From the IMG/VR virus record IMGVR_UViG_2711768034_000003: a stretch of 37,294 nucleotides of DNA; one strand, written 5' to 3'. The notes under the pieces were generated by a model. It had not been told where the DNA came from. It worked only from the letters and a program-made list of their open reading frames with translations, and did not search any database. Source of the stretch: a virus. Taxonomy: Duplodnaviria; Heunggongvirae; Uroviricota; Caudoviricetes. The position numbers were made by a program, and so were the translations under genes. This document shows positions 1 to 37,294 of the stretch, piece after piece. Each line of letters starts with the position of its first letter. Positions within the stretch are counted from its first letter, which is position 1.

Positions 1-214
1 TTCTGAGCAATTCAGTAATGTCACTCTTTTCTTTGTTTGCTTCAGGCGAAACTCTTTTTTCTGAGCACAGTCTTCGGCGGCAGGCTTCAATGACCCAGGC
101 TGAGAAATTCCCAGACCCTTTTTGATCAAGAGCGATGTTAATTTGTTCAATCATTGGGTTAGGAAAGCGGATGTTGCGGGTTGTTGTTCTGCGGGTTCTG
201 TTCTTCGTTGACAT
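1..214 (-). CDS. YlcI/YnfO-family (DUF3950) small prophage protein; 3' end lies beyond the left window edge
   Basis: Reverse-strand ATG at 212-214; translation MSTKNRTRRTTTRNIRFPNPMIEQINIALDQKGSGNFSAWVIEACRRRL... runs off the window. This family typically sits just upstream of cos/terminase in lambdoid prophages. Confidence 0.55.
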   Translation of the reverse strand, partial: MSTKNRTRRTTTRNIRFPNPMIEQINIALDQKGSGNFSAWVIEACRRRLCSEKRVSPEANKEKSDITELLR

Positions 215-389
215 GAGGTTGCCCTGTATTCAGTGTCACTGATTTGTATTGTCTGAAGTTGTTTTTACGTTAAGTTGATGCAGATCAATTAATACGATAC
301 CTGCGTCATAATTGATTATTTGACGTGGTTTGATGGCGTAGATGCACGTTGTGACATGTAGATGATAATTATTATCATTTTGCGGGTCC

Positions 390-600
390 TTTCCGGCGAT
401 CCGACAGTTTACGGGGCGGCGACCTCGCGGGTTTTCGCTATTTATGAAAATTTTCCGGTTTAAGGCGTTTCCGTTCTTCTTCGTCATAACTTAATGTTTT
501 TATTTAAAATACCCTCTGAAAAGAAAGGAAGCGACAGGTGCTGAAAACGGGCTTTTTGGCCTCTGTCGTTTCCTTTCTCTGTTTTTATCCGTGGAATGAA
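390..600 (+). promoter_or_regulatory. cos: lambda-type cos site (cosQ/cosN/cosB); 12-nt cohesive end GGGCGGCGACCT at 414-425
   Basis: Sequence ...CGACAGTTTACGGGGCGGCGACCTCGCGGGTTTTCGCTATTTATGAAAATTTTCCGG... matches the joined right/left ends of lambda; lies immediately upstream of nu1 as in lambda. Confidence 0.9.
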
Positions 601-602
601 CA

Positions 603-1122
603 ATGGAAGTCAACAAAAAGCAGCTGGCTGACATTTTCGGTGCGAGTATCCGTACCATTCAGAACTGGCAGGAGCAGGGAATGCCCGTTCTGCGAGGCGG
701 TGGGAAGGGTAATGAGGTGCTTTATGACTCTGCCGCCGTCATAAAATGGTATGCCGAAAGGGATGCTGAAATTGAGAACGAAAAGCTGCGCCGGGAGGTT
801 GAAGAACTGCGACAGGCCAGCGAGACAGATCTCCAGCCAGGGACTATTGAGTACGAACGCCATCGACTTACGCGTGCGCAGGCCGACGCACAGGAGCTGA
901 AAAATGCCAGAGACTCCGCTGAAGTGGTGGAAACCGCATTCTGTTCTTTCGTGCTGTCGCGGATCGCAGGTGAAATTGCCAGTATTCTCGACGGGATCCC
1001 CCTGTCGGTGCAGCGGCGTTTTCCGGAACTGGAAAACCGACATGTTGATTTCCTGAAACGGGATATCATCAAAGCCATGAACAAAGCAGCCGCGCTGGAT
1101 GAACTGATACCGGGGTTGCTGA

Positions 1123-1148
<26 letters not shown>
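603..1148 (+). CDS. nu1: terminase small subunit Nu1
   Basis: 181-aa ORF MEVNKKQLADIFGASIRTIQNWQEQGMPVLRGGGKGNEVLYDSAAVIKWYAERDAEIENEKLRREVEELRQ... recognised as lambda gpNu1; position directly after cos. Confidence 0.96.
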
Positions 1149-4829
<3,681 letters not shown>

Positions 4830-4849
<20 letters not shown>

Positions 4850-6149
4850 TCTCCCGCATATTGCCAGCATGGCTTTTAATGAGCCGCTGATGCTTGAACC
4901 CGCCTATGCGCGGGTTTTCTTTTGTGCGCTTGCAGGCCAGCTTGGGATCAGCCGCCTGACGGATGCGGTGTCCGGCGACAGCCTGACTGCCCAGGAGGCA
5001 CTCGCGACGCTGGCATTATCCGGTGATGATGACGGACCACGACAGGCCCGCAGTTATCAGGTCATGAACGGCATCGCCGTGCTGCCGGTGTCCGGCACGC
5101 TGGTCAGCCGGACGCGGGCGCTGCAGCCGTACTCGGGGATGACCGGTTACAACGGCATTATCGCCCGTCTGCAACAGGCTGCCAGCGATCCGATGGTGGA
5201 CGGCATTCTGCTCGATATGGACACGCCCGGCGGGATGGTGGCGGGGGCATTTGACTGCGCTGACATCATCGCCCGTGTGCGTGACATAAAGCCGGTATGG
5301 GCGCTGGCCAATGACATGAACTGCAGCGCAGGTCAGCTGCTTGCCAGTGCCGCCTCCCGGCGTCTGGTCACGCAGACCGCCCGGACAGGCTCCATCGGCG
5401 TCATGATGGCTCACAGTAATTACGGCGCTGCACTGGAGAAACAGGGCGTGGAAATCACGCTGATTTACAGCGGCAGCCATAAGGTGGATGGCAACCCCTA
5501 CAGCCATCTACCGGATGATGTCCGGGAAACATTGCAGTCCCGGATGGATGCAACCCGCCGGATGTTTGCACAGAAGGTGTCGGCATATACCGGCCTGTCC
5601 GTGCAGGCTGTGCTGGATACCGAGGCTGCAGTGTACAGCGGTCAGGAGGCCATTGATGCCGGACTGGCTGATGAACTTGTCAACAGCACCGATGCGATCA
5701 CCGTTATGCGTGATGCACTGGATGCACGTAAATCCCGTCTCTCAGGAGGGCGAATGACCAAAGAGACTCAATCAACAACTGTTTCAGCCACTGCTTCGCA
5801 GGCTGACGTTACTGACGTGGTGCCAGCGACGGAGGGCGAAAACGCCAGCGCGGCGCAGCCGGACGTGAACGCGCAGATCACCGCTGCGGTTGCGGCAGAA
5901 AACAGCCGCATTATGGGGATCCTCAACTGTGAGGAGGCTCACGGACGCGAAGAACAGGCCCGCGTGCTGGCAGAAACCCCCGGTATGACCGTGGAAACGG
6001 CCCGCCGCATTCTGGCAGCTGCACCACAGAGTGCACAGGCGCGCAGTGACACTGCGCTGGATCGTCTGATGCGGGGGGCACCGGCACCGCTGGCTGCAGG
6101 TAACCCGGCATCTGATGCCGTTAACGATTTGCTGAACACACCAGTGTAA
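4830..6149 (+). CDS. C: capsid assembly protease / minor capsid protein gpC (S49-type)
   Basis: GTG start at 4830 overlapping the B 3' end by 20 nt as in lambda; translation (M)TAELRNLPHIASMAFNEPLMLEPAYARVFF... 439 aa. The 484-aa ORF in the track is an upstream extension in the same frame. Confidence 0.9.
5544..6149 (+). CDS. nu3: scaffolding protein Nu3 (in-frame internal start within C)
   Basis: ATG at 5544 in the C reading frame (MDATRRMFAQKVSAYTG...), same arrangement as lambda nu3 nested in the C 3' end. Confidence 0.75.
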   Translation: MDATRRMFAQKVSAYTGLSVQAVLDTEAAVYSGQEAIDAGLADELVNSTDAITVMRDALDARKSRLSGGRMTKETQSTTVSATASQADVTDVVPATEGENASAAQPDVNAQITAAVAAENSRIMGILNCEEAHGREEQARVLAETPGMTVETARRILAAAPQSAQARSDTALDRLMRGAPAPLAAGNPASDAVNDLLNTPV

Positions 6150-6158
6150 GGGATGTTT

Positions 6159-6491
6159 ATGACGAGCAAAGAAACCTTTACCCATTACCAGCCGCTGGGC
6201 AACAGTGACCCGGCTCATACCGCAACCGCGCCCGGCGGATTGAGTGCGAAAGCGCCTGCAATGACCCCGCTGATGCTGGACACATCCACCCGTAAGCTGG
6301 TTGCGTGGGATGGCACCACCGACGGTGCTGCCGTTGGCATTCTTGCGGTTGCTGCTGACCAGACCAGCACCACACTGACGTTCTACAAGTCCGGCACGTT
6401 CCGTTATGAGGATGTGCTCTGGCCGGAGGCTGCCAGCGACGAGACGAAAAAACGGACCGCGTTTGCCGGAACGGCAATCAGCATCGTTTAA
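6159..6491 (+). CDS. D: head decoration protein gpD
   Basis: [52 protein letters not shown]... 110 aa, lambda gpD. Confidence 0.95.
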
Positions 6492-6512
6492 CTTTACCCT
6501 TCATCACTAAAG

Positions 6513-6536
6513 GCCGCCTGTGCGGCTTTTTTTACG
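6513..6536 (+). terminator. GC hairpin plus T-tract between D and E (attenuator or partial terminator)
   Basis: GCCGCctgtGCGGC followed by TTTTTTT. Confidence 0.4.
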
Positions 6537-6546
6537 GGATTTTTTT

Positions 6547-7572
6547 ATGTCGATGTACACAACCGCCCAGCTGCTGGCGGCAAATGAGCAGAAATTTAAG
6601 TTTGATCCGCTGTTTCTGCGTCTCTTTTTCCGTGAGAGCTATCCCTTCACCACGGAGAAAGTCTATCTCTCACAAATTCCGGGACTGGTAAACATGGCGC
6701 TGTACGTTTCGCCGATTGTTTCCGGTGAGGTTATCCGCTCCCGTGGCGGCTCCACCTCTGAATTTACACCGGGATATGTCAAGCCGAAGCATGAGGTGAA
6801 TCCGCAGATGACCCTGCGTCGCCTGCCGGATGAAGATCCGCAGAATCTGGCGGACCCGGCTTACCGCCGCCGTCGCATCATCATGCAGAACATGCGAGAC
6901 GAAGAGCTGGCCATTGCTCAGGTCGAAGAGATGCAGGCCGTTTCTGCCGTGCTCAAGGGCAAATACACCATGACCGGTGAAGCCTTCGATCCGGTTGAGG
7001 TGGATATGGGCCGCAGTGCGGCGAACAACATCACGCAGTCCGGCGGCACGGAGTGGAGCAAGCGTGACAAGTCCACGTATGACCCGACCGACGATATCGA
7101 AGCCTACGCGCTGAACGCCAGCGGCGTGGTGAATATCATCGTGTTCGATCCGAAAGGCTGGGCGCTGTTCCGTTCCTTCAAAGCCGTCAAGGAGAAGCTG
7201 GATACCCGTCGCGGCTCTCATTCCGAGCTGGAGACAGCGGTAAAAGACCTGGGCAAAGCGGTGTCCTATAAGGGAATGTATGGCGATGTGGCCATCGTCG
7301 TGTATTCCGGACAGTACGTGGAAAACGGCGTCAAAAAGAACTTCCTGCCGGACAACACGATGGTGCTGGGGAACACTCAGGCTCGCGGTCTGCGCACCTA
7401 TGGCTGCATTCAGGATGCGGACGCACAGCGCGAAGGCATTAACGCCTCTGCCCGTTACCCGAAAAACTGGGTGACCACCGGCGATCCGGCGCGTGAGTTC
7501 ACCATGATTCAGTCAGCACCGCTGATGCTGCTGGCTGACCCTGATGAGTTCGTTTCCGTACAACTGGCGTAA
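6547..7572 (+). CDS. E: major capsid protein gpE
   Basis: MSMYTTAQLLAANEQKFKFDPLFLRLFFRESYPFTTEKVYLSQIPGLVNMALYVSPIVSGEV... 341 aa, lambda gpE. The track ORF starts 27 nt upstream, but the lambda start is at 6547. Confidence 0.95.
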   Translation: MSMYTTAQLLAANEQKFKFDPLFLRLFFRESYPFTTEKVYLSQIPGLVNMALYVSPIVSGEVIRSRGGSTSEFTPGYVKPKHEVNPQMTLRRLPDEDPQNLADPAYRRRRIIMQNMRDEELAIAQVEEMQAVSAVLKGKYTMTGEAFDPVEVDMGRSAANNITQSGGTEWSKRDKSTYDPTDDIEAYALNASGVVNIIVFDPKGWALFRSFKAVKEKLDTRRGSHSELETAVKDLGKAVSYKGMYGDVAIVVYSGQYVENGVKKNFLPDNTMVLGNTQARGLRTYGCIQDADAQREGINASARYPKNWVTTGDPAREFTMIQSAPLMLLADPDEFVSVQLA

Positions 7573-7575
7573 TCG

Positions 7576-7600
7576 TGGCCCTTCGGGGCCATTTTCTCTC
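7576..7600 (+). terminator. stem-loop with TTCG tetraloop and T-run downstream of E
   Basis: TGGCCCttcgGGGCCA followed by TTTTCTCTC. Confidence 0.4.
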
Positions 7601-7613
7601 TGTGGAGGAGTTC

Positions 7614-8012
7614 ATGACGAAAGATGAACTGATTGCCCGTCTCCGGTCGCTGGGTGAGCAACTGAACCGTGATGTCAGCCTGACGGGGACGAAAGAAGAA
7701 CTGGCGCTCCGTGTGGCAGAGCTGGAAGAGGAGCTTGATGACACGGATGACGCAGCCGGTCAGGACACGTCTGTCAGCCCGGAAAATGCACTGACCGGAC
7801 ATGAAAATGAGGTGGGATCAGCGCAGCCGGATACCGTGATTCTGGATACGTCTGAACTGGTCACGGTCGTGGCACTGGTGAAGCTGCATACTGATGCACT
7901 TCACGCCACGCGGGATGAACCTGTGGCATTTGTGCTGCCGGGAACGGCGTTTCGTGTCTCTGCCGGTGTGGCAGCCGAAATGACAGAGCGCGGCCTGGCC
8001 AGAATGCAATAA
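7614..8012 (+). CDS. FI: DNA packaging / head assembly protein gpFI
   Basis: MTKDELIARLRSLGEQLNRDVSLTGTKEELALRVAELEEELDD... 132 aa; lambda FI (a few substitutions in the acidic linker). Confidence 0.92.
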   Translation: MTKDELIARLRSLGEQLNRDVSLTGTKEELALRVAELEEELDDTDDAAGQDTSVSPENALTGHENEVGSAQPDTVILDTSELVTVVALVKLHTDALHATRDEPVAFVLPGTAFRVSAGVAAEMTERGLARMQ

Positions 8013-8023
8013 CGGGAGGCGCT

Positions 8024-8377
8024 GTGGCTGATTTCGATAACCTGTTCGATGCTGCCATTGCCCGCGCCGATGAAACGATACGCGGGTACATGGGAACGTC
8101 AGCCACCATGACATCCGGTGAGCAGTCAGGTGCGGTGATACGTGGTGTTTTTGATGACCCTGAAAATATCAGCTATGCCGGACAGGGCGTGCGCGTTGAA
8201 GGCTCCAGCCCGTCCCTGTTTGTCCGGACTGATGAGGTGCGGCAGCTGCGGCGTGGAGACACGCTGACCATCGGTGAGGAAAATTTCTGGGTAGATCGGG
8301 TTTCGCCGGATGATGGCGGAAGTTGTCATCTCTGGCTTGGACGGGGCGTACCGCCTGCCGTTAACCGTCGCCGCTGA
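8024..8377 (+). CDS. FII: head-tail connector protein gpFII
   Basis: 117-aa ORF MADFDNLFDAAIARADETIRGYMGTSATMTSGEQSG...; lambda FII. Confidence 0.93.
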   Translation: MADFDNLFDAAIARADETIRGYMGTSATMTSGEQSGAVIRGVFDDPENISYAGQGVRVEGSSPSLFVRTDEVRQLRRGDTLTIGEENFWVDRVSPDDGGSCHLWLGRGVPPAVNRRR

Positions 8378-8388
8378 AAGGGGGATGT

Positions 8389-8967
8389 ATGGCCATAAAA
8401 GGTCTTGAGCAGGCCGTTGAAAACCTCAGCCGTATCAGCAAAACGGCGGTGCCTGGTGCCGCCGCAATGGCCATTAACCGCGTTGCTTCATCCGCGATAT
8501 CGCAGTCGGCGTCACAAGTTGCCCGTGAGACAAAGGTACGCCGGAAACTGGTAAAGGAAAGGGCCAGGCTGAAAAGGGCCACGGTCAAAAATCCGCAGGC
8601 CAGAATCAAAGTTAACCGGGGGGATTTGCCCGTAATCAAGCTGGGTAATGCGCGGGTTGTCCTTTCGCGCCGCAGGCGTCGTAAAAAGGGGCAGCGTTCA
8701 TCCCTGAAAGGTGGCGGCAGCGTGCTTGTGGTGGGTAACCGTCGTATTCCCGGCGCGTTTATTCAGCAACTGAAAAATGGCCGGTGGCATGTCATGCAGC
8801 GTGTGGCCGGGAAAAACCGTTACCCCATTGATGTGGTGAAAATCCCGATGGCGGTGCCGCTGACCACGGCGTTTAAACAGAATATTGAGCGGATACGGCG
8901 TGAACGTCTTCCGAAAGAGCTGGGCTATGCGCTGCAGCATCAACTGAGGATGGTAATAAAGCGATGA
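8389..8967 (+). CDS. Z: tail completion protein gpZ
   Basis: 192-aa ORF MAIKGLEQAVENLSRISKTAVPGAAAMAINRVASSA...; lambda Z. Confidence 0.93.
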   Translation: MAIKGLEQAVENLSRISKTAVPGAAAMAINRVASSAISQSASQVARETKVRRKLVKERARLKRATVKNPQARIKVNRGDLPVIKLGNARVVLSRRRRRKKGQRSSLKGGGSVLVVGNRRIPGAFIQQLKNGRWHVMQRVAGKNRYPIDVVKIPMAVPLTTAFKQNIERIRRERLPKELGYALQHQLRMVIKR

Positions 8968-9359
8968 AACATACTGAACTCCGTGCAGCCGTACTGGATG
9001 CACTGGAGAAGCATGACACCGGGGCGACGTTTTTTGATGGTCGCCCCGCTGTTTTTGATGAGGCGGATTTTCCGGCAGTTGCCGTTTATCTCACCGGCGC
9101 TGAATACACGGGCGAAGAGCTGGACAGCGATACCTGGCAGGCGGAGCTGCATATCGAAGTTTTCCTGCCTGCTCAGGTGCCGGATTCAGAGCTGGATGCG
9201 TGGATGGAGTCCCGGATTTATCCGGTGATGAGCGATATCCCGGCACTGTCAGATTTGATCACCAGTATGGTGGCCAGCGGCTATGACTACCGGCGCGACG
9301 ATGATGCGGGCCTGTGGAGTTCAGCCGATCTGACTTATGTCATTACCTATGAAATGTGA
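8964..9359 (+). CDS. U: tail tube terminator protein gpU
   Basis: 131-aa [57 protein letters not shown]...; lambda U; ATGA overlap with Z. Confidence 0.93.
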
Positions 9360-9366
9360 GGACGCT

Positions 9367-10107
9367 ATGCCTGTACCAAATCCTGTAATGCCGGTGAAAG
9401 GTGCCGGGACCACCCTGTGGGTTTATAAGGGGAGCGGTGACCCTTATGCGAATCCGCTTTCAGACGTTGACTGGTCGCGTCTGGCAAAAGTTAAAGACCT
9501 GACGCCCGGCGAACTGACCGCTGAGTCCTATGACGACAGCTATCTCGATGATGAAGATGCAGACTGGACTGCGACCGGGCAGGGGCAGAAATCTGCCGGA
9601 GATACCAGCTTCACGCTGGCGTGGATGCCCGGAGAGCAGGGGCAGCAGGCGCTGCTGGCGTGGTTTAATGAAGGCGATACCCGTGCCTATAAAATCCGCT
9701 TCCCGAACGGCACGGTCGATGTGTTCCGTGGCTGGGTCAGCAGTATCGGTAAGGCGGTGACGGCGAAGGAAGTGATCACCCGCACGGTGAAAGTCACCAA
9801 TGTGGGACGTCCGTCGATGGCAGAAGATCGCAGCACGGTAACAGCGGCAACCGGCATGACCGTGACGCCTGCCAGCACCTCGGTGGTGAAAGGGCAGAGC
9901 ACCACGCTGACCGTGGCCTTCCAGCCGGAGGGCGTAACCGACAAGAGCTTTCGTGCGGTGTCTGCGGATAAAACAAAAGCCACCGTGTCGGTCAGTGGTA
10001 TGACCATCACCGTGAACGGCGTTGCTGCAGGCAAGGTCAACATTCCGGTTGTATCCGGTAATGGTGAGTTTGCTGCGGTTGCAGAAATCACCGTCACCGC
10101 CAGTTAA
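9367..10107 (+). CDS. V: major tail tube protein gpV (with C-terminal Ig-like domain)
   Basis: [67 protein letters not shown]... 246 aa; lambda V. The track ORF begins 30 nt upstream. Confidence 0.94.
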
Positions 10108-10122
10108 TCCGGGGAGTCAGAG

Positions 10123-10545
10123 ATGTTCCTGAAAACCGAATCATTTGAACATAACGGTGTGACCGTCACGCTTTCTGAACTGTCAGCCCTGCAGCGTATT
10201 GAGCATCTCGCCCTGATGAAACGGCAGGCAGAACAGGCGGAGTCAGACAGCAACCGGAAGTTTACTGTGGAAGACGCCATCAGAACCGGCGCGTTTCTGG
10301 TGGCGATGTCCCTGTGGCATAACCATCCGAAGAAGACAAAGCTGCCTTCCATGAATGAAGCCGTTAAACAGATTGAGCAGGAAGTGCTTACCACCTGGCC
10401 CACGGAGGCAATTTCTCATGCTGAAAACGTGGTGTACCGGCTGTCCGGTATGTATGAGTTTGTGGTGAATGATGCTCCTGAACAGACAGAGGACGCCGGG
10501 CCTGCAGAGCCTGTTTCTGCGGGAAAGTGTTCGATGGTGAGCTGA
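10123..10545 (+). CDS. G: tail assembly chaperone gpG
   Basis: 140-aa ORF MFLKTESFEHNGVTVTLSELSALQRIEHLALMKRQAEQ...; lambda G. Confidence 0.93.
   Translation: MFLKTESFEHNGVTVTLSELSALQRIEHLALMKRQAEQAESDSNRKFTVEDAIRTGAFLVAMSLWHNHPKKTKLPSMNEAVKQIEQEVLTTWPTEAISHAENVVYRLSGMYEFVVNDAPEQTEDAGPAEPVSAGKCSMVS
10521..10527 (+). promoter_or_regulatory. programmed -1 ribosomal frameshift slippery site GGGAAAG (G to G-T)
   Basis: Heptamer G GGA AAG near the 3' end of G; the -1 frame continues as the T ORF (10527-10961), as in lambda. Confidence 0.85.
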
Positions 10546-10961
10546 GTTTTGCCCTGAAACTGGCGCGAGAGATGGGGCGACCCGACTGGCGTGCCATGCT
10601 TGCCAGGATGTCATCCACGGAGTATGCCGACTGGCACCGCTTTTACAGTACCCATTATTTTCATGATGTTCTGCTGGATATGCACTTTTCCGGGCTGACG
10701 TACACCGTGCTCAGCCTGTTTTTCAGCGATCCGGATATGCATCCGCTGGATTTCAGTCTGCTGAACCGGCGTGAGGCTGACGAAGAGCCTGAAGATGATG
10801 TGCTGATGCAGAAAGCGGCAGGGCTTGCCGGAGGCGTCCGCTTTGGCCCGGAAGGGAATGAAGTTATCCCCGCTTCCCCGGATGTGGCGGACATGACGGA
10901 GGATGACGTAATGCTGATGACAGTATCAGAAGGGATCGCAGGAGGAGTCCGGTATGGCTGA
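10527..10961 (+). CDS. T: T portion of tail assembly chaperone G-T, expressed only as a frameshift fusion with G
   Basis: 144-aa -1-frame ORF abutting the slippery site; ends just after H starts; same layout as lambda G/T. Confidence 0.85.
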   Translation: MFDGELSFALKLAREMGRPDWRAMLARMSSTEYADWHRFYSTHYFHDVLLDMHFSGLTYTVLSLFFSDPDMHPLDFSLLNRREADEEPEDDVLMQKAAGLAGGVRFGPEGNEVIPASPDVADMTEDDVMLMTVSEGIAGGVRYG

Positions 10962-13515
10962 ACCGGTAGGCGATCTGGTCGTTGATTTAAGTCTGGATGC
11001 GGCCAGATTTGACGAGCAGATGGCCAGAGTCAGGCGTCATTTTTCCGGTACGGAAACTGATGCGAAAAAAACAGCGGCAGTCGTTGAACAGTCGCTGAGC
11101 CGACAGGCGCTGGCTGCACAGAAAGCGGGGATTTCCGTCGGGCAGTATAAAGCCGCCATGCGTATGCTGCCTGCACAGTTCACCGACGTGGCCACGCAGC
11201 TTGCAGGCGGGCAAAGTCCGTGGCTGATCCTGCTGCAACAGGGGGGTCAGGTGAAGGACTCCTTCGGCGGGATGATCCCCATGTTCCGGGGGCTTGCCGG
11301 TGCGATCACCCTGCCGATGGTGGGGGCTACCTCGCTGGCGGTGGCGACCGGAGCGCTGGCGTATGCCTGGTATCAGGGCAACTCAACCCTGTCCGATTTC
11401 AACAAAACGCTGGTCCTTTCCGGCAATCAGGCGGGACTGACGGCAGATCGTATGCTGGTCCTGTCCAGAGCCGGGCAGGCGGCAGGGCTGACGTTTAACC
11501 AGACCAGCGAGTCACTCAGCGCACTGGTTAAGGCGGGGGTAAGCGGTGAGGCTCAGATTGCGTCCATCAGCCAGAGTGTGGCGCGTTTCTCCTCTGCATC
11601 CGGCGTGGAGGTGGACAAGGTCGCTGAAGCCTTCGGGAAGCTGACCACAGACCCGACGTCGGGGCTGACGGCGATGGCACGCCAGTTCCATAACGTGACG
11701 GCGGAGCAGATTGCGTATGTTGCTCAGTTGCAGCGTTCCGGCGATGAAGCCGGGGCATTGCAGGCGGCGAACGAGGCCGCAACGAAAGGGTTTGATGACC
11801 AGACCCGCCGCCTGAAAGAGAACATGGGCACGCTGGAAACCTGGGCAGACAGGACAGCACGGGCATTCAAATCCATGTGGGATGCGGTGCTGGATATTGG
11901 TCGTCCTGATACCGCGCAGGAGATGCTGATTAAGGCAGAGGCCGCGTTTAAGAAAGCGGACGATATCTGGAATCTGCGCAAGGATGATTATTTTGTTAAC
12001 GATGAAGCGCGGGCGCGTTACTGGGATGATCGTGAAAAGGCCCGTCTTGCGCTTGAAGCCGCCCGAAAGAAGGCTGAGCAGCAGAGTCAACAGGACAAAA
12101 ATGCGCAGCAGCAGAGCGATACCGAAGCGTCACGGCTGAAATATACCGAAGAGGCGCAGAAGGCTTATGAACGCCTGCAGACGCCGCTGGAGAAATATAC
12201 CGCCCGTCAGGAAGAACTGAACAAGGCACTGAAAGACGGGAAAATCCTGCAGGCGGATTACAACACGCTGATGGCGGCGGCGAAAAAGGATTATGAAGCG
12301 ACGCTGAAAAAGCCGAAACAGTCCGGCGTGAAGGTGTCTGCGGGCGATCGTCAGGAAGACAGTGCTCATGCTGCCCTGCTGACGCTTCAGGCAGAACTCC
12401 GGACGCTGGAGAAGCATGCCGGAGCAAATGAGAAAATCAGCCAGCAGCGCCGGGATTTGTGGAAGGCGGAGAGTCAGTTCGCGGTACTGGAGGAGGCGGC
12501 GCAACGTCGCCAGCTGTCTGCACAGGAGAAATCCCTGCTGGCGCATAAAGATGAGACGCTGGAGTACAAACGCCAGCTGGCTGCACTTGGCGACAAGGTT
12601 ACGTATCAGGAGCGCCTGAACGCGCTGGCGCAGCAGGCGGATAAATTCGCACAGCAGCAACGGGCAAAACGGGCCGCCATTGATGCGAAAAGCCGGGGGC
12701 TGACTGACCGGCAGGCAGAACGGGAAGCCACGGAACAGCGCCTGAAGGAACAGTATGGCGATAATCCGCTGGCGCTGAATAACGTCATGTCAGAGCAGAA
12801 AAAGACCTGGGCGGCTGAAGACCAGCTTCGCGGGAGCTGGATGGCAGGCCTGAAGTCCGGCTGGAGTGAGTGGGAAGAGAGCGCCACGGACAGTATGTCG
12901 CAGGTAAAAAGTGCAGCCACGCAGACCTTTGATGGTATTGCACAGAATATGGCGGCGATGCTGACCGGCAGTGAGCAGAACTGGCGCAGCTTCACCCGTT
13001 CCGTGCTGTCCATGATGACAGAAATTCTGCTTAAGCAGGCAATGGTGGGGATTGTCGGGAGTATCGGCAGCGCCATTGGCGGGGCTGTTGGTGGCGGCGC
13101 ATCCGCGTCAGGCGGTACAGCCATTCAGGCCGCTGCGGCGAAATTCCATTTTGCAACCGGAGGATTTACGGGAACCGGCGGCAAATATGAGCCAGCGGGG
13201 ATTGTTCACCGTGGTGAATTTGTCTTCACGAAGGAGGCAACCAGCCGGATTGGCGTGGGGAATCTTTACCGGCTGATGCGCGGCTATGCCACCGGCGGTT
13301 ATGTCGGTACACCGGGCAGCATGGCAGACAGCCGGTCGCAGGCGTCCGGGACGTTTGAGCAGAATAACCATGTGGTGATTAACAACGACGGCACGAACGG
13401 GCAGATAGGTCCGGCTGCTCTGAAGGCGGTGTATGACATGGCCCGCAAGGGTGCCCGTGATGAAATTCAGACACAGATGCGTGATGGTGGCCTGTTCTCC
13501 GGAGGTGGACGATGA
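10954..13515 (+). CDS. H: tail tape measure protein gpH
   Basis: 853-aa ORF, same length as lambda gpH; coiled-coil-rich central region and Gly-rich C-terminus. Confidence 0.95.
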   Translation: MAEPVGDLVVDLSLDAARFDEQMARVRRHFSGTETDAKKTAAVVEQSLSRQALAAQKAGISVGQYKAAMRMLPAQFTDVATQLAGGQSPWLILLQQGGQVKDSFGGMIPMFRGLAGAITLPMVGATSLAVATGALAYAWYQGNSTLSDFNKTLVLSGNQAGLTADRMLVLSRAGQAAGLTFNQTSESLSALVKAGVSGEAQIASISQSVARFSSASGVEVDKVAEAFGKLTTDPTSGLTAMARQFHNVTAEQIAYVAQLQRSGDEAGALQAANEAATKGFDDQTRRLKENMGTLETWADRTARAFKSMWDAVLDIGRPDTAQEMLIKAEAAFKKADDIWNLRKDDYFVNDEARARYWDDREKARLALEAARKKAEQQSQQDKNAQQQSDTEASRLKYTEEAQKAYERLQTPLEKYTARQEELNKALKDGKILQADYNTLMAAAKKDYEATLKKPKQSGVKVSAGDRQEDSAHAALLTLQAELRTLEKHAGANEKISQQRRDLWKAESQFAVLEEAAQRRQLSAQEKSLLAHKDETLEYKRQLAALGDKVTYQERLNALAQQADKFAQQQRAKRAAIDAKSRGLTDRQAEREATEQRLKEQYGDNPLALNNVMSEQKKTWAAEDQLRGSWMAGLKSGWSEWEESATDSMSQVKSAATQTFDGIAQNMAAMLTGSEQNWRSFTRSVLSMMTEILLKQAMVGIVGSIGSAIGGAVGGGASASGGTAIQAAAAKFHFATGGFTGTGGKYEPAGIVHRGEFVFTKEATSRIGVGNLYRLMRGYATGGYVGTPGSMADSRSQASGTFEQNNHVVINNDGTNGQIGPAALKAVYDMARKGARDEIQTQMRDGGLFSGGGR

Positions 13516-13841
13516 AGACCTTCCGCTGGAAAGTGAAACCCGGTATGGATGTGGCTTCGGTCCCTTCTGTAAGAAAGGTGCGCTTTGGTGATGGCTATTC
13601 TCAGCGAGCGCCTGCCGGGCTGAATGCCAACCTGAAAACGTACAGCGTGACGCTTTCTGTCCCCCGTGAGGAGGCCACGGTACTGGAGTCGTTTCTGGAA
13701 GAGCACGGGGGCTGGAAATCCTTTCTGTGGACGCCGCCTTATGAGTGGCGGCAGATAAAGGTGACCTGCGCAAAATGGTCGTCGCGGGTCAGTATGTTGC
13801 GTGTTGAGTTCAGCGCAGAGTTTGAACAGGTGGTGAACTGA
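13512..13841 (+). CDS. M: tail tip protein gpM
   Basis: 109-aa ORF MKTFRWKVKPGMDVASVPSVRKVRFGDGYSQRAPAGLNANLKTYSVTLSVPREEA...; lambda M. Confidence 0.93.
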   Translation: MKTFRWKVKPGMDVASVPSVRKVRFGDGYSQRAPAGLNANLKTYSVTLSVPREEATVLESFLEEHGGWKSFLWTPPYEWRQIKVTCAKWSSRVSMLRVEFSAEFEQVVN

Positions 13842-14539
13842 TGCAGGATATCCGGCAGGAAACACTGAATGAATGCACCCGTGCGGAGCAGTCGGCCAGC
13901 GTGGTGCTCTGGGAAATCGACCTGACAGAGGTCGGTGGAGAACGTTATTTTTTCTGTAATGAGCAGAACGAAAAAGGTGAGCCGGTCACCTGGCAGGGGC
14001 GACAGTATCAGCCGTATCCCATTCAGGGGAGCGGTTTTGAACTGAATGGCAAAGGCACCAGTACGCGCCCCACGCTGACGGTTTCTAACCTGTACGGTAT
14101 GGTCACCGGGATGGCGGAAGATATGCAGAGTCTGGTCGGCGGAACGGTGGTCCGGCGTAAGGTTTACGCCCGTTTTCTGGATGCGGTGAACTTCGTCAAC
14201 GGAAACAGTTACGCCGATCCGGAGCAGGAGGTGATCAGCCGCTGGCGCATTGAGCAGTGCAGCGAACTGAGCGCGGTGAGTGCCTCCTTTGTACTGTCCA
14301 CGCCGACGGAAACGGATGGCGCTGTTTTTCCGGGACGTATCATGCTGGCCAACACCTGCACCTGGACCTATCGCGGCGATGAGTGCGGTTATAGCGGTCC
14401 GGCGGTCGCGGATGAATATGACCAGCCGACGTCCGATATCACGAAGGATAAATGCAGCAAATGCCTGAGTGGCTGTAAGTTTCGCAATAATGTCGGCAAC
14501 TTTGGCAGCTTCCTTTCCATTAACAAACTTTCGCAGTAA
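13841..14539 (+). CDS. L: tail tip protein gpL
   Basis: 232-aa ORF with C-terminal Cys cluster (CSKCLSGCKFRNN); lambda L. Confidence 0.93.
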   Translation: MQDIRQETLNECTRAEQSASVVLWEIDLTEVGGERYFFCNEQNEKGEPVTWQGRQYQPYPIQGSGFELNGKGTSTRPTLTVSNLYGMVTGMAEDMQSLVGGTVVRRKVYARFLDAVNFVNGNSYADPEQEVISRWRIEQCSELSAVSASFVLSTPTETDGAVFPGRIMLANTCTWTYRGDECGYSGPAVADEYDQPTSDITKDKCSKCLSGCKFRNNVGNFGSFLSINKLSQ

Positions 14540-14544
14540 ATCCC

Positions 14545-15288
14545 ATGACACAGACAGAATCAGCGATTCTGGCGCACGCCCGGCGATGTGCGCCAGCGGA
14601 GTCGTGCGGCTTCGTGGTAAGCACGCCGGAGGGGGAAAGATATTTTCCCTGCGTGAATATCTCCGGTGAGCCGGAGGCGTATTTCCGTATGTCGCCGGAA
14701 GACTGGCTGCAGGCAGAAATGCAGGGTGAGATTGTGGCGCTGGTCCACAGCCACCCCGGTGGTCTGCCCTGGCTGAGTGAGGCCGACCGGCGGCTGCAGG
14801 TGCAGAGTGATTTGCCGTGGTGGCTGGTCTGCCGGGGGACGATTCATAAGTTCCGCTGTGTGCCGCATCTCACCGGGCGGCGCTTTGAGCACGGTGTGAC
14901 GGACTGTTACACACTGTTCCGGGATGCTTATCATCTGGCGGGGATTGAGATGCCGGACTTTTATCGTGAGGATGACTGGTGGCGTAACGGCCAGAATCTC
15001 TATCTGGATAATCTGGAGGCGACGGGGCTGTATCAGGTGCCGTTGTCAGCGGCACAGCCGGGCGATGTGCTGCTGTGCTGTTTTGGTTCATCAGTGCCGA
15101 ATCACGCCGCAATTTACTGCGGCGACGGCGAGCTGCTGCACCATATTCCTGAACAACTGAGCAAACGAGAGAGGTACACCGACAAATGGCAGCGACGCAC
15201 ACACTCCCTCTGGCGTCACCGGGCATGGCGCGCATCTGCCTTTACGGGGATTTACAACGATTTGGTCGCCGCATCGACCTTCGTGTGA
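14545..15288 (+). CDS. K: tail tip assembly protein gpK (MPN/JAMM plus NlpC/P60 domains); canonical shorter start at 14689
   Basis: The classical 199-aa lambda K begins MSPEDWLQAEMQGEIVALVHSHPGG (ATG at 14689). The frame is open upstream to an ATG at 14545, adding ESCGFVV..., which would supply the Glu of a JAMM E...HxH...S..D motif. Confidence 0.8.
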   Translation: MTQTESAILAHARRCAPAESCGFVVSTPEGERYFPCVNISGEPEAYFRMSPEDWLQAEMQGEIVALVHSHPGGLPWLSEADRRLQVQSDLPWWLVCRGTIHKFRCVPHLTGRRFEHGVTDCYTLFRDAYHLAGIEMPDFYREDDWWRNGQNLYLDNLEATGLYQVPLSAAQPGDVLLCCFGSSVPNHAAIYCGDGELLHHIPEQLSKRERYTDKWQRRTHSLWRHRAWRASAFTGIYNDLVAASTFV

Positions 15289-15857
15289 AAACGGGGGCTG
15301 AAGCCATCCGGGCACTGGCCACACAGCTCCCGGCGTTTCGTCAGAAACTGAGCGACGGCTGGTATCAGGTACGGATTGCCGGGCGGGACGTCAGCACGTC
15401 CGGGTTAACGGCGCAGTTACATGAGACTCTGCCTGATGGCGCTGTGATTCATATTGTTCCCAGAGTCGCCGGGGCCAAGTCAGGTGGCGTATTCCAGATT
15501 GTCCTGGGGGCTGCCGCCATTGCCGGATCATTCTTTACCGCCGGAGCCACCCTTGCAGCATGGGGGGCAGCCATTGGGACCGGTGGTATGACCGGCATCC
15601 TGTTTTCTCTCGGTGCCAGTATGGTGCTCGGTGGTGTGGCGCAGATGCTGGCACCGAAAGCCAGAACTCCCCGTACACAGACAACGGATAACGGTAAGCA
15701 GAACACCTATTTCTCCTCACTGGATAACATGGTTGCCCAGGGCAATGTTCTGCCTGTTCTGTACGGGGAAATGCGCGTGGGGTCTCGCGTGGTTTCTCAG
15801 GAGATCAGCACGGCAGACGAAGGGGACGGTGGTCAGGTTGTGGTGATTGGTCGCTGA
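15186..15857 (+). CDS. I: tail tip assembly protein gpI
   Basis: 223-aa ORF overlapping the K 3' end as in lambda; hydrophobic Gly/Ala-rich core. Confidence 0.93.
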   Translation: MAATHTLPLASPGMARICLYGDLQRFGRRIDLRVKTGAEAIRALATQLPAFRQKLSDGWYQVRIAGRDVSTSGLTAQLHETLPDGAVIHIVPRVAGAKSGGVFQIVLGAAAIAGSFFTAGATLAAWGAAIGTGGMTGILFSLGASMVLGGVAQMLAPKARTPRTQTTDNGKQNTYFSSLDNMVAQGNVLPVLYGEMRVGSRVVSQEISTADEGDGGQVVVIGR

Positions 15858-15917
15858 TGCAAAATGTTTTATGTGAAACCGCCTGCGGGCGGTTTTGTCA
15901 TTTATGGAGCGTGAGGA

Positions 15918-18900
15918 ATGGGTAAAGGCAGCAGTAAGGGGCATACCCCGCGCGAAGCGAAGGACAACCTGAAGTCCACGCAGCTGCTGAGTGTGATCGA
16001 TGCCATCAGCGAAGGGCCGGTTGAAGGTCCGGTGGATGGATTAAAAAGCGTGCTGCTGAACAGTACGCCGGTGCTGGACACTGAGGGGAATACCAACATC
16101 TCCGGTGTCACGGTGGTGTTCCGTGCCGGTGAGCAGGAGCAGACACCGCCGGAGGGGTTTGAATCCTCCGGCTCCGAGACGGTGCTGGGTACGGAAGTGA
16201 AATATGACACGCCGATCACCCGCACCATTACGTCTGCAAACATCGACCGTCTGCGCTTTACCTTCGGCGTGCAGGCACTGGTGGAAACCACCTCAAAGGG
16301 GGACCGGAATCCGTCGGAAGTCCGCCTGCTGGTTCAGATCCAGCGTAATGGTGGCTGGGTGACGGAAAAAGACATCACCATTAAGGGCAAAACCACCTCG
16401 CAGTATCTGGCCTCGGTGGTGGTGGGTAACCTGCCGCCGCGCCCGTTCAATATACGGATGCGCAGGATGACGCCGGACAGCACCACAGACCAGCTGCAGA
16501 ACAAAACGCTCTGGTCGTCATACACCGAAATCATCGATGTGAAACAGTGCTACCCGAACACGGCACTGGTCGGCGTGCAGGTGGATTCGGAGCAGTTCGG
16601 CAGCCAGCAGGTGAGCCGTAATTATCATCTGCGCGGGCGCATTCTGCAGGTGCCGTCGAACTATAACCCGCAGACGCGGCAATACAGCGGTATCTGGGAC
16701 GGAACGTTTAAGCCAGCATACAGCAACAACATGGCCTGGTGTCTGTGGGATATGCTGACCCATCCGCGCTACGGCATGGGGAAACGTCTTGGTGCGGCGG
16801 ATGTGGACAAATGGGCGCTGTATGTCATCGGCCAGCATTGCGATCAGTCGGTGCCGGACGGTTTTGGCGGCACGGAGCCGCGCATCACCTGTAATGCGTA
16901 CCTGACCACACAGCGTAAGGCGTGGGATGTGCTCAGTGATTTCTGCTCGGCGATGCGCTGTATGCCGGTATGGAACGGGCAGACGCTGACGTTCGTGCAG
17001 GACCGACCGTCGGATAAGGCGTGGACCTATAACCGCAGTAATGTGGTGATGCCGGATGATGGCGCGCCGTTCCGCTACAGCTTCAGCGCCCTGAAGGACC
17101 GCCATAATGCCGTTGAGGTGAACTGGATTGACCCGAACAACGGCTGGGAGACGGCGACAGAGCTTGTTGAAGATACGCAGGCCATTGCCCGTTACGGTCG
17201 TAACGTCACGAAGATGGATGCCTTTGGCTGTACCAGCCGGGGGCAGGCACACCGCGCCGGGCTGTGGCTGATTAAAACGGAACTGCTGGAGACGCAGACC
17301 GTGGACTTCAGCGTGGGTGCGGAAGGGCTTCGCCATGTACCGGGCGATGTCATTGAAATCTGCGATGATGACTATGCCGGTATCAGCACCGGCGGGCGCG
17401 TGCTGGCGGTGAACAGCCAGACCCGGACGCTGACGCTCGACCGTGAAATCACGCTGCCATCCTCCGGTACCACGCTGATAAGCCTGGTTGACGGAAGAGG
17501 CAATCCGGTCAGCGTGGAGGTCCAGTCCGTCACCGACGGCGTGAAGGTAAAAGTGAGCCGTGTTCCTGACGGCGTTGCCGGATACAGCGTATGGGGGCTG
17601 AAGCTGCCGACGCTGCGCCAGCGCCTGTTCCGCTGCGTGAGTATCCGTGAGAACGATGACGGCACGTATGCCATCACCGCCGTGCAGCATGTACCGGAAA
17701 AAGAGGCCATCGTGGATAACGGGGCGCACTTTGACGGCGACCAGAGCGGCACGGTGAATGGTGTCACGCCGCCAGCGGTGCAGCACCTGACTGCCGAAGT
17801 CACCGCAGACAGCGGGGAATATCAGGTACTGGCCCGCTGGGACACGCCGAAGGTGGTGAAGGGGGGGAGCTTTATGCTTCGCCTGACCGTGGCAGCGGAC
17901 GACGGCAGTGAGCGGCTGGTCAGCACGGCCCGGACGACAGAAACCACATACCGCTTCACGCAACTGGCGCTGGGACGGTACACGCTGACAGTCCGGGCGG
18001 TAAATGCGTGGGGACAGCAGGGCGATCCGGCGTCGGTATCGTTCCGGATTGCCGCACCGGCAGCGCCGTCGCGGATTGAGCTGACGCCGGGCTATTTTCA
18101 GATAACTGCCACGCCGCATCTTGCGGTTTATGATCCGACGGTACAGTTTGAGTTCTGGTTCTCGGAAACGCGGATTACCGATATCAGGCAGGTTGAAACC
18201 ACAGCCCGCTACCTTGGCGCGGGGCTGTACTGGATAGCCGCCAGTATCAATATCAAACCGGGCCATGATTATTACTTTTATATCCGCAGTGTGAACACCG
18301 TTGGCAAATCGGCATTCGTGGAGGCTGTTGGTCAGCCGAGTGATGACGCATCCGGCTATCTGGATTTTTTCAAAGGCGAGATAGGGAAAACCCATCTGGC
18401 TCAGGAGCTGTGGACGCAGATTGATAACGGTCAGCTTGCGCCTGACCTGGCTGAAATCAGGACGTCCATTACGGATGTCAGCAATGAAATCACGCAGACC
18501 GTCAATAAGAAACTGGAAGACCAGAGTGCGGCAATTCAGCAGATACAGAAGGTTCAGGTTGATACAAATAATAACCTGAACAGCATGTGGGCTGTGAAGC
18601 TGCAGCAGATGCAGGACGGACGCCTTTATATCGCGGGTATTGGTGCCGGTATTGAGAACACCCCTGACGGCATGCAGAGTCAGGTGCTGCTGGCGGCAGA
18701 CAGGATTGCGATGATTAATCCTGCGAATGGCAACACAAAGCCGATGTTTGTTGGGCAGGGCGATCAGATATTCATGAACGAAGTGTTCCTGAAACGCCTG
18801 ACGGCTCCCACCATTACCAGCGGTGGAAATCCACCGGCATTTTCCCTGACACCGGACGGAAAGCTGACTGCTAAAAATGCGGATATCAGCGGTAACGTGA

Positions 18901-19397
18901 ATGCGAACGCCGGGACGCTCAACAACGTCACGATTAATGAAAACTGTCGGGTTCTGGGAAAACTGTCTGCGAACCAGATTGAAGGCGATCTCGTTAAAAC
19001 AGTGGGCAAAGCTTTCCCCCGGGACTCCCGTGCACCGGAGCGGTGGCCATCAGGGACCATTACCGTCAGGGTTTATGACGATCAGCCGTTTGACCGGCAG
19101 ATTGTTATTCCCGCGGTGGCGTTTCGTGGCGCTAAACATGAGCGGGAGAATAACGATATTTATTCGTCATGCCGCCTGATAGTGAAGAAAAACGGTGCTG
19201 AAATTTATAACCGTACCGCGCTGGATAATACGCTGGTTTATACAGGTGTTATTGATATGCCTGCCGGTCGCGGTCACATGACGCTGGAGTTTTCGGTATC
19301 AGCGTGGCTGGTAAATGACTGGTATCCCACAGCCAGTATCAGTGATTTGCTGGTTGTGGTGATGAAGAAATCCACAGCAGGTATCACGATTAGCTGA
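15918..19397 (+). CDS. J: tail tip attachment / central tail fibre protein gpJ (host specificity)
   Basis: 1159-aa [78 protein letters not shown]...; lambda J-like along its length, but about 27 aa longer than the 1132 aa I recall for lambda J. Confidence 0.93.
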
Positions 19398-19413
19398 ATT
19401 TTCATAACCCATA

Positions 19414-19443
19414 TGCGGGCGCCATTTCTGGCGCCTTTTTTAT
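19414..19443 (+). terminator. rho-independent terminator downstream of J
   Basis: GCGGGCGCCatttctGGCGCC followed by TTTTTTATT. Confidence 0.7.
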
Positions 19444-19465
19444 TGCAGAAAAGCGAGAGGTAATT

Positions 19466-20065
19466 ATGCGTAAAGTTTGTGCAGCCATTTTGTCCGCAGC
19501 CATCTGTCTGGCCGTATCCGGTGCGCCTGCATGGGCGTCTGAACATCAGTCCACACTGAGCGCGGGGTATCTTCATGCCCGTACGAACGCTCCCGGCAGC
19601 GATAATCTGAACGGGATTAACGTGAAATACCGTTATGAGTTTACGGACACGCTGGGGCTGATTACGTCATTCAGTTATGCCAACGCTGAAGATGAGCAAA
19701 AAACGCATTACAGCGATACCCGCTGGCATGAGGATTCCGTGCGTAATCGCTGGTTCAGCGTGATGGCGGGGCCGTCTGTGCGCGTGAATGAATGGTTCAG
19801 CGCGTATGCGATGGCGGGTGTGGCTTACAGCCGTGTTTCGACTTTCTCCGGGGATTATCTCCGCGTAACTGACAACAAGGGGAAAACGCACGACGTGCTG
19901 ACCGGAAGTGATGACGGTCGCCACAGCAACACGTCTCTGGCGTGGGGGGCTGGCGTGCAGTTTAACCCGACCGAATCCGTGGCCATTGATGTCGCTTATG
20001 AAGGCTCCGGCAGTGGCGACTGGCGCACTGACGGTTTCATCGTGGGTGTCGGTTATAAGTTCTGA
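19466..20065 (+). CDS. lom: Lom outer-membrane protein (Ail/Lom/OmpX family beta-barrel)
   Basis: 199-aa ORF with signal peptide MRKVCAAILSAAICLAVSGAPAWA and C-terminal ...GFIVGVGYKF; SD GAGAGG upstream; same position as lambda lom. Confidence 0.92.
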   Translation: MRKVCAAILSAAICLAVSGAPAWASEHQSTLSAGYLHARTNAPGSDNLNGINVKYRYEFTDTLGLITSFSYANAEDEQKTHYSDTRWHEDSVRNRWFSVMAGPSVRVNEWFSAYAMAGVAYSRVSTFSGDYLRVTDNKGKTHDVLTGSDDGRHSNTSLAWGAGVQFNPTESVAIDVAYEGSGSGDWRTDGFIVGVGYKF

Positions 20066-20092
20066 TTAGCCAGGTAACACAGTGTTATGACA

Positions 20093-20119
20093 GCCCGCCG
20101 GTTCTGGCGGGCTTTTTTG
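20093..20119 (+). terminator. rho-independent terminator downstream of lom
   Basis: GCCCGCCggttctGGCGGGC followed by TTTTTTGT. Confidence 0.7.
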
Positions 20120-20129
20120 TGGGGTGAAT

Positions 20130-23100
20130 ATGGCAGTAAAGATTTCAGGTGTACTGAAAGACGGTGCAGGTAAACCGGTACAGAACTGTACAATCCAGCT
20201 GAAAGCAAAACGTAACAGCACCACGGTGGTGGCGAACACGGTGGCCTCAGAAAATCCGGATGAAGCCGGGCGTTACAGCATGGACGTTGAGTACGGTCAG
20301 TACAGCGTTATTCTGTTGGTGGAAGGCTTCCCGCCATCGCATGCCGGGACCATCACCGTGTATGAAGACTCACAACCGGGTACGCTGAATGATTTTCTCG
20401 GTGCCATGACGGAGGATGATGTCCGTCCGGAGGCACTGCGCCGCTTTGAACTGATGGTGGAAGAGGTGGCGCGTAACGCGTCCGCAGTGGCACAGAACAC
20501 GGCAGCCGCGAAGAAGTCAGCCAGCGATGCCGGCACATCAGCCCGTGAGGCGGCAACCCGTGCGACTGATGCTGCAGGCTCAGCACGTGCAGCCAGCACG
20601 TCAGCCGGACAGGCCGCGTCGTCGGCTCAGTCAGCGTCTTCCAGCGCAGGAACGGCATCAACAAAGGCCACTGAAGCATCAAAAAGTGCTGCCGCCGCAG
20701 AGTCTTCAAAAAGCGCGGCAGCCACCAGTGCCGGTGCAGCGAAAACGTCGGAAATGAATGCCGCAGCATCACAAAAATCTGCGGCCACATCTGCATCCAC
20801 CGCGACCACGAAAGCGTCAGAAGCTGCCACCTCAGCCCGGGATGCGTCGGCTTCAAAAGTGGCGGCAAAATCATCAGAAACGAGCGCTGCCTCGAGCGCC
20901 GGCAGTGCAGCTTCCTCGGCAACGGCAGCAGGAAATTCCGCGAAGGCTGCAAAAACGTCTGAGACGAATGCGGATAACAGCGCACAGGCGGCAGCAGACT
21001 CACAAACTGCATCGGCAAACTCCGCGACAGCAGCCAAAAAATCAGAAACCAACGCGAAAAATAGTGAGGCAGCAGCAAAGGTCAGCGAAACCAACGCTAA
21101 AGCGTCAGAGAACAAGGCGAAAGAATATCTCGACAAGGTCGGGGGACTCGTCAGCCCGATGACGCAATACGATTGGCCCGTTGTTACTGGTAATGAGTCT
21201 TTTTACATAAAGATCGCGAAACTTTCCGATCCCGGAAGCGGCAATTGCCATGTAACGCTAATGGTTACTAACGCTGGTAACTACGGCTCCCCTTACGGAA
21301 ACATTGACTTTATCGAGATCTCGGCGCGCGGTCTGCCTTCTTTGCTTAGTGCGGATAATGTTTCTCGTCATCTGAGTATACGCCGCTTAGGGTCAACCGG
21401 GCTGACCGATAACAACCAGATGCGTTACGGCCTGGTTAAAGGTGACGGCTTTATTGAGGTTTGGGCCTTCCAGCGCGCATTTATCAACGGCGCAAAGGTT
21501 GCGGTACTGGCGCAGACGGCACGCACGGAATTATACATTCCAGACGGATTTGTTAAGCAAACCGCCGCGCCTTCTGGATATGTTGAAAGCCCCGTTGTAA
21601 GGATTTACGACCAGGTAAACAAACCCAGCAAGGCAGATTTAGGTCTTTCCAATGCTATGCTTATAGGAGCCTTCGGTCTTGGCGGCAGCGGTGTTGGTTT
21701 GGATAATAAAATGACCGATCAGGAGCTACTACAAGAGCTAAGGGCGAAAGGTGGATGTTTCTGGAGGTCAGGAAAAGGAACAGGTAGCACAGCCACATTT
21801 TTCAGTCACGGATCTGGCATATTCTCTCGGTGTAGCGATACGTGGGCAGCGTTAAATATAGACTACGACAGTGGTAGGGTGAAGGTTTACGCTGGTAATG
21901 ACAGGAGACTTGATGATGGTACTTTTAACATCAATGAGCTATACGGAACCAGGCACAAACCATCGAAATCGGACGTTGGACTTGGCAACGTAACTAATGA
22001 TGCGCAGGTGAAAAAATCCGGCGATGTTATGTCAGGTGACTTGACGATCAATAAAGACACACCATCACTATTCCTTAGGGCAACTGGTGAAACAGGTGCT
22101 GCCGCTGTGCGGTTTTATACTGGCACTAACCAGGAGCGCGGCATAATCTATGCTGGTCCTAACACTGATTCGCTTGGCGAAGTTCGCATCAGGGCTAAAA
22201 ACGCAAAAGGTGTGTCGGGTGGTGATCTTATTGTTCGCCACGACGGGGTGGTTGAGGTTCAGAATCTCACAGCGGCTAAAAAAGTAAAAAGCGTAAACGC
22301 AGAGCTTGCAAACACATCAACTAACACGCTTGAGAACACGTTAAAAATCAGCGGTCAACAGCATACTCCGTTACTTTTAACGCGTACCGGTTATTCTGAA
22401 AACCTATCCATTGGTTTTAAGGTTGACAACCTTGATCAAAAATATCTCGGAATCAATGGCAGTGGAGATCTAGCTTTTGGTAAAAATACTGATCATAAAC
22501 AAAACAGCAGAGTAATTACACAAGCAATACTGGATAGCGGTGTGACGGTGGGCGGCAAAACAACATTTTCTGACCTTGCCACATTTAACGCAGGTATTGC
22601 GGGATCTATCAAGCCAGAAGAGCTTGACCAAAAGACTATTGATCTTAACGACCTAACCATCAAAGGCGAAAATAAAGGATCAGTCAAATACTATCAATGT
22701 AGGACTTCCGGCGGTGGCGCGAATATTACCAACAAACCTAACGGCGTAAGCGGTAACTTTTTGCTACGTGTAGAGTCACTTCGCAATAACACGGATGTAG
22801 ACTATATAAACGTACAAACCCTGGTTAGCGGCGACAAAGGACGCATGTATGTTCGTTTTGTTACTAATGGGAATTTTACAGCATGGAGCGAGCCTGTTGT
22901 TTCAGGATGGAATCAGGATGTAACCGTCAGGTCGTTAACCTCGACGACTCCATCAAAATTAGGTGGCGGGCGGATTGATGTGCTTGGAAGTACGTCAGAT
23001 TATGACAGCATGAATTGTACCGTGCGCGGTGTTGATAGCAGCGGAACTAATTCTGCGTGGTCAGTAGGCACATCAGTAGACACTGGCAAAACGTTGTATC

Positions 23101-23882
23101 TGAAAAACCACAGAACCAGTTCACAAGTGCTGATAAGTGGCGATACTGGATCTATTAAGCTACAAAATGGTAATGCAAACAAGGAGTTAGCGCTAACCGA
23201 AGATTCAGTTACCTCAAACGCTGACATTATCCTAAAAAATAGTGATGATGGTTCGCGTCTTCTTATAAGAAACTCAAACACTTCGGCGCAGTCGTGGAGT
23301 ATCAGGGCATGGGGTCAAAGCGGAAGGGAAAGCGTTTTTGAAATTGGTAACACCAAGCAATACATGTTTTACGCACAAGAAACGGCATCGGGTGGCAGAA
23401 ATTTTGACTTTAACGGTGATGTTACATGTAAGACACTATACCAAACTTCTGATCAAAGCCTTAAAGACAACATTAAGGTTATAGGTGACGCTACCGAATC
23501 CATCCGTAAAATGAATGGGTACACATACACGTTTAAGGACGACGGCCTGCCTTATGCTGGCGTTATTGCACAAGAAGTAATGGATGCGCTGCCTGAAGCG
23601 ATAGCGTTTACCACTCTTTACGGTAAAGAGCTACAGGGGCCAACAACTGACGGAAACGTGTTACGCGAAGAGATGAAGTGCCTTAGCGTTGACTATGCGG
23701 CGGTGACTGGTTTACTTGTTCAGGTCGCCCGTGAAACAGATGATCGCGTTACCGCGCTGGAAGAGGAAAACACAACGCTACGTGAAAATCTGGCAACAGC
23801 AGACACCCGGATCAGCACTCTGGAAAATCAGGTAAGCGAACTGGTTGCACTTGTCCGGCAGTTAACAGGAAGCGAACATTGA
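20130..23882 (+). CDS. stf: side tail fibre protein (Stf): lambda-like N-terminal anchor and Ala/Ser-rich repeat region fused to a non-lambda distal module with a C-terminal intramolecular chaperone (peptidase S74-like) domain
   Basis: N-terminus MAVKISGVLKDGAGKPVQNCTIQLKAKRNSTTV... and the A/S-rich repeats (about aa 130-330) match lambda Stf. From about nt 21120 the sequence diverges. C-terminus ...LYQTSDQSLKDNIKVIGDATESIRKMNGYTYTFKDDG... followed by a coiled-coil tail resembles the autocleaving chaperone domain of endosialidase/T5 L-shaped fibre type fibres. Confidence 0.85.
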   Translation: MAVKISGVLKDGAGKPVQNCTIQLKAKRNSTTVVANTVASENPDEAGRYSMDVEYGQYSVILLVEGFPPSHAGTITVYEDSQPGTLNDFLGAMTEDDVRPEALRRFELMVEEVARNASAVAQNTAAAKKSASDAGTSAREAATRATDAAGSARAASTSAGQAASSAQSASSSAGTASTKATEASKSAAAAESSKSAAATSAGAAKTSEMNAAASQKSAATSASTATTKASEAATSARDASASKVAAKSSETSAASSAGSAASSATAAGNSAKAAKTSETNADNSAQAAADSQTASANSATAAKKSETNAKNSEAAAKVSETNAKASENKAKEYLDKVGGLVSPMTQYDWPVVTGNESFYIKIAKLSDPGSGNCHVTLMVTNAGNYGSPYGNIDFIEISARGLPSLLSADNVSRHLSIRRLGSTGLTDNNQMRYGLVKGDGFIEVWAFQRAFINGAKVAVLAQTARTELYIPDGFVKQTAAPSGYVESPVVRIYDQVNKPSKADLGLSNAMLIGAFGLGGSGVGLDNKMTDQELLQELRAKGGCFWRSGKGTGSTATFFSHGSGIFSRCSDTWAALNIDYDSGRVKVYAGNDRRLDDGTFNINELYGTRHKPSKSDVGLGNVTNDAQVKKSGDVMSGDLTINKDTPSLFLRATGETGAAAVRFYTGTNQERGIIYAGPNTDSLGEVRIRAKNAKGVSGGDLIVRHDGVVEVQNLTAAKKVKSVNAELANTSTNTLENTLKISGQQHTPLLLTRTGYSENLSIGFKVDNLDQKYLGINGSGDLAFGKNTDHKQNSRVITQAILDSGVTVGGKTTFSDLATFNAGIAGSIKPEELDQKTIDLNDLTIKGENKGSVKYYQCRTSGGGANITNKPNGVSGNFLLRVESLRNNTDVDYINVQTLVSGDKGRMYVRFVTNGNFTAWSEPVVSGWNQDVTVRSLTSTTPSKLGGGRIDVLGSTSDYDSMNCTVRGVDSSGTNSAWSVGTSVDTGKTLYLKNHRTSSQVLISGDTGSIKLQNGNANKELALTEDSVTSNADIILKNSDDGSRLLIRNSNTSAQSWSIRAWGQSGRESVFEIGNTKQYMFYAQETASGGRNFDFNGDVTCKTLYQTSDQSLKDNIKVIGDATESIRKMNGYTYTFKDDGLPYAGVIAQEVMDALPEAIAFTTLYGKELQGPTTDGNVLREEMKCLSVDYAAVTGLLVQVARETDDRVTALEEENTTLRENLATADTRISTLENQVSELVALVRQLTGSEH

Positions 23883-23919
23883 TATCCTTCAAGCTCTGAA
23901 GGAGGCTGTTCCCGGTACG

Positions 23920-24862
<943 letters not shown>

Positions 24863-24942
24863 CTAAGTCTTTGAATTTACATAGTACAAAAAAGATGCTT
24901 TTCCTCATAATGTGAATTAATTTTATGTTTCGTTTGATGATT

Positions 24943-25008
24943 GGACCGGTCTCGAAAACCGGAGTAGGGGCAACTCTACCGGGGGTTCAAATCCCCCTCT
25001 CTCCGCCA
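24943..25008 (+). other. 3' fragment of a tRNA-Ser(CGA) gene (anticodon stem-loop to CCA); att-like core, not a complete tRNA
   Basis: GGACCGGTCTCGAAAACCGGAGTAGGGGCAACTCTACCGGGGGTTCAAATCCCCCTCTCTCCGCCA matches the 3' two-thirds of enterobacterial tRNA-Ser (serU type); upstream sequence cannot form the acceptor or D arms. Confidence 0.8.
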
Positions 25009-25590
25009 CTTTATCAATGACTTATCTCCCGACTTCCCGCCTTGCTTTTCCTAAACAGAACAATCGTAGAATATTCTTGAAGGGTTAGATCGTCACTGTT
25101 TTCTGTTCGATACTGTGACATTCAGCACTTGATTCGCTATGGATCTGACAGGAAGGTTTCGAGCGAAAATCTGCAGTTATTCAGTCGTTTTCTTATCGGT
25201 CACCATTATTCTTTTAGACATTGATCCTACAAAGCTGCCGCAAAGTTGGTGGTGGGAACTGAAGTTGCGTAGAGAAGGGGTCAATATCCGGAGGCAAACA
25301 TGGGCTGGCAAAAGTGTAGCGGTATTAGGCGCAGCTATTTAGCCTAGTTATGTTTTATGAAAACTTGATATCATATAAGTGTCTTACTTATTGGCTGTAA
25401 ATAAGTCCTTCCTAAGGAATTGTTTCTTGAGTATCATTTGTAACTGTAACGGAATTTATAATCCTTTGCTTTATTGTTACGGTATTTTTTATCACACCCT
25501 ATTTTTAGTGGTTTTTTATACTGAAGTTTGGCAAAGTGAACTTTATATACATATACTTCATCCTGGTTTCAGTTAAATTGGGTGGATGAT

Positions 25591-26334
25591 ATGGCAACTA
25601 CATGTTCAGTTATATTGATTTTGGAGTCCTTTGATGTTTATTTCGGAAAAGAGAGTGTGTTTCTGGAGAGAGGTTCATCTGTACTTGTCGACTCTAGCTC
25701 TAGAGATTTTTTCCTGACATATCCTGAAAGAGTGATAGTGGCGGATTTTGGCGCTGAGTTTATTAGTCGCTATTTGAAAGCTAATAACTTAAGGGATATT
25801 TCTGATTGTAGGGAATATCCATCTTATTTAAAAATAAACTTTGCTGACTTCAGTTTAATTAAAGGATTAATTAGTTGGGCTAATCACTGTGCTGAATACA
25901 TAGAAATTTTTGATGAGTCTATTGCTTTTACATGTCTCTCTGCATTTTCTTCTGAAAAACAATTTGGAGTATTTCTGTTTGGATGTTTGAAAAGCACAGG
26001 GGCTAAAGTTAAAACGATTATTCATACGGATTTATCTGCACCATGGCGTCTTAAGGATATATCATCAAGATTATATCTCAGCGAAAGTTTACTAAAGAGG
26101 AAATTGAAAGAAGAGGGGGTATCATTCAGTAAGATCATACTTGATGAGAGGATGCAAATGGCTGAATATTTACTCAGCACTCGTTGTTATCCTATTAGTA
26201 AAGTAGCTAAGGTCTGTGGTTATGCCAGTGTCTCATACTTTACTTATGTATTTAGACGTTATTTTGGTGTTTCTCCAAGTCAATACTCTCAGAGGAGTTC
26301 AGAAAGTAAAATTCTTACTCACCAGGGAATCTGA
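25591..26334 (+). CDS. AraC/XylS-family transcriptional regulator (Rns/AggR-like size and layout)
   Basis: ATG at 25591 with GGTGGA SD-like sequence upstream. C-terminal dual HTH ...LYLSESLLKRKLKEEGVSFSKIILDERMQMAEYLL...ISKVAKVCGYASVSYFTYVFRRYFGVSPSQY typical of AraC family; AT-rich codon usage. Confidence 0.8.
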   Translation: MATTCSVILILESFDVYFGKESVFLERGSSVLVDSSSRDFFLTYPERVIVADFGAEFISRYLKANNLRDISDCREYPSYLKINFADFSLIKGLISWANHCAEYIEIFDESIAFTCLSAFSSEKQFGVFLFGCLKSTGAKVKTIIHTDLSAPWRLKDISSRLYLSESLLKRKLKEEGVSFSKIILDERMQMAEYLLSTRCYPISKVAKVCGYASVSYFTYVFRRYFGVSPSQYSQRSSESKILTHQGI

Positions 26335-26337
26335 TCA

Positions 26338-26810
26338 TTGTTCTTGCCCCCTTATTTCCAGACAGGGGGTGTATCTTAAGTTAACGTTACCCGCTGACGT
26401 CGATATTCTCGCGGAGAGCGATAACCCAACGCACTGTGCGGATGGTTTTCATTGTAATGTTCGATCGCCACTGCAAGATTATGCAATGCCGTTCTTACAT
26501 TCGGTTTCGGCATGAACGCGATGTAGTCTTCCTTCATCGTTTTCACGAACCTTTCTGCAATTCCATTACTCTGAGGACTGCTGATTGCCGTTGTGCAGGG
26601 CTCCAGATTCAACTCTCTGGCGAACTGCCGTGTTTCATGCGCTCTATACGCTGAACCGTTATCTGTCAGCCACTGGATGGACTGTTCCGGTACTTTATCG
26701 CCAAAGCGTTTTTCTATCGCTCCTAACATGACATCCTGCACTGTCGCTTTATCGTAACCGCCCGTGCTTGCGGCCCAGTCTATGGCTTCACGATCGCAAC
26801 AGTCCAGGGC
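26338..26810 (-). mobile_element. truncated IS2-group (IS3-family) insertion sequence: terminal end plus 3' part of the transposase gene
   Basis: End sequence TTGCCCCCTTATTTCCAGACA resembles the IS2 terminus. The reverse-strand ORF encodes ...[14 protein letters not shown]...[10 protein letters not shown]...[12 protein letters not shown], the C-terminal DDE integrase core of IS3-family OrfB. Homology stops near 26805-26810. Confidence 0.75.
26376..26804 (-). pseudogene. IS3-family transposase OrfB, C-terminal about 140 codons only (5' truncated)
   Basis: In-frame homology to IS2 InsD extends upstream of the first Met (…[28 protein letters not shown]…) to a stop; no N-terminal half and no OrfA. 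Confidence 0.7.
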
Positions 26811-27088
26811 GATTCATCTGGGCCAATCCTTGCTCATAACAGGCATTCACTTCAGTCATGGCAGAAAGGTATGCATGCTGGAGAAGTCGTAAAAGAAAAG
26901 AAGACTGCTGCGCCGTTTGTCGTCACGTTTATCTTCATTGGCTATGCAAGTCGTAATACAAGGTGGGACAAAACTGAGACACATAAGGCCTCGCAATGGC
27001 TTGCAAGGCTTTACATGTTTTGATGTGGTGGGACGTGTGAGCGCAGTGTTGATGGGGTAATGCTTTGAATTAGAAGCGGATTCTTATA

Positions 27089-27134
27089 ATTCGTAATGCG
27101 AAGGTCGTAGGTTCGACTCCTATTATCGGCACCA
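27089..27134 (+). other. 3' fragment of a tRNA-Thr(CGU) gene (anticodon loop to CCA); att-like core, not a complete tRNA
   Basis: ATTCGTAATGCGAAGGTCGTAGGTTCGACTCCTATTATCGGCACCA matches the 3' part of enterobacterial thrW-type tRNA-Thr; the 5' acceptor strand GCCGATA is absent upstream. Confidence 0.8.
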
Positions 27135-27411
27135 TCTTTTCTCGTAAAATCATTAAGTTGCTATTGCAGTGTTTTGCGTTGTTCAACACTAATGTACATT
27201 TTTGCGCGTTATGAGTGTGGCAAAATTGTGGCAGACACAGTGAGATTGTTTGTGGATCAATGCAAGAGTATGCTAACAGCATGTTTACCTTGCAGCTCCC
27301 CCTTGTCTTTGAGCAATACACTACTTGATGGCTGCTGGTTACGAACGTTGTCAGAGATTGCTATCACAAGGGGATGGCGCTGAGAATTCATCCTAAATGA
27401 TTGAGGCCAGC

Positions 27412-28461
27412 ATGGAAAAGGAATTACAGCTCAAAGCTGATGAACAAATAAAAGCATACTCCAAAAAAATAGATTTTTACACCTCAGAATATACTGTAGA
27501 AATACTTGCACAAAAAGTAAGAGCTGGCGAATATACAGTCCCTGCATATCAACGTGAGTATACTTGGGATGAACCAAGAAAATGTAAATTTATTGAGTCG
27601 CTAATCATAGGTCTTCCTATTCCATTCGTATTTTTCTGGATGAATGACGATACCGGAAAACTAGAAATTGTTGATGGTTCGCAGCGGCTTAGAACCATTG
27701 AAGAATATTTTAATAATCGTTTAACCCTTGATGGGCTAGAGCGTTTGGATCTTCTTAATGGTACAAGATTTGAAGATTTACCATTAGCACGCCAAAGAAA
27801 AATTTTAAATAAATCTATCCGGGGAATAATACTATCCGAAGATACAGATATGGAAGCAAGGGTTGATTTATTTGAAAGGATAAATACAGGCAGTAAAGTT
27901 GCTAATCCTGCTGAGGTTAGACGCGGTGTTTTACGTGGTCCATTTATGGATTTAATCAATGAATTGGCTGCTAATCAACTGTTTATTAAACTAGCGCCTG
28001 TTTCTGCAAAGCAAAAAAAAGAACGAGAGCCAGAAGAACTAGTAACTAGATTTTTTGCATACTCCGATGGTCTTGACGGATATAGAGATGATGTATCAGC
28101 ATTTATATTTAGATATATAAAGCGAATGAATGAGTTGTTCGAGGAGGATGCAGCTCTGGCTCAACAATATAGAGATCGCTTTTCTCGAATGTTAGCATTC
28201 GTAGAACAAAGTTTCCGTCTCGGATTTAAGAAAACAGTAAAAGGTACAACGACACCACGTGCTCGTTTCGAGTCCATTGCGATAGGCTCGCATTTAGCAT
28301 TAGAAATTAATGGTTCGCTCCAAGTAACTAAGGAACAAACTGACGAAATATTAGAAAGCGATTCCTTTAAAGCTGAAATTCGATCTGATGGCGCTAACGC
28401 AATAAGAAGATTGCAGGGAAGAATTGGTTATATTAGAGATGCTCTTTTAGAGAGGGCTTGA
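27412..28461 (+). CDS. DUF262 / ParB-like nuclease-domain protein (GmrS-like N-terminal domain family)
   Basis: ATG at 27412 with GAGG SD 6 nt upstream (track ORF starts 15 nt earlier). Signature YTVPAYQREYTWDE...LEIVDGSQRLRTIEEYF characteristic of DUF262. Confidence 0.8.
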   Translation: MEKELQLKADEQIKAYSKKIDFYTSEYTVEILAQKVRAGEYTVPAYQREYTWDEPRKCKFIESLIIGLPIPFVFFWMNDDTGKLEIVDGSQRLRTIEEYFNNRLTLDGLERLDLLNGTRFEDLPLARQRKILNKSIRGIILSEDTDMEARVDLFERINTGSKVANPAEVRRGVLRGPFMDLINELAANQLFIKLAPVSAKQKKEREPEELVTRFFAYSDGLDGYRDDVSAFIFRYIKRMNELFEEDAALAQQYRDRFSRMLAFVEQSFRLGFKKTVKGTTTPRARFESIAIGSHLALEINGSLQVTKEQTDEILESDSFKAEIRSDGANAIRRLQGRIGYIRDALLERA

Positions 28462-28463
28462 TC

Positions 28464-29189
28464 ATGCAACTAGTAAAAGATGTTTTTGATGAAAGAGTTG
28501 CTGATATCGAGAGCTATTTTGAATTGGTGAATAATGTTGAGCTTGCAATTGGCTCTGGAGGAGCGATATTCAGTGTTAATGGGACGCAATACCAAATAAA
28601 TCCTGATCAGCAGAAGATAATGTATTCTGGAATATATCTACATTTGTATAATTTGGTCGAATCGACGATCTCTATGTTAATAGATGCTGTCGAACGGCAT
28701 GCGGCGCAAGGAATTAATGGACAACTGGTTCTACTAACTGAAAACATGAAGAAGCTGTATGTTAAATCTGTAGCAGCTCCTTTTGAATCAATAAATAATG
28801 ATTTACGGTTAGAGAAGGCGTTAGAACTATTTGACCAAGTATTAAATATAAAGCCTCTTGAACTTAGGATCCCGCCGGGAGGCGGAGGTAATTGGGACTT
28901 AAAAGAAATAGAGAGGATAAGTAAGAGTATAGGTGTTGATGTCACTCTTCCCAGAGCGCTTAGGGCAAAGGTAAATGCTCCATTTAGAGACGATAAAGGA
29001 CCTATTCGGCTAGTTAAAGAAATAAGAAACAAATTAGCTCATGGTTCTCTTTCATTTACACAATGTGGTACGAACCATGTAGCCAGTGATTTTAGGCGGT
29101 TGATTGATATAGTCAAAGAATACTTAGCCCATATAATCCGATCTTATGAAAACTTCATAACCGCACAAGGTTATAAGATTGCACAATGA
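28464..29189 (+). CDS. HEPN-like domain protein (R-x4-H motif), translationally coupled to the DUF262 gene
   Basis: ATG at 28464, 2 nt after the DUF262 stop, with AGAGGG SD inside the upstream gene; C-terminal EIRNKLAHGSLSF fits the HEPN Rx4-6H motif; 241 aa. Confidence 0.65.
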   Translation: MQLVKDVFDERVADIESYFELVNNVELAIGSGGAIFSVNGTQYQINPDQQKIMYSGIYLHLYNLVESTISMLIDAVERHAAQGINGQLVLLTENMKKLYVKSVAAPFESINNDLRLEKALELFDQVLNIKPLELRIPPGGGGNWDLKEIERISKSIGVDVTLPRALRAKVNAPFRDDKGPIRLVKEIRNKLAHGSLSFTQCGTNHVASDFRRLIDIVKEYLAHIIRSYENFITAQGYKIAQ

Positions 29190-29192
29190 TAT

Positions 29193-30257
29193 TTATTTGG
29201 CCAAGGACGTAATTATACTTTGGCCAATAATCTCTCCTAACTTGACCGGAACTGCATTTCCGATCATTTTAGCTAATGTAGCTACGCTTAGCGGGTTTTC
29301 GTCATCATGAAACTTATAAGCTAAAGGAAATGATTGTAGTAATGCAGCCTCCCTTAGACTGATCGCTCGATCTTGCACAGGATGCCCAAATCTACCATTC
29401 CCATAACCATTACATTGAGTAGTAATTGTTGGTGATGGCTCATCCCATGTCATCCGTCCATAAACACTTGGATAAGTTTTTCCTGTCATTTTCTTATGGC
29501 AGCTAGCCCTTAGTTCTTCCGGCCAATCCAGCCAAGAACCGCCAGGTTTTGAATATTGAATCCGCTTTAAGTTTATAGGGCTTAGAATTGACGAGCGATG
29601 TATAGGATCAACCTTATCCTTTTCGCCTGCTGTTATGCGAGGAAGATGCTCAATCGCATCTCTTACAGTGACATATTTATCTGCAGTATGCGTAGCTGGT
29701 ATTATTGATATCTCGCTAACTTTTGATGCGATTAATACTAATCTTTTTCGCGTTTGAGGGATTCCATAATCAGGACAAAATACGATTTTATAATCAAATG
29801 AATAACCGTTATGCCGAAGAGTTGCTAAAAACGCATTAAATACTCCCTGTTCTGCCAAGCCAGGAACATTTTCCATTGTAACGAAATCAGGAGTGATCTC
29901 ATTGATCAGGCGCCCAAAGCTTTCCAGAAGGTTCCATCGTTTGTCAGGAGAAGTAGTTCGTTTTATATTTGCTCTGGAATATGTTGAGAAGGGTTGGCAA
30001 GGTGCACATCCAGCAAGGAGGGTGTAATCGCCGCCAGCCAGATACTTTGCTACATCATTTCCTGAAAGATGAGTTACATCTTGTTTTATAAATCTGGCGT
30101 TGTTATTGATTTCATACGCATAACGACAAGATTCCTCGATATCATATCCGGCGGTCACGGATATGCCTGAACGCTGGAGACCATGCGTTAGCCCCCCGGC
30201 TCCACAAAAAAGATCCACTGCCTTAATTTTTGTATGATTTTTCAACGTAAACCTCAC
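29193..30257 (-). CDS. DNA (cytosine-5)-methyltransferase
   Basis: Motif I DLFCGAGG, motif IV GCAPCQPFS (PCQ), ENV, QTRKR, and GNAVPV all present in canonical order. Start is GTG at 30257 or, more likely, TTG at 30245 preceded by a GAGG SD. Convergent with the HEPN gene, 3 nt apart. Confidence 0.9.
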   Translation of the reverse strand: MRFTLKNHTKIKAVDLFCGAGGLTHGLQRSGISVTAGYDIEESCRYAYEINNNARFIKQDVTHLSGNDVAKYLAGGDYTLLAGCAPCQPFSTYSRANIKRTTSPDKRWNLLESFGRLINEITPDFVTMENVPGLAEQGVFNAFLATLRHNGYSFDYKIVFCPDYGIPQTRKRLVLIASKVSEISIIPATHTADKYVTVRDAIEHLPRITAGEKDKVDPIHRSSILSPINLKRIQYSKPGGSWLDWPEELRASCHKKMTGKTYPSVYGRMTWDEPSPTITTQCNGYGNGRFGHPVQDRAISLREAALLQSFPLAYKFHDDENPLSVATLAKMIGNAVPVKLGEIIGQSIITSLAK

Positions 30258-30600
30258 TACTTAGACGTGGCGAATTATAGCAAAATTTACAATGAACATC
30301 GAGGGATTTTATTTCCTTTGAAATCATGTATATAGTTATTTTTTAAGTTAATACTCAACAGTTAGATGCTGAGATACTCTTTCCTGCCAGACAATCAAAC
30401 ATAGTTCCACCTAGTTTTCCTGCAAGGACTTTGAATCTGTTCACCGCCTGCAAAATTAGGTCGAAAGAATGTTACAACAACAACATACACAGGCAATCAA
30501 ACACGCTTAGTCGTCCATTAGTATTTCCGGCTGATTAGATGTAAGATCTTAAGGTCTAATGTAGGCTGTTCCATTCAGGCCAGAGTGGCAAAATAAAAAG

Positions 30601-30630
30601 GCCCGATCTTACCAGTCGGGCTTCTTTATA
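30601..30630 (-). terminator. rho-independent terminator (reads best on the minus strand, downstream of the HigA-like gene)
   Basis: GCCCGAtcttaccagtCGGGC; on the minus strand the hairpin is followed by CTTTTTTATTTT. Confidence 0.6.
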
Positions 30631-30821
30631 TCGGCTTTTAATGTCGCCTGTACCACTGCTAAAATGACTTACCTAGTCATGGCAGGTTCCCATCATCAAG
30701 GATCGGATTTTTTAATCCTCAGTCGTCCGAGTATATTATCGCTTTAATAAGTCGTTAGAAATGTATGAGTATTATTCAAAGCAAATTATGTATTAGGACT
30801 AAGTAATCTAATTGAATAATC

Positions 30822-31079
30822 TTACTTTTGTTTATTAAACCATGCCTCATGTAGCTCTTGCAGTTTCACCCAAAAAGATGCATCTGTATTGAAAATTATC
30901 GAGAGTTGAATAGCTTCTTCAAGAGTTATATTTCGCTCATTTTTAATTATTTCCCAAATTTTTTCATATGATGTATCCATCAGTTCAGCAAGTCTTGCGG
31001 GAGGCATATCCAATGGTTTCAAGAATTCTTCGTATAAAATCTCTCCGACAGTTGAAGGTGCAGCATTTATTGTCCTCAT
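30822..31079 (-). CDS. HigA-family antitoxin-like XRE HTH protein (orphan; no adjacent toxin ORF)
   Basis: 85-aa ORF with ...TVGEILYEEFLKPLDMPPARLAELMDTSYEKIWEIIKNERNITLEEAIQLSIIFNTDASFWVKLQ... matching the HigA/VapI addiction-module antidote pattern; strong SD AAGGGGGGG upstream of the ATG at 31079. Confidence 0.7.
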   Translation of the reverse strand: MRTINAAPSTVGEILYEEFLKPLDMPPARLAELMDTSYEKIWEIIKNERNITLEEAIQLSIIFNTDASFWVKLQELHEAWFNKQK

Positions 31080-31122
31080 ACCCCCCCTTTTTTTTAAACG
31101 TCATCGGATTCCTTACAGTAAT

Positions 31123-31138
31123 TTGTTTAGCTAAACAA
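31123..31138. repeat. 16-bp perfect palindrome TTGTTTAGCTAAACAA (candidate operator)
   Basis: Self-complementary; related palindromes GGTTAGCTAACC (31234-31245) and GTTTAGCTAAAC (31312-31323) share the TTAGCTAA core. Confidence 0.6.
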
Positions 31139-31411
31139 ATCAGAGAGTAAGGTTAGTTGAAGTGTTTTTCTTACTCAAATTCGATATATCCGTTGTCAGA
31201 AATGAATCATTTACAAACAGTGTTTCTTATAAAGGTTAGCTAACCAAATTTATAAGTCATCTACAATCCCCTGTTATTTACATTTTGTTTCATTTTATTT
31301 ATTGCTATTTAGTTTAGCTAAACAATCTATTTTATCATGTATAATCTGTGTATTTATCCACAGATTCTGTTAATAATATTGTGTATAACTTGTTTGCTTA
31401 TTTTTTATTAT

Positions 31412-31477
31412 ATGACATATGAGGTGCGCCTTTATGACATATGAGGTACGCTTTCATGACATTTGAGGTACGGATAT
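31412..31477 (+). repeat. three tandem 22-bp direct repeats (iteron-like): ATGACATATGAGGTGCGCCTTT / ATGACATATGAGGTACGCTTTC / ATGACATTTGAGGTACGGATAT
   Basis: Read directly from the sequence; contiguous, no spacers, in an AT-rich non-coding stretch. Confidence 0.8.
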
Positions 31478-31722
31478 AATTTAAAATTGTCATATTAAAC
31501 AAGTGAATATATCGCTTTTCCACACCTCTCTAACCTGATCTTTAACCTTTTATATAACCAAAAAGATTAAAGGAATTATTAAAACCTTAGTGTCATTCAG
31601 AAATCGGTCAATAAAACCAATTTCATATGGAGTAAGAATCCGATGAATAAAAACCCTGTTGACATTATTATTTTTGCCAGTAAGTTTTAATTATTCTCAA
31701 TTCATAACGTTGGTTAGCAAAC

Positions 31723-31750
31723 TTTAGCGGCTAAAATTTTAGCCGCTAAA
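31723..31750. promoter_or_regulatory. 28-bp perfect palindrome TTTAGCGGCTAAAATTTTAGCCGCTAAA (candidate operator) just upstream of the HTH/AT-hook gene
   Basis: Perfect dyad symmetry; ends 22 nt before the ATG at 31773; shares the TTAGC/GCTAA half-site with the upstream palindromes. Confidence 0.65.
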
Positions 31751-31772
31751 ATCCTCAAATTTCTACTGAGAG

Positions 31773-32066
31773 ATGGGTTCTTCGATGAAATCAGTTATGC
31801 CAGAACTTATAACCGTTGAAGAGTTGGCTTTTGCATTAAAGAAAACTGTAAAAAGTATCCGCAGTGATGCAACGCGAAATCCAAAATGTCTTCCACCAAG
31901 ATGCCGTCTTCCCGGTAATAAACGTCTTCTCTGGCGTAGAGAAGATGTTAAGGACTGGATAGATAAATCTGTTGAGTCAAAGACAGAAAATGACGATATA
32001 GCGAAAGAGATAAATAGGTTTCAAAGGAAACGTGGCAGGCCGCCAAAACCCAAGCCGCGAGAATAA
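31773..32066 (+). CDS. small DNA-binding protein, excisionase/AlpA-like HTH with C-terminal AT-hook (RGRPPKPKP)
   Basis: 97-aa ORF; ...ELITVEELAFALKKTVKSIRSDATRN... and ...RLLWRREDVKDWI... resemble MerR/excisionase-type HTH; basic tail FQRKRGRPPKPKPRE is an AT-hook-like motif. Confidence 0.55.
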   Translation: MGSSMKSVMPELITVEELAFALKKTVKSIRSDATRNPKCLPPRCRLPGNKRLLWRREDVKDWIDKSVESKTENDDIAKEINRFQRKRGRPPKPKPRE

Positions 32067-32169
32067 AAATATTTCTTAGGGTCATTCAAATAATTTCCCT
32101 TCCAATAAACACATATGCTGCACATTTTTACACTACTAATCCTGCACAAATGCTTTAGGAAAACACACT

Positions 32170-32336
32170 GAGTACACAGGAATACACAATACGTACACAG
32201 ATTCACAACGGCAAATGTAGGGCAGGATATGTAAAGTAGGCCCACCGTAAACGGTGCTTCTACTTTACCTTCCCTTATTCGCAGCTGAGCTGCTCAACGG
32301 AGTCCTGCTCTGCGAGGCTGATCGGCTACCGCCTGT
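32170..32336 (+). promoter_or_regulatory. candidate origin of transfer (oriT) / MobC operator region: TACACAG repeats and nested inverted repeats
   Basis: gagTACACAGgaaTACACAatacgTACACAG (about 32172-32210); nested IR GTAAAGTAGgcCCACCGtaaaCGGTGcttCTACTTTAC (about 32228-32266); then GCAGCtgaGCTGC and ...GAGTCCTGCTCT... immediately upstream of the MobC-like gene. Confidence 0.4.
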
Positions 32337-32348
32337 ATGGAGAATGAT

Positions 32349-32702
32349 ATGACCGTTTCTCAGACTAGAAAAAATAGTACACCAATTAAAGTTTATTGTT
32401 TGCCAGATGAAAAAGCGCAAATCCAGGAAAATGCTGAAGCATCTGGCTTAAGTGTAGCGAGTTTCATTCGTAAAGTAGCAATGGGTTATCAGGTTGAATC
32501 TATGGTAGATATTGAACAGGTTGTAGAGCTTAGCCGAGTAAATGCTGATCTTGGTCGACTTGGTGGGTTACTTAAACTGTGGTTAGCTGACGATCCACGC
32601 ACAGTTGATTTTTCACCCTCATTGATAAAAACGTTGCTTGCTAAAATAGAATCAACCAGACAAGAACTAAGAAATATTATGGATAGAATCTTGGATAAAT
32701 AA
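32349..32702 (+). CDS. MobC-like ribbon-helix-helix relaxosome accessory protein
   Basis: ATG at 32349 with GGAG SD. N-terminal RHH-like IKVYCLPDEKAQIQENAEASGLSVASFIRKVAMGY and central VELSRVNADLGRLGGLLKLWL resembling the MobC family motif. Confidence 0.55.
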   Translation: MTVSQTRKNSTPIKVYCLPDEKAQIQENAEASGLSVASFIRKVAMGYQVESMVDIEQVVELSRVNADLGRLGGLLKLWLADDPRTVDFSPSLIKTLLAKIESTRQELRNIMDRILDK

Positions 32703-32783
32703 ATTTATGGTTTCCTAAATATCTGTATTTGTTAAAAGTACGAGTTTTCAATATTAATAATCAATTAAATTTGAGGTGGGCAA

Positions 32784-33578
32784 ATGAAGTTAATGCTCCG
32801 AGTATTTTCATCACTGAGAGGGATTTTAGCAGCTAAAAAATCATTAGCAGCTTCCTTCCTGGCGTCCATCATGGCATTACCGGCGACAGCCGGTATCCCT
32901 GTAATTGATGGTACTAATGTGGTGCAGACCACAATCAGCGCAGTCAACAACGTTCAGGCTGTGGCAAAACAGATCCAGCAGTACCAGACGCAGCTGCAGC
33001 AGTATGAAAACATGCTCAAAAATACAGTCGCACCTGCAGCCTATATCTGGGATCAGGCCAATTCGACCATCAACAAATTGTTGCAGGCGCAGGACACCCT
33101 TAATTACTACAAAAACCAGGCCGGGAGTCTTGATTCATATCTGAAACGTTATCAGGACGTGAATTACTACCGCTCATCACCATGCTTTAACAGTAATGTT
33201 GAATGTACTGCGGATGAAATTAGCGCACTGCGCAAAGCTGAACAGAACAGCTCTGAGGCACGTAAAAAGGCCAATGACGCTGTATTTAAGGCTCTTGACG
33301 AACAGCAGGAAACACTGCAAAGCGATGCTGACAACCTTGCAGATTTGCAAACGCAGGCAACCGGCGCACAAGGGCAAATGGAAGCTATTCAGGCCGCTAA
33401 CCAGCTTGCCAGTGCTCAAACGAACCAGTTGCTGCAAATCCGCTCGCTTCTGGTATCCCAGCAAAACGCTGCAGCAACACTGGCACAGGCTGAGGCTGAT
33501 AAAGAAGCCCAACAAATAGTCGCTGATGAAAAAGCGTTAGCTGGCGAGAACACACTAAGCCCGAAGCGAATTTGGTGA
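32784..33578 (+). CDS. trbJ: P-type conjugative transfer protein TrbJ (VirB5-like)
   Basis: 264-aa ORF with signal peptide; ...PATAGIPVIDGTNVVQTTISAVNNVQAVAKQIQQYQTQLQQYENMLKN... matches the TrbJ N-terminal signature; coiled-coil Q-rich body; GAGGTGG SD upstream. Confidence 0.75.
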   Translation: MKLMLRVFSSLRGILAAKKSLAASFLASIMALPATAGIPVIDGTNVVQTTISAVNNVQAVAKQIQQYQTQLQQYENMLKNTVAPAAYIWDQANSTINKLLQAQDTLNYYKNQAGSLDSYLKRYQDVNYYRSSPCFNSNVECTADEISALRKAEQNSSEARKKANDAVFKALDEQQETLQSDADNLADLQTQATGAQGQMEAIQAANQLASAQTNQLLQIRSLLVSQQNAAATLAQAEADKEAQQIVADEKALAGENTLSPKRIW

Positions 33579-33589
33579 GGGAGAGCTGA

Positions 33590-33763
33590 ATGAAAGATAA
33601 ACTTTTGGTCATTTTTATTCTAATAATTTCATTAATTCTATGCTCTTGCGATAAAAAAGATGAATATTGTTTATCGACGCCAGAGAATAAATTGAACGAA
33701 CATAACTACGATAAATGTGCCCTGCGTGGCAATAACAATCCTAGCCCTAAGCGAGAATGGTAA
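33590..33763 (+). CDS. small lipoprotein, TrbK-like entry-exclusion candidate (not in the supplied ORF track)
   Basis: ATG at 33590 with GAGGGAG SD; 57 aa MKDKLLVIFILIISLILCSCDKKDEY... with lipobox-like LILC; sits between trbJ and trbL as trbK does in IncP Tra2. Confidence 0.5.
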   Translation: MKDKLLVIFILIISLILCSCDKKDEYCLSTPENKLNEHNYDKCALRGNNNPSPKREW

Positions 33764-35160
33764 TTATGAGAATAGTAAGCAAACTCACTTTTTTAGGAAT
33801 GTTTTTTTTGTTTTCTGTAAATGCTTATGCTGGTCAATTAGATAGTAGCGGATTACTTGATACGTTATTAGATAAGTTTCAGCAAGTAGCCAGCACATGG
33901 TCATTAGTAATTGGTGATTATGCAAATTGGCTCTTCTGGGGGCTGGTATTAATAAGTATGGTTTGGACATTTGGTATGTTGGCGATGCAAGGGGAAGGTT
34001 TAATCAGTGCACTTGCAGAAATAGTTCGTTTTTTTGCCGTGATTGGTTTTTTTTATTATCTTTTAATCAACGGCCCAGCCATATCACAATCTATAATTAA
34101 CTCAATGAGACAACTTGCAGCAAATGCTTTAGGAACAAGTACTGGTATTTCACCCTCCAGCATAGTTGATATGGCTTTTGTGATATTAACAAAGGTCAGT
34201 TCAGCAGCATCAATTTGGTCTCCAATGATTTCGACCATTATGATAACCGTCGCGATAATAGTATTAGTAGTAATGGCGCTTATCGCGATAAATATGCTAA
34301 TAATGTTAGTTTCTGCATGGGTGTTGTGTTATGCAGGAGTTATTTTGCTTGGGTTTGGTGGCTCGAAATGGACTTCTGATATAGCAATAAATTACTTACG
34401 CACAGTATTATCGATTGGTATTCAGTTATTTACGATGACATTAATCATTGGGATTGGGCAATCATTTATAGATCAGTATTTTTCTATTATTAAAAATGAT
34501 ATTCCTGATCTTAATAGTCTTATTGTTTTACTTCTGGCGTCAATTATTCTTTTAGTATTGACGAATAAATTACCGTTGTTGTTATCAGGCGTTGTTGGAG
34601 GAGCGTCCTTACAAGGGATCGGTGGTTTTGGAGCAGGTATGATTACTGGCGCTGCTACTACTGCAATCAGTGGCGCTGGGACAATGGCAATGAGTGCTAC
34701 AGCTCAAGTCAGTGGTGGTGCTTCCGCTCTAAAAGCAGCATTTGAATCTGCACAAGCGGCGATGGCCGAAGAATCTGGTTCTGGTGATAAAGGTGGTTCA
34801 GGTGGAGGATTTGGCGGAGGGGAAGATACCGGTTCCGTAGATACTTCTGGAGGACAACCATCAGGCGGTTCCGGTGGTTCTTCTGCAGGGAGTAATACAG
34901 GTAGCGTTAGCGGAGGAAGCCAGGGGTTTGCTTCATCATTCTCACGAGCTGGCCGCATGGCTTCTCACATGGCGAGCGGGCTGTCTAACGGAGCTTCGGA
35001 GTATCAGATGATGAAGGGAAGTGCTAATTCTATCCGAACACAACAGACTGTTGATGGGGAAATAGCGAATCAAATACGTAAACACACAGCCGATCGTCAG
35101 AGTAACCACGAACAGGATGAGTTTGAGGGTGATAGTTTTACTGGCAGTAAAAAATCTTGA
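33757..35160 (+). CDS. trbL: P-type conjugative transfer protein TrbL (VirB6-like) with Gly/Ser-rich C-terminal tail
   Basis: Multi-pass hydrophobic protein with signal-like N-terminus (MRIVSKLTFLGMFFLFSVNAYAG from the alternative ATG at 33766) and C-terminal GSGGGFGGGEDTGS...SGGSGGSS low-complexity tail typical of TrbL/VirB6. Confidence 0.75.
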   Translation: MVIMRIVSKLTFLGMFFLFSVNAYAGQLDSSGLLDTLLDKFQQVASTWSLVIGDYANWLFWGLVLISMVWTFGMLAMQGEGLISALAEIVRFFAVIGFFYYLLINGPAISQSIINSMRQLAANALGTSTGISPSSIVDMAFVILTKVSSAASIWSPMISTIMITVAIIVLVVMALIAINMLIMLVSAWVLCYAGVILLGFGGSKWTSDIAINYLRTVLSIGIQLFTMTLIIGIGQSFIDQYFSIIKNDIPDLNSLIVLLLASIILLVLTNKLPLLLSGVVGGASLQGIGGFGAGMITGAATTAISGAGTMAMSATAQVSGGASALKAAFESAQAAMAEESGSGDKGGSGGGFGGGEDTGSVDTSGGQPSGGSGGSSAGSNTGSVSGGSQGFASSFSRAGRMASHMASGLSNGASEYQMMKGSANSIRTQQTVDGEIANQIRKHTADRQSNHEQDEFEGDSFTGSKKS

Positions 35161-35167
35161 TTTAGGC

Positions 35168-35199
35168 GCGTCAGTTAGCGCGGTAACGTTAACTGACGC
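35168..35199. repeat. 10-bp perfect inverted repeat GCGTCAGTTA ... TAACTGACGC (12-nt spacer)
   Basis: Read directly; lies between the trbL stop and the next gene's RBS; no T-tract follows. Confidence 0.5.
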
Positions 35200-35229
35200 T
35201 TCCACTAAACACCTGTAAGGAGGTGGATA

Positions 35230-35442
35230 ATGGTTGATTATAATAGCTTAGTTTTGGAAGGGCTAAAAATCCTTTTTTCCGACAAAAATAATGAATTTGT
35301 AAAAAAACTCTATGATCCCTTGATAAATATTCTGTGCATTGAAGACTATTATTTTGCTACCGGGATTTATGATTCAGAAGATGCGTCCAAACAAATTGAA
35401 AAGCTAAAGAAAGCAATAAATGATTATAGGTTTAATTATTAG
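35230..35442 (+). CDS. hypothetical small protein (70 aa)
   Basis: Strong SD TAAGGAGGTG 6 nt upstream of the ATG; no recognisable family. Confidence 0.5.
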   Translation: MVDYNSLVLEGLKILFSDKNNEFVKKLYDPLINILCIEDYYFATGIYDSEDASKQIEKLKKAINDYRFNY

Positions 35443-35446
35443 TAAT

Positions 35447-35486
35447 TAGAAAGAGGCTAACAAAGGTTAGCCTTTCTTTTATTTTG
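35447..35486. terminator. bidirectional rho-independent terminator between convergent genes
   Basis: AGGCTAACaaagGTTAGCCT, an 8-bp perfect stem flanked by an A-run on one side and TTTCTTTTATTTT on the other. Confidence 0.65.
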
Positions 35487-35667
35487 ATTTTCCAGTGTAA
35501 TAGTTAAATACCTCAAGTCTAGCTTCTTCATAAGTCAATTCTCCATTAATGACCTTGCTCTTTATTAGTTCATAGTATGGTAACCCTCGCGGATCTTTGT
35601 TTGATAAATATAAACTCGCCTCCGCTTTCTTGAAAGCTTTAGTACGCTTATCATATATTGGATTCAT
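35479..35667 (-). CDS. hypothetical small protein (62 aa), co-transcribed downstream of the 439-aa gene
   Basis: Starts 4 nt after the stop of the upstream reverse-strand gene; basic, helical; no recognisable family (a VbhA/FicA-type inhibitory motif was looked for and not found). Confidence 0.45.
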   Translation of the reverse strand: MNPIYDKRTKAFKKAEASLYLSNKDPRGLPYYELIKSKVINGELTYEEARLEVFNYYTGKSK

Positions 35668-35671
35668 TTAT

Positions 35672-36991
35672 TCAAAACTCATTATCGTGTTTTTTTTCAT
35701 TAACTGTACTACTGATTTCTTGAGGTTCGTAATCATCTTCTTCATGATAGTCTTTCACAGAACTCCCAATCTCTTCAATTTCTGCTTCTCCTATAGCAAA
35801 CTTGCCTAGTATGATTTTACTTTTATTTGTAAAGGAGACATCAATTTCTTCACCGCAATAAGGCTTGTCTTCATGAGTGGTTCCTGAAAGGATGCACTCG
35901 AACTTGACTTTAAACGATTCATCAGTGAGTTCGCTGTCTATAATTTGCAGGTTTTCTACATAGTCAAAGTAAGCGTTAGTTTCTGCTATGCTACCACTTA
36001 CTTCATCACAATGAATCAAGTCGTACATACCATTTTCCTCAAGATTGTCACGTATTTTTTCACTGACCTCATCTTTTGTAAGGATTTTTATATTGAGATC
36101 CTCTTCGAATATATTCTGTAAATGTTCAAATAAAGTGTAGCTGTCAATATCTTCATCAATATTTTCGTCTTCGATTATTGATTTAATATCCGCTATTAAA
36201 CTTTCTGAGTAAATTATATAATCAATCGCCTCTAAAGAATCTGTGTTGAAATTTTCATCTTCGAGTAATTTTGTAAAAGATGTGTATCCAAAAACACTAG
36301 CGATTACTGCGCCTAAACCCGAAAGCGAGATTTTAATTGAATCAGCAGTAAGTATTAAGTCAAGTTTATTAATTAAATAGAAGGCTGAGGAAAGTTGTGA
36401 TATTTTCTTTTTTTCCTCGATTTGATATTTCAGTTTGTCATAGCTCATTTTTTCTCTCTCTCTGCTCATAGCCTCTCGTGAGAGTTTGATTTCTGTTGCT
36501 TGTTTTTCTTTGATAGAAGTCTCCAGTTCAATTTTCATTTTCTCAGATTTTTCGTACATCGCTTTAATAATTACTGAGGATGCTTTAGAGCGTTCCTTTA
36601 TATCTTCAGTTAGTGTTTTTTGTTGTTCGATTCTTTCATTGCTAAATGCTATTTCTTCGATGATTTCTTGAGCTGCAATTTCACTCTCATGCTCAGCCTT
36701 ATATTTTGAGTTAATAAGCCTTGCTCTTTCTTTCTCTTTTTTTACTTTTTGATTAATGCTAGAACAATATCTTATGTGTTCTATCTCACCTTGAATTAAC
36801 CCAGTAAGATAATTTACTAAGGGTAATAAAAATAAATATGCTAGCATCAGAAATGCTATCAATAAATATTCTGAAGTGGTAATCCCAGTTAAGAATGATT
36901 TAAATTGAGTGACTCTGGAGTCGATTGTTCCAGTTCCCCAAAATAGCAATGTGAATTTATCCCAGTATAAAATTACAAATATAGCACTCAA
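35672..36991 (-). CDS. hypothetical membrane-anchored coiled-coil protein with acidic C-terminal domain; 5' end abuts an IS1 terminus (possibly truncated)
   Basis: 439-aa ORF; hydrophobic N-terminal segments, long K/E-rich coiled coil, D/E-rich C-terminus. The only in-frame start before the IS1 inverted repeat is a TTG at 36989-36991; the next ATG is codon 49 (36845-36847) without an SD. Confidence 0.5.
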   Translation of the reverse strand: MSAIFVILYWDKFTLLFWGTGTIDSRVTQFKSFLTGITTSEYLLIAFLMLAYLFLLPLVNYLTGLIQGEIEHIRYCSSINQKVKKEKERARLINSKYKAEHESEIAAQEIIEEIAFSNERIEQQKTLTEDIKERSKASSVIIKAMYEKSEKMKIELETSIKEKQATEIKLSREAMSREREKMSYDKLKYQIEEKKKISQLSSAFYLINKLDLILTADSIKISLSGLGAVIASVFGYTSFTKLLEDENFNTDSLEAIDYIIYSESLIADIKSIIEDENIDEDIDSYTLFEHLQNIFEEDLNIKILTKDEVSEKIRDNLEENGMYDLIHCDEVSGSIAETNAYFDYVENLQIIDSELTDESFKVKFECILSGTTHEDKPYCGEEIDVSFTNKSKIILGKFAIGEAEIEEIGSSVKDYHEEDDYEPQEISSTVNEKKHDNEF

Positions 36992-36997
36992 TGTGCC

Positions 36998-37294
36998 GGT
37001 AATGACTCCAACTTATTGATAGTGTTTTATGTTCAGATAATGCCCGATGACTTTGTCATGCAGCTCCACCGATTTTGAGAACGACAGCGACTTCCGTCCC
37101 AGCCGTGCCAGGTGCTGCCTCAGATTCAGGTTATGCCGCTCAATTCGCTGCGTATATCGCTTGCTGATTACGTGCAGCTTTCCCTTCAGGCGGGATTCAT
37201 ACAGCGGCCAGCCATCCGTCATCCATATCACCACGTCAAAGGGTGACAGCAGGCTCATAAGACGCCCCAGCGTCGCCATAGTGCGCTCACCGAA
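36998..37294 (-). mobile_element. IS1 (partial; continues beyond the right window edge), with terminal inverted repeat at 36998-37020
   Basis: GGTAATGACTCCAACTTATTGAT is the IS1 terminal inverted repeat; downstream sequence encodes the InsB C-terminus. Confidence 0.9.
37013..37294 (-). CDS. insB: IS1 transposase InsB, C-terminal part (5' end beyond window)
   Basis: ...[93 protein letters not shown] is the InsB C-terminus. Confidence 0.9.

Follow-up and report, generated by a model that had tools for sequence, protein, structure and literature searches.

The Ala/Ser-rich tract near the beginning of the side tail fibre gene stf in the 37,294-nt tailed-phage sequence analysed here (IMG/VR record IMGVR_UViG_2711768034_000003; this whole stretch is called the window) is very probably the proximal alpha-helical coiled-coil rod of a lambda-type Stf protein, with the long open frames on both strands and the exchange of whole heptads as side effects of its build. 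The tract (20454–21125, + strand; residues 109–332 counted from the ATG) consists of 32 uninterrupted heptads; an earlier note, which had placed it at 20500–21120, had thus located it closely. A heptad shaft at this place is an ordinary, already described feature of such fibres and part of known biology.

The window encodes a lambda-type side tail fibre

The stf gene (20130–23882, + strand) codes for 1250 aa from an ATG at 20130, which is most likely its start, while the ORF list begins at a GTG at 20124. From the ATG the protein N-terminus reads MAVKISG, as in lambda Stf, and a GGGGTGA motif lies directly 5' of it. Identification of the gene as stf in the earlier note was borne out by a Pfam search, in which PF08400 (phage_tail_N) matched residues 3–136 over model positions 1–134 of 134 with 239.5 bits (cut-off 26.6), and by the match of residues 3–96 to the collar chain of Ur-lambda (9e7m, 94 residues, E = 3.5e-51). 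The N-terminal collar domain (20130–20411, + strand, residues 1–94), which matches 9e7m_Ta ('Tail fiber protein' of Ur-lambda), would dock the fibre on the tail tip. Upstream of stf lie a J-sized ORF (15918–19397) and a Lom-like ORF (19466–20065), and the order J–lom–stf is also annotated in E. coli TA8571 and in phage vB_EcoS-640R1. Between lom and stf there is a terminator-like hairpin with a T run (20092–20118, + strand; 9-pair stem with 7 GC pairs). By its collar model and by its position behind J and lom, where the tail operon ends, the gene is a lambda-type stf.

At its other end the protein carries a C-terminal S74 intramolecular-chaperone region (23448–23879, + strand; PF13884, Peptidase_S74, 46.7 bits, cut-off 22). 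It begins with SDQSLK at residue 1107, the Ser of which has 143 residues behind it, and a short coiled coil follows; the T5-type fibre chain 6f45 is matched weakly. By analogy with its family, the domain would be self-cleaving. The window protein thereby resembles endosialidase-type tail spikes and fibres, whose SDxxxK motif it shares; this likeness is confined to the distal end of the protein and does not extend to the tract.

The tract is a strict heptad repeat at the protein level

Over residues 111–340 of the listed ORF, the tract contains 34.8% Ala, 20.4% Ser and 10% Thr, compared to 6.6% Ala in the remainder of the protein. A single register runs through all 32 consecutive heptads, of which 26 have Ser at position 1 and 29 have Ala at position 5; in the assignment of core positions Ala falls on a and Ser on d. 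Residue-identity autocorrelation rose above the shuffled null only at lags of 7, 14 and so on up to 70 residues (z = 5.9–10.0), with a peak |z| of 2.7 in a control segment of the same length taken from this protein. At the DNA level, tested against a codon-shuffle null, only multiples of 21 nt stood out, the strongest being 84 nt (z = 6.7), and direct repeats within the tract were spaced by 21, 42, 63, 84, 126, 147 and 231 nt. The internal periodicity anticipated by the earlier note was therefore found, at multiples of 7 aa and 21 nt only; its repeat units are real, although the loose SA..A..S motif it had described is replaced by a strict heptad in the autocorrelation.

A classical, VNTR-like tandem repeat with copies at least about 70% alike was ruled out by TRF, which reported only two arrays, each of about 2 copies with a period of 12–13 nt (scores 34–43), and the periodicity is thus one of the protein. 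The direct-repeat families are scattered, with members 65–81% alike.

The tract is predicted to form a helical rod

In an AlphaFold2 monomer prediction, residues 99–213 and 223–338 formed helices at pLDDT values of about 70–83. The single-chain model as a whole had a mean pLDDT of 52.5 and a pTM of 0.24 and was poor outside the helix; the fold-back of the helix at residues 214–222 is probably an artefact of modelling a monomer. Small core residues recur at two positions, 3 and 4 residues apart, as in a coiled-coil heptad. The PDB structures matched by the protein leave the tract uncovered, 9e7m stopping at residue 94.

For the homologous protein of Ur-lambda, a cryo-EM/ET study (Sci Adv 2025, PMC12617516) describes residues 102–393 of Stf as a proximal coiled coil, a trimeric bundle connected by linkers of about 10 residues to three collar domains, with 12 Stf copies forming the collar at the gpV/gpM junction. 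The window protein has the same collar, the same position of the tract between collar and distal part and the same J–lom–stf context as Ur-lambda gpStf (PMC12617516; PDB 9e7m/9mgh for the collar), and by analogy with lambda its rod would likewise be trimeric.

It seems highly improbable that the tract is instead an intrinsically disordered, low-complexity Ala/Ser linker whose periodicity is a relic of DNA duplications. Such a reading would suit the extreme composition (65% Ala, Ser and Thr together), the lack of a solved structure for the tract and a core of small and polar residues in place of Leu, Ile or Val; an Ala and Ser core is indeed atypical for coiled coils and is a counterpoint to the rod. 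A linker of this kind is nevertheless difficult to reconcile with one register that stays unbroken over 32 heptads here and, although the sequences have diverged, over as many as about 48 in relatives, with the helix predicted throughout the tract, with the rigid trimeric bundle seen for the homologous segment of Ur-lambda (PMC12617516), and with natural length variants that are overwhelmingly multiples of 7 aa. Of 74 distinct homologous tracts, nearly all kept one phase over 200–335 residues, and a second Stf family has a likewise unbroken tract of 33–35 heptads. The register is broken in two natural variants, by +9 aa in locus L045 and by +4 aa in locus L057, which indicates that strict continuity is not obligatory.

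Long heptad rods whose length changes as repeat units are gained or lost by recombination between the repeats in their coding DNA are also known from the stalks of trimeric autotransporter adhesins, from streptococcal M proteins and from T4 fibritin. These rods have mainly hydrophobic cores, as opposed to the Ala(a)/Ser(d) core of the window, and are without sequence relationship to it.

Open alternative frames are by-products of the tract

The three alternative-frame ORFs of 134, 169 and 241 aa pointed out in the earlier note exist exactly as described, and all three were judged to be spurious: a 241-aa antisense ORF in frame -1 (20353–21078, - strand, TTG start), a 169-aa antisense ORF in frame -2 (20627–21136, - strand) and a 134-aa ORF in sense frame +1 (20758–21162, + strand). 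The ORF list further contains a 76-aa ORF (20527–20757, + strand) in the same frame as the 134-aa ORF, frame +1 having a single stop across the tract, at 20755, and a 100-aa ORF (20297–20599, - strand). The three open frames had 1, 2 and 1 stops (the 2 in frame -1), compared to 13.8, 14.1 and 7.4, respectively, for 230 codons randomly sampled from the rest of stf.

The earlier note had attributed the open frames to GC-rich, codon-biased repeats. That they are by-products of the tract is correct, but codon bias matters for frame -1 only. When the tract was recoded in a simulation with any synonymous codons, 1.2–2.8 stops were expected in frame +1 and 0.9–1.7 in frame -2, and 1 was observed in each; the 134-aa ORF is open from amino-acid composition alone and the 169-aa ORF under any synonymous recoding. 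Both frames are open because stops in them need T at codon position 2 or a Tyr codon: T at position 2 makes up 3.9% in the tract versus 25% elsewhere, and Tyr codons are absent from the tract. In frame -1, 2 stops were observed against 10.5 expected with uniform codon use and 8.9 with the usage of the rest of the gene. This frame alone depends on codon choice, because T-ending codons are scarce (15% in the tract versus 31% elsewhere), and the openness of the 241-aa ORF is tied to the small number of NCT|A junctions. General avoidance of TA or CTAG would also yield few such junctions.

The same three frames were open in 79 distinct homologous tracts, and the GenBank record of lambda lists orf206b under the homologous segment. 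Variable sites were distributed over stf codon positions 1, 2 and 3 as 46, 52 and 116. Frame -2 seems nearly as conserved as stf, with an amino acid identity to lambda of 0.805 compared to 0.811. Because the wobble positions of the two frames fall together, this apparent conservation does not speak for coding. A Pfam search of four alternative-frame ORFs gave no match, and a promoter scan found no sigma-70-like site on either strand.

We give almost no credence to a real overlapping gene among these ORFs, even in the case of the best candidate, the 241-aa antisense ORF, which the residues of Stf do not oblige to be open. The longest open run of frame -1 (209 codons) was reached in only 0.5% of synonymous-codon permutations, and the frame is poor in stops in homologues (median 1.04 per 100 codons). 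Its stop count, on the other hand, is ordinary (2 versus 4.7 expected, with as few in 9.5% of permutations), the test of five frames was post hoc, and the frame is interrupted 3–4 times in several relatives. Amino acid identity between relatives is 0.66 in this frame, well below the 0.81 of the stf frame. In addition to lacking a domain match and a promoter-like site, the ORF has a translation rich in Leu, Arg, Pro and Trp that is typical for the antisense of Ala and Ser codons. Because of the ordinary stop count and the stops in several relatives, frame -1 was rejected as an overlapping gene despite its unusual longest run. The open frames are better understood as a consequence of a protein made almost only of Ala, Ser, Thr, Lys, Glu and Asn, which would leave three of the five alternative frames nearly free of stops and so give rise to long, meaningless ORFs.

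Homologous tracts vary in length mostly by whole heptads

The earlier note had named the tract a plausible hotspot of recombination or length variation. Length does vary, with 17 to 51 heptads among homologues, and the tract contains mosaic junctions, while the fibre type of the window is itself fixed at 32. Tract length was taken as the distance from the MVEEVA anchor to a distal signature. In fibres of the YRNQAQ type, 119, 140, 231 or 238 aa led to the same distal signature (17, 20, 33 and 34 heptads), and in those of the lambda type 203, 238, 245, 252 or 357 aa (29, 34, 35, 36 and 51 heptads), so that every one of these distances is a multiple of 7. Two entries of the lambda-type list were discarded as length variants: P0082 (249 aa) is frameshifted and P0040 (368 aa) has a partial duplication of the N-domain. 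In the S74-type fibre of the window, 35 of 35 sequences had exactly 32 heptads, which indicates that the variation lies between fibre types and lineages and does not reflect rapid slippage.

Deletion junctions fell at the recurring motifs SAR[ED]A, AAK[ST]SETNA (AAKxSETNA) and SK[ED]. Counted by reading and with kinship ignored, the independent length-changing events are few, about 8 in register and 2 out of register; the +9 aa in L045 is a duplication of AESSKSAAA at a direct repeat spaced by 27 nt. The length variation among homologues is thus real and mostly quantised in whole heptads. In-register products could arise from the 21-nt period of the DNA repeats even without selection for register.

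The tract of the window is a three-part mosaic

Two junctions, near 20968 and 21104, divide the tract into three parts. The first (20968–20975, + strand) lies in heptad 25, just after SETNA. Upstream of it, the window has about 86–90% DNA identity per heptad to long lambda-type fibres (about 93% over the first 175 codons); downstream it is unrelated to them, the identity per heptad falling from 18–19 to 9–13 of 21 positions. Similarity to the window ended at residue 284 in 59 of 77 viral loci, and megablast matches ended at query nt 845/848. The second junction (21104–21106, + strand) is at the boundary of heptads 31 and 32, after SETNAKA, and separates a part with 18–21 of 21 identical positions per heptad to YRNQAQ-type fibres from the window-specific distal module, with a drop from 20/21 through 10/21 to 2–7/21. 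A break at residue 331 was seen in seven loci.

Compared to lambda, the tract is common over the first about 25 heptads (81% amino acid identity over 175 codons), and the last seven heptads of the window come from another fibre lineage than those of lambda. The window has 32 heptads versus 36 in lambda (to the KGIVQLS signature), and its distal part is an S74-chaperone fibre with no tfa behind it; lambda, by comparison, carries a gp37-like tip and Tfa. The stf genes of Escherichia phages vB_EcoS-640R1 and Ayreon, annotated as 'side tail fiber protein', are 98.1% and 96.7% identical, respectively, to that of the window over their first 1177 nt, a length that covers the whole tract; mEp460 has only the first 980 nt of stf in common, and similarity ends inside the tract.

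Matches were present in 5021 of 5426 complete E. coli genomes, with a median of 2 places per genome and a maximum of 14, which corresponds to roughly 16,000 stf copies in all. In a scan of one genome per species, hits were mostly lambda DNA contaminating unrelated assemblies, together with a few loci of Escherichia, Shigella and Citrobacter. Chi sites were absent from the whole window and therefore cannot explain local exchange. In experiments, lambda recombines with the defective prophages Rac and Qin across diverged stf/tfa homology (PMC3945230).

That the length differences reflect only an ancient, separate descent of fibre families, with the tract not being a preferred site of exchange, is very improbable. 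The invariance of the window fibre type (32 heptads in 35 sequences) and the occurrence of most loci in few length classes tied to particular distal modules would fit such a history. It would leave unexplained why, within each of two fibre types, a single distal module stands behind tracts of several lengths (17, 20, 33 or 34 heptads and 29, 34, 35, 36 or 51, respectively), why flanks are near-identical and deletions end cleanly at repeated motifs, why identity changes in sharp steps within the three-part tract of the window, and why small repeat-mediated indels such as that of L045 exist.

Model and implications

In the model that we favour, three Stf chains would dock on the tail tip via their N-terminal collar domains and, after a short linker, wind into a parallel three-stranded coiled coil with core Ala (a) and Ser (d). 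A rod of 32 unbroken heptads would be about 33 nm long and would keep the distal receptor-binding part, which ends in the S74 chaperone domain, clear of the tail. The DNA of the tract being rich in imperfect repeats with a 21-nt period, such as those coding for AAK(T/S)SETNA, homologous or microhomology-mediated exchange may occur between heptads, either within one gene or between co-resident stf copies, for which the several copies in most E. coli genomes could serve as partners. Such exchange would delete, duplicate or swap whole heptads and may thereby create new rod lengths and acquire new distal modules while the coiled-coil register is kept.

A further and rather doubtful proposal is that rod length is an adaptively tuned trait. 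Unequal exchange between the stf copies of co-resident prophages, taking place at SETNA-type motifs, would remove or duplicate whole heptads and so vary the rod from 17 heptads (about 18 nm) to 51 (about 53 nm). Length would then set the reach of receptor binding beyond the J tip to match the depth of capsule or O-antigen, and in-register products would be kept by selection.

The tract opens no long-standing question. It matters mainly for annotation, in that the long ORFs seen in stf shafts on either strand, orf206b of lambda among them, are composition artefacts, and that frameshifts at the A5–A6 runs of the tract run into the open frames and produce chimeric 'proteins' of 250–480 aa in databases. 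A secondary use lies in phage engineering: the natural junctions, together with the rule of whole heptads, indicate at which places and in which register fibre modules can be fused, or the shaft shortened, with the coiled coil left intact.

The side tail fibre gene and its neighbourhood

Terminase, head and tail genes in the window make up a late operon of the lambda kind. In it, a J-sized ORF (15918–19397) and a Lom-like ORF (19466–20065) precede stf, listed as a long ORF at 20124–23882 (+); J–lom–stf is also the annotated gene order in relatives. The Stf product matches the Pfam families PF08400 ('Prophage tail fibre N-terminal', 239.5 bits) and PF13884 ('Peptidase_S74, chaperone of endosialidase', 46.7 bits), and its residues 3–96 are near-identical to the Ur-lambda side tail fibre collar domain (PDB 9e7m chain Ta, E 3.5e-51). 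Annotated side tail fibre genes of vB_EcoS-640R1 and Ayreon are 98.1% and 96.7% identical, respectively, over the first 1177 nt of the window stf. Since the N-terminus MAVKISG is the same as in lambda, a GGGGTGA motif stands immediately 5' of ATG 20130, and a terminator-like hairpin (20092–20113; a stem of 9 pairs, 7 of them GC, with a trailing T run) separates lom from stf, the true start is most likely ATG 20130, giving a product of 1250 aa. Because only about 10 nt separate this strong hairpin from the ribosome-binding site of stf, expression of the gene may depend on read-through or antitermination. The S74 domain begins with SDQSLK at residue 1107 and, by analogy with its family, should cleave itself after folding, a prediction that fits the lack of a tfa gene among the genes after stf in the window.

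The genes downstream (23921–35160) resemble cargo of defence systems or mobile elements and comprise a LEM-3-like GIY-YIG protein (23921–24817, −), an AraC-type regulator (25582–26334), an overlapping GmrSD_N/DUF262 and HEPN pair (27397–29189), a C5 DNA methylase (29193–30257, −), a NikA-like protein (32337–32702) and a TrbL/VirB6 protein (33757–35160). Conjugation-type genes beside a lambda-like late operon are unusual.

The Ala/Ser-rich tract is an unbroken heptad array

The Ala/Ser-rich tract that the earlier note had described in Stf is present and sharper than stated: set in sevens from MVEEVAR, nt 20454–21125 form 32 consecutive heptads without a phase break, and the loose SA..A..S unit proposed there is better given as a strict coiled-coil heptad. 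Ser fills position 1 in 26 of the 32 heptads and Ala position 5 in 29, with Ala also frequent at positions 2, 4 and 6; the spacing of four residues from 1 to 5 and three from 5 to the next 1 places Ala at core position a and Ser at core position d. The internal periodicity that had been expected was found in shuffle-based lag tests. Residue identity exceeded the null (2000 residue shuffles) at lags 7, 14 and so on to 70 only (z 5.9–10.0), the highest |z| in an equal-length control stretch of the same protein being 2.7, and the DNA exceeded a codon-shuffle null at multiples of 21 nt only, most strongly at 84 nt (z 6.7). Imperfect direct repeats are spaced by 21, 42, 63, 84, 126, 147 and 231 nt. 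Tandem Repeats Finder returned almost no arrays in the tract, so the periodicity reflects a constraint on the protein and not a DNA array of recent origin.

In a single-chain AlphaFold2 model, a helix spans residues 99–338 (helix pLDDT about 70–83; the rest of the model is poor), its sole break being a fold-back at residues 214–222 that we read as a monomer artefact. [quoted passage not shown] Together, these observations identify the tract, by homology, as the proximal coiled-coil rod of the side fibre, which would be trimeric as in lambda and have a predicted length of about 33 nm for 32 heptads (at about 0.148 nm per residue).

Amino-acid composition opens two of the three alternative frames

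Across the tract, frames +1, −1 and −2 contain 1, 2 and 1 stops, compared with 13.8, 14.1 and 7.4 in 230 random codons from the rest of stf; frame +2 contains 9 (20.4 in the random codons). Frame +1 holds the ORFs of 134 aa (20758–21162, +) and 76 aa (20527–20757, +), and frame −2 those of 169 aa (20627–21136, −) and 100 aa (20297–20599, −). Stops in these two frames require T at codon position 2 or a Tyr codon, so both are open from amino-acid composition alone: T occupies position 2 in 3.9% of tract codons versus 25.3% elsewhere in stf, and uniform synonymous recoding would still leave them nearly stop-free (2.8 stops expected in +1, 1.7 in −2). Frame −1, with the 241-aa ORF (20353–21078, −), closes at NCT followed by A, and its openness therefore depends on codon choice; 10.5 stops are expected with uniform codon usage and 8.9 with that of the rest of the gene, and T-ending codons make up 15% in the tract versus 31% elsewhere. 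The earlier explanation by GC-rich, codon-biased repeats (G+C is 58.9% in the tract versus 47.2% in the rest of stf) thus covers part of the cause: codon choice matters in frame −1, whereas frames +1 and −2 owe their openness to amino-acid composition and less to G+C content or codon bias. The in-register antisense frame (−0) is the most closed (17 stops; 10.7 in the random codons) because TCA is the favoured Ser codon. In 79 distinct homologous tracts, too, frames +1, −1 and −2 have hardly any stops.

Nothing supports any of these ORFs as a gene: their products had no Pfam match, a promoter scan found no promoter-like site for them, variable sites at stf codon positions 1, 2 and 3 number 46, 52 and 116, and relatives share less amino-acid identity in frames +1 and −1 than in that of stf. 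The apparent conservation of frame −2 was rejected as a sign of coding, being explained by the wobble positions that this frame shares with stf. The lambda GenBank record lists 'orf206b' beneath the corresponding segment, and a further very long alternative-frame ORF of the tail region (625 aa, 16518–18395, −) lies antisense inside the J gene.

Rod length varies between fibre lineages in whole heptads

Homologues were sampled via the collar domain (80 viral contigs, 42 genome loci and 120 database proteins), and length was measured in residues from the MVEEVA anchor to a recognisable distal signature. Fibres with the window's signature, YLDKVGG, measured 224 aa (32 heptads) in all 35 sequences (21 distinct tracts). 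The YRNQAQ type measured 119, 140, 231 or 238 aa (17, 20, 33 or 34 heptads) and the lambda type, KGIVQLS, 203, 238, 245, 252 or 357 aa (29, 34, 35, 36 or 51 heptads). The repeat number thus ranges from 17 to 51 heptads among relatives, and the suggested length variation occurs between fibre lineages, in heptad steps, but not within the window's own type. Two lambda-type entries break register, L057 (361 aa, +4) and L045 (366 aa, +9), the latter by an exact duplication of AESSKSAAA at a 27-nt-spaced direct repeat present in the window. Two further candidate lambda-type variants were rejected, database protein P0082 being frameshifted and P0040 carrying a partial domain duplication.

The short forms are clean deletions with endpoints at recurring motifs, removing 14 (SAREAA|...|SARDA), 16 (AAKS SET|...|SETNAKA) or 22 heptads (SK[ED] to SKDEA), and SETNAK[AS] is gained or lost as one or two copies. 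We count about eight in-register and two out-of-register events, kinship ignored; if indel lengths were random modulo 7, at least eight of ten in register would have a probability of 6e-6, a statistic that ignores phylogeny, and in-register products would be favoured by the 21-nt DNA periodicity in its own right. The heptad phase stays the same from end to end in almost all homologues, and a second Stf family has 33–35 unbroken heptads with a large internal in-register duplication.

The tract carries two mosaic junctions

By sequence comparison, the window tract is a mosaic. Heptads 1–24 match long lambda-type fibres at 18–19 of 21 positions per heptad, an identity that collapses in heptad 25 right after SETNA (about nt 20968–20975); heptads 28–31 match the YRNQAQ type at 18–21 of 21 positions up to the heptad 31/32 boundary (about nt 21104), and what follows is particular to the S74-type fibre. 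Of 77 viral loci, 66 lose their similarity to the window at one or other of these junctions, and phage megablast matches stop at the equivalent query positions, 845/848 and 980. Both junctions lie inside the tract, in support of the recombination site previously thought plausible in the fibre shaft. Exchange partners are abundant, with matches in 5021 of 5426 complete E. coli genomes (median two, up to 14 places per genome), and experiments have demonstrated recombination between lambda and the defective prophages Rac and Qin across diverged stf/tfa homology (PMC3945230). The whole window contains no Chi site.

Annotation and database anomalies

About 19 database entries ('prophage tail fiber N-terminal domain-containing protein' or 'hypothetical') are stf sequences frameshifted within the tract, most of them at its A5–A6 runs (window 20681, 20708, 20773, 20951 and 21036), beyond which the reading continues in the open +1 or +2 frame over tens to hundreds of residues. 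Since many lie on contigs of megabase size, genuine pseudogenes are a possible explanation, as are homopolymer errors in long reads. The collar also occurs at 91% identity in assemblies labelled Leeuwenhoekiella, Pseudomonas, Shewanella, Oceanobacillus, Kitasatospora, Bradyrhizobium and others (genome contigs L085–L101, L104–L106, L111, L117, L119 and L120), several of them on contigs of about 48.5 kb with about 1x coverage; L085 encodes the truncated orf-401 of lambda PaPa, ending HWTVRH. These matches look like lambda DNA contaminating unrelated assemblies. P0073, an Stf N-terminal fragment, is named 'short-chain fatty acid transporter, partial' by one source, likely an annotation slip, and in P0040, a partial protein from Salmonella Typhimurium, an extra copy of the collar domain is inserted three heptads into the tract. 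Most full-length stf matches in complete genomes carry two annotated features; at L123 (E. coli TA8571, NZ_AP024205.1 1219241–1228999), in a prophage adjoining ssrA (tmRNA), RefSeq divides the homologous stf in two, one part being a pseudogene 'missing C-terminus' and the other a separate small 'tail fiber domain-containing protein'.

Overall, the analysis confirms the original observation and supports its interpretation, apart from corrections to the repeat unit, the cause of the open frames and the pattern of length variation. The whole-heptad pattern of natural length variants was not found stated in the literature searched. The findings agree with prior knowledge of lambda Stf and mosaic tail fibres, and the whole-heptad pattern, though neat as a description, would come as no surprise to specialists.

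Follow-up and report, generated by a model that had tools for sequence, protein, structure and literature searches.

The window, by which we mean the whole 37,294-nt stretch of DNA analysed here, appears from sequence comparison to sit downstream of proA, in the hotspot for integration at thrW, with two mobile elements in tandem, and both half-tRNA pieces that it carries are genuine phage integration scars. The thrW piece is an ordinary, already documented kind of junction between mobile elements stacked in thrW. The serU piece, in contrast, appears to be an internal fossil attR, which phages carry as cargo along with captured host DNA. We give this whole model, a tandem array at thrW with a serU fossil attR as travelling phage cargo, a probability of roughly 0.8, and no new mechanism is required for any part of it.

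Half-tRNA pieces and layout of the window

An earlier note on this DNA had described both pieces as displaced att-core copies, not genes, and had expected no intact tRNA in the window. Both statements hold: ARAGORN predicted 0 tRNA or tmRNA genes, with no complete cloverleaf at either fragment, and Rfam at gathering thresholds reported 0 tRNA, its only match of the tRNA clan lying below threshold (29.7 bits, 24927–24997). The serU fragment corresponds to nt 25–90 of K-12 serU with 66/66 identical positions, the base just before 24943 being different from serU, and the thrW fragment is an exact, single copy of the 46-nt 3′ part of the thrW tRNA-Thr(CGU) gene, ATTCGTAATGCGAAGGTCGTAGGTTCGACTCCTATTATCGGCACCA. 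Sub-strings of 25–27 nt from each fragment are found a single time in the window, and in 100 shuffles not at all (0 matches), so that chance is excluded for both. The fragments have the same orientation, and the AraC gene and the IS2 remnant between them are present as claimed (HTH_AraC and IS2 TnpB matches, respectively). Absent from the earlier note were the 278 bp of serU-downstream DNA, the 53-nt IS630-family end and the GIY-YIG gene adjoining the serU piece. The left end of the lambda-like prophage lies outside the window, as do this strain's intact thrW and native serU, and the integrase of the thrW island as well as its distal thrW repeat lie beyond the window end.

Table 1. Features of the window, with positions counted from its first letter.
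Feature	Position	Strand	Basis or content
Lambda-like prophage late region	1..24023	+	ORFs: terminase, portal, capsid, tail, J (15918–19397), Lom (19466–20065), side tail fibre (20124–23882; Pfam phage_tail_N and Peptidase_S74 on 20124–23879), then a tail-fibre-assembly remnant
LEM-3-like GIY-YIG gene, chimeric 3′ end	23921..24766	−	Pfam PF22945
serU′, 3′ 66 nt of tRNA-Ser(CGA), relic att core	24943..25008	+	
Native E. coli serU-yodB intergenic DNA, 278 bp (bacterial arm)	25009..25286	+	
IS630-family right end, terminal 53 nt, then TA	25287..25339	+	
patE-type AraC/XylS regulator gene (YdeO/GadX-like)	25591..26334	+	Pfam HTH_AraC, HTH_18
Truncated IS2, C-terminal part of InsD	26376..26812	−	Pfam rve, rve_3
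thrW-type attP, phage-side arm	26827..27088	+	SfIV and phi458 homology
thrW′, 46-bp att core, prophage/island junction	27089..27134	+	Exact match to published core
Older thrW island	27135..36997	+	GmrSD_N/DUF262, HEPN, Dcm, HigA, traJ-II RNA, traJ, trbJ, trbL; also a gene annotated as tape measure
IS1 insertion interrupting the thrW island	36998..37294	+	100% identical to the cS33a IS1A copy

The thrW core and the tandem array

The 46-bp att core published for phages SfI, SfII, SfV and SfX is identical to the thrW fragment (PMC3636060). The phage side of this junction is likewise of known type: positions 23073–23244 of SfIV, between gtrA and int, are 98.3% identical to 26964–27135 (172 bp including the P arm), and phage phi458 is 87.7% identical to 26827–27135. 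A comparison site without the prophage exists in strain PS_131_S11, where proA and an intact thrW are followed directly by the same island. Here 27089–36997 is 99.9% identical, identity to the intact thrW begins at 27089, and the island, whose traJ-II RNA was detected by Rfam, closes with an integrase and another thrW fragment and is uninterrupted at the place where the window has its IS1. PS_131_S11 shows what the site looked like before the prophage inserted.

The order on the other side of the core is seen in cS33a and FRIK944, which read proA, thrW, integrase, prophage, AraC, IS2′, thrW′ and the next integrase. The lambda-like prophage of cS33a, 95–97% identical to ours, spans from intact thrW and its integrase to AraC-IS2′-thrW′, and we infer from these related genomes that the prophage of this strain would likewise begin at an intact thrW. 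According to this model, a lambda-like phage, equipped with a thrW integration module of the SfIV type, would have inserted into a thrW gene already carrying the island. The thrW core would then be the right junction of the prophage, abutting the old left arm of the island, and accretion would have placed the newest element nearest to the intact tRNA gene. The suggestion that the Thr fragment marks an element boundary is upheld by the prophage/island junction at the thrW core, and serial accretion together with IS-associated truncation has shaped the region, as had also been proposed.

Origin and spread of the serU fragment

Beyond the tRNA 3′ end, the serU fragment runs for 278 bp into the native downstream spacer, and over 24943–25286 it is identical to K-12 at 336/344 positions. 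Some native serU loci are up to 99.7% identical to this span, and ∼5400 genomes match exactly this span at their own serU locus. At 25286|25287 the flank is fused, at a TA, to an IS630-family element truncated on its left side; plasmid pJNE23-001_1 has an IS630-family element of 1152 bp, whose last 52 nt are 94% identical to 25290–25341. The junction serU′-flank-IS630′-AraC is present in 517 of 5426 genomes, and intact serU followed by AraC in 0 of 5426. The latter arrangement was rejected as an ancestral state: a query designed for it (mtfA-serU-flank plus IS630′-AraC) never exceeded 81% coverage in the 5426 genomes, and its matches always began inside serU, at query position 178 or 183. A query was also designed for a putative intermediate in which a full IS630-family element occupies the +278 TA of the native serU-yodB spacer, and no place in the 5426 genomes covered ≥80% of it. 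Two further candidates were discarded, namely a P′ arm of a serU attP in the stretch that follows IS630′, where only an 11-nt match to the MB15 attL arm, CTAGTTATGTT, was seen (E = 0.32, judged to be chance), and a terminator or promoter role of the captured flank, for which a simple scan gave no terminator-like site and no promoter-like excess.

On its phage side, the serU core adjoins DNA of a different origin from the lambda-like region. PhiR70_1 and ev099 are 88–92% identical to the window up to exactly 24023, whereas homology to FRIK944 and MB15 begins at exactly 24024. The boundary 24023|24024 is a non-homologous junction with the lambda-like DNA, and the sequence rightwards from 24024 is the P arm of a serU attR, derived from an SfV-like phage and with its GIY-YIG gene truncated. 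The GIY-YIG protein is identical to that of the MB15 serU prophage at 245/251 aa and diverges at ∼aa 248. A designed query of GIY-YIG, serU′, flank and yodB recovered two genomes at 100% coverage and 98.7–98.8% identity, and authentic serU prophages with the same phage-side arm are found in strains MB15 and RMDEC332. MB15 carries a complete SfV/e14-like prophage in the order serU, integrase ... pinE, GIY-YIG, serU′, yodB. Its authentic attR, a directly observed junction of the progenitor type, has the same arm-core junction as the window, and the serU fragment keeps the entire identity block common to the MB15 attL and attR.

A second phage arm is known at the same core. The authentic serU attR of SerU-LTIIb consists of the ev099 arm (116 bp), core and flank, with 95.4% identity over 456 bp. 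All copies of the block have one distal flank haplotype, which differs from those at the native serU loci of K-12, MB15 and LTIIb and is in keeping with a single capture. The phage-side arm beside the serU core would thus have been exchanged at least once, with a putative crossover within the 209 bp of 24947–25155, a segment that is nearly identical in the ten compared copies and lies left of the module-specific variants. Such an exchange could have been integrase-mediated or homologous.

We observe the serU fragment as part of a block that is found in phages and at several chromosomal loci. In the phages ev099, mEp332 and PhiR70_1, 24947–26812 recurs with 99% identity in the interval from the tail-fibre assembly gene to attP-int, so that packaged phage genomes contain host DNA that directly adjoins an att junction. 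One of them, the lambdoid E. coli K-12 phage mEp332, has been quantified as phage (PMC3442831), and another, ev099, has a lambda attP core. In strain A14 the block lies at the lambda attachment site, inside a prophage remnant beside ybhB-bioA with a lambda-type core carrying one mismatch, and O157:H7 OI-8 carries the block as well. Position 26812 is the right edge of the conserved block, where homology with A14, ev099 and PhiR70_1 stops. The IS2 remnant ending there covers positions 172–289 of the 301 of NCBIfam IS2 TnpB, and InsD of IS2 is annotated in PhiR70_1. The AraC protein is identical at 247/247 positions to that of the O157:H7 thrW locus (OI-8), on which PatE is encoded as z0321 (PMC10877973); against NCBIfam YdeO it scored 148 bits, below the cut-off. 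The best match to 14000–27300 had 85% coverage and 94.7% identity. The exact junction patterns gave 0 matches in GTDB species representatives or IMG/VR, and our literature search found no description of a serU fragment at this locus.

Taken as a sequence of events, an ancestral phage in the real serU gene would have left an attR that later became a fossil. This junction and 278 bp of the serU-yodB spacer would have been carried off in a specialised-transduction-like or illegitimate event, and the captured flank would then have been fused to the truncated IS630-family element upstream of patE. The resulting block of serU′, flank, IS630′, patE and IS2′ would be accessory cargo between the tail-fibre genes and the attP of lambdoid phages, moving with them to different attachment sites. 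Both this order of events and the capture mechanism are what we infer.

The serU piece is found where the attR of a lambdoid prophage would be expected, ∼1 kb downstream of the tail-fibre genes, and the earlier note had let the lambda-like prophage end there as a serU integrant with a live attR, which would leave the AraC gene and IS2′ between elements and make the thrW fragment the mark of a second element only. The structure is indeed that of a true attR, in that a 66/66 core joins a phage arm of the MB15 type, identical to that of the authentic serU prophage, to a bacterial arm of 278 bp. However, the locus is thrW, the bacterial arm stops at 25286 without continuing into yodB, and the lambda-like DNA, which stops at 24023, reaches the GIY-YIG arm via the non-homologous junction and not through an arm of its own. 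Moreover, the near-identical cS33a prophage is bounded by thrW with its integrase and by thrW′, and in packaged phage genomes the serU block is internal, situated upstream of the attP that these phages have themselves. A live serU attR is already largely refuted by these observations and we consider it very improbable. The serU piece is therefore an internal fossil attR, and prophage and island now meet at the thrW core. The two cores do not represent stacked live boundaries of one and the same kind. An even smaller chance is given to a large chromosomal rearrangement, an inversion or translocation between prophages in serU and thrW that moved serU-adjacent DNA to thrW. Such prophages do have long homology in common (yfdP-yfdR early genes and Mu-like tails), through which they could recombine with each other, but the serU side contributes no more than 278 bp, after which come IS630′ and patE and not yodB, and the wider serU surroundings (yodB, zinT and beyond) are not contiguous with the fragment. 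The junction is, in addition, identical in the 517 genomes and in three phage genomes, and most listed block carriers have two matching places and so have kept a separate native serU locus.

It is also conceivable, if unlikely, that the serU fragment has been maintained as a portable site, still live, at which incoming serU-type phages dock into or recombine with resident prophages via integrase or short homology. In favour of this, two unrelated phage arms, each known at an authentic serU attR, are joined to one flank haplotype, and the fragment retains the whole block common to the MB15 att sites; yet a single homologous exchange accounts for the two arms as well, and no examined genome has a serU-type integrase with a P′ arm nested beside the fragment. 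In O157:H7 copies, furthermore, the tRNA part has accumulated substitutions (GG instead of TT in the FRIK944 T-loop, left-edge changes in TR01), and cS33a has lost the fragment wholly by an IS1-associated deletion, both of which look like neutral decay. The related proposal of a portable cassette, by which serU phages dock into prophages at thrW or att-lambda, or carriers recombine with the chromosomal serU, strikes us as quite unlikely; if true, the cassette would drive the exchange of whole virion modules and spread patE among phage lineages.

Under the preferred reading, a fossil attR carried as cargo, a tRNA fragment beside tail-fibre genes is not necessarily a prophage end, and boundary callers that use tRNA-fragment repeats would shorten this prophage by ∼2.2 kb, leaving patE out. 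The region can be read as a dated-looking record of the capture of host DNA at serU. The captured DNA is now in circulation among viable lambdoid phages whose integration specificities, at least att-lambda and thrW, are others than serU. It has a physical link to patE, whose product regulates acid resistance and LEE genes in EHEC. A phage-borne block would account for the arrival of patE in O157:H7 OI-8 and in other lineages.

Comparison with known systems

The integration system is that of SfI, SfII, SfIV, SfV and SfX, with the same 46-bp core, which has also been reported for P22. As in phages of the SfI/SfIV/SfV class, accessory genes lie directly upstream of attP, a place held by gtrABC in the Shigella phages and here by the serU relic, patE and IS2′. 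Differences are that the virion module of our prophage is lambda-like (siphovirus J and Stf) and not an SfV-type myovirus module, and that the bacterial side of its attR is another island instead of the chromosome. Tandem accretion at tRNA genes is known from CIME, ICE and IME (PMC5704250), with the difference that here a phage adjoins an ICE/IME-like remnant.

A closely similar arrangement is that of O157:H7 O-island 8/CP-933H, where 24024–27137, from GIY-YIG through thrW′, is 97–99% identical, the AraC protein is 100% identical and a tandem array likewise occupies thrW. This locus, known in strain Sakai as the Sp1-Sp2 pair, differs in its left element, an SfV/e14-like myovirus prophage that is complete in FRIK944 and degraded in TR01, and in its right element, which is P4-like in contrast to the trbJ/trbL island of the window. 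Matches in O157:H7 that start 5 nt earlier do not represent a third arm type but the same GIY-YIG arm with point changes, and a second O157:H7 place, in TT12A, is the same OI-8 locus with a different genome start coordinate. The SerU-LTIIb and MB15-type prophages in serU share the core and the proximal flank with the window and supply the two phage arms, but they are at the true serU locus, run into yodB and have another distal flank haplotype.

Specialised transducing phages of the lambda bio and lambda gal type carry host DNA contiguous with att, and the block resembles them in that such DNA lies inside a viable phage genome. In contrast to lambda bio and gal, only 278 non-coding bp were captured here, an IS630 fragment lies across the far junction and the capture mechanism is putative, and the carriers either still have or have regained a complete attP-int module with a different specificity (lambda or thrW).

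Two tRNA fragments and a tandem array in thrW

ARAGORN predicted no tRNA gene in the whole 37.3-kb window, in agreement with the earlier note, which had expected no intact tRNA at the two sites, and the sole report of Rfam at gathering thresholds was a traJ-II RNA. Alignment to E. coli K-12 showed that nucleotides 25–90 of serU (tRNA-Ser(CGA)) are reproduced with 66/66 identical positions, and that the 3′ 46 nt of thrW (tRNA-Thr(CGU)) are present exactly and in single copy; the coordinates previously given for both pieces, and the description of them and of the intervening genes, were thus correct. Sub-strings of both pieces occur once each in the window and in none of 100 shuffles. Sub-threshold Rfam matches on the serU piece (24927–25089) comprise tRNA-Sec with 29.7 bits, sX4 with 19.1 bits and, on the minus strand, Plastid-psbl-rps4 with 40.9 bits; those overlapping the tRNA-Ser-derived stretch probably reflect it and not separate RNAs.

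Coordinates of features in the window
Feature	Position	Strand	Remark
serU fragment	24943–25008	+	
TA at end of captured flank	25285–25286		then last 53 nt of IS630-family element, patE, truncated IS2
AraC-family gene	25591–26334		between serU and thrW fragments
IS2 InsD remnant	26376–26812	−	between serU and thrW fragments
thrW fragment	27089–27134	+	
GmrSD_N/DUF262	27397–28461		first after thrW core
HEPN_MAE_28990	28458–29189		
C5 cytosine methyltransferase	29193–30257	−	
Orphan HigA-like gene	30822–31079		after candidate defence cluster
traJ-II RNA (RF01760, 93 bits)	32220–32319		directly upstream of traJ ORF
traJ ORF	32337–32702		
trbJ	32784–33578		
trbL	33757–35160		
IS1 copy	36998–37294		100% identical to cS33a IS1A

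The thrW piece is letter-identical to the att core published for phage SfI and common to SfII, SfV and SfX (PMC3636060). With the preceding 125 bp included, identity to the SfIV attP region, sited between gtrA and int, is 98.3%, and the longer arm (26827–27135) matches phage phi458 at 87.7%. Strain PS_131_S11 matches 27089–36997 at 99.9% identity; in it, a proA-adjacent intact thrW leads straight into the window's island, whose order is GmrSD_N/DUF262, HEPN, Dcm, HigA, traJ, trbJ, trbL, a gene with a tape-measure annotation, an integrase and finally a second thrW fragment, which has diverged. This strain, whose thrW carries the island without the prophage, shows how the site looked before the prophage came in. 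In cS33a, a lambda-like prophage 95–97% identical to 1–24023 lies in the order proA, thrW, integrase ... J, tail fibre, IS1, AraC, truncated IS2, thrW fragment, next integrase; in O157:H7 FRIK944 the order is proA, thrW, integrase, SfV/e14-like prophage, GIY-YIG, serU fragment, AraC, truncated IS2, thrW fragment, P4-like integrase. By these three arrangements, the Thr piece is where two elements stacked in thrW meet, which bears out the element boundary proposed in the earlier note, and since the prophage sits between the intact tRNA gene and the island, it would have arrived after the island. Tandem accretion is a well-known pattern, which the thrW array fits (PMC5704250). The prophage's left end and the strain's own serU and thrW genes fall outside the window, and no genome identical to the window was found by similarity search or with junction patterns against GTDB species representatives and IMG/VR.

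Within the island, the GmrSD_N/DUF262, HEPN_MAE_28990 and C5 methyltransferase genes look like a defence or restriction cluster, and the traJ-II RNA, traJ, trbJ and trbL are the remnant of a P-type conjugation system. The IS1 copy breaks the gene annotated as tape measure, which is uninterrupted in PS_131_S11. In the latter strain, the intact thrW (11971–12046) is followed by TCA, not CCA (…GGCATCA; the window fragment has GGCACCA), and a 112-nt RefSeq "tRNA-Ser" (23098–23209) is in fact the thrW 3′ fragment at the distal end of the island, in which ARAGORN finds no tRNA. In this fragment the T-stem is altered from GTAGG/CCTAT to GGAGG/CCTCT, a compensatory change, and the island integrase is transcribed divergently from it. 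In cS33a, Kiwa-like anti-phage genes (KwaA/KwaB; 35276–36687) lie between Q and the lysis genes of the thrW prophage; the counterpart region of the window's prophage falls outside the window.

The serU fragment as an attR with host DNA

Identity to K-12 runs past the CCA end: 24943–25286 corresponds to serU plus 278 bp of the serU–yodB spacer (336/344), and exactly this span is matched at the native serU locus in ∼5400 complete E. coli genomes, some at 99.7%. Because native loci match the same span, the right side of the piece is bacterial DNA, and the piece is therefore an attR, not an attP. A query designed as a progenitor test, in which the GIY-YIG arm (phage-side DNA left of the core), serU fragment and flank continue into K-12 yodB, was found end to end in two genomes at 98.7–98.8% identity. 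One of these, MB15, harbors a complete SfV/e14-like prophage in serU (mtfA, serU, three ORFs, integrase ... pinE, GIY-YIG, serU fragment, yodB), the attR of which matches 24024–25286 at 98.3%. The window tracks PhiR70_1, ev099 and cS33a up to 24023 and SfV-like phages from 24024, and this non-homologous junction truncates the GIY-YIG gene, whose product is identical to that of MB15 at 245/251 residues up to about ten codons short of the MB15 stop. The window's AraC protein is identical (247/247) to its counterpart at the same locus in O157:H7; PatE is z0321 on OI-8 (PMC10877973).

Phage-borne cargo and a probable exchange of its arms

The block of serU fragment, flank, IS630 remnant, patE and truncated IS2 (24947–26812) recurs at ∼99% identity in three lambdoid phage records (ev099, mEp332 and PhiR70_1), between the tail-fibre assembly gene and attP-int, and in ev099 the lambda attP core GCTTTTTTATACTAA lies downstream of it. 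In strain A14 the block forms the right end of a lambdoid remnant that adjoins ybhB-bioA and has a lambda-type core with one mismatch. The serU fragment–flank–IS630 remnant–AraC junction was detected in 517 of 5426 complete genomes, of which 312 also have the GIY-YIG arm together with the thrW core; AraC followed an intact serU in 0/5426. Given these places in phages and genomes, the serU piece is internal cargo and not, as proposed earlier, the end of the lambda-like prophage: the block sits inside phages, upstream of attP-int.

A 64-kb sequence of E. coli MS 69-1 labelled as a circular plasmid ("plasmid unnamed3") contains an SfV-like thrW prophage, the serU–patE block, a neighbouring element and ∼20 kb of flanking chromosomal DNA (ykgR, pao operon, ecpD/E). 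Its serU–patE junction (758 bp) also matches the MS 69-1 chromosome, and the record may be an artefact of assembly or the product of in-place amplification of a prophage region.

Another, unrelated arm (X) lies left of the serU core in ev099, PhiR70_1, A14 and cS33a, and its last 116 bp plus core and flank are 95.4% identical over 456 bp to the authentic serU attR of the SerU-LTIIb prophage. As X matches this attR and the GIY-YIG arm that of MB15, a single captured flank is joined to two genuine serU attR arms. Whichever arm they carry, all copies of the block have in common a distal flank haplotype (25156–25234) that differs from the native K-12, MB15 and LTIIb loci. Across 24947–25155 the ten copies compared are near-identical, with five variable positions, none of which separates module copies from native loci and each of which is confined to one to three sequences. 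These alignments fit a single capture and, after it, one or more arm exchanges in which the crossover fell within the core or proximal flank and may have been integrase-mediated or homologous. The copies in FRIK944 and TR01 (O157:H7) carry substitutions inside the tRNA-derived part, and cS33a lost the fragment via an IS1-associated deletion, which looks like neutral decay.

From the directly observed junction coordinates, identities and block occurrences, we infer a series of events in which aberrant excision in a serU lysogen, or illegitimate recombination, would have captured an attR with 278 bp of host DNA. The captured flank would have been fused to an IS630-interrupted patE region, with IS2 truncated later, and phages whose integration modules are of lambda and thrW type would have relocated the block. 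As the last step in the window's lineage, the truncated GIY-YIG arm would have replaced arm X. Two predicted intermediates, an intact serU followed by AraC and a full IS630-family element at the +278 TA of the native spacer, were looked for among 5426 genomes, and neither turned up.

The serU fragment is unlikely to have kept a function as a portable site for docking or recombination. The practical use of the finding lies in drawing prophage boundaries and tracing the spread of patE. The thrW core is already described and the patE context corresponds to O157:H7 OI-8; the searchable literature yielded no description of the serU relic and its captured flank as patE-linked cargo conserved in phages. 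Capture of host DNA beside an att site is classical specialised-transduction biology, and the serU relic cargo is explicable without a new mechanism.

Follow-up and report, generated by a model that had tools for sequence, protein, structure and literature searches.

DUF262 proteins are common in defense systems. To our knowledge, a mechanism has been established only for those in which sensor and DNA nuclease form one fused protein, as in GmrSD, BrxU, SspE, and DndI. DndI leaves self DNA when the phosphorothioate (PT) mark stimulates its ATPase (PMC11662687), while SspE follows a “recognise-hydrolyse-activate” mode in which cutting is carried out by its HNH domain (PMC13251355). Bell et al. 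(NAR 2025) proposed that a ParB-DUF262 + ParBDB architecture acts as a DNA sensor and speculated that methylase-linked DUF262 proteins “may target non-modified genomes.” HEPN RNases have been proposed to act with restriction-modification (R-M) systems (PMC3710099, section 10). Two systems from Escherichia coli described by Vassallo et al. in 2022 are also relevant. PD-T4-2 from strain ECOR65, described as “DUF262, HEPN,” was validated against T4 both when cloned and in the native strain (PMC9519451), and its HEPN was assigned to PF18735 by a review (PMC10952713). PD-lambda-5 from strain ECOR7, described as “ParB/HEPN, methyltransferase,” protects against phage, with the broadest protection in the panel of its authors, who called it a compacted RM+Abi system; its cloning needed a strain without mrr (PMC9519451).

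The locus analyzed here consists of a DUF262 gene (gene A), a HEPN gene (gene B), and a C5 cytosine methyltransferase (MTase) gene (gene M). An initial annotation of this DNA regarded it as undescribed, a claim that is not supported: Table 1 of Anantharaman, Makarova, Burroughs, Koonin, and Aravind (2013; Biol Direct 8:15; PMC3710099) already contains this gene neighborhood as a “MAE_28990 HEPN + ParB nuclease + DNA methylase” operon. Our locus shares with that operon the gene family (PF18737, above threshold over the full length and with the Rx4-6H motif) and the three-gene neighborhood, in which a ParB-superfamily (DUF262) gene lies on one side of the HEPN gene and a DNA methylase gene on the other. 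The 2013 record is one table line, without distribution, conservation, structure, or experiment, and in the literature searched we found no experimental study of the exact trio of DUF262, MAE_28990 HEPN, and C5 MTase. Our analysis extends this record: the linkage is strict, the recognition region of the MTase is conserved, Vsr is associated with the cassette, copies occur in phages and on plasmids, and the structural comparison predicts that the DUF262 partner is a sensor without a nuclease. The same annotation had read the locus as R-M-like or as a hybrid of restriction and abortive infection; this reading is supported, and the literature proposes the same for such architectures.

Layout and genomic setting of the cassette

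The features of the cassette and its surroundings are listed in Table 1 with their positions in the window, by which we mean the whole 37,294-nucleotide stretch of DNA that was analyzed. The junction between genes A and B reads ...AGAGGGCTTGATCATG, with the gene A stop codon TGA at 28459 to 28461 and the gene B ATG at 28464, and the AGAGGG located within the end of gene A is predicted to couple the translation of gene B to that of gene A. Gene B stops with TGA at 29187 to 29189, and the complement of the gene M stop codon (TTA) lies at 29193 to 29195, leaving a gap of 3 nt between the two convergent genes. In RefSeq, gene M starts 4 codons later and encodes a protein of 350 aa. A promoter/terminator scan of the region from 26.9 to 31.3 kb found 10 promoter-like sites compared to 13.6 expected in shuffled sequence and thus no excess.

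Table 1. Features of the cassette and its surroundings in the window
Feature	Position	Strand	Description
tRNA-Thr (thrW), 3′ 43 nt	27090-27132	+	att repeat; left edge of the cassette-bearing island
Gene A (DUF262)	27412-28461	+	349 aa (alternative ORF start at 27397, 354 aa); stand-alone DUF262 (ParB/sulfiredoxin-fold NTPase) and C-terminal helical domain; proposed methylation-state sensor
AGAGGG, Shine-Dalgarno-like, for gene B	28451-28456	+	Within the end of gene A; read from the sequence
Gene B (HEPN, MAE_28990 family)	28464-29189	+	241 aa, stand-alone; proposed RNase effector
Gene M (C5 cytosine DNA methyltransferase)	29193-30257	-	354 aa; proposed self-marking component
HigA-like gene	30822-31079		TIGR02607 match (2e-18)

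The cassette is carried by a tRNA-linked island that also contains conjugation-gene remnants and an integrase. The att fragment matches the 3′ part of an annotated tRNA-Thr in NZ_CP145099 with one mismatch near the 3′ end, and ARAGORN detected no whole tRNA in the window. GC content is 0.37 to 0.40 across 27 to 31 kb, and no HigB ORF was found upstream of the HigA-like gene. The HigA-like gene was rejected as a part of the module: it is absent from the flanks of loci outside E. coli, and it has no HigB partner. A PD-T4-3 gene lies 2.6 kb upstream of the cassette at this E. coli locus. At the level of all loci, a Pfam scan of 146 flanking ORFs showed a heterogeneous set with housekeeping genes among them, and the idea that the cassette sits in a defense island everywhere was rejected. 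Instead, the cassette is inserted as a compact unit in varied contexts.

Most of what the initial annotation had read from this region held. The ORFs and our reading of the sequence bore out its gene layout, the coupling, and the 3-nt convergent spacing; the motifs that it quoted (YQREYTW, IVDGSQRL, EIRNKLAHG, DLFCGAGG, GCAPCQPFS, ENV, QTRKR, and GNAVPV) are all present in the translations; and its three domain assignments were confirmed in the domain check by Pfam matches for DUF262, HEPN, and DNA_methylase. Its placement of the locus in a mobile element at a tRNA-Thr att fragment agrees with the match to the 3′ 43 nt of thrW, and the AT-rich surroundings and the nearby orphan HigA-like gene were likewise found. 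The suggested defense island stood for this E. coli locus, with its PD-T4-3 gene, but not elsewhere, where the flanks are heterogeneous.

Domain content of the three proteins

The gene A protein matches Pfam GmrSD_N/DUF262 (3e-24), with an N-terminal DUF262 domain containing DGxQR, as in GmrSD, BrxU, SspE, and DndI. A Pfam scan detected no C-terminal DUF1524/HNH (His-Me) nuclease domain. The AF2 model, which is of good confidence (pLDDT 85), gave BrxU, SspE, and DndI as the best structural matches, BrxU being the closest solved structure; the gene A protein is about 230 aa shorter than these three proteins, and the structural comparison found no recognized nuclease fold in it. Its C-terminal helical domain is of a type that was named ParBDB and predicted to be DNA binding by its authors (PMC12065111). 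Its conserved residues are those of the NTP-binding QR and DGxQR motifs. Models of 16 PADLOC families matched the protein, including NsnA (1e-58; profile positions 32 to 372 of 385) and, with a lower score, PD-T4-2_A (PDLC04027; 8.8e-31; profile positions 56 to 355 of 363). As modeled, gene A is a protein with the fold of the modification-sensing DUF262 NTPases BrxU, SspE, and DndI but without their HNH/DUF1524 nuclease, and the Pfam and structural matches support the initial view of it as the sensor/NTPase half of GmrSD/BrxU/SspE-type enzymes without the nuclease.

The gene B protein matches Pfam PF18737 (HEPN_MAE_28990) over profile positions 7 to 211 of 211 with 41.1 bits (2.9e-10), above the gathering cutoff of 26.8 bits, and it also matches phrog_3846 (3e-34). 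Its Rx4H motif reads R188-NKLA-H193, and both residues are present in 67/67 aligned sequences, comprising 66 orthologues and the window copy; RNxLAHG, GGNW, and LYNLVE are conserved as well. The family forms 603 clusters at 50% identity, nearly all of them stand-alone proteins of about 240 aa. Among the PADLOC models, searched up to an E value of 10, a marginal match to RTasHEPN (E value of 0.041) was the only one. The cassette is unreported by PADLOC v2-type annotation because the database contains no model for its HEPN protein. A search of PDB sequences with a profile of the HEPN alignment returned no meaningful solved relative (best E value of 0.5), and a single-sequence AF2 model reached a pLDDT of 39, too low for a fold search. 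The HEPN fold is hence a prediction made from the Pfam match and the motif, and, as members of the HEPN superfamily, MAE_28990 proteins are assumed to be RNases.

The gene M protein matches Pfam DNA_methylase (PF00145, 1e-56) and TIGR00675 (1.6e-36). Its motif set is complete (I, FCGAGG; IV, PCQ; VI, ENV; VIII, QxRxR; X, GNAVP) and conserved in the orthologues, and in the comparison with Type II R-M systems this suggests a putative activity. Orthologues share at least 49% identity across phyla, and the catalytic Cys87, ENV, and RxR are conserved in 67/67 sequences. The target-recognition region is usually variable among methyltransferases. In gene M, 40 of its 96 positions are at least 97% conserved, and the region is conserved at least as strongly as the catalytic core, so that one methylation specificity is likely to be common to the cassette family. 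The nearest solved relatives (DNMT1, M.HaeIII, and M.HhaI) match mainly the catalytic core and motifs IX to X rather than the central recognition region. Vsr is a repair enzyme for 5-methylcytosine (m5C) damage, and its gene is the commonest neighbor of the cassette, adjoining it in 10/80 loci and also on pTi932. This adjacency fits real m5C production by gene M. The m5C that gene M probably writes would be relevant to cloning, methylome interpretation, and phage therapy in carrier strains.

In two copies, a single-base frameshift interrupts the MTase gene while genes A and B are intact: E. coli UGDI01000002, where A5 is changed to A6 at window position 29826, and phage P24B2, where the frameshift lies near residue 240, near a KPGG codon run. 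Each changes one base within a short run and could be an error of sequencing, and the UGDI01000002 record may stem from an error-prone long-read assembly.

Conservation and spread of the trio

Related loci were identified through the gene B HEPN protein in species-representative genomes. All three genes lie side by side in 76/76 related loci that are uncut by a contig end, across at least 10 bacterial phyla, and the HEPN gene is missing from none of these complete loci. In all 76, a DUF262 orthologue is located immediately upstream of the HEPN gene (E values of 1e-59 to 1e-164) and an orthologous C5 MTase is adjacent (1e-101 to 1e-173). The same trio occurs with remote HEPN relatives (24 to 35% identity) on plasmids pRB98, pTi932, and pDJL2 and in phages P24B2 and Mcat24; its mobile carriers thus include a Ti plasmid, Rhodococcus plasmids, a P2-like coliphage, and Moraxella prophage(s).

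Genes A, B, and M follow each other in this order and in one direction in 61 loci, 52 of which have an MTase start that overlaps the stop of the HEPN gene. The convergent arrangement of the window is found in 8 loci, and the MTase gene comes first in 5. A start codon overlaps the DUF262 stop or lies at most 6 nt from it in 72/78 related loci. Pairwise identities among the three proteins are correlated (Spearman coefficients of 0.69 to 0.79), and the closest divergent copy differs by synonymous versus nonsynonymous codon changes of 13:4 in the HEPN gene and 20:2 in the MTase gene. The predicted catalytic residues hardly vary in any of the three proteins, and the comparison indicates purifying selection. 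No universal fourth gene was present among 514 clustered flanking ORFs of the related loci, in which clusters other than Vsr reflect synteny between close relatives. The linkage of the trio is far beyond chance, and the sequences indicate that A, B, and M are inherited and exchanged as one unit. The proposal that the genes form one functional module was therefore upheld by the neighborhood check, through strict co-conservation, translational coupling, and correlated divergence.

Proposed mechanism and comparison with named systems

Very probably, the trio protects against phages and marks self DNA by methylation. On balance, we favor the reading that it is a self-contained, horizontally mobile three-gene defense cassette that resembles an R-M system but whose restriction arm would be a sensor plus an RNase, with no DNA endonuclease. 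In such a system, M would place m5C at one fixed motif on host DNA, and protein A would bind DNA and read this mark via its NTPase cycle. If A behaves as DndI does, NTP hydrolysis would be stimulated by the self mark, and A would come off self DNA. Incoming phage or plasmid DNA that is unmethylated would keep A engaged, and A would activate or de-inhibit its coupled partner B; B may then cut tRNA, rRNA, or mRNA and halt translation, so that the infection is aborted or growth is arrested. A host would become addicted to a cassette of this design, as to ordinary R-M systems, and the cassette would help to stabilize the mobile elements that carry it.

Counting against this mechanism, the best-known DUF262 enzymes (GmrSD and BrxU) attack modified, not unmodified, DNA. 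The position of the MTase gene as the last of the operon in most phyla also counts against it, since upon entry into a new, unmethylated host this order would be awkward if A and B killed at once. The frameshifted MTase genes accompanied by intact A and B, if real, would mean that A and B are not lethal on unmethylated self DNA, and simple R-M logic would be weakened.

We tentatively consider a widespread “epigenetic abortive-infection” system, in which methylation is read by a nuclease-less DUF262 NTPase, the HEPN protein hits RNA and not the invading DNA, and one m5C motif is common to all members. If true, this would be a distinct class beside Types I to IV R-M, possibly together with PD-lambda-5, and would provide a simple two-protein model of a DUF262 sensor signaling to a separate effector; the shared m5C motif would span Actinomycetota to phages of E. 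coli. Should the effector be an RNase gated by DNA methylation, this would show that abortive infection can be driven by self/nonself discrimination of the R-M type.

Among the alternatives, a Type II-like R-M system with a back-up appears unlikely to us, although some points favor it. Here, the DUF262/ParB protein would cut or nick unmethylated sites, and the HEPN RNase would be a reserve, silenced by the R-M proteins until a phage neutralizes them, following the PrrC/EcoPrrI logic. Anantharaman et al. (2013) call the partner a “ParB nuclease” and propose a PrrC-like model for HEPN proteins in R-M operons, the PADLOC “REase_II” model for Type II restriction enzymes (PDLC03418) matches gene A over the DUF262 region only (5.7e-10), and the abutting, convergent R and M layout of the window is typical of R-M systems. 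However, solved DUF262 enzymes cut with a separate HNH/DUF1524 domain (PMC13251355 for SspE), which is absent in gene A, and the residues conserved in gene A are those of the NTP-binding QR and DGxQR motifs. Moreover, an optional back-up would not be expected to be present in every complete locus, as the HEPN gene is.

We think it improbable that the trio is primarily a selfish addiction module, with the methylase as antidote and DUF262 plus HEPN as poison, that stabilizes islands, plasmids, and prophages through post-segregational killing and provides defense only incidentally. The two frameshifted MTase genes with intact A and B, if real, speak against strong killing upon loss of methylation, and the validated analogues PD-T4-2 and PD-lambda-5 were isolated by their phage-defense phenotype (PMC9519451). 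An addiction module would need the strict linkage that the three genes show, and a compact unit that is found in varied contexts, on a tRNA-linked island, a Ti plasmid, Rhodococcus plasmids, a P2-like phage, and Moraxella prophages, fits such a role; yet addiction is not exclusive of defense, and many R-M systems do both. A Type IV-like system, in which the DUF262 protein senses modified phage DNA and the methylase acts elsewhere, for example in protection from a different enzyme or in epigenetic regulation, is very improbable. In its favor, BrxU is the closest solved structure to the gene A model, and reviews ascribe modified-DNA sensing to the DUF262 domains of GmrSD and BrxU, with a similar suggestion for Dazbog (PMC10952713). 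However, an m5C sensor beside an m5C writer would be self-destructive, and neither the orthologous MTase with its conserved recognition region in every complete locus nor its translational coupling in 52/61 one-directional operons would be explained.

As a proposed methylation-marked defense cassette with a separate sensor and effector, the trio bears on how nuclease-less DUF262 proteins (PD-T4-2, Menshen, and Dazbog) signal to a separate effector. It offers a minimal and unusually uniform case, in which a single protein is proposed for each role (sensor, effector, and writer of the self mark), with hundreds of natural variants, and the copies native to E. coli and a P2-like coliphage make the signaling question directly testable in a standard host.

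Compared with named systems, the cassette differs from SspABCD-SspE and IscS-DndBCDE-DndI in its self mark, which is phosphorothioate in these systems and proposed to be m5C here. SspE, DndI, BrxU, and GmrSD act on DNA through an HNH/DUF1524 nickase or nuclease that is fused to the DUF262 part, whereas the cassette has a separate HEPN protein as its proposed effector, and BrxU and GmrSD attack modified DNA without a linked writer, whereas the cassette has a linked methylase. In Menshen (NsnABC; Millman et al. 2022; Bell et al. NAR 2025), the gene A protein has a full-length counterpart in NsnA, but the ABC/OLD-type ATPase NsnB and the effector NsnC have none; no NsnB or NsnC genes were found in the flanks of the related loci, and a HEPN gene lies downstream instead. 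Neither the Dazbog (DzbA/DzbB) nor the PD-lambda-5 model was among the PADLOC matches of the gene A or gene B protein. PD-T4-2 is likewise a two-gene DUF262 and HEPN pair, and the gene A protein matches PD-T4-2_A over its full length. PD-T4-2 has no methylase, however, while an orthologous C5 MTase is present here in every complete locus, and the whole of PD-T4-2 measures 1540 bp, so that its HEPN protein is much smaller than the gene B product; the gene B protein had no PADLOC match to the small-HEPN family PD-T4-2_B at E values up to 10. PD-lambda-5 has a single ParB-HEPN fusion protein of about 500 aa, whereas two separate genes are present here; the N-terminal domain of the fusion is a canonical ParBc rather than DUF262 (HHpred, 96% versus 37%), the HEPN signal is weak, and PD-lambda-5B is a Dam-like N6-adenine methylase (MethyltransfD12, PF02086), in contrast to the C5 enzyme (PF00145) encoded by gene M. 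PD-lambda-5 and the cassette share their logic, in that each brings together a domain of the ParB superfamily, a HEPN domain, and a DNA methylase.

Organization and genomic setting of the cassette

The cassette in the window comprises three genes, encoding a DUF262 protein (protein A), a HEPN protein of the MAE_28990 family (protein B), and a C5 cytosine methyltransferase (MTase), which are named in RefSeq as "DUF262 domain-containing protein," "MAE_28990/MAE_18760 family HEPN-like nuclease," and "DNA cytosine methyltransferase," respectively. At the junction of the first two genes (AGAGGG-CTTGA-TC-ATG), the TGA stop codon of gene A (28459-28461) is followed by the ATG of gene B at 28464, and 3 nt separate the stop codon of gene B (29187-29189) from that of the MTase gene (complement of 29193-29195). 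Pfam searches identified protein A as GmrSD_N/DUF262 (3e-24), protein B as HEPN_MAE_28990 (PF18737; 2.9e-10, above the gathering score and spanning the entire profile, with an invariant Rx4H), and the third product as DNA_methylase (1e-56; NCBIfam dcm, 1.6e-36). The open reading frames, junction, and motifs quoted in the initial annotation were each found in the window sequence, and its domain assignments agreed with these matches.

Features of the window in and around the cassette
Feature	Coordinates	Strand	Description
PD-T4-3, GIY-YIG	23921-24817	-	298 aa; PADLOC PDLC04031, 4e-135; Pfam LEM-3-like GIY-YIG, 2.8e-14
3' 43 nt of thrW tRNA-Thr	27090-27132		directly before cassette
Gene A, DUF262	27412-28461	+	349 aa; ATG same as in RefSeq; longer reading from 27397
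Gene B, HEPN	28464-29189	+	241 aa
Gene M, C5 MTase	29193-30257	-	354 aa; RefSeq start four codons later
HigA-like antitoxin gene	30822-31079	-	TIGR02607, 2e-18

A lambda-like prophage makes up the first part of the window: its structural module, running from terminase to tail protein J, occupies positions 1 to about 21000, has a GC content of 55 to 61%, and is 97% identical to Escherichia phages Chlobot and PhiR70_1. It is followed, in order, by tail-fibre genes, a GIY-YIG gene, an AraC-family gene, an IS3 integrase remnant, the tRNA-Thr fragment, and the island with the cassette, and the DNA holding the cassette has a GC content of 37 to 40%. The GIY-YIG gene, part of the accessory region at the prophage's right end and 2.6 kb upstream of the cassette, encodes PD-T4-3, a validated single-gene anti-phage system. 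The tRNA-Thr fragment noted in the initial annotation proved to be the 3' end of thrW, and ARAGORN found no whole tRNA in the window. The orphan HigA-like gene reported there was likewise confirmed; a HigB toxin ORF is absent upstream of it, making it an orphan antitoxin. In other species, the cassette has no such neighbour.

Integration at thrW appears to have been in tandem, with the tRNA-Thr fragment separating the prophage from the island. In Escherichia coli PS_131_S11, proA and an intact thrW immediately precede this island, which continues beyond the cassette with HigA, TraJ/NikA, TrbJ, and TrbL, followed by an integrase by a tRNA-Ser fragment. Because of this gene content and the terminal integrase near a tRNA-Ser fragment, we identify the island as a decayed integrative mobilisable element. 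The cassette was present in only 4 of 5426 complete E. coli genomes, with 99.9% identity, and the exact HEPN protein was recorded in 818 blocks of a larger assembly collection. In E. coli JBFOAV010000008 (locus L003, 1-6256), the island has a P4-like satellite encoding a primase, Psu, and Ogr/Delta as its immediate left neighbour; the satellite's two adjacent reverse-transcriptase genes (425 and 672 aa, RVT_1) are another defence-type cargo of the thrW hotspot.

Linkage and conservation of the three genes

An alignment of HEPN homologues, used to search species-representative genomes, identified 80 loci, distributed over Pseudomonadota, Actinomycetota, Cyanobacteriota, Bacteroidota, Planctomycetota, Chloroflexota, Acidobacteriota, Verrucomicrobiota, Lentisphaerota, Nitrospirota, and Myxococcota. 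One 2.7-kb contig labelled as a Flavobacterium psychrophilum MAG (QFQM01000424.1; L009) shares 96% DNA identity with the E. coli cassette; it probably comes from an enterobacterium and was mis-binned, and it should not be counted as Bacteroidota evidence. When the six-frame ORFs of the 80 loci were searched with the three window proteins, the HEPN gene of 76 loci was directly preceded by a DUF262 orthologue (E values of 1e-59 to 1e-164) and lay next to a C5 MTase orthologue (1e-101 to 1e-173), while in the remaining four the contig end falls next to the HEPN gene. The co-occurrence of the three families, which the initial annotation had put forward for checking, was thus seen in 76 of 76 contig-complete loci. 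The order DUF262-HEPN-MTase was co-directional in 61 loci, in 52 of which the MTase start codon overlaps the HEPN stop codon; other layouts were convergent, as in the window (n = 8), MTase first (n = 5), or disrupted (n = 2). A start codon overlapped the DUF262 stop codon or lay at most 6 nt from it in 72 of 78 loci. In Microcoleus sp. CAN_BIN18 (L037, 2673-4014), an insert of about 1.3 kb separates the HEPN gene from the MTase gene; in all other related cyanobacterial loci, the two genes are abutting or overlapping.

Remote HEPN relatives (24 to 35% identity, tblastn) also retained the full trio. These were found on the Rhodococcus plasmids pRB98 and pDJL2, on pTi932 of Rhizobium tumorigenes, in the P2-like coliphage P24B2, where the cassette adjoins a replication gene, and in Moraxella phage Mcat24. 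The MTases at these loci matched at about 1e-128, except for the frameshifted P24B2 copy (1e-68).

No universal fourth gene was found among the flanks of the 80 loci. Vsr was the only neighbour recurring across distant taxa (10 of 80 loci and pTi932), followed in frequency by integrases, ParA, and a relaxase, and housekeeping genes were encountered too. Vsr repairs the T:G mismatches that arise when 5-methylcytosine (m5C) is deaminated, and its frequent presence thus fits real m5C production. Since the trio is constant while its neighbours vary and a fourth gene is never universal, we conclude that it is a compact cassette of three genes, at times accompanied by Vsr, and that it moves among very different contexts. 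On pDJL2 (L093, 6238-7170), a gene for a TIR-domain protein lies immediately downstream of the cassette; few loci outside E. coli have such an obvious defence-type neighbour. In Paraburkholderia sp. SG-MS1, the cassette's own DUF262 gene is preceded, 2 kb upstream, by another stand-alone one (L086, 2873-3937; 354 aa; Pfam GmrSD_N, 3.6e-20) that is divergent, its product matching protein A at only 3e-15.

Our alignment comprised the window copy and 66 complete orthologous trios (67 sequences). Median identity to the window proteins was 55% for DUF262, 34% for HEPN, and 54% for the MTase (minimum, 49%), and the pairwise identities of each protein were correlated with those of the other two (Spearman coefficients of 0.69 to 0.79). 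HEPN residues R188 and H193 and the MTase Cys87, ENV, and RxR were present in all 67 sequences, and the DUF262 QR and DGxQR motifs in 66; LYNLVE and GGNW are further invariant HEPN motifs. Relative to the closest divergent copy, synonymous and non-synonymous codon changes numbered 13 and 4 in the HEPN gene and 20 and 2 in the MTase gene. The trio is one inherited unit, and its three proteins have catalytic sites under selection.

The region between MTase motifs VIII and IX is normally the variable target-recognition region. Here, 40 of its 96 positions were at least 97% conserved, compared with 42 of 197 in the N-terminal catalytic part, from which we infer that the motif written is the same, or very similar, for the MTases of all members.

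Among 1.84 billion representatives, the HEPN family accounted for 603 clusters at 50% identity (E values up to 1e-3); almost all were stand-alone proteins of about 240 aa. The DUF262 search returned 2987 clusters, and the best 120 were all about 350 aa and had no name beyond "DUF262 domain-containing" in any source. In PHROGs, proteins A and B matched phrog_2598 (4e-101) and phrog_3846 (3e-34), both function-unassigned there.

Proposed mechanism and alternatives

The best structural matches of protein A, namely, BrxU, SspE, and DndI, belong to the DUF262 defence proteins that sense modified DNA states; a nuclease domain in each accounts for their length of 560 to 594 residues. Protein A has 349 residues; Pfam detected no DUF1524 in it even at E values up to 10, and structure comparison gave no nuclease-fold match. 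Given its short length and the absence of both matches, protein A corresponds to their sensor/NTPase and helical domain and lacks an effector, in keeping with the initial annotation, which had described DUF262 as the NTPase/targeting half of such enzymes. The helical domain of such proteins, ParBDB, is predicted to bind DNA (PMC12065111). The PADLOC model PDLC03418 ("Type II restriction enzyme," 372 positions) matches residues 49 to 185 of protein A (5.7e-10) and the P24B2 homologue (8.9e-7). A DUF262 domain is thus part of a "Type II REase" family derived from REBASE.

For protein B, no PADLOC model matched at E values up to 0.01 and only a marginal RTasHEPN at up to 10; PADLOC-DB v2 holds no model for this HEPN component. 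A single-sequence structure model had a pLDDT of 39 and was discarded, and no solved relative was found by sequence. Membership of the HEPN superfamily points to protein B as a predicted RNase.

We propose that the MTase would write m5C on host DNA, in the role that the phosphorothioate (PT) mark has in the PT-sensing systems, and that protein A would read this mark; on unmethylated DNA, protein A would activate protein B, which would cleave RNA and so abort the infection. In the IscS-DndBCDE-DndI system, the self mark stimulates the DUF262 ATPase and frees DndI from self DNA, limiting attack to unmarked phage DNA (PMC11662687), and SspE links mark recognition, GTP hydrolysis, and licensing of its own nuclease (PMC13251355). 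By analogy with these PT-sensing systems, we somewhat favor this model as a whole. The hybrid restriction-modification/abortive-infection reading in the initial annotation is reasonable and in line with published predictions.

The main rival, a proposal from 2013 that we consider unlikely, holds that protein A is itself a DNA nuclease and that protein B is a PrrC-like second line freed when the restriction-modification proteins are neutralised. An addiction module seems less likely still and would be compatible with either the m5C-sensing mechanism or the 2013 proposal. Against the favored model, the MTase-last gene order seen in most phyla is awkward for a poison acting at once on unmethylated DNA. 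In addition, the MTase gene of E. coli UGDI01000002 (L004, 8730-9790) has a single-base frameshift (A5 to A6 at window position 29826), and that of P24B2 (L089, 2024-3065) changes frame near residue 240 with both halves well conserved; genes A and B are intact in both. These frameshifts could reflect sequencing error, recent decay, or phase variation. If real, they would mean that proteins A and B are tolerated without methylation, which bears on the need for the MTase in self-protection. A Type IV-like system is very improbable, as it leaves the obligatory, translationally coupled MTase unexplained.

Comparison with known systems

The initial annotation had regarded the module as undescribed, but its architecture is covered by the MAE_28990 entry in Table 1 of Anantharaman et al. 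2013. A link between DUF262/COG1479 and DNA-modification systems, as well as its frequent joining to an HNH, PD-(D/E)xK, or HEPN domain, was also described (Makarova et al. 2013). The claim to novelty is reduced, while the module itself is real and robust. Our literature search found no experimental study of a DUF262/HEPN/C5-MTase trio.

Unlike GmrSD, BrxU, and SspE, the cassette has no DUF1524 domain and is not a member of that group. Nor does it belong to Menshen, since NsnB and NsnC are absent. A 2025 analysis of that system speculated that methylase-linked ParB-DUF262 proteins "may target non-modified genomes" (PMC12065111). PD-T4-2 of E. coli ("DUF262, HEPN"; 1540 bp), which lacks a methylase and is active both cloned and in its native strain (Vassallo et al. 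2022), is related to the cassette through protein A only. In the validated E. coli system PD-lambda-5 ("ParB/HEPN, methyltransferase"; Vassallo et al. 2022), ParBc and HEPN are fused in one protein, the MTase is Dam-like, and cloning required an mrr-deficient host; this system is analogous to the cassette but not homologous at the level of the models compared. In K-12, m5C is subject to restriction. The cassette is a full member of the MAE_28990/ParB/methylase operon class. It stands out for the strict conservation of its three genes and for an MTase specificity that appears to be single, and it can easily be tested, since both E. coli and a coliphage carry it.

Follow-up and report, generated by a model that had tools for sequence, protein, structure and literature searches.

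An IncP-1-type cluster of operator and origin-like sites in the spacer of a small thrW-integrated mobilizable island

The spacer and the thrW island around it

The spacer described here (31080-31772) lies between two divergent genes for DNA-binding proteins in the window, by which we mean the whole 37,294-nucleotide stretch that was analysed, and belongs to an approximately 11-kb island that is integrated at thrW and carries variable, swappable defence cargo (Table 1). In an intact copy of the island (L001), thrW 3' repeats are found at both ends, with a tyrosine integrase beside the right-hand repeat; the copy in the window has lost its right end to IS1 and stops at 36997. To the right of the spacer, orf97 is followed by an IncP-type oriT, which scored 93.1 bits in the match to the Rfam family (gathering score, 40), and by a block of traJ and trb genes. 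The nick region of this oriT, GGAGTCCTGCTCTGCGAGGCT, is identical in the plasmid pEC187_3, and the oriT/traJ DNA of the island shares 69 to 91% identity with plasmids. An integrated mobilizable element had been proposed in the original prediction, and an att-flanked island with oriT, traJ and trbJKL supports this proposal. Among 5426 complete E. coli genomes, the spacer was found on approximately 129 chromosomes and related trbJKL modules at approximately 282 chromosomal places.

Table 1. Features of the spacer and of the island around it (positions are those of the window; conservation refers to the variants compared)
Feature	Position	Strand	Description	Conservation
Left island border	27087-27131	+	Repeat of the tRNA-Thr (thrW) 3' part	
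HigA-like HTH gene	30822-31079	-	TIGR02607, 2.1e-18; variable left neighbour of the spacer	
OA1	31125-31136	.	Perfect KorA-operator match GTTTAGCTAAAC, in the middle of a 20-bp palindrome	11-12/12 in 6 diverged variants
Leftward sigma-70 promoter (predicted)	31150-31178	-	-35 TTGAGT (31178-31173), 17-bp spacer, -10 TAACCT (31155-31150)	
OT-like site	31180-31191	.	Near-palindrome TTCGATATATCC, TrbA-operator-like	12/12 in all 6 other variants
OA2	31234-31245	.	KorA-operator variant GGTTAGCTAACC, 2 symmetric mismatches	12/12 in Escherichia and Enterobacter; missing from Serratia
Block X	31277-31296	.	Conserved TTTACATTTTGTTTCATTTT	19-20/20 in all variants (background, 45-84%)
OA3	31312-31323	.	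Perfect KorA-operator match GTTTAGCTAAAC, ~30 bp upstream of the DnaA box	
DnaA box	31354-31362	+	TTATCCACA, perfect consensus	6-9/9; degenerate in one variant
Three TrfA-type iterons	31411-31476	+	Exact 22-bp phase; cores TGACATATGAGGTGCGC, TGACATATGAGGTACGC, TGACATTTGAGGTACGG	
DnaA-box-like sequence and A+T-rich unwinding-element-like tract	31516-31590	+	TTTTCCACA, then AACC-ending 12-mers (CTCTAACCTGATCTTTAACC...)	31526-31590, 50-59/65 (background, 45-84%); TTTTCCACA not conserved
Rightward promoter (predicted)	31659-31686	+	TTGACA (31659-31664), 16-bp spacer, TAAGTT (31681-31686)	
Block Y	31704-31721	.	Consensus TTAACGTTGGTTTGCAAA, abuts the KorB sites	14-17/18
OB1 and OB2	31723-31735, 31738-31750	.	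TTTAGCGGCTAAA and TTTAGCCGCTAAA, adjacent perfect KorB-operator matches forming the 28-bp palindrome	Arms invariant; central base G/C/A
orf97	31773-32066	+	Excisionase/AlpA-like winged-helix protein, C-terminal AT-hook (KRGRPPK)	
oriT, IncP-type	32220-32319	+	TraJ inverted repeat and nick region; Rfam traJ-II, RF01760	
traJ-trbJ-trbK-trbL block	32337-35160	+	Pfam NikA-like and TrbL	
traJ	32337-32702	+	TraJ 70% identical to pEC187_3	
trbJ	32784-33578	+	NCBIfam TrbJ, 1.5e-113; 88.5% identical to pEC187_3	
Third KorB site	32825-32837		In the 5' end of trbJ; central base A	
trbK-like lipoprotein gene	33590-33763	+	Length and lipobox as in the pEC187_3 counterpart	
trbL	33757-35160	+	TrbL 59% identical to pEC187_3	

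In tblastn searches with the plasmid proteins TrfA, KorA, IncC, KorB, TrbA, TraI, TraK and Ssb, nothing was found in the window or in three whole islands, TraJ alone giving a match, and neither the annotation nor Pfam scans of the island gave a Rep-family gene. In a Burkholderia relative, an orf97 homologue stands beside its own trfA and traJ. A search for loci related to orf97 gave only two Enterobacter loci, and the deeper relatives were obtained by protein search. The RGRP motif is invariant in an alignment of orf97 (A2). The AF2 model of orf97 (pLDDT, 72.7) gave BldC, the GIsul2 excisionase 8c3t, RdfS and the Pukovnik Xis as the best Foldseek matches (probability, 0.97-0.99), in keeping with an excisionase/AlpA-like fold; sequence searches gave a weak HTH_17 match and no significant Pfam AlpA match. 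The alignment and the Foldseek matches show that the right-hand gene had been described correctly as one for an HTH protein with an AT-hook.

The spacer is the most AT-rich part of the window (70% A+T across 31080-31772; GC content of 0.27 across 31201-31600), and the palindromes and direct repeats of the original prediction are all present where it had placed them. The first palindrome, TTGTTTAGCTAAACAA (31123-31138), is longer than had been thought, being part of a perfect palindrome of 20 bp (31121-31140). GGTTAGCTAACC lies at 31234-31245 and GTTTAGCTAAAC at 31312-31323, an inverted-repeat search recovered the 28-bp perfect palindrome (31723-31750), and a direct-repeat search recovered the three contiguous 22-bp repeats (31411-31476), for which TRF reported a period of 22, 2.8 copies, 90% matches and a score of 96. 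Chance expectations were taken from the whole window, shuffled 100 times with dinucleotides preserved: GTTTAGCTAAAC is present twice and TTTAGCNGCTAAA three times (0.00 expected for each), and the iteron core TGACATWTGAGG occurs three times (0.36 expected; three were reached in 1 of the 100 shuffles). The repeats of the spacer are thus real and nonrandom. They do not form one palindrome family with a shared half-site, as had been proposed; the spacing of the half-sites differs, and there are two operator classes, one of 12 bp (GTTTAG/CTAAAC) and one of 13 bp (TTTAGC-S-GCTAAA), the 28-bp palindrome consisting of two of the 13-mers with AT between them.

Operator-type palindromes and the genes beside them

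The KorA operator has a 12-bp symmetric consensus, GTTTAGCTAAAC (PMC2665229), and the KorB operator, a 13-bp palindrome (TTTAGC(G/C)GCTAAA), has the core TTTAGCSGCTAAA (PMC11790492). With exact matches to both, the spacer palindromes fit the cis-site vocabulary of IncP-1 plasmids, and they would be expected to bind the corresponding proteins. There is a precedent for binding outside a plasmid, as KorB binds a chromosomal operator in Pseudomonas putida (PMC7314908). The likeness to the KorA/KorB regulon extends to the KorB site at the 5' end of trbJ, which is common to R751 and pEC187_3. The plasmid oriV has degenerate OA-like half-sites where the island has OA3.

The TrbA operator (OT), which we take to be a palindrome around CGATATATCG, lies over promoter elements of trbBp, traGp, traJp and traKp. 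TTCGATATATCC resembles this palindrome and is a putative TrbA-operator-like site, the support for the assignment being positional: R751 has TTCGATATATCG in the promoter region of trbB, with a near copy in that of traG. In published work, OT overlaps the -10 element of trbBp (PMC13584720).

The arrangement of the sites differs from that in the plasmids. The candidate helper pEC187_3 is IncP-1-like, with trfA, korA, incC, korB, trb and tra genes, and has 11 perfect OB and 2 perfect OA sites. The plasmids show class I geometry, in which OB lies just upstream of -35 and OA lies over -10 with the centres 32 to 33 bp apart, and pEC187_3 has this order at trfAp and korAp. In the island, this canonical geometry (OA over -10 and OB 32 to 36 bp away) is not reproduced: OA1 and OA3 have no convincing promoter -10 element under them, the OB closest to the OA sites is approximately 400 bp off, and the OB sites are in tandem and downstream of the best predicted promoter. 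The distance from the OA sites to the OB pair is approximately 400 to 600 bp, with the origin-like region in between, and a spacing of a few hundred base pairs is compatible with a KorB protein that acts at a distance and is locked by KorA. In addition, the island, in contrast to the plasmid regulon, encodes no KorA, KorB or IncC.

We compared seven variants of the spacer, from Escherichia, Enterobacter and Serratia, with identities taken relative to the window. The predicted leftward promoter, which reads into the HigA-like gene and is flanked by the OT-like site and OA1, is tentative because it is strong in only some E. coli variants and is deleted in two others, L004 and L009 (position weight matrix scan and seven-way alignment). 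The predicted rightward promoter is the only sigma-70-like one that scores high in all seven variants in the same kind of scan; a simple promoter and terminator scan of the spacer returned one weak minus-strand promoter only. For the conserved blocks X and Y, no counterpart was found in the IncP-1-like plasmid.

It had also been proposed that the array serves one of the two HTH proteins encoded beside it, and on this reading the palindromes would be operators through which the HigA-like protein or orf97 autoregulates the divergent pair. The palindromes do lie between two divergent genes for DNA-binding proteins, with OA1 43 bp from the start codon of the HigA-like gene and the OB pair 23 bp from that of orf97, and blocks X and Y could be operators of the island's own. 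HigA antitoxins, moreover, often autoregulate via palindromes. No toxin ORF that could be a HigB partner was found on the minus strand in 31080-31400. Against this reading, the palindromes are letter-perfect copies of the published KorA and KorB operators, and plasmids are regulated by the same sequences. The HigA-like protein gave no alignment with KorA or TrbA, and its candidacy as a homologue of either was rejected for lack of similarity. The left gene also differs between genera while the palindromes persist: Serratia has unrelated small ORFs in place of the HigA-like gene, which led us to reject its product as a conserved master repressor, yet OA1, the OT-like site, OA3 and OB are retained there. 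As for orf97, its fold is of the excisionase type, and such proteins usually bind direct repeats near att sites and not 13-bp palindromes. Taken together, operators of the island's own HTH proteins are very improbable.

It is even harder to credit that the 28-bp palindrome acts as RNA, that is, as a 5'-untranslated hairpin for the translation or stability of orf97, and not as protein-binding DNA. A transcript that starts at approximately 31693 from the predicted rightward promoter would contain a 12-bp perfect hairpin, and the 97-nucleotide leader has a minimum free energy of -25.6 kcal/mol (z = -3.4 against shuffles); however, every perfect DNA palindrome yields such a hairpin. The variants differ only at the central base of each 13-mer, as the KorB consensus allows, with no compensatory changes in the stem. 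Furthermore, no T-tract follows the stem, and an Rfam scan of 24000-37294 gave no family inside 31080-31772.

Iterons, an origin-like region and its conservation

The island iterons are identical at 16 to 17 of 17 positions to the oriV iterons of the pEC187_3 type, YGACATWTGAGGTACGC, and match 12 to 13 of the 15 positions of the RK2 iteron consensus, TGACA(G/C)(A/T)TGAGGGGC (PMC9499019), at the spacing of approximately 22 bp expected for RK2. All seven variants have three iterons each, always in 22-bp phase, and none has the five or more of the RK2 minimal origin. The 3' half of the iterons is variable and toggles between GGTACGC, as in pEC187_3, and GGGGC, as in p2018_02_02CC and RK2; these two states are exactly those of two plasmid lineages.

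In RK2, the order of oriV is DnaA box, iterons and DNA unwinding element (DUE) (PMC4980987). The spacer has the same IncP-1 layout, with a DnaA box upstream, placed and oriented with respect to the iterons as the DnaA boxes of the plasmid oriV are, and a 12-mer-containing A+T-rich region downstream, where AACC recurs in 12-bp phase at 31532, 31544 and 31556. The region thus resembles the TrfA-activated oriV of RK2/RP4, R751, pEC187_3 and p2018_02_02CC in the iteron core (TGACAnWTGAGG), in the 22-bp phasing and in the order and orientation of its parts, and it aligns with the right end of the oriV of enterobacterial IncP-1-like plasmids of approximately 41 to 50 kb. In this alignment, the last three iterons of the plasmid are followed by TTTTCCACA and then by the CTCTAACCWGATCTTTAACC 12-mers, and the tract at 31516-31590 falls on the DUE side. 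Consistent with this, 31412-31548 matched only just downstream of trfA, in approximately 89 conjugative plasmids with several matches each. The replication-origin-like structure of the original prediction is therefore supported, as there is homology to an IncP-1-like oriV, in the same order, for the iterons, one DnaA box and the A+T-rich 12-mers. An IncX/R6K origin, suspected from the 22-bp iterons and from traJ matches, was rejected in view of the trfA/korA/incC/korB/trb/tra backbone of the matching plasmids, and the iterons were rejected as integrase arm sites because they are more than 4 kb from either att end.

These comparisons suggest that the spacer holds a shortened IncP-1-type oriV, which may fire when TrfA is supplied in trans. 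Several differences from the plasmid origins count against function: there are three iterons, in contrast to 5 in the RK2 minimal origin and 2 + 7 in the enterobacterial plasmids, the phased 12-mers are fewer (three to four), the second DnaA-like box is not conserved and the first is degenerate in one variant, and the GC-rich tract of the plasmid is missing. In RK2, all four 13-mers are required (PMC4980987). The element also differs in being chromosomally integrated and in having no trfA anywhere.

The original prediction had made the persistence of the repeats in homologous islands a point on which it could fail, and they are indeed kept across the Escherichia, Enterobacter and Serratia variants. 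OA1, the OT-like site, OA3, the iteron cores and the OB arms are approximately 95 to 100% identical among the variants, while the nonmotif columns are 45 to 84% identical to the window, the lowest values, across three genera, being 45 to 52%. For the variant L004, the motif conservation has a binomial P value of approximately 3e-28, with columns assumed to be independent. This pattern indicates that the spacer motifs are under strong purifying selection, as judged from the alignment.

It bears directly on the possibility that the spacer is inert, a decaying remnant of an IncP-1-like backbone taken up as the island arose and now without function. Such a relic could have a shortened origin, with 3 iterons against 9 in the plasmid, fewer 12-mers and no GC-rich tract; trfA is missing from the island, and IS elements damage many island copies. 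However, the motifs are nearly invariant in three genera in which the intervening sequence is down to 45 to 52% identity, neither the number nor the phase of the iterons changes, and the OB sites vary at the free central base but not in the arms. In addition, the left array (OA1, OT-like site, OA2, block X and OA3) has no homologous plasmid stretch and hence is not simply inherited plasmid sequence. We consider an inert relic quite improbable.

A possible interface with helper plasmids

The island carries this cluster of sites but makes none of the IncP-1 proteins that would bind them, and a helper plasmid that visits the cell can therefore most likely replicate and regulate the island. More specifically, the spacer is probably the helper-plasmid interface of a small thrW integrative mobilizable element, serving replication in trans, helper-coupled regulation and possibly partition. 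The basis for this is the identity of the sites, the homology and collinearity with oriV, the purifying selection and the absence of the cognate genes; from these we infer that the sites are bound, that TrfA in trans can fire the origin, and in which direction the regulation works. Upon excision, the island circle would be replicated by TrfA from a resident or incoming helper. The left side has the three KorA operators and the putative TrbA-operator-like site, and the right side has the tandem KorB operators, directly before orf97, which heads the orf97-oriT-traJ-trbJKL block. In this arrangement, divergent transcription would fall under the global repressors of the helper, so that the arrival of a helper would change island expression via the KorA-, KorB- and TrbA-type sites. 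The KorB pair could also serve as a centromere borrowed from the helper, by which IncC/KorB would partition the island circle after excision.

Since KorA and KorB are repressors, simple wiring predicts that the island genes, including the excisionase-like gene, would go down in the presence of a helper. This is the opposite of helper-induced excision, unless there is an inverter, for example, a repressor that is itself repressed. The leftward gene, which could be such a repressor, differs between genera. The prediction of the leftward promoter is also poor.

The same sites might instead act against the plasmid. On this view, the iterons and KorB sites would titrate or handcuff TrfA and KorB and not replicate the island. 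Aided by the TrbK-like entry-exclusion lipoprotein, they would reduce the number of copies of IncP-1-like plasmids, their stability or their entry, and the source of this incompatibility would be the chromosome or the island once excised. Extra iterons lower the copy number of RK2 via TrfA dimers (PMC6961859), replication of the element PIME1 sharply cut the amplification of pB10, which suggests incompatibility (bioRxiv 10.64898/2026.01.12.698999), and stolen parS sites let SGI1 expel its helper (PMC10954446). In the island, a TrbK-like lipoprotein gene does lie between trbJ and trbL. The spacer of the island was found together with a plasmid bearing these iterons in 0 of 5426 complete E. coli genomes, where approximately 0.8 were expected, and for trbJKL-type matches, co-occurrence was at most 1 against approximately 3.5 expected by our own arithmetic, which is not significant; with expected counts below 4, such co-occurrence is uninformative. 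A pure decoy, however, would have no need of a DnaA box and unwinding-element 12-mers arranged and oriented as in the plasmid, and both are nevertheless conserved. Three iterons in a single chromosomal copy would titrate only weakly against the nine of the plasmid, and the KorA operators are left unexplained. We think that a decoy function is unlikely; it could coexist with a helper-plasmid interface.

The thrW island is a replicase-less relative of the recently described PIME elements (Pseudomonadota integrative mobilizable elements), for which experiments showed that excision, replication and transfer take place only with an IncP helper (bioRxiv 10.64898/2026.01.12.698999). Like the PIMEs, including those of the GIsul2 type, it is bounded by an integrase and has a putative AlpA/Xis-like gene, an IncP-like oriT-traJ region, trbJ-trbK-trbL and a large defence cargo, and its oriT is nearly identical to that of the guaA-integrated PIME1 of E. 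coli HS. Homology over the whole spacer was considered for this element and rejected, the oriT part alone aligning. In contrast to the PIMEs, the island has no replicase (repA/repC) and no LuxR-type regulator and uses thrW and not guaA; its origin is of the helper type, whereas a PIME has its own RepA-oriV. The PIME survey required a replicase and hence would have missed a replicase-less subfamily (bioRxiv 10.64898/2026.01.12.698999). That work demonstrated helper-induced excision, replication and transfer for PIME1 only and left the inducing helper signal open, with no mention of KorA, KorB, TrfA or their operators (bioRxiv 10.64898/2026.01.12.698999).

Reading helper-encoded regulators through borrowed sites is known from SGI1, an integrative mobilizable element that depends on IncA and IncC helpers and replaces subunits of the helper type IV secretion system. 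The parS sites that SGI1 has stolen from its IncC helper stabilize SGI1 and destabilize the helper (PMC10954446). It senses the activator AcaCD and has its own replicase, whereas the sites of the thrW island are those for repressors and for the replication initiator of the helper; if our reading is true, the SGI1 paradigm would extend from the sensing of an activator to that of repressors. The regulatory layout of the phage-inducible chromosomal islands (SaPI/PICI family) is similar: regulatory genes diverge from a control region between them, an AlpA/Xis-like gene stands at the head of the rightward operon, and there are an iteron origin, putative in the thrW island, and a dependence on a helper, probable in the thrW island. 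It differs from that family in that the candidate helper is a conjugative plasmid and not a phage, the island has no primase or replicase, and the left regulator is not conserved.

IncP-1 plasmids are major broad-host-range vehicles of resistance, and PIME-type islands, recently shown to depend on them, are now viewed as reservoirs of antiphage defence, with thrW-type elements shuffling defence systems. The spacer gives concrete hypotheses for how such islands may sense a helper, namely, through global repressors and a replication initiator acting on conserved island sites. If the origin works in trans, an integrated element would parasitize the replication initiator of a plasmid, and perhaps its partition, beyond its transfer machinery. 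The enterobacterial IncP-1-like plasmids of approximately 41 to 50 kb are likely natural helpers for those E. coli PIME-type islands with an oriT that neither pB10 nor pKJK5 mobilized. In a bolder and decidedly tentative version, the element has internalized the full cis-set of its helper (oriV iterons, a KorB centromere/operator pair, KorA/TrbA operators and oriT) and after excision would be a satellite replicon that relies wholly on IncP-1 proteins in trans for its replication, partition, regulation and transfer, with KorA, KorB and TrfA as the helper signal of PIME-type islands. With mixed iteron arrays, of GGTAC-type and GGGGC-type repeats, a single island would be able to use helpers of two lineages. 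Isolated TrfA-type iterons and OB sites are present in PIME1 and in a GIsul2-like island as well.

Operator-like sites of the spacer

All of the repeat elements originally predicted for the AT-rich spacer between the HigA-like gene and orf97 (approximately positions 31120 to 31770) were found in the window by direct check, although the first palindrome differs from its description in length, which is really 20 bp. The 28-bp palindrome and the three 22-bp repeats were recovered independently by a repeat search and by TRF, and the spacer has the lowest GC content of the window (0.27). In 100 dinucleotide-preserving shuffles of the 37-kb window, 0 copies were expected of both GTTTAGCTAAAC, which occurs twice, and TTTAGCNGCTAAA, which occurs three times; the iteron core is present in three copies versus 0.36 expected for the window.

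The sequence GTTTAGCTAAAC is the published operator (OA) consensus for KorA of IncP-1 plasmids (PMC2665229), and TTTAGCGGCTAAA is the core of the KorB operator (OB) (PMC11790492). The window contains two perfect OA matches (OA1 and OA3) with one symmetric variant, and the 28-bp palindrome arises because two perfect OB sequences are separated by AT. The centre base of OB is variable (G, C, or A) across variants of the island, as the consensus permits. An intragenic OB in trbJ is common to the island, the IncP-1 plasmid R751 (position 25579), and the enterobacterial IncP-1-like plasmid pEC187_3 (position 5965) and is therefore an inherited feature of trbJ genes. A further motif, TTCGATATATCC, is invariant across the island variants; it resembles CGATATATCG, which we take to be the TrbA operator (OT), and is tentatively assigned as an OT-like site. 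In R751, TTCGATATATCG is located in the trbB promoter region, with a near copy in the traG promoter region, and OT has been reported to overlap the -10 element of trbBp (PMC13584720).

The only sigma-70-like promoter predicted in all variants is directed toward orf97 across the conserved block Y and the OB pair; in an alternative prediction, the pair itself supplies the promoter elements (TTAGCG, 17 bp, TAAAAT). A predicted leftward promoter between the OT-like site and OA1 is not universal. In pEC187_3, trfAp and korAp show the textbook layout of OB, TTGACT or TTGACC, 17 bp, and TAAACT within OA; this plasmid geometry, with OA over the -10 element, was not reproduced in the promoter predictions for the spacer.

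Coordinates of features in the window
Feature	Position	Details
Lambdoid prophage	1-27088	Integrated in tRNA-Thr (thrW)
GIY-YIG gene	23921-24817	Prophage distal end; PD-T4-3 defence model match (4e-135)
AraC-family gene	25582-26334	Prophage distal end
Left border of second element	27087-27131	Repeat of thrW 3' end
Cargo	27397-30257	NsnA-like DUF262 protein (PADLOC 1e-58), HEPN-like nuclease, C5 cytosine methyltransferase
Terminator-like hairpin	30590-30625	Strong, bidirectional; GGCCCGA...TCGGGCC, T/A runs on both sides
First palindrome	31121-31140	20 bp
Predicted leftward promoter	31178-31150	TTGAGT, 17 bp, TAACCT
OT-like site	31180-31191	TTCGATATATCC
Block X	31277-31296	TTTACATTTTGTTTCATTTT
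DnaA box	31354-31362	Perfect
Three 22-bp repeats	31411-31476	
Region matching IncP-1-like plasmids	31412-31548	
Predicted promoter	31659-31686	TTGACA (31659-31664), 16 bp, TAAGTT (31681-31686)
Block Y	31704-31721	(A/T)TAACGTTGGTT(A/T)GCAAA
28-bp palindrome	31723-31750	
21-bp tandem repeat	32157-32200	AGGAAAACACACTGAGTACAC, two copies, ACAC-rich
Third perfect OB sequence	32825-32837	trbJ 5' end
PtaRNA1 (RF01811) match	35164-35236 (-)	45.1 bits, just below gathering score of 47
Small ORF	~35230-35442 (+)	Adjoins PtaRNA1 match
IS1 insertion	36997	Transposase at 36998-37294

Iterons shared with IncP-1-like plasmids

The iteron region (31412-31548) matches only the region directly downstream of trfA in IncP-1-like plasmids, with multiple hits in each. 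DNA is shared between the island and conjugative plasmids of approximately 41 to 50 kb that carry a full IncP-1 backbone (ssb-trfA, oriV, klcA-like, kleE, korA, incC, korB, kfr, traK-M, traJ-I-G-F, and trbB-L). pEC187_3 contains 11 perfect OB and 2 perfect OA sequences, R751 uses the same operator vocabulary, including the OB in trbJ, and the proteins shared by the island and pEC187_3 are TraJ (70%), TrbJ (88.5%), and TrbL (59%).

The oriV of pEC187_3 has 2+7 iterons, YGACATWTGAGGTACGC, in a 22-bp phase, preceded by DnaA boxes and followed by A+T-rich 12-mers ending in AACC and a GC-rich tract. The island repeats are identical to these iterons at 16 to 17 of 17 positions and to the RK2 iteron consensus, TGACA(G/C)(A/T)TGAGGGGC (PMC9499019), at 12 to 13 of 15, and the local alignment of island and plasmid starts in the last three plasmid iterons, crosses TTTTCCACA, and continues into CTCTAACCWGATCTTTAACC. 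The order of DnaA box, iterons, and DUE known from the RK2 oriV (PMC4980987) is also seen in the island, but in shortened form. An origin-like structure had been predicted here; its sites are homologous to those of an IncP-1 oriV, and origin activity is suggested by this sequence relationship.

The 3' half of the iteron occurs in two states only, GGTAC(G), the state of the pEC187_3 lineage, and GGGGC, that of RK2 and p2018_02_02CC, another enterobacterial IncP-1-like plasmid; some islands are mixed. Among the arrays of the island variants L004 (e.g., 9142-9207), L005, and L009, some combine two RK2-like GGGGC iterons with one of the GGTA type. Mixed arrays look as if one putative origin had been tuned to two TrfA specificities.

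Conservation and candidate binding proteins

Seven variants were aligned (E. coli at 86%, 80%, and 73% identity, two Enterobacter species, and Serratia marcescens). Identity to the window ranges from 84% down to 45% in non-motif columns and is approximately 95 to 100% in OA1, the OT-like site, block X, OA3, the iteron cores, and the OB arms (for the variant with a 52% background, binomial P is approximately 3e-28, with columns treated as independent). Every variant has three iterons at 22 bp. Blocks X and Y are as conserved as the operators, have no match in the IncP-1-like plasmid, and are candidate sites of island proteins (orf97 or the left-hand regulator) or host factors. Such a pattern, together with the two iteron states and the exchange of left-hand cargo, is characteristic of a mobile element whose core is under selection, not of a decaying plasmid fragment. 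It fits poorly with the spacer being a functionless relic, which we regard as improbable, and also poorly with a palindrome acting as an RNA hairpin, the least probable of the explanations considered.

No homologues of TrfA, KorA, IncC, KorB, TrbA, TraI, TraK, or Ssb were found in the island, which shares only TraJ, TrbJ, and TrbL. The HigA-like protein matches TIGR02607, is related to neither KorA nor TrbA, and is encoded without a HigB partner; unrelated ORFs take the place of its gene in Serratia. Since the island encodes no cognate proteins and the HigA-like protein is unrelated and not conserved, the sites are best explained as putative targets of trans-acting proteins from an IncP-1-type plasmid. 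The same observations, together with the conservation pattern, make it very improbable that the palindromes are operators of the flanking HTH proteins, as was originally predicted. The orf97 family has an invariant N-terminal domain and an RGRP AT-hook, and the closest structural matches of the orf97 AF2 model (pLDDT of 72.7) are excisionase/MerR-type winged helices, among them the GIsul2 excisionase, with probabilities of 0.97 to 0.99 but E values of only 0.05 to 0.15. Homologues of orf97 are also the leading genes of inovirus prophage operons. A distant relative in Burkholderia sp. Cy-637 (L013, 5863-8060), located beside dnaA-dnaN-gyrB, has an orf97 homologue that overlaps the start of the element's own trfA; after trfA come iteron-like repeats of a different kind, then traJ and an OB site. 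This layout suggests that ancestors of the island type were self-replicating.

Proposed role and relation to known elements

The most likely reading, which we consider probable, is that the spacer serves as a docking hub for proteins of a helper plasmid. On the excised circle, TrfA and host DnaA would fire the mini-origin, KorA (perhaps TrbA) and KorB would couple both divergent transcription units to the helper's regulon, and the OB pair may double as a centromere. The sequences show the identity of the sites, their homology and selection, and the lack of the cognate genes, from which protein binding, origin activity, and the sign of regulation are inferred. The main difficulties are that the origin is reduced (three iterons, few 12-mers, and a single DnaA box that is reliably conserved) and that KorA and KorB are repressors, which alone does not explain helper-induced excision. 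A role in competition or incompatibility with IncP-1-type plasmids, compatible with a docking hub, is plausible but much less likely; in its favor, extra iterons lower the RK2 copy number (PMC6961859), and a TrbK-like exclusion protein is also present on the island.

Pseudomonadota integrative mobilizable elements (PIMEs) are islands with int, alpA, a replicase, traJ, trbJKL, and defence cargo; they excise, replicate, and transfer only with the IncP helpers pB10 and pKJK5, and helper amplification falls while the PIME replicates. The January 2026 preprint describing them required a replicase in its search, does not name the helper signal, and does not mention KorA, KorB, TrfA, or operators (bioRxiv 10.64898/2026.01.12.698999). 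PIME1, the guaA island of E. coli HS, has an oriT almost identical to that of the window, whereas the remaining spacer is non-homologous; PIME1 and a GIsul2-like island have isolated TrfA-type iterons, an OA-like site, and OB sites near traJ/trbJ. Precedents are SGI1, an IME carrying its helper's parS sites (PMC10954446), and a P. putida chromosomal operator bound by KorB (PMC7314908). Based on these comparisons, the element is a variant that, in contrast to PIMEs, is replicase-less and targets thrW, with a helper-type origin and operators.

The prophage and the island lie in tandem at the same thrW site. In PS_131_S11, a 99.9% identical copy forms an island of approximately 11 kb, bounded on one side by thrW and on the other, next to a tyrosine integrase, by a repeated thrW 3' end. 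Its gene order is DUF262/NsnA-like, HEPN, and C5-methyltransferase cargo; the HigA-like gene, spacer, and orf97; oriT (Rfam traJ-II, 93 bits) and traJ; trbJ, a TrbK-like lipoprotein, and trbL; and a small ORF with a PtaRNA1-like antisense RNA, an ORF of 439 to 465 aa, and int. In the window, the island is cut short by an IS1 transposase located in the 5' end of the 439-aa ORF, so the integrase and right att repeat are outside the window or lost. The spacer is present on approximately 129 chromosomes among 5426 complete E. coli genomes. The left cargo is wholly different among variants (NsnA-like plus methyltransferase, ABC-three-component, CBASS, NACHT, or AAA plus S8 peptidase), and these differing defence systems at one position mark a defence-cargo hotspot.

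The methyltransferase and HigA-like genes are separated by 565 bp without ORFs, in which the terminator-like hairpin is located; the extra 280 bp of L004 contain a similar hairpin. Directly after trbL is the match to PtaRNA1, the antisense RNA of a plasmid-transferred type I toxin-antitoxin system (RF01811); in the equivalent place, a GIsul2-like relative (L012, 16616-16840) carries a gene whose annotation is ptaRNA1-family toxin. The 21-bp tandem repeat, just upstream of the oriT inverted repeat, is largely kept in PIME1 and may be bound by an accessory protein of the relaxosome.

Follow-up and report, generated by a model that had tools for sequence, protein, structure and literature searches.

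An island at thrW with an IncP-type transfer module that appears built to exploit IncP-1-like plasmids

The interval 32067-35160 of the DNA analyzed here, a stretch of 37,294 nucleotides that we call the window, probably belongs, as its transfer module, to an integrative mobilizable element of about 11 kb, which lies in the 3' end of thrW and exploits low-GC IncP-1-like plasmids of Enterobacteriaceae, for example pHNJXZA32-2 (NZ_CP193885.1) and pJJ1886_4 (NC_022650.1). This island would be the E. coli/Shigella counterpart of StmGI_0323 of Salmonella, and kin to GIsul2 and the PIME elements. It appears built to exploit such plasmids because it carries their sites (oriT, replication-origin repeats, KorA and KorB operators) while the proteins that act on them are absent: queries with plasmid TraI, TraG, TraK, TrfA, KorA, KorB and IncC gave no tblastn match in the island, which also has no gene for RepA or another replicase. 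An earlier note, made from the sequence of the window alone, had described a P-type module without the rest of a type IV secretion system (T4SS); the sequence features that it reported all stand where it placed them, and the window indeed encodes no relaxase, coupling protein or VirB4/VirB11. A full T4SS contiguous with the module, which the note had considered as the mark of an intact system, was found in none of the complete genomes with the same island.

The boundaries of the element follow from its comparison with the related locus L001, in which positions 15390-25298 are 99.9% equal to window positions 27089-36997. The element of L001 is 11,163 bp long and flanked by 50-nt direct repeats (15387-15436 and 26550-26599) that represent the 3' end of thrW; the tRNA-Thr gene itself was found by ARAGORN in L001 only, not in the window. 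The left end of the island, attL, doubles as the junction to an upstream prophage, with lambda-like late genes occupying positions 1-24 kb. At the far end the window copy is damaged by an IS1, from 36998 onward, which includes an InsB-like ORF at 37013-37279; this island/IS1 junction is absent from all 5,426 complete E. coli genomes. Intact copies have their own tyrosine integrase, and in the window the integrase and attR would lie past the IS1, outside the stretch. The thrW island is present in about 124 of the 5,426 genomes (about 2%), and two Enterobacter species carry near-identical copies (protein identity of 100% for the integrase and 98% for TrbL). Moreover, orf97, traJ, trbJ, trbK, trbL and orf70 are under purifying selection (dN/dS 0.03-0.31, with dS up to >1). 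Taken together, recurrence, att repeats, integrase and selection argue that having so few of the genes is how an integrative mobilizable element of the GIsul2/PIME kind is designed; the words remnant and decayed, which the earlier note had applied to the module, find no support. The features of the island are as follows (slashes in sequences mark cleavage).

27089-27134, plus strand: attL, a duplicate of the thrW (tRNA-Thr) 3' part (from the L001 alignment and the 50-nt repeats)
27397-28461, plus: variable cargo, NsnA-like/GmrSD_N protein (PADLOC NsnA, E 1e-58; Pfam GmrSD_N)
28458-29189, plus: variable cargo, MAE_28990-type HEPN protein (Pfam HEPN_MAE_28990)
29193-30257, minus: variable cargo, C5 cytosine methyltransferase (Pfam DNA_methylase)
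30822-31079, minus: orphan HigA-like XRE-HTH gene, first of the conserved core (RefSeq copies: HigA family)
31125-31136, no strand: putative KorA operator OA-1, TGTTTAGCTAAACA, perfect match
31312-31323, no strand: putative KorA operator OA-2, perfect match, flanking the oriV-like region as in plasmid oriV
31354-31362, plus: DnaA box TTATCCACA, sole perfect copy in the window
31411-31476, plus: three TrfA-type iterons with exact 22-bp spacing (cores TGACATATGAGGTG, TGACATATGAGGTA, TGACATTTGAGGTA)
31548-31610, plus: conserved AT-rich block TCTAACC..TTTAACC..ATATAACC (GC 22-38%; 43 of 63 positions invariant)
31723-31750, no strand: two adjacent perfect putative KorB operators, or parS-type sites (TTTAGCGGCTAAA, TTTAGCCGCTAAA)
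31785-32066, plus: orf97 (93-97 aa), excisionase/AlpA-like winged HTH (Pfam matches of homologues, AF2 model)
32162-32208, plus: five TACACA-type repeats in 10-11-nt phase, between orf97 and the nick site
32220-32230, minus: nic region ATATCCTG/CCC (comparison with RP4 and plasmids)
32220-32319, plus: traJ leader overlapping nic and inverted repeat (Rfam RF01760, traJ-II)
32231-32268, no strand: inverted repeat of oriT (17-nt arms that pair at 14 of 17 positions), its end 8 nt away from the predicted nick
32349-32702, plus: traJ, RHH relaxosome accessory protein (alternative start 32337)
32784-33578, plus: trbJ, VirB5-like (NCBIfam PRK13879)
33590-33763, plus: TrbK-like inner-membrane lipoprotein of 57 aa, with the length and position of plasmid TrbK
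33766-35160, plus: trbL, VirB6-like (TIGR02783, Pfam TrbL; alternative start 33757)
35230-35442, plus: orf70, small gene closing the core, no assigned function (in all copies; dN/dS 0.2-0.28)
35479-35667, minus: second variable region, VbhA-like antitoxin (orf62), with 51% identity to an antitoxin of the VbhA family in pJJ1886_4
35672-36991, minus: second variable region, coiled-coil membrane protein, 5' end removed by the IS1
36998-37294, minus: IS1 copy splitting the island (homology with L001 ends at 36997)

Other island copies have different defence or resistance genes at the cargo position (27397-30257), and family searches gave no match for orf70 or the second variable region (35479-36991), whose coiled-coil protein is complete in L001 with 465 aa. 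The HigA-like protein is 51% identical to HigA of pJJ1886_4 and matches HTH_3 weakly; no toxin gene adjoins it, and a KorA operator sits in its upstream region.

Within the module, profile searches placed TraJ, TrbJ and TrbL above curated cutoffs. The RHH protein scores 162.6 bits against NCBIfam PRK13877 (TraJ; cutoff 134) and matches the NikA-like Pfam family PF21983 with E 1.7e-23, whereas no profile of the MobC family matched it. The name MobC-like, under which it was first reported, hence refers to the wrong family, even if the relaxosome accessory role stands. This TraJ shares 72% and 70% of its residues with the plasmid proteins and has the same DNA-reading N-terminus as that of pHNJXZA32-2; across islands and plasmids, two N-terminal types, NSTPIKVYC and HGKHIRVPV, co-vary with two types of oriT repeat. 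The TrbJ and TrbL assignments were sound: TrbJ reaches 378 bits against PRK13879 (equivalog cutoff 286) and is 87-90% identical to plasmid TrbJ (93-100% in the core), and TrbL reaches 267 bits against TIGR02783 (equivalog cutoff 129), besides matching Pfam TrbL. TrbL is 54-60% identical to plasmid TrbL in a mosaic fashion, with 33-76% in the membrane part and 90-93% in the Gly-rich part. Inside trbJ, at 32825-32837, there is a KorB operator with one mismatch, which is perfect at that place in the plasmids.

The 57-aa ORF between trbJ and trbL is a candidate entry-exclusion protein, its assignment to TrbK being one of position and architecture. It has a lipoprotein signal (LCS/CD, Cys followed by Asp), three Cys and a C-terminal SPxxxW, and is kept in every related copy (dN/dS 0.11-0.31); the lipoprotein in TrbK position that the earlier note had noticed is real and conserved, but neither profiles nor BLAST detect TrbK similarity, and identity to plasmid TrbK is just 18-31%. 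Upstream of the module, orf97 (dN/dS 0.03-0.12) was not found in pHNJXZA32-2 or pJJ1886_4. Among its homologues, 17 of 37 match Pfam HTH_17 and 6 of 37 match AT_hook, in line with a C-terminal AT-hook (KRGRPPK), and its AF2 model (pLDDT 73.7) resembles BldC, the RdfS excisionase, Pukovnik Xis and the GIsul2 excisionase 8c3t, all of them weak structural matches (E 0.03-0.14).

The non-coding DNA between orf97 and traJ has the order of an IncP oriT: the minus-strand nic ATATCCTG/CCC, its predicted nick 8 nt from the inverted repeat with 17-nt arms, upstream of the RHH gene. The nested inverted repeats of the earlier note correspond to 32231-32268, GTAAAGTAG gcc CACCG taaa CGGTG ctt CTACTTTAC, a repeat that is the same in pHNJXZA32-2 and presumably binds TraJ. 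By analogy with the biochemistry of RP4, whose nic is CTATCCTG/CCC (over 185 nt, the RP4 sequence used matched IncP-1 alpha plasmids with 100% identity), the nick is predicted between 32223 and 32222. The island oriT aligns with those of pJJ1886_4 and RP4, and its core hardly differs from the one in low-GC IncP-1-like plasmids, for example pHNJXZA32-2; over 57 nt, the island copies L004 and L007 are identical to that plasmid, and the window copy is one base off. The traJ leader, homologous to that of pJJ1886_4, gives 93.1 bits with RF01760 against a gathering score of 40. The stretch is, as first suggested, a credible oriT, which would need service in trans. The three TACACAG/TACACAA repeats also reported there are part of a run of five units of the form [AT][AT]CACA[ACG]. 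Five in 60 nt compare with a maximum of three in 200 shuffles of the window, in which this is the only such cluster, and the run is kept in copies just 77% identical overall. It aligns over 31 of 41 positions with repeats directly upstream of traK in pHNJXZA32-2 and pJJ1886_4, compared with which it is inverted relative to nic.

The most informative part of the island, the stretch at 31.1-31.75 kb with its operators and oriV-like features, lies just upstream of the interval delimited at first. The papers retrieved mention neither its TrfA-type iterons, with DnaA box and AT-rich block in oriV order, nor its KorA and KorB operators. Perfect matches to the published operator cores (PMC11790492) number two for KorA and two for KorB in the window, versus 0.07 and 0.05 expected from shuffles, and the iterons give three matches versus 0.04 expected. 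Among six island copies, OA-1 is invariant at 11 of 12 positions and OA-2 at all 12, the iteron triplet is kept in all six and the DnaA box is missing from two; the KorB operators, 35-62 nt upstream of orf97, are kept in all copies examined. The plasmids have nine (pJJ1886_4) and eight (pHNJXZA32-2) iterons adjoining trfA, spaced by 22 bp within the main clusters, five perfect and two near-perfect OA sites and, in pJJ1886_4, 14 perfect KorB operators. In the latter plasmid the DnaA box, whose position relative to OA and iterons is that of the island, adjoins a site resembling OA at the corresponding place. The AT-rich block, a candidate DNA-unwinding element, has its counterpart, by alignment, in an AT-rich stretch flanking the plasmid iterons; in island and plasmid oriV alike, OA is followed by the DnaA box, the iterons and the AT-rich block. 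A search for sigma-70 promoters at the KorA/KorB operators gave no convincing candidate.

How would such an element move? All functions of the island are deduced here from its sequence. KorA and KorB of a helper plasmid would bind the island operators, coupling the expression of the island regulator and of orf97-traJ-trbJKL to the helper; Int and orf97 would excise the island, and the circle would be replicated from the iterons by helper TrfA with host DnaA, and perhaps also partitioned via the KorB sites. TraJ would then mark oriT for the helper's TraI relaxase, with nicking at the predicted site, and the DNA would leave through the helper's T4SS, in which island TrbJ and TrbL may stand in for the plasmid subunits; the divergent TrbK-like protein might confer an exclusion specificity separate from that of the plasmid. 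KorA and KorB are repressors, which is a point against their switching the island on. The minimal oriV of RK2 uses five iterons, and the three of the island could serve only as a sink for TrfA. PIME elements, which have an IncP-like oriT, are induced by IncP plasmids. A further point against the scheme is that a related guaA element, which has traJ and lacks traI, underwent excision but no mobilisation with the IncP-1 plasmids pB10 and pKJK5 (bioRxiv 10.64898/2026.01.12.698999), a result that we tentatively read as a helper mismatch.

The iterons and operators of a mobilizable island might also be idle plasmid heritage, its movement consisting of mobilisation from oriT and reintegration without replication. 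The iterons number only three, and the DnaA box has been lost in two copies; the guaA PIMEs rely on their own RepA with different iterons, and a Burkholderia relative unites an orf97-like gene, its own TrfA and TraJ, so that the island iterons could be leftovers of a trfA-bearing ancestor. We nonetheless hold this to be unlikely, since across the six copies 86% of the motif positions are invariant versus 53% in the surrounding non-coding DNA (Fisher p = 4e-11), next to genes with dS >1, while neither the 22-bp spacing nor the motif order nor the AT-rich block has been lost and the variation among iterons (GGTA, GGGG) does not exceed that of the plasmids. That the module is what decay has left of a P-type conjugative element or integrated plasmid that was complete at one time seems very improbable, and is already contradicted by the present data. 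Only four of roughly 25 IncP transfer genes are present, the window copy is cut by IS1 and one relative has an IS5 in trbJ; yet the same reduced set, every gene of it under purifying selection, recurs between att repeats with an integrase in many genomes of three genera, including near-identical copies across genera, and GIsul2 and PIME elements, one of them experimentally mobile, share the design.

We give little credence to the idea that the cluster is mainly an anti-plasmid barrier, in which TrbK excludes IncP-like plasmids, and those that do enter become unstable because their TrfA and KorB are sequestered by the iterons and KorB sites. TrbK-type proteins do work in recipients (PMC8923210), PIME1 reduces the copy number of pB10 (bioRxiv 10.64898/2026.01.12.698999), SGI1 expels its helper via parS mimics (PMC10954446) and the island has defence genes as cargo. 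Of the 5,426 complete E. coli genomes, not one has both island and plasmid, but about 1.8 would be expected and the difference is not significant. A barrier would make the exact oriT copy, the matching TraJ, TrbJ, TrbL and the excisionase superfluous, yet they are under purifying selection, and an island TrbK so distant from plasmid TrbK (18-31% identity) does not favour exclusion; besides, interference is compatible with hijacking, as in SGI1.

Exploitation of IncP-1-like plasmids is the reading that we prefer. Among the known systems closest to the thrW island is StmGI_0323, the Salmonella Typhimurium island reported in Sci Rep 2017 (PMC5575072). It occupies the same thrW site, likewise in tandem with a prophage, and shares the order HigA, 97 aa, TraJ (121), TrbJ (264), 57 aa, TrbL, 70 aa, membrane protein and recombinase, a likeness drawn from the ORF list and product sizes; the cargo genes differ. 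The report listed the ORFs and called the island 'of plasmid origin'; an oriT, iterons, operators, a helper and a mechanism do not figure in it (PMC5575072). The PIME elements, especially PIME1EcRHB23-C07 (bioRxiv 10.64898/2026.01.12.698999), have the oriT-traJ-trbJ-trbK-trbL module in common with the thrW island, an IncP-like oriT with a 17-nt repeat, defence cargo, perfect KorB operators and an E. coli representative without relaxase. The PIME-type copies that we examined, guaA elements L009 and L010, are 87-91% identical to the island in TraJ, 87% in TrbL and 70% in TrbK. In contrast to the thrW island, PIMEs are defined as having a replicase, lie at guaA and use another integrase; the examined copies have their own RepA with 21-nt iterons, where the island has no replicase but TrfA-type iterons and a KorA operator pair, and they retain only a 5' remnant of orf97, which is full-length in the island.

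GIsul2 (Harmer, Hamidian and Hall 2017) is integrative too and has TrbJ/TrbK/TrbL without relaxase, coupling protein or other T4SS parts; an IncP helper and reshaping of the mating pore were proposed for it (PMC5704250). Modelling suggests that orf97 shares its excisionase fold; GIsul2 differs in its guaA site, RepA/RepC and sul2 and ars genes, and the island is likened to it by its published description. SGI1 has no relaxase, supplies three T4SS subunits of its own, responds to regulators of its helper, in whose presence it replicates, and carries two sites that mimic helper parS (PMC5704250, PMC10954446). Nevertheless, SGI1 and its IncC helpers have unrelated sequences and another T4SS type, and SGI1 itself encodes a replicase and is turned on by the activator AcaCD instead of repressor wiring. 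As to the plasmids themselves, with RP4/RK2 as reference, pHNJXZA32-2 and pJJ1886_4 resemble the island in oriT repeat and nic, traJ leader, TrbJ, iteron sequence and spacing, and OA and OB sequences; they encode the site-acting proteins and a full trb/tra set, whereas the island encodes none of these site-acting proteins and has, beyond what the plasmids offer, an integrase and a Xis-like gene, along with a TrbK/TrbL pair that has diverged strongly.

In the best E. coli match, NZ_CP145099, the DNA that carries the trb genes forms an 11,163-bp element lying between thrW and a tyrosine integrase and ending in 50-nt repeats of the thrW 3' end. The left repeat, found in the window at 27089-27134, immediately follows a lambda-like prophage whose late half (terminase, portal, capsid, tape measure, J and tail fibre) occupies positions 1-27088, the late genes being followed, before 27089, by a LEM-3-like GIY-YIG gene and an AraC regulator. 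Prophage and island stand in tandem at thrW, the layout also reported for the island StmGI_0323 in one Salmonella strain. On the other side, an IS1 copy (36998-37294) interrupts the island and truncates a gene for a coiled-coil membrane protein (35672-36991, minus strand), leaving the integrase end outside the window; this IS1 junction is absent from all 5,426 complete E. coli genomes. Intact copies, namely that of NZ_CP145099 (L001), L003, L004 and L008, do have the integrase. RefSeq annotates a 112-nt 'tRNA-Ser' at attR in every island copy (26487-26598 in L001); ARAGORN finds no tRNA in this L001 stretch, which holds the duplicated thrW 3' end, and the annotation is probably an artefact.

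The copies of the island, at 77-99% identity, have in common a core composed of a higA-like gene, a non-coding region, orf97, oriT, traJ, trbJ, trbK, trbL and orf70, with cargo that varies on both sides. The regulatory region of this core occurs in about 124 of the 5,426 complete E. coli genomes. Moreover, two Enterobacter species carry the element at the same site, and their integrase and TrbL are 100% and 98% identical, respectively, to those of the E. coli copies, which argues for recent transfer between genera. Values of dN/dS lie between 0.03 and 0.31 for orf97, traJ, trbJ, trbK, trbL and orf70, with dS reaching above 1. The earlier note had regarded the module as a remnant, a decayed or modular fragment; a decayed remnant, as the general description, is ruled out by such purifying selection and by the recurrence, in three genera, of att-bounded copies with an integrase. 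In strain MB56 (L005, 1-7190), the island copy adjoins the tet(B)/tetR/tetC genes of Tn10 and a copy of ISVsa5; judging from this adjacency, the tetracycline-resistance region may move together with the element or alongside it.

The sites and genes from the first operator to traJ are laid out as follows.

31125-31136: KorA operator 1, perfect OA GTTTAGCTAAAC
31312-31323: KorA operator 2, perfect OA GTTTAGCTAAAC
31354-31362: DnaA box
31413-31470: three TrfA-type iterons with exact 22-bp spacing
Between iterons and KorB operators: conserved AT-rich block
31723-31750: two adjacent KorB operators, perfect OB TTTAGCSGCTAAA
31785-32066, plus strand: orf97
32231-32268: oriT inverted repeat, stopping 8 nt 5' of the predicted nick, with traJ on the repeat side, plus strand
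32337/32349-32702, plus strand: traJ, RHH relaxosome gene

All the motifs upstream of orf97 fall, in the listed order, within the 700-bp non-coding stretch that extends from the higA-like gene to orf97. The chance expectation per motif class in the window is 0.04-0.07 (0.05-0.07 for OA and OB, two of each being observed), and the classes are absent elsewhere in the window, except for a one-mismatch OB inside trbJ, at the place where plasmids have a perfect OB. The OA and OB sequences are those used in structural work on KorB and KorA (PMC11790492). Across six island copies, the motif positions are 86% invariant, as compared with 53% in the remaining non-coding DNA (p = 4e-11). The sequence TTCGATATATCCGTTGT (31180-31196) and the palindrome GGTTAGCTAACC (31233-31244) are also invariant in these six copies; they were rejected as plasmid operators because neither is found again in the plasmids, and regulators encoded by the island itself may bind there.

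The counterparts of this region lie in low-GC IncP-1-like plasmids. pJJ1886_4 has 14 perfect OB, five perfect and two near-perfect OA and nine iterons adjoining trfA, and pHNJXZA32-2 has eight iterons; in both plasmids the iterons of the main cluster are 22 bp apart, and the order of OA, DnaA box, iterons and AT-rich block is that of the island. The minimal origin of RK2 is a five-iteron cluster. Of the layout of an IncP-1 type oriV, the island possesses the TrfA iterons at 22-bp spacing, the DnaA box and the adjoining AT-rich region, but not the cluster of five iterons with its cognate trfA in the same replicon, having three iterons and no trfA. A homologue search finds none of TrfA, KorA, KorB, IncC, TraI, TraK, TraG, TrbA and RepA encoded in the island, where no ORF matches a Rep family; the lack of TraI and TraG agrees with the earlier statement that a relaxase and a coupling protein are missing.

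The oriT previously proposed for the non-coding stretch upstream of traJ is borne out at the level of sequence by an IncP nick core, an inverted repeat 8 nt from nic and a match to the Rfam family traJ-II (32220-32319, 93 bits). On the minus strand, the nic region (32230-32220) reads ATATCCTG/CCC, the slash marking nic, and carries the IncP core ATCCTG/C on the transferred strand; it reads ATGTCCTG/CCC in other island copies and in the low-GC plasmids, and CTATCCTG/CCC in RP4. The order on this strand is GTAAAGTAGAAGCACCG-TTTA-CGGTGGGCCTACTTTAC followed by ATATCCTG/CCC, and the nick-proximal arm of the RP4 oriT (...GGTGGGCCTACTTCAC CTATCCTG/CCC) is nearly identical to the island arm. The RP4 sequence was verified by BLAST, with 100% identity over 185 nt to IncP-1 alpha plasmids. 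The nick position in the island is a predicted one, carried over from RP4 biochemistry. The oriT and traJ leader of the island align with their pJJ1886_4 counterparts, repeat, nic and traJ being arranged in the same way, and the 57-nt oriT core of pHNJXZA32-2 is identical to that of the island copies L004 and L007, the window copy being one base off. The match to traJ-II falls on the traJ leader, the nick region and the inverted repeat of the oriT together, and the conserved structure of this family may be a DNA site instead of, or besides, an RNA.

The repeats and inverted repeat noticed earlier are present, but the TACACA-type units number five, not three. They are phased at 10-11 nt, forming a cluster that appears in no shuffle of the window. 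Together with the preceding ATCCTGC.CAAAT (32139-32215), they are homologous to the plasmid segment just upstream of traK (L002 4083-4124), the block being inverted relative to the nick site in comparison with the plasmids; from this homology, the repeats may be binding sites for the TraK of a helper. The plus-strand ATCCTGC at 32139-32145 was dropped as a nick site, since it has no adjoining repeat and falls within the block homologous to the plasmid traK-upstream region.

Every item described in the earlier note was found on reading the sequence from 31500 to 37294 with the ORF list, and the profile searches that it had proposed place TraJ, TrbJ and TrbL above their cutoffs. Its 'MobC-like RHH gene' is indeed of the RHH type, but belongs with TraJ: it scores 162.6 bits against the curated NCBIfam PRK13877 equivalog cutoff of 134, matches Pfam NikA-like with E 1.7e-23 and has no profile match to MobC (PF05713), NikA-like and a weak RHH_1 being the only matches at E <= 0.01. 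The N-termini of TraJ are of two types among islands and plasmids. Type 1, TRKNSTPIKVYC, goes with the repeat arm GGTGGGCCTACTTTAC and is common to window-type islands and pHNJXZA32-2, and type 2, TRKHGKHIRVPV, goes with the arm GGTTAGCTAACTT(C/T)AC and is common to island L003 and pJJ1886_4. Of the indirect signs that the oriT is in use, this co-variation of the DNA-reading segment of TraJ with its presumed site is the strongest, and it suggests that separate island lineages track separate plasmid lineages. The idea that each plasmid group pairs one iteron type with one type of oriT was dropped: the cores GAGGTA and GAGGGG of the iterons are present in plasmids and islands alike and do not sort neatly by oriT type, the islands being mosaic here.

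TrbJ (378 bits against an equivalog cutoff of 286) and TrbL (267 against 129) are what they had been taken for. The 57-aa ORF between them has the length of plasmid TrbK, a lipobox LCS/C with Asp at +2 and, like plasmid TrbK, a C-terminal SPxxxW; searches with NCBIfam and Pfam returned no match, and tblastn against the two plasmids was empty. Position and lipoprotein signal of the proposed TrbK-like protein stand; on its architecture, it is a candidate TrbK, with entry exclusion as a candidate role. Identity between island and plasmid amounts to 87-90% for TrbJ (93-100% in the core), to 54-60% for TrbL and, in a forced global alignment, to 18-31% for TrbK. The donor-side partner of IncP TrbK is still unidentified (PMC8923210). 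Since TrbK and TrbL have diverged while TrbJ is nearly identical, TrbL becomes a candidate for this partner, their joint divergence being a hint and no demonstration. The C-termini of TrbJ (33561-33578) and the TrbK-like protein (33746-33763) are both SPKR(I/E)W, and those of plasmid TrbJ and TrbK are SPAQSW and SPEKKW; the SPxxxW tail thus occurs on two neighbouring gene products.

The orf97 gene is specific to the island, being absent from the plasmids. Among the 37 homologues of its product, 17 match HTH_17 and six have an AT-hook. A fold search with its structural model matched small excisionases, that of GIsul2 among them, with weak scores, and its profile has no match among PDB sequences; we treat it as a putative Xis/AlpA-like factor of the island. 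A scan of genome contigs by exact peptide words, which gives a lower bound of breadth, recovered at least two further species representatives, and the closest protein in a large database is from Shigella flexneri. On metagenome contigs, a filamentous-phage-like cluster with Phage_CRI, Zot and secretin begins with a distant homologue (L011, 8001-16161), which fits orf97 as a general small regulator or excisionase of mobile elements. On a Burkholderia contig (L013, 5863-8052), beside dnaA-dnaN-gyrB, an orf97 homologue is followed by the contig's own TrfA-family gene and a NikA-like TraJ, possibly the ancestral arrangement, from which the thrW element would later have lost trfA. Two genes encode antitoxin homologues, one HigA-like (30822-31079, minus strand) and one VbhA-like (35479-35667, minus strand), which each share about 51% identity with a pJJ1886_4 antitoxin; no toxin gene is recognisable beside either in the window copy, and the two antitoxins could neutralise the addiction modules of a helper.

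In functional terms, this anatomy raises a question: What would an island do with the iterons and operators of proteins that it does not encode? A tentative answer, to which we give somewhat less than even credence, is that the thrW element is an integrative satellite consisting almost wholly of cis sites, namely helper-type oriV iterons, oriT, KorB/parS sites and KorA operators. Lacking genes of its own kind for a replicase, a relaxase, partition and regulators, it would obtain replication, partition, regulation and transfer in trans from one IncP-1-like plasmid. Starting from the observed anatomy, homologies, conservation and absence of trans factors, we infer, as the most likely mechanism, that KorA, KorB, TrfA, TraI and the T4SS of a helper would act on the island. 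The weak points of such a mechanism are that the iterons are three instead of five, that KorA and KorB, despite a possible part in induction, repress, and that clear promoters were not found around the operators, where a scan counted consensus promoters below the level of shuffled sequence, with no usefully placed one among them. Island and TrfA plasmid reside together in 0 of 214 genomes versus about 1.8 expected, with a chimeric query, a difference that is not significant. To our knowledge, the thrW element would be without precedent among integrative mobilizable elements in copying the replication origin of its helper instead of encoding a replicase. If the sites work, oriT mimicry extends to mimicry of a replication origin and a regulon. 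The oriT of the island is copied almost to the base from a low-GC IncP-1-like plasmid group that is common in clinical and animal E. coli, and islands of this kind carry genes for defence and resistance from one genus to another.

For Salmonella, an island with this ORF set at thrW was listed in a 2017 paper under the name StmGI_0323, in one instance adjoining a prophage in tandem (PMC5575072). The published table matches the thrW site and the order HigA, 97 aa, TraJ, TrbJ, 57 aa, TrbL, 70 aa, membrane protein and recombinase, a likeness of gene order and sizes against that table, not of Salmonella sequence. GIsul2 carries TrbJ, TrbK and TrbL without a relaxase, and IncP helpers and an SGI1-like reshaping of the mating pore have been proposed for it (PMC5704250). 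For PIMEs, which have an IncP-like oriT, IncP-1 plasmids induce excision; pB10 and pKJK5 led to excision of the E. coli representative, which has traJ and no traI, but did not mobilise it (bioRxiv 10.64898/2026.01.12.698999). The thrW element shares with PIMEs the co-occurrence of int, alpA, trbJ and trbL (int from the intact copies, orf97 being AlpA/Xis-like), but has no replicase (repA) of its own, and would therefore have been missed by the search of the preprint; it also differs from PIMEs and GIsul2 in being integrated in the thrW 3' end instead of guaA. Two guaA-integrated PIME-type elements (L009 and L010) are close to the module of the window, with TraJ 87-91%, TrbL 87% and TrbK 70% identical, but they encode their own RepA with four 21-nt iterons. 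Both have perfect KorB operators (four in L009, 9781-14725; two in L010, 14006-14829) and, after the OB upstream of oriT, a shortened stretch left over from the 5' end of orf97. Hence, KorB wiring may be general in this group of elements.

If our reading is true, it names a likely helper for those PIME-type elements that have no relaxase and were not mobilised by IncP-1 beta and epsilon plasmids, with KorA and KorB as a possible route of helper sensing. Working sites would thus give a testable answer to two questions of the PIME preprint, namely the identity of the plasmid that mobilises traI-less E. coli elements and the means by which the helper's presence is perceived; korA, korB and trfA do not appear in its text (bioRxiv 10.64898/2026.01.12.698999), and our literature search found no report of such iteron and operator sites on an island. 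Each of these kinds of piracy has a precedent in SGI1, two parS mimics among them (PMC10954446), yet SGI1 has its own replicase. Relaxase-less integrative mobilizable elements with TrbJ, TrbK and TrbL were already known from GIsul2 and the PIMEs, and the island itself had been listed in Salmonella; what is added here is the presence of helper iterons and perfect KorA and KorB sites on an island without a replicase.

Follow-up and report, generated by a model that had tools for sequence, protein, structure and literature searches.

Results

Genes and features at the right end of the window

The locus considered here lies at the right end of the window, which is the whole 37,294-bp draft contig CXWS01000049.1 (assembly accession code: GCA_001268745.1) and whose last 297 bp are IS1. 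On the minus strand, the longest open reading frame (35672..36991, 439 aa) opens with a TTG at 36989-36991 and is followed 4 nt downstream by a basic ORF of 62 aa (35479..35667, net charge +4). A convergent plus-strand ORF of 70 aa (35230..35442), with AGGAGG ahead of it, closes the traJ-trbJ-trbL unit. The two convergent units have in common a hairpin resembling a bidirectional intrinsic terminator (35452..35475, predicted on both strands), which is also present in the IS-free allele; the region has six terminator-like sites where 0.9 would be expected. The minus-strand unit is capped by the right end of IS1 (36998..37294, minus strand; thousands of IS1 matches at 97-99% identity), made up of the right inverted repeat (GGTAATGACTCC..., beginning at 36998) and the 3' end of insB (37013..37279, minus strand, stop codon 37013-37015), whose called gene matches PF03400 (DDE_Tnp_IS1). 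Each feature that a preliminary description of this DNA had placed here is confirmed: the ORF pair with its 4-nt spacing, the 70-aa ORF convergent with it, the shared terminator and the IS1 end. Its account of a large protein with a hydrophobic N-terminus, a K/E-rich stretch and an acidic C-terminal part, next to a basic small protein, agrees with the composition counts.

The locus forms the integrase-proximal end of a ~10-11 kb genomic island at the thrW tRNA-Thr site. With its traJ, trbJ and trbL genes the island looks like the remnant of a conjugative element, and in the window it also carries DUF262/GmrSD_N, HEPN_MAE_28990 and Dcm genes. The 70-aa ORF (a match to phrog_26407) follows trbL in all island variants and is kept even in L011, the variant without a cargo slot; it is a backbone gene of the island, outside the minus-strand unit. 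In the intact island, the minus strand reads int, a 465-codon gene, a 62-codon gene and the terminator. The slot beside int is variable: it holds the 465-aa gene, a 296-aa multi-TM gene or a deletion, and the family profile of the large protein shows no relation to the 296-aa slot protein (hhalign probability 0.1%). The large gene would thus be carried as swappable cargo in a slot beside the island integrase. The "tRNA-Ser" annotated by PGAP beside int in the IS-free islands is unconfirmed by ARAGORN or Rfam.

The IS1 junction

The question here is whether the 439-aa ORF represents the whole gene. In the IS-free alleles, which come from 17 complete E. coli chromosomes and one Enterobacter, the native gene has 465 codons. 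The intact allele (accession code: WP_044803904.1) has the conserved start MQFLKDLISS, and its ATG is located 17 nt downstream of the stop codon of a tyrosine-integrase gene. These alleles run 72 nt (24 codons) past the junction to the native ATG. Aligned with them, the window contains a 5'-truncated gene, codons 25-465 plus the stop codon (35672..36997, minus strand), with IS1 located after codon 24. The flank on the missing side reads ...AGATTGGACTATTTATTC in the IS-free form, and comprises the 72 nt absent from the window together with int. The earlier suspicion that IS1 had taken off the N-terminus and the promoter of the gene is therefore right. Full-length homologues do not start at the same TTG, as they would if nothing had been lost; the TTG is simply the codon for Leu27. 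None of the 441 residues encoded by the retained codons is changed relative to the L001 allele, and there are 2 synonymous differences in 1898 nt. The 441 retained codons being free of amino-acid change, the insertion appears to be recent.

Gene and inverted repeat meet exactly at 36997/36998, and the other IS1 end and a ~9-bp target-site duplication would fall outside the contig. Because the contig stops 297 bp into IS1, the cap coincides with the assembly break and the far side is invisible. A draft contig that ends in a multicopy insertion sequence invites the explanation that the junction is an assembly artefact and that the real genome has an uninterrupted gene, and the exact junction is indeed found in 0 of 5,426 complete E. 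coli genomes and nowhere in the metagenome or viral collections. The break, however, coincides with the outermost base of the IS1 inverted repeat, as would be the case at a true transposition junction, the assembly continues for 297 bp into IS1, and short-read assemblies usually leave contigs ending inside an inserted IS. We consider an artefact extremely improbable. The junction may result from a simple insertion, from an IS1-mediated deletion or, less likely, from a mis-join.

Such an insertion would sever the gene from int, from any upstream promoter and from its ribosome-binding site, and the conserved N-terminal helix would be gone. In 43 relatives, conservation reaches 90% or more at two residues in or beside the lost segment, P22 and G25. 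If the truncated gene still functions, its transcripts would have to come from insAB read-through out of IS1 or from a hybrid promoter, with translation beginning at the TTG or at a start codon beyond it. The geometry allows for the read-out from IS1 that the preliminary description had envisaged: insB is on the same strand and points in the same direction, its stop lies 21 nt upstream of the TTG, a weak 5-bp hairpin is the sole terminator-like site in between, and the truncated reading frame is uninterrupted and identical to its counterpart in the full-length allele. That identity, however, is equally expected from a recent insertion. Promoter-like sites are not above chance (8 found versus 6.4 expected), the sole GGAG sits 14 nt upstream of the TTG start, and the product would be without residues 1-26, losing the conserved P22, G25 and first helix. 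A functional truncated gene is thus unlikely, and the window copy is probably a pseudogene, at best weakly expressed via insAB read-through.

Architecture and family of the 465-aa protein

We describe the large protein in native residue numbers, all of its segments being on the minus strand. Hydropathy and K/R counts delimit what is left of an N-terminal membrane module (residues 25-95; 36785..36997), with a weakly hydrophobic helix at residues 27-45 and a strong TM helix at about 66-93, inside a hydrophobic segment at 62-93. W36, G45, R52 and P83 are invariant in the 43 relatives, and the module has a weak match to phrog_4780. It is followed by a K/E-rich coiled-coil stalk (residues 96-242; 36344..36784) of ~150 residues, with 23 K and 24 E, and then by an acidic C-terminal globular domain (residues 243-440; 35750..36343; net charge -33), which is a helical subdomain followed by a putative four-stranded NTF2/cystatin-like sheet. 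A disordered acidic tail (residues 441-465; 35675..35749; net charge -7; pLDDT <50 in the full-length model) ends the protein. In this arrangement, a two-helix N-terminal membrane anchor would hold the coiled-coil stalk and the acidic globular head in the cytoplasm. The predicted orientation follows from the six K/R residues directly after the TM helix, so that the topology rests on charge counts.

The same layout can be read as that of an accessory protein for conjugation or type IV secretion belonging to the element remnant, that is, a bitopic inner-membrane component like VirB8, TraM or DotI. The C-terminal domain does match the NTF2-like domains of VirB8, TraM (R64), DotI and Tim44, but the matches are low-scoring and generic, with an identity of 4-9%. 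In VirB8, TraM and DotI the NTF2-like domain is periplasmic, whereas the orientation predicted here is cytoplasmic, and a conserved linkage to type IV secretion genes is not seen. VirB8-like components are encoded in type IV secretion clusters and join a periplasmic NTF2-like domain through a single TM helix to a short cytoplasmic tail; they are rejected as a match for this protein. We hold the secretion reading to be very improbable.

Judged by sequence comparison, the large protein belongs to an unnamed family, for which 425 representative clusters are counted at E<1e-3, or 37 when the threshold is E<1e-30. The lack of a recognised family, remarked on earlier, holds up, for the protein has no match in Pfam, NCBIfam or PADLOC (PADLOC-DB v2.0.0). 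Two distant relatives (P0020 and P0029) likewise have no match in PADLOC-DB v2.0.0, and family scans (Pfam, NCBIfam, PADLOC and PHROGs) of the small ORFs and ten distant relatives give nothing interpretable beyond PHROGs of unknown function. A word-indexed search with a 43-sequence profile returns no further named relative, and a profile search with a closer alignment returns mainly stand-alone C-domain proteins. Profiles of the large and of the 62-aa protein against solved structures give nothing meaningful, and a literature search for the protein accession finds nothing. By tblastn, the family is almost absent from plasmids and phages.

Apart from the PGAP naming of the E. coli allele, all source names of family members are "hypothetical protein". 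PGAP/RefSeq calls the intact allele a "phage tail tape measure protein" in 12 genomes, a name to which the long helical stretch of the protein and the lambdoid prophage adjoining the island might lend some credit. The prophage, however, has its own 853-aa tape measure gene (10954-13515), the gene at issue lies between int and trbL in the island and outside any tail module, searches of Pfam, NCBIfam and PHROGs assign it to no tape-measure family, and five other genomes call the same gene "hypothetical protein". The name is wrong and effectively refuted, and we give a tape measure function practically no chance.

Genomic neighbourhoods of the relatives

The contexts of the distant relatives point to defence. 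Defence genes adjoin the family gene in six of the six distant lineages with usable flanks, which is a sample of six and not a genome-wide enrichment, and in five of these lineages the adjoining genes are those of type I restriction-modification (R-M). The gene of relative P0016 is the last one (X) of an hsdM-hsdM-hsdS-hsdR-X operon and overlaps the stop codon of hsdR, by 4 nt (ATGA). Two others come shortly after hsdR, P0029 at 25 nt (seen on three contigs) and P0013 at 50 nt, while P0012 is beside hsdM. On a plasmid of Vibrio aerogenes, hsdR-M-S is followed by a DUF262 gene, a GmrSD-like gene and then the relative. P0020 is found directly downstream of a UG17-like reverse transcriptase (RT), between it and a CBASS cyclase with Cap15. 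The closest relatives, in Serratia and Aeromonas, have no recognisable defence neighbours, three close lineages being without a defence link, and no type I R-M gene adjoins the protein in the E. coli island.

The defence or abortive-infection role that had been suggested for the large protein is thereby made more credible, through the contexts of its distant relatives; the paired form of that suggestion, in which the 62-aa ORF is its partner, is unsupported. The family is a plausible new phage-defence gene on the strength of its neighbourhood.

The 62-aa ORF

The 62-aa ORF is a backbone gene of this island type. It is found only in thrW-type islands (tblastn), and its protein matches phrog_22101 at 3e-21; a word-indexed search with it returns near-identical copies only. 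Homologues in the sibling islands L009 and L010 (56-58% identity) stand behind the unrelated 296-aa membrane protein.

The two genes are on the same strand, 4 nt apart, and could form a toxin-antitoxin, toxin-immunity or abortive-infection pair in which a VbhA-like small protein neutralises the large one (439 aa in the window, 465 aa when intact). The sibling islands keep the small gene with a large membrane protein, and PGAP names the sibling 62-aa proteins "antitoxin VbhA family". Like VbhA, which is the class I antitoxin paired with the Fic toxin VbhT, the product is small and helical, and it has Ser-x-x-x-X at residues 18-22, near the inhibitory Glu24 of VbhA, followed by a G-E-L-T-x-E-E-A helix. 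The inhibitory helix of the VbhA type carries an SxxxE motif, the Glu of which blocks the Fic active site (PMC3667792). At this place, however, the window protein has S18-L-Y-L-S22 and the siblings have S-L-F-L-S, an SxxxS motif with Ser for the inhibitory Glu in all three homologues. The Pfam VbhA model (PF18495) is reached neither by the window protein (no match at E<=1) nor by a sibling (E 0.18, 12.2 bits versus a cut-off of 25.9), and VbhA is not found in a profile search of solved structures. The genes upstream of the 62-aa ORFs (465 aa and 296 aa) encode no Fic or any other Pfam domain. The order is also different: the small gene is downstream of its putative partner, whereas class I Fic antitoxin genes are immediately upstream (PMC3667792).

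The two genes are not co-inherited across genomes. The large proteins that accompany the small gene are of two unrelated kinds, and no copy of the small gene adjoins the relatives of the 465-aa protein in Serratia, Aeromonas, Buttiauxella and Vibrio or at the R-M-linked loci; in Serratia, Aeromonas and Buttiauxella the large gene occurs alone. For these reasons the toxin/immunity pair proposed earlier is not supported. The divergence of the small gene, moreover, is in step with the backbone (57-61%, versus 60-64% for the 70-aa ORF). We regard a functional pair of any of these kinds as quite unlikely.

Discussion

We interpret the region, with reasonable though not strong confidence, as a copy, inactivated by IS1, of a membrane effector that is uncharacterised and probably related to defence, carried as cargo beside the island integrase. 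The intact protein would be a self-contained accessory defence protein. Its most plausible action may be that of a membrane-acting abortive-infection effector, or of a membrane tether working with or guarding restriction complexes. A bolder proposal, which we put forward tentatively and think rather doubtful, is that the intact 465-aa protein stands for a new family of anti-phage (abortive-infection) effectors that are encoded by a single gene, anchored in the membrane and functionally coupled to type I restriction enzymes. HsdR complexes might, for example, be tethered to the membrane at DNA-entry sites; alternatively, the protein might guard them and collapse the membrane once they are disabled by anti-restriction proteins of a phage. 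On this view, a free-standing version would be present in the E. coli island as integrase-linked cargo.

For annotation, the ORF in the window is better described as an IS1-disrupted pseudogene, and the apparent two-gene operon as something other than a functional pair. In the family itself, a membrane anchor is joined to a coiled coil and an acidic head. Elsewhere its commonest place is at the end of a type I R-M operon, right behind hsdR or overlapping it, and it turns up in other defence clusters as well. If it is a defence gene, it would be a membrane-acting partner added to classical restriction systems, and the island would show once more how cargo slots beside integrases exchange defence genes.

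Comparison with known systems

By gene content, the island can be likened to the integrative islands of the GIsul2 type, which have int together with trbJ/trbL remnants. It shares with them a small size, an integrase gene, trbL (PMC9376610) and a HigA-type antitoxin gene. It differs from GIsul2 in being located at thrW instead of guaA and in being without ISCR2-sul2.

Among defence genes, we take PrrC, in the EcoprrI type Ic cluster, and RloC to be R-M-linked abortive-infection genes and liken them to this family. TgvAB (V. cholerae VPI-2) and the HEC genes are defence genes that lie within R-M or Hma clusters. Like these and like PrrC and RloC, the family gene is an accessory gene in or at the end of a type I R-M operon, and the Vibrio aerogenes relative is directly after a TgvAB-like DUF262 pair. 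Extra defence genes embedded in type I R-M clusters are documented (PMC11411939). The family differs from all four in having no ABC-ATPase, anticodon-nuclease, DUF262 or HNH domain, and the large protein has no match in PADLOC, its HEC models included. It is instead membrane-anchored with a coiled coil, and the E. coli copy stands without adjoining R-M genes.

A parallel can also be drawn with SLATT and other pore-forming 2TM effectors of conflict systems (CBASS, RADAR, UG17 RT systems). The family likewise has an N-terminal pair of hydrophobic helices, one of them weak, and is likewise highly mobile and found in varied defence contexts. SLATT 2TM proteins are the normal partners of UG17 RTs (bioRxiv 10.1101/2021.12.02.470933), and P0020 sits in this usual SLATT place after its UG17-like RT. 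The SLATT Pfam models match 0 of 43 family members at E<=1. In contrast to SLATT, the first helix is weakly hydrophobic with a conserved N-W-D motif, and the protein has in addition a coiled coil of ~150 residues and a globular domain of ~200 residues.

Truncation of a 465-codon gene by IS1

At the right-hand end of the window, both the raw sequence and an ORF scan show an ORF of 439 aa (35672..36991, minus, starting at TTG), a 62-aa ORF 4 nt downstream of it (35479..35667, minus) and a convergent 70-aa ORF with AGGAGG in front (35230..35442, plus). A terminator-like hairpin (35452-35475, both strands) lies between the two units, and in this region, where 0.9 terminator-like sites would be expected, the consensus scan finds six. 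From 36998 to the window end follows the right end of IS1 (sequence and IS1 matches), with the 3' end of insB on the minus strand; thousands of IS1 copies match it at 97-99% identity. All these elements, including the IS1 terminus at the 5' end, are as the preliminary description listed them. The window is the entire 37,294-bp contig CXWS01000049.1 of a draft assembly (GCA_001268745.1), so the IS1 cap falls where the assembler stopped in the repeat and the far side of IS1 is unreadable.

The region is found in 17 of 5,426 complete E. coli genomes (99.1-99.9% identity), and in all 17 the match breaks off at window position 36997, immediately ahead of the inverted repeat of IS1. In the IS-free E. 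coli alleles the gene has 465 codons and begins with an ATG (MQFLKDLISSMYKHIDTRINSPILGT...) that is 17 nt past the stop codon of the gene for a 357-aa tyrosine integrase (int); relatives from Enterobacter, Serratia, Aeromonas and Buttiauxella have the same start and length. The native codons ...TTA GGC ACA TTG... specify L24 G25 T26 L27, and IS1 is positioned between codons 24 and 25. The window ORF is an IS1-truncated allele. Removal of the N-terminus by IS1, the first of two alternatives offered earlier, is borne out by the IS-free alleles, which run on to the 465-codon ATG; the TTG taken as a possible true start is the codon of Leu27, and the homologues begin at ATG. The 441 kept codons give the same protein sequence as the intact allele (two differences in 1898 nt, both synonymous), which indicates that the insertion is recent. 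No second copy of the IS1 junction is found in complete E. coli genomes, metagenome contigs or viral contigs. We consider it unlikely that the junction is an assembly artefact.

Can the truncated gene still function? insB is read in the same direction as the large gene and stops 21 nt short of the TTG. This makes read-through conceivable, and to this extent the proposed read-out from IS1 holds. The sole Shine-Dalgarno-like GGAG, however, is 14 nt upstream of the TTG, promoter-like sites in the region show no excess over chance (consensus scan), and the segment lost to IS1 includes the first predicted helix together with P22 and G25, which rank among the most conserved residues across the wider family. 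A gene that still functions is therefore improbable, and the window copy is probably non-functional, a fresh pseudogene.

The island and the neighbouring prophage

Window 27089-36997 is collinear (99.9%) with the island of strain PS_131_S11, which starts inside tRNA-Thr (thrW); homology to the IS-free island begins at 27089, in the 3' part of this tRNA gene. The island order is DUF262/GmrSD_N, HEPN_MAE_28990, cytosine methyltransferase, orphan higA, traJ, trbJ, a 57-aa ORF, trbL and the 70-aa ORF, with int, the 465-aa gene and the 62-aa gene on the opposite strand as the native operon. At the thrW-proximal end, the DUF262/GmrSD_N gene (27397-28461), the HEPN_MAE_28990 gene that overlaps it by 4 nt (28458-29189) and the convergent cytosine-5 DNA methyltransferase gene (29193-30257, minus) make up a defence-like trio (27397-30257). 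Just ahead of the traJ/NikA-like gene is a full-length traJ-II RNA motif (32220-32319, plus; Rfam RF01760, 93 bits, gathering score 40). In every IS-free island, RefSeq annotates a 112-nt 'tRNA-Ser' 25 nt from the int start (9087-9198 in island locus L001; also L002 and the sibling-island loci L009 and L010). Neither ARAGORN nor Rfam (E<=1) finds a tRNA at this site; it may be what is left of a tRNA-like attachment site, now degenerate, or the annotation may be an artefact.

Window 1-24817 is the late region of a lambdoid prophage, with genes for the large terminase (1123-3048), portal (3248-4849), an 853-aa tape measure (10954-13515), central fibre J (15918-19397) and a 1252-aa side tail fibre (20124-23882). 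Since the island homology starts inside thrW, prophage and island appear to lie in tandem at a single attachment site. Between the tail-fibre genes and the island are an AraC-type regulator gene (25582-26334) and an rve_3 integrase-core transposase fragment (26376-26741, minus).

RefSeq names the intact 465-aa protein 'phage tail tape measure protein'. No tape-measure model of Pfam, NCBIfam or PHROGs matches it, and the genuine 853-aa gene belongs to the adjoining prophage; the label is a mis-annotation, and a tape measure function for the large gene is unlikely.

The small ORF and the variable slot

The slot between int and the small ORF is variable. Diverged island versions occur in about 90 further E. 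coli genomes, and in the two sibling islands inspected the slot holds a 296-aa multi-TM protein, unrelated to the large protein (hhalign probability 0.1%), whose gene is followed by that of a 72-75-aa protein with 56-58% identity to the window's 62-aa ORF; in a third E. coli genome inspected the slot is deleted. The polytopic membrane protein (295-296 aa; L009 5576-6466 and L010 5573-6460, minus) matches phrog_26661 and has no Pfam domain; a VbhA-like small gene comes after it in both loci. In the third genome (locus L011), a BCCT transporter gene takes the place of slot and int. Between island variants the small ORF is 57-61% identical and the 70-aa ORF 60-64%, a matched divergence that is the behaviour of backbone genes; the small ORF is thus part of the island backbone.

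The sibling small proteins carry the PGAP name 'antitoxin VbhA family', for which the evidence is weak. Neither the small ORF nor its sibling reaches the Pfam VbhA model, a profile search of solved structures with the small ORF does not retrieve VbhA, and no Fic gene is present with the small ORF. In VbhA the inhibition motif is SxxxE, with Glu24 blocking the active site of Fic (PMC3667792), whereas all three homologues have SxxxS at this position. By tblastn, no small ORF lies beside the large protein's relatives in Serratia, Aeromonas, Buttiauxella, Vibrio or metagenomic loci. Given the backbone behaviour, this absence and the weak VbhA signs, the suggested toxin/immunity pairing of large and small proteins is not supported; with an unrelated protein also occupying the slot, a toxin-antitoxin pair is an improbable reading.

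The protein family

The 465-aa family is unnamed. Pfam, NCBIfam and PADLOC give no match for the large protein. We regard a VirB8-like transfer component as an unlikely identity. Word-indexed searches return about a dozen clusters among 5.8 billion, all 'hypothetical protein'; the exhaustive profile search of 1.84 billion representatives returns 425 clusters at E<1e-3 and 37 at E<1e-30, many full-length (425-470 aa) and others with the N-terminal part or the C-terminal domain alone. In an alignment of 43 full-length members, W36, G45, R52 and P83 are invariant and P22, G25, FGY260-262, D271, F274, G396 and G422 nearly so; these members have no consistent Pfam match, SLATT included.

The computed composition fits the features recognised earlier: a hydrophobic N-terminal part (native residues 62-93 strongly so), a K/E-rich stretch (96-242) and an acidic C-terminal part (243-440, net charge -33). 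K/R residues number six after the strong TM helix and two before it, and by the positive-inside rule the stalk and head would be cytoplasmic. The N-terminal module and coiled coil weakly match phrog_4780; a Vibrio inovirus accessory protein of 256 aa is among the members of this PHROG. In the filamentous Vibrio phage vB_VipaK (MT188664.1; L026 6007-6777), the 256-aa accessory protein (phrog_4780, E 3e-66) has the family's N-terminal module and coiled coil but a different short C-terminus.

Genomic contexts of the relatives

The close relatives occur as solitary insertions. In Serratia the site is next to proA, in Aeromonas it lies between attH and the gene for a hydrolase, and in Buttiauxella the neighbours are a PIN/RHH pair and an Hcp-Tlde1 islet. 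Among distant lineages, all six with usable flanks adjoin defence genes. P0016, one such relative, closes an hsdM-hsdM-hsdS-hsdR operon. Its ATG shares bases with the stop codon of hsdR, which suggests translational coupling to the restriction subunit; in loci L035-L037 (5110-9398) the operon reads hsdM(FRG)-hsdM-hsdS-hsdR and the overlap is ATGA. Others lie 25 nt (P0029, three contigs) or 50 nt (P0013) after hsdR, or adjoin hsdM (P0012). A Vibrio aerogenes plasmid copy comes after hsdR-hsdM-hsdS and a DUF262 and GmrSD-like pair; this pair resembles TgvAB, which lies within the type I R-M cluster of VPI-2 (PMC11411939). P0020 lies 85 nt downstream of a UG17-like reverse transcriptase and adjoins a CBASS cyclase with Cap15 effector. 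UG17 RTs are reported to have a strong association with SLATT 2TM proteins (bioRxiv 10.1101/2021.12.02.470933), and P0020 holds the position of these. In the available sample, then, the family recurs next to defence genes, those of type I R-M among them.

The stand-alone C-terminal domain (231-251 aa) lies by a Ser/Thr kinase with a TPR protein or by an AbiEi-like regulator. In L014 (5938-9282), L015 (5902-7663) and L016 (4365-7134), domains of 231-233 aa, without membrane anchor or coiled coil, either immediately precede a Ser/Thr protein kinase and a TPR protein or have an AbiEi_2-type regulator and an HTH protein as neighbours; their hosts are Nevskia, Solimonas and other Pseudomonadota.

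Interpretation

The intact protein would be a self-contained, membrane-anchored accessory defence protein, acting perhaps as an abortive-infection-type effector or as a tether or guard for restriction complexes. Of the earlier defence or abortive-infection idea, the part concerning the large protein agrees with the neighbours of its distant relatives, while the small partner falls away. We hold the structural and evolutionary part with high confidence; the defence function, read from gene neighbourhoods, is a tentative proposal somewhat short of even chances, and the combined interpretation is on balance favoured. As a feature of the window it is ordinary, a recent IS1 insertion having decapitated a cargo gene at the contig end. 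The family, uncharacterised and linked to R-M, is of moderate interest as a candidate for defence and is not categorically new: the intact protein would be loosely analogous to the PrrC-type R-M-linked genes and to the SLATT-type 2TM effectors, while being a member of neither.
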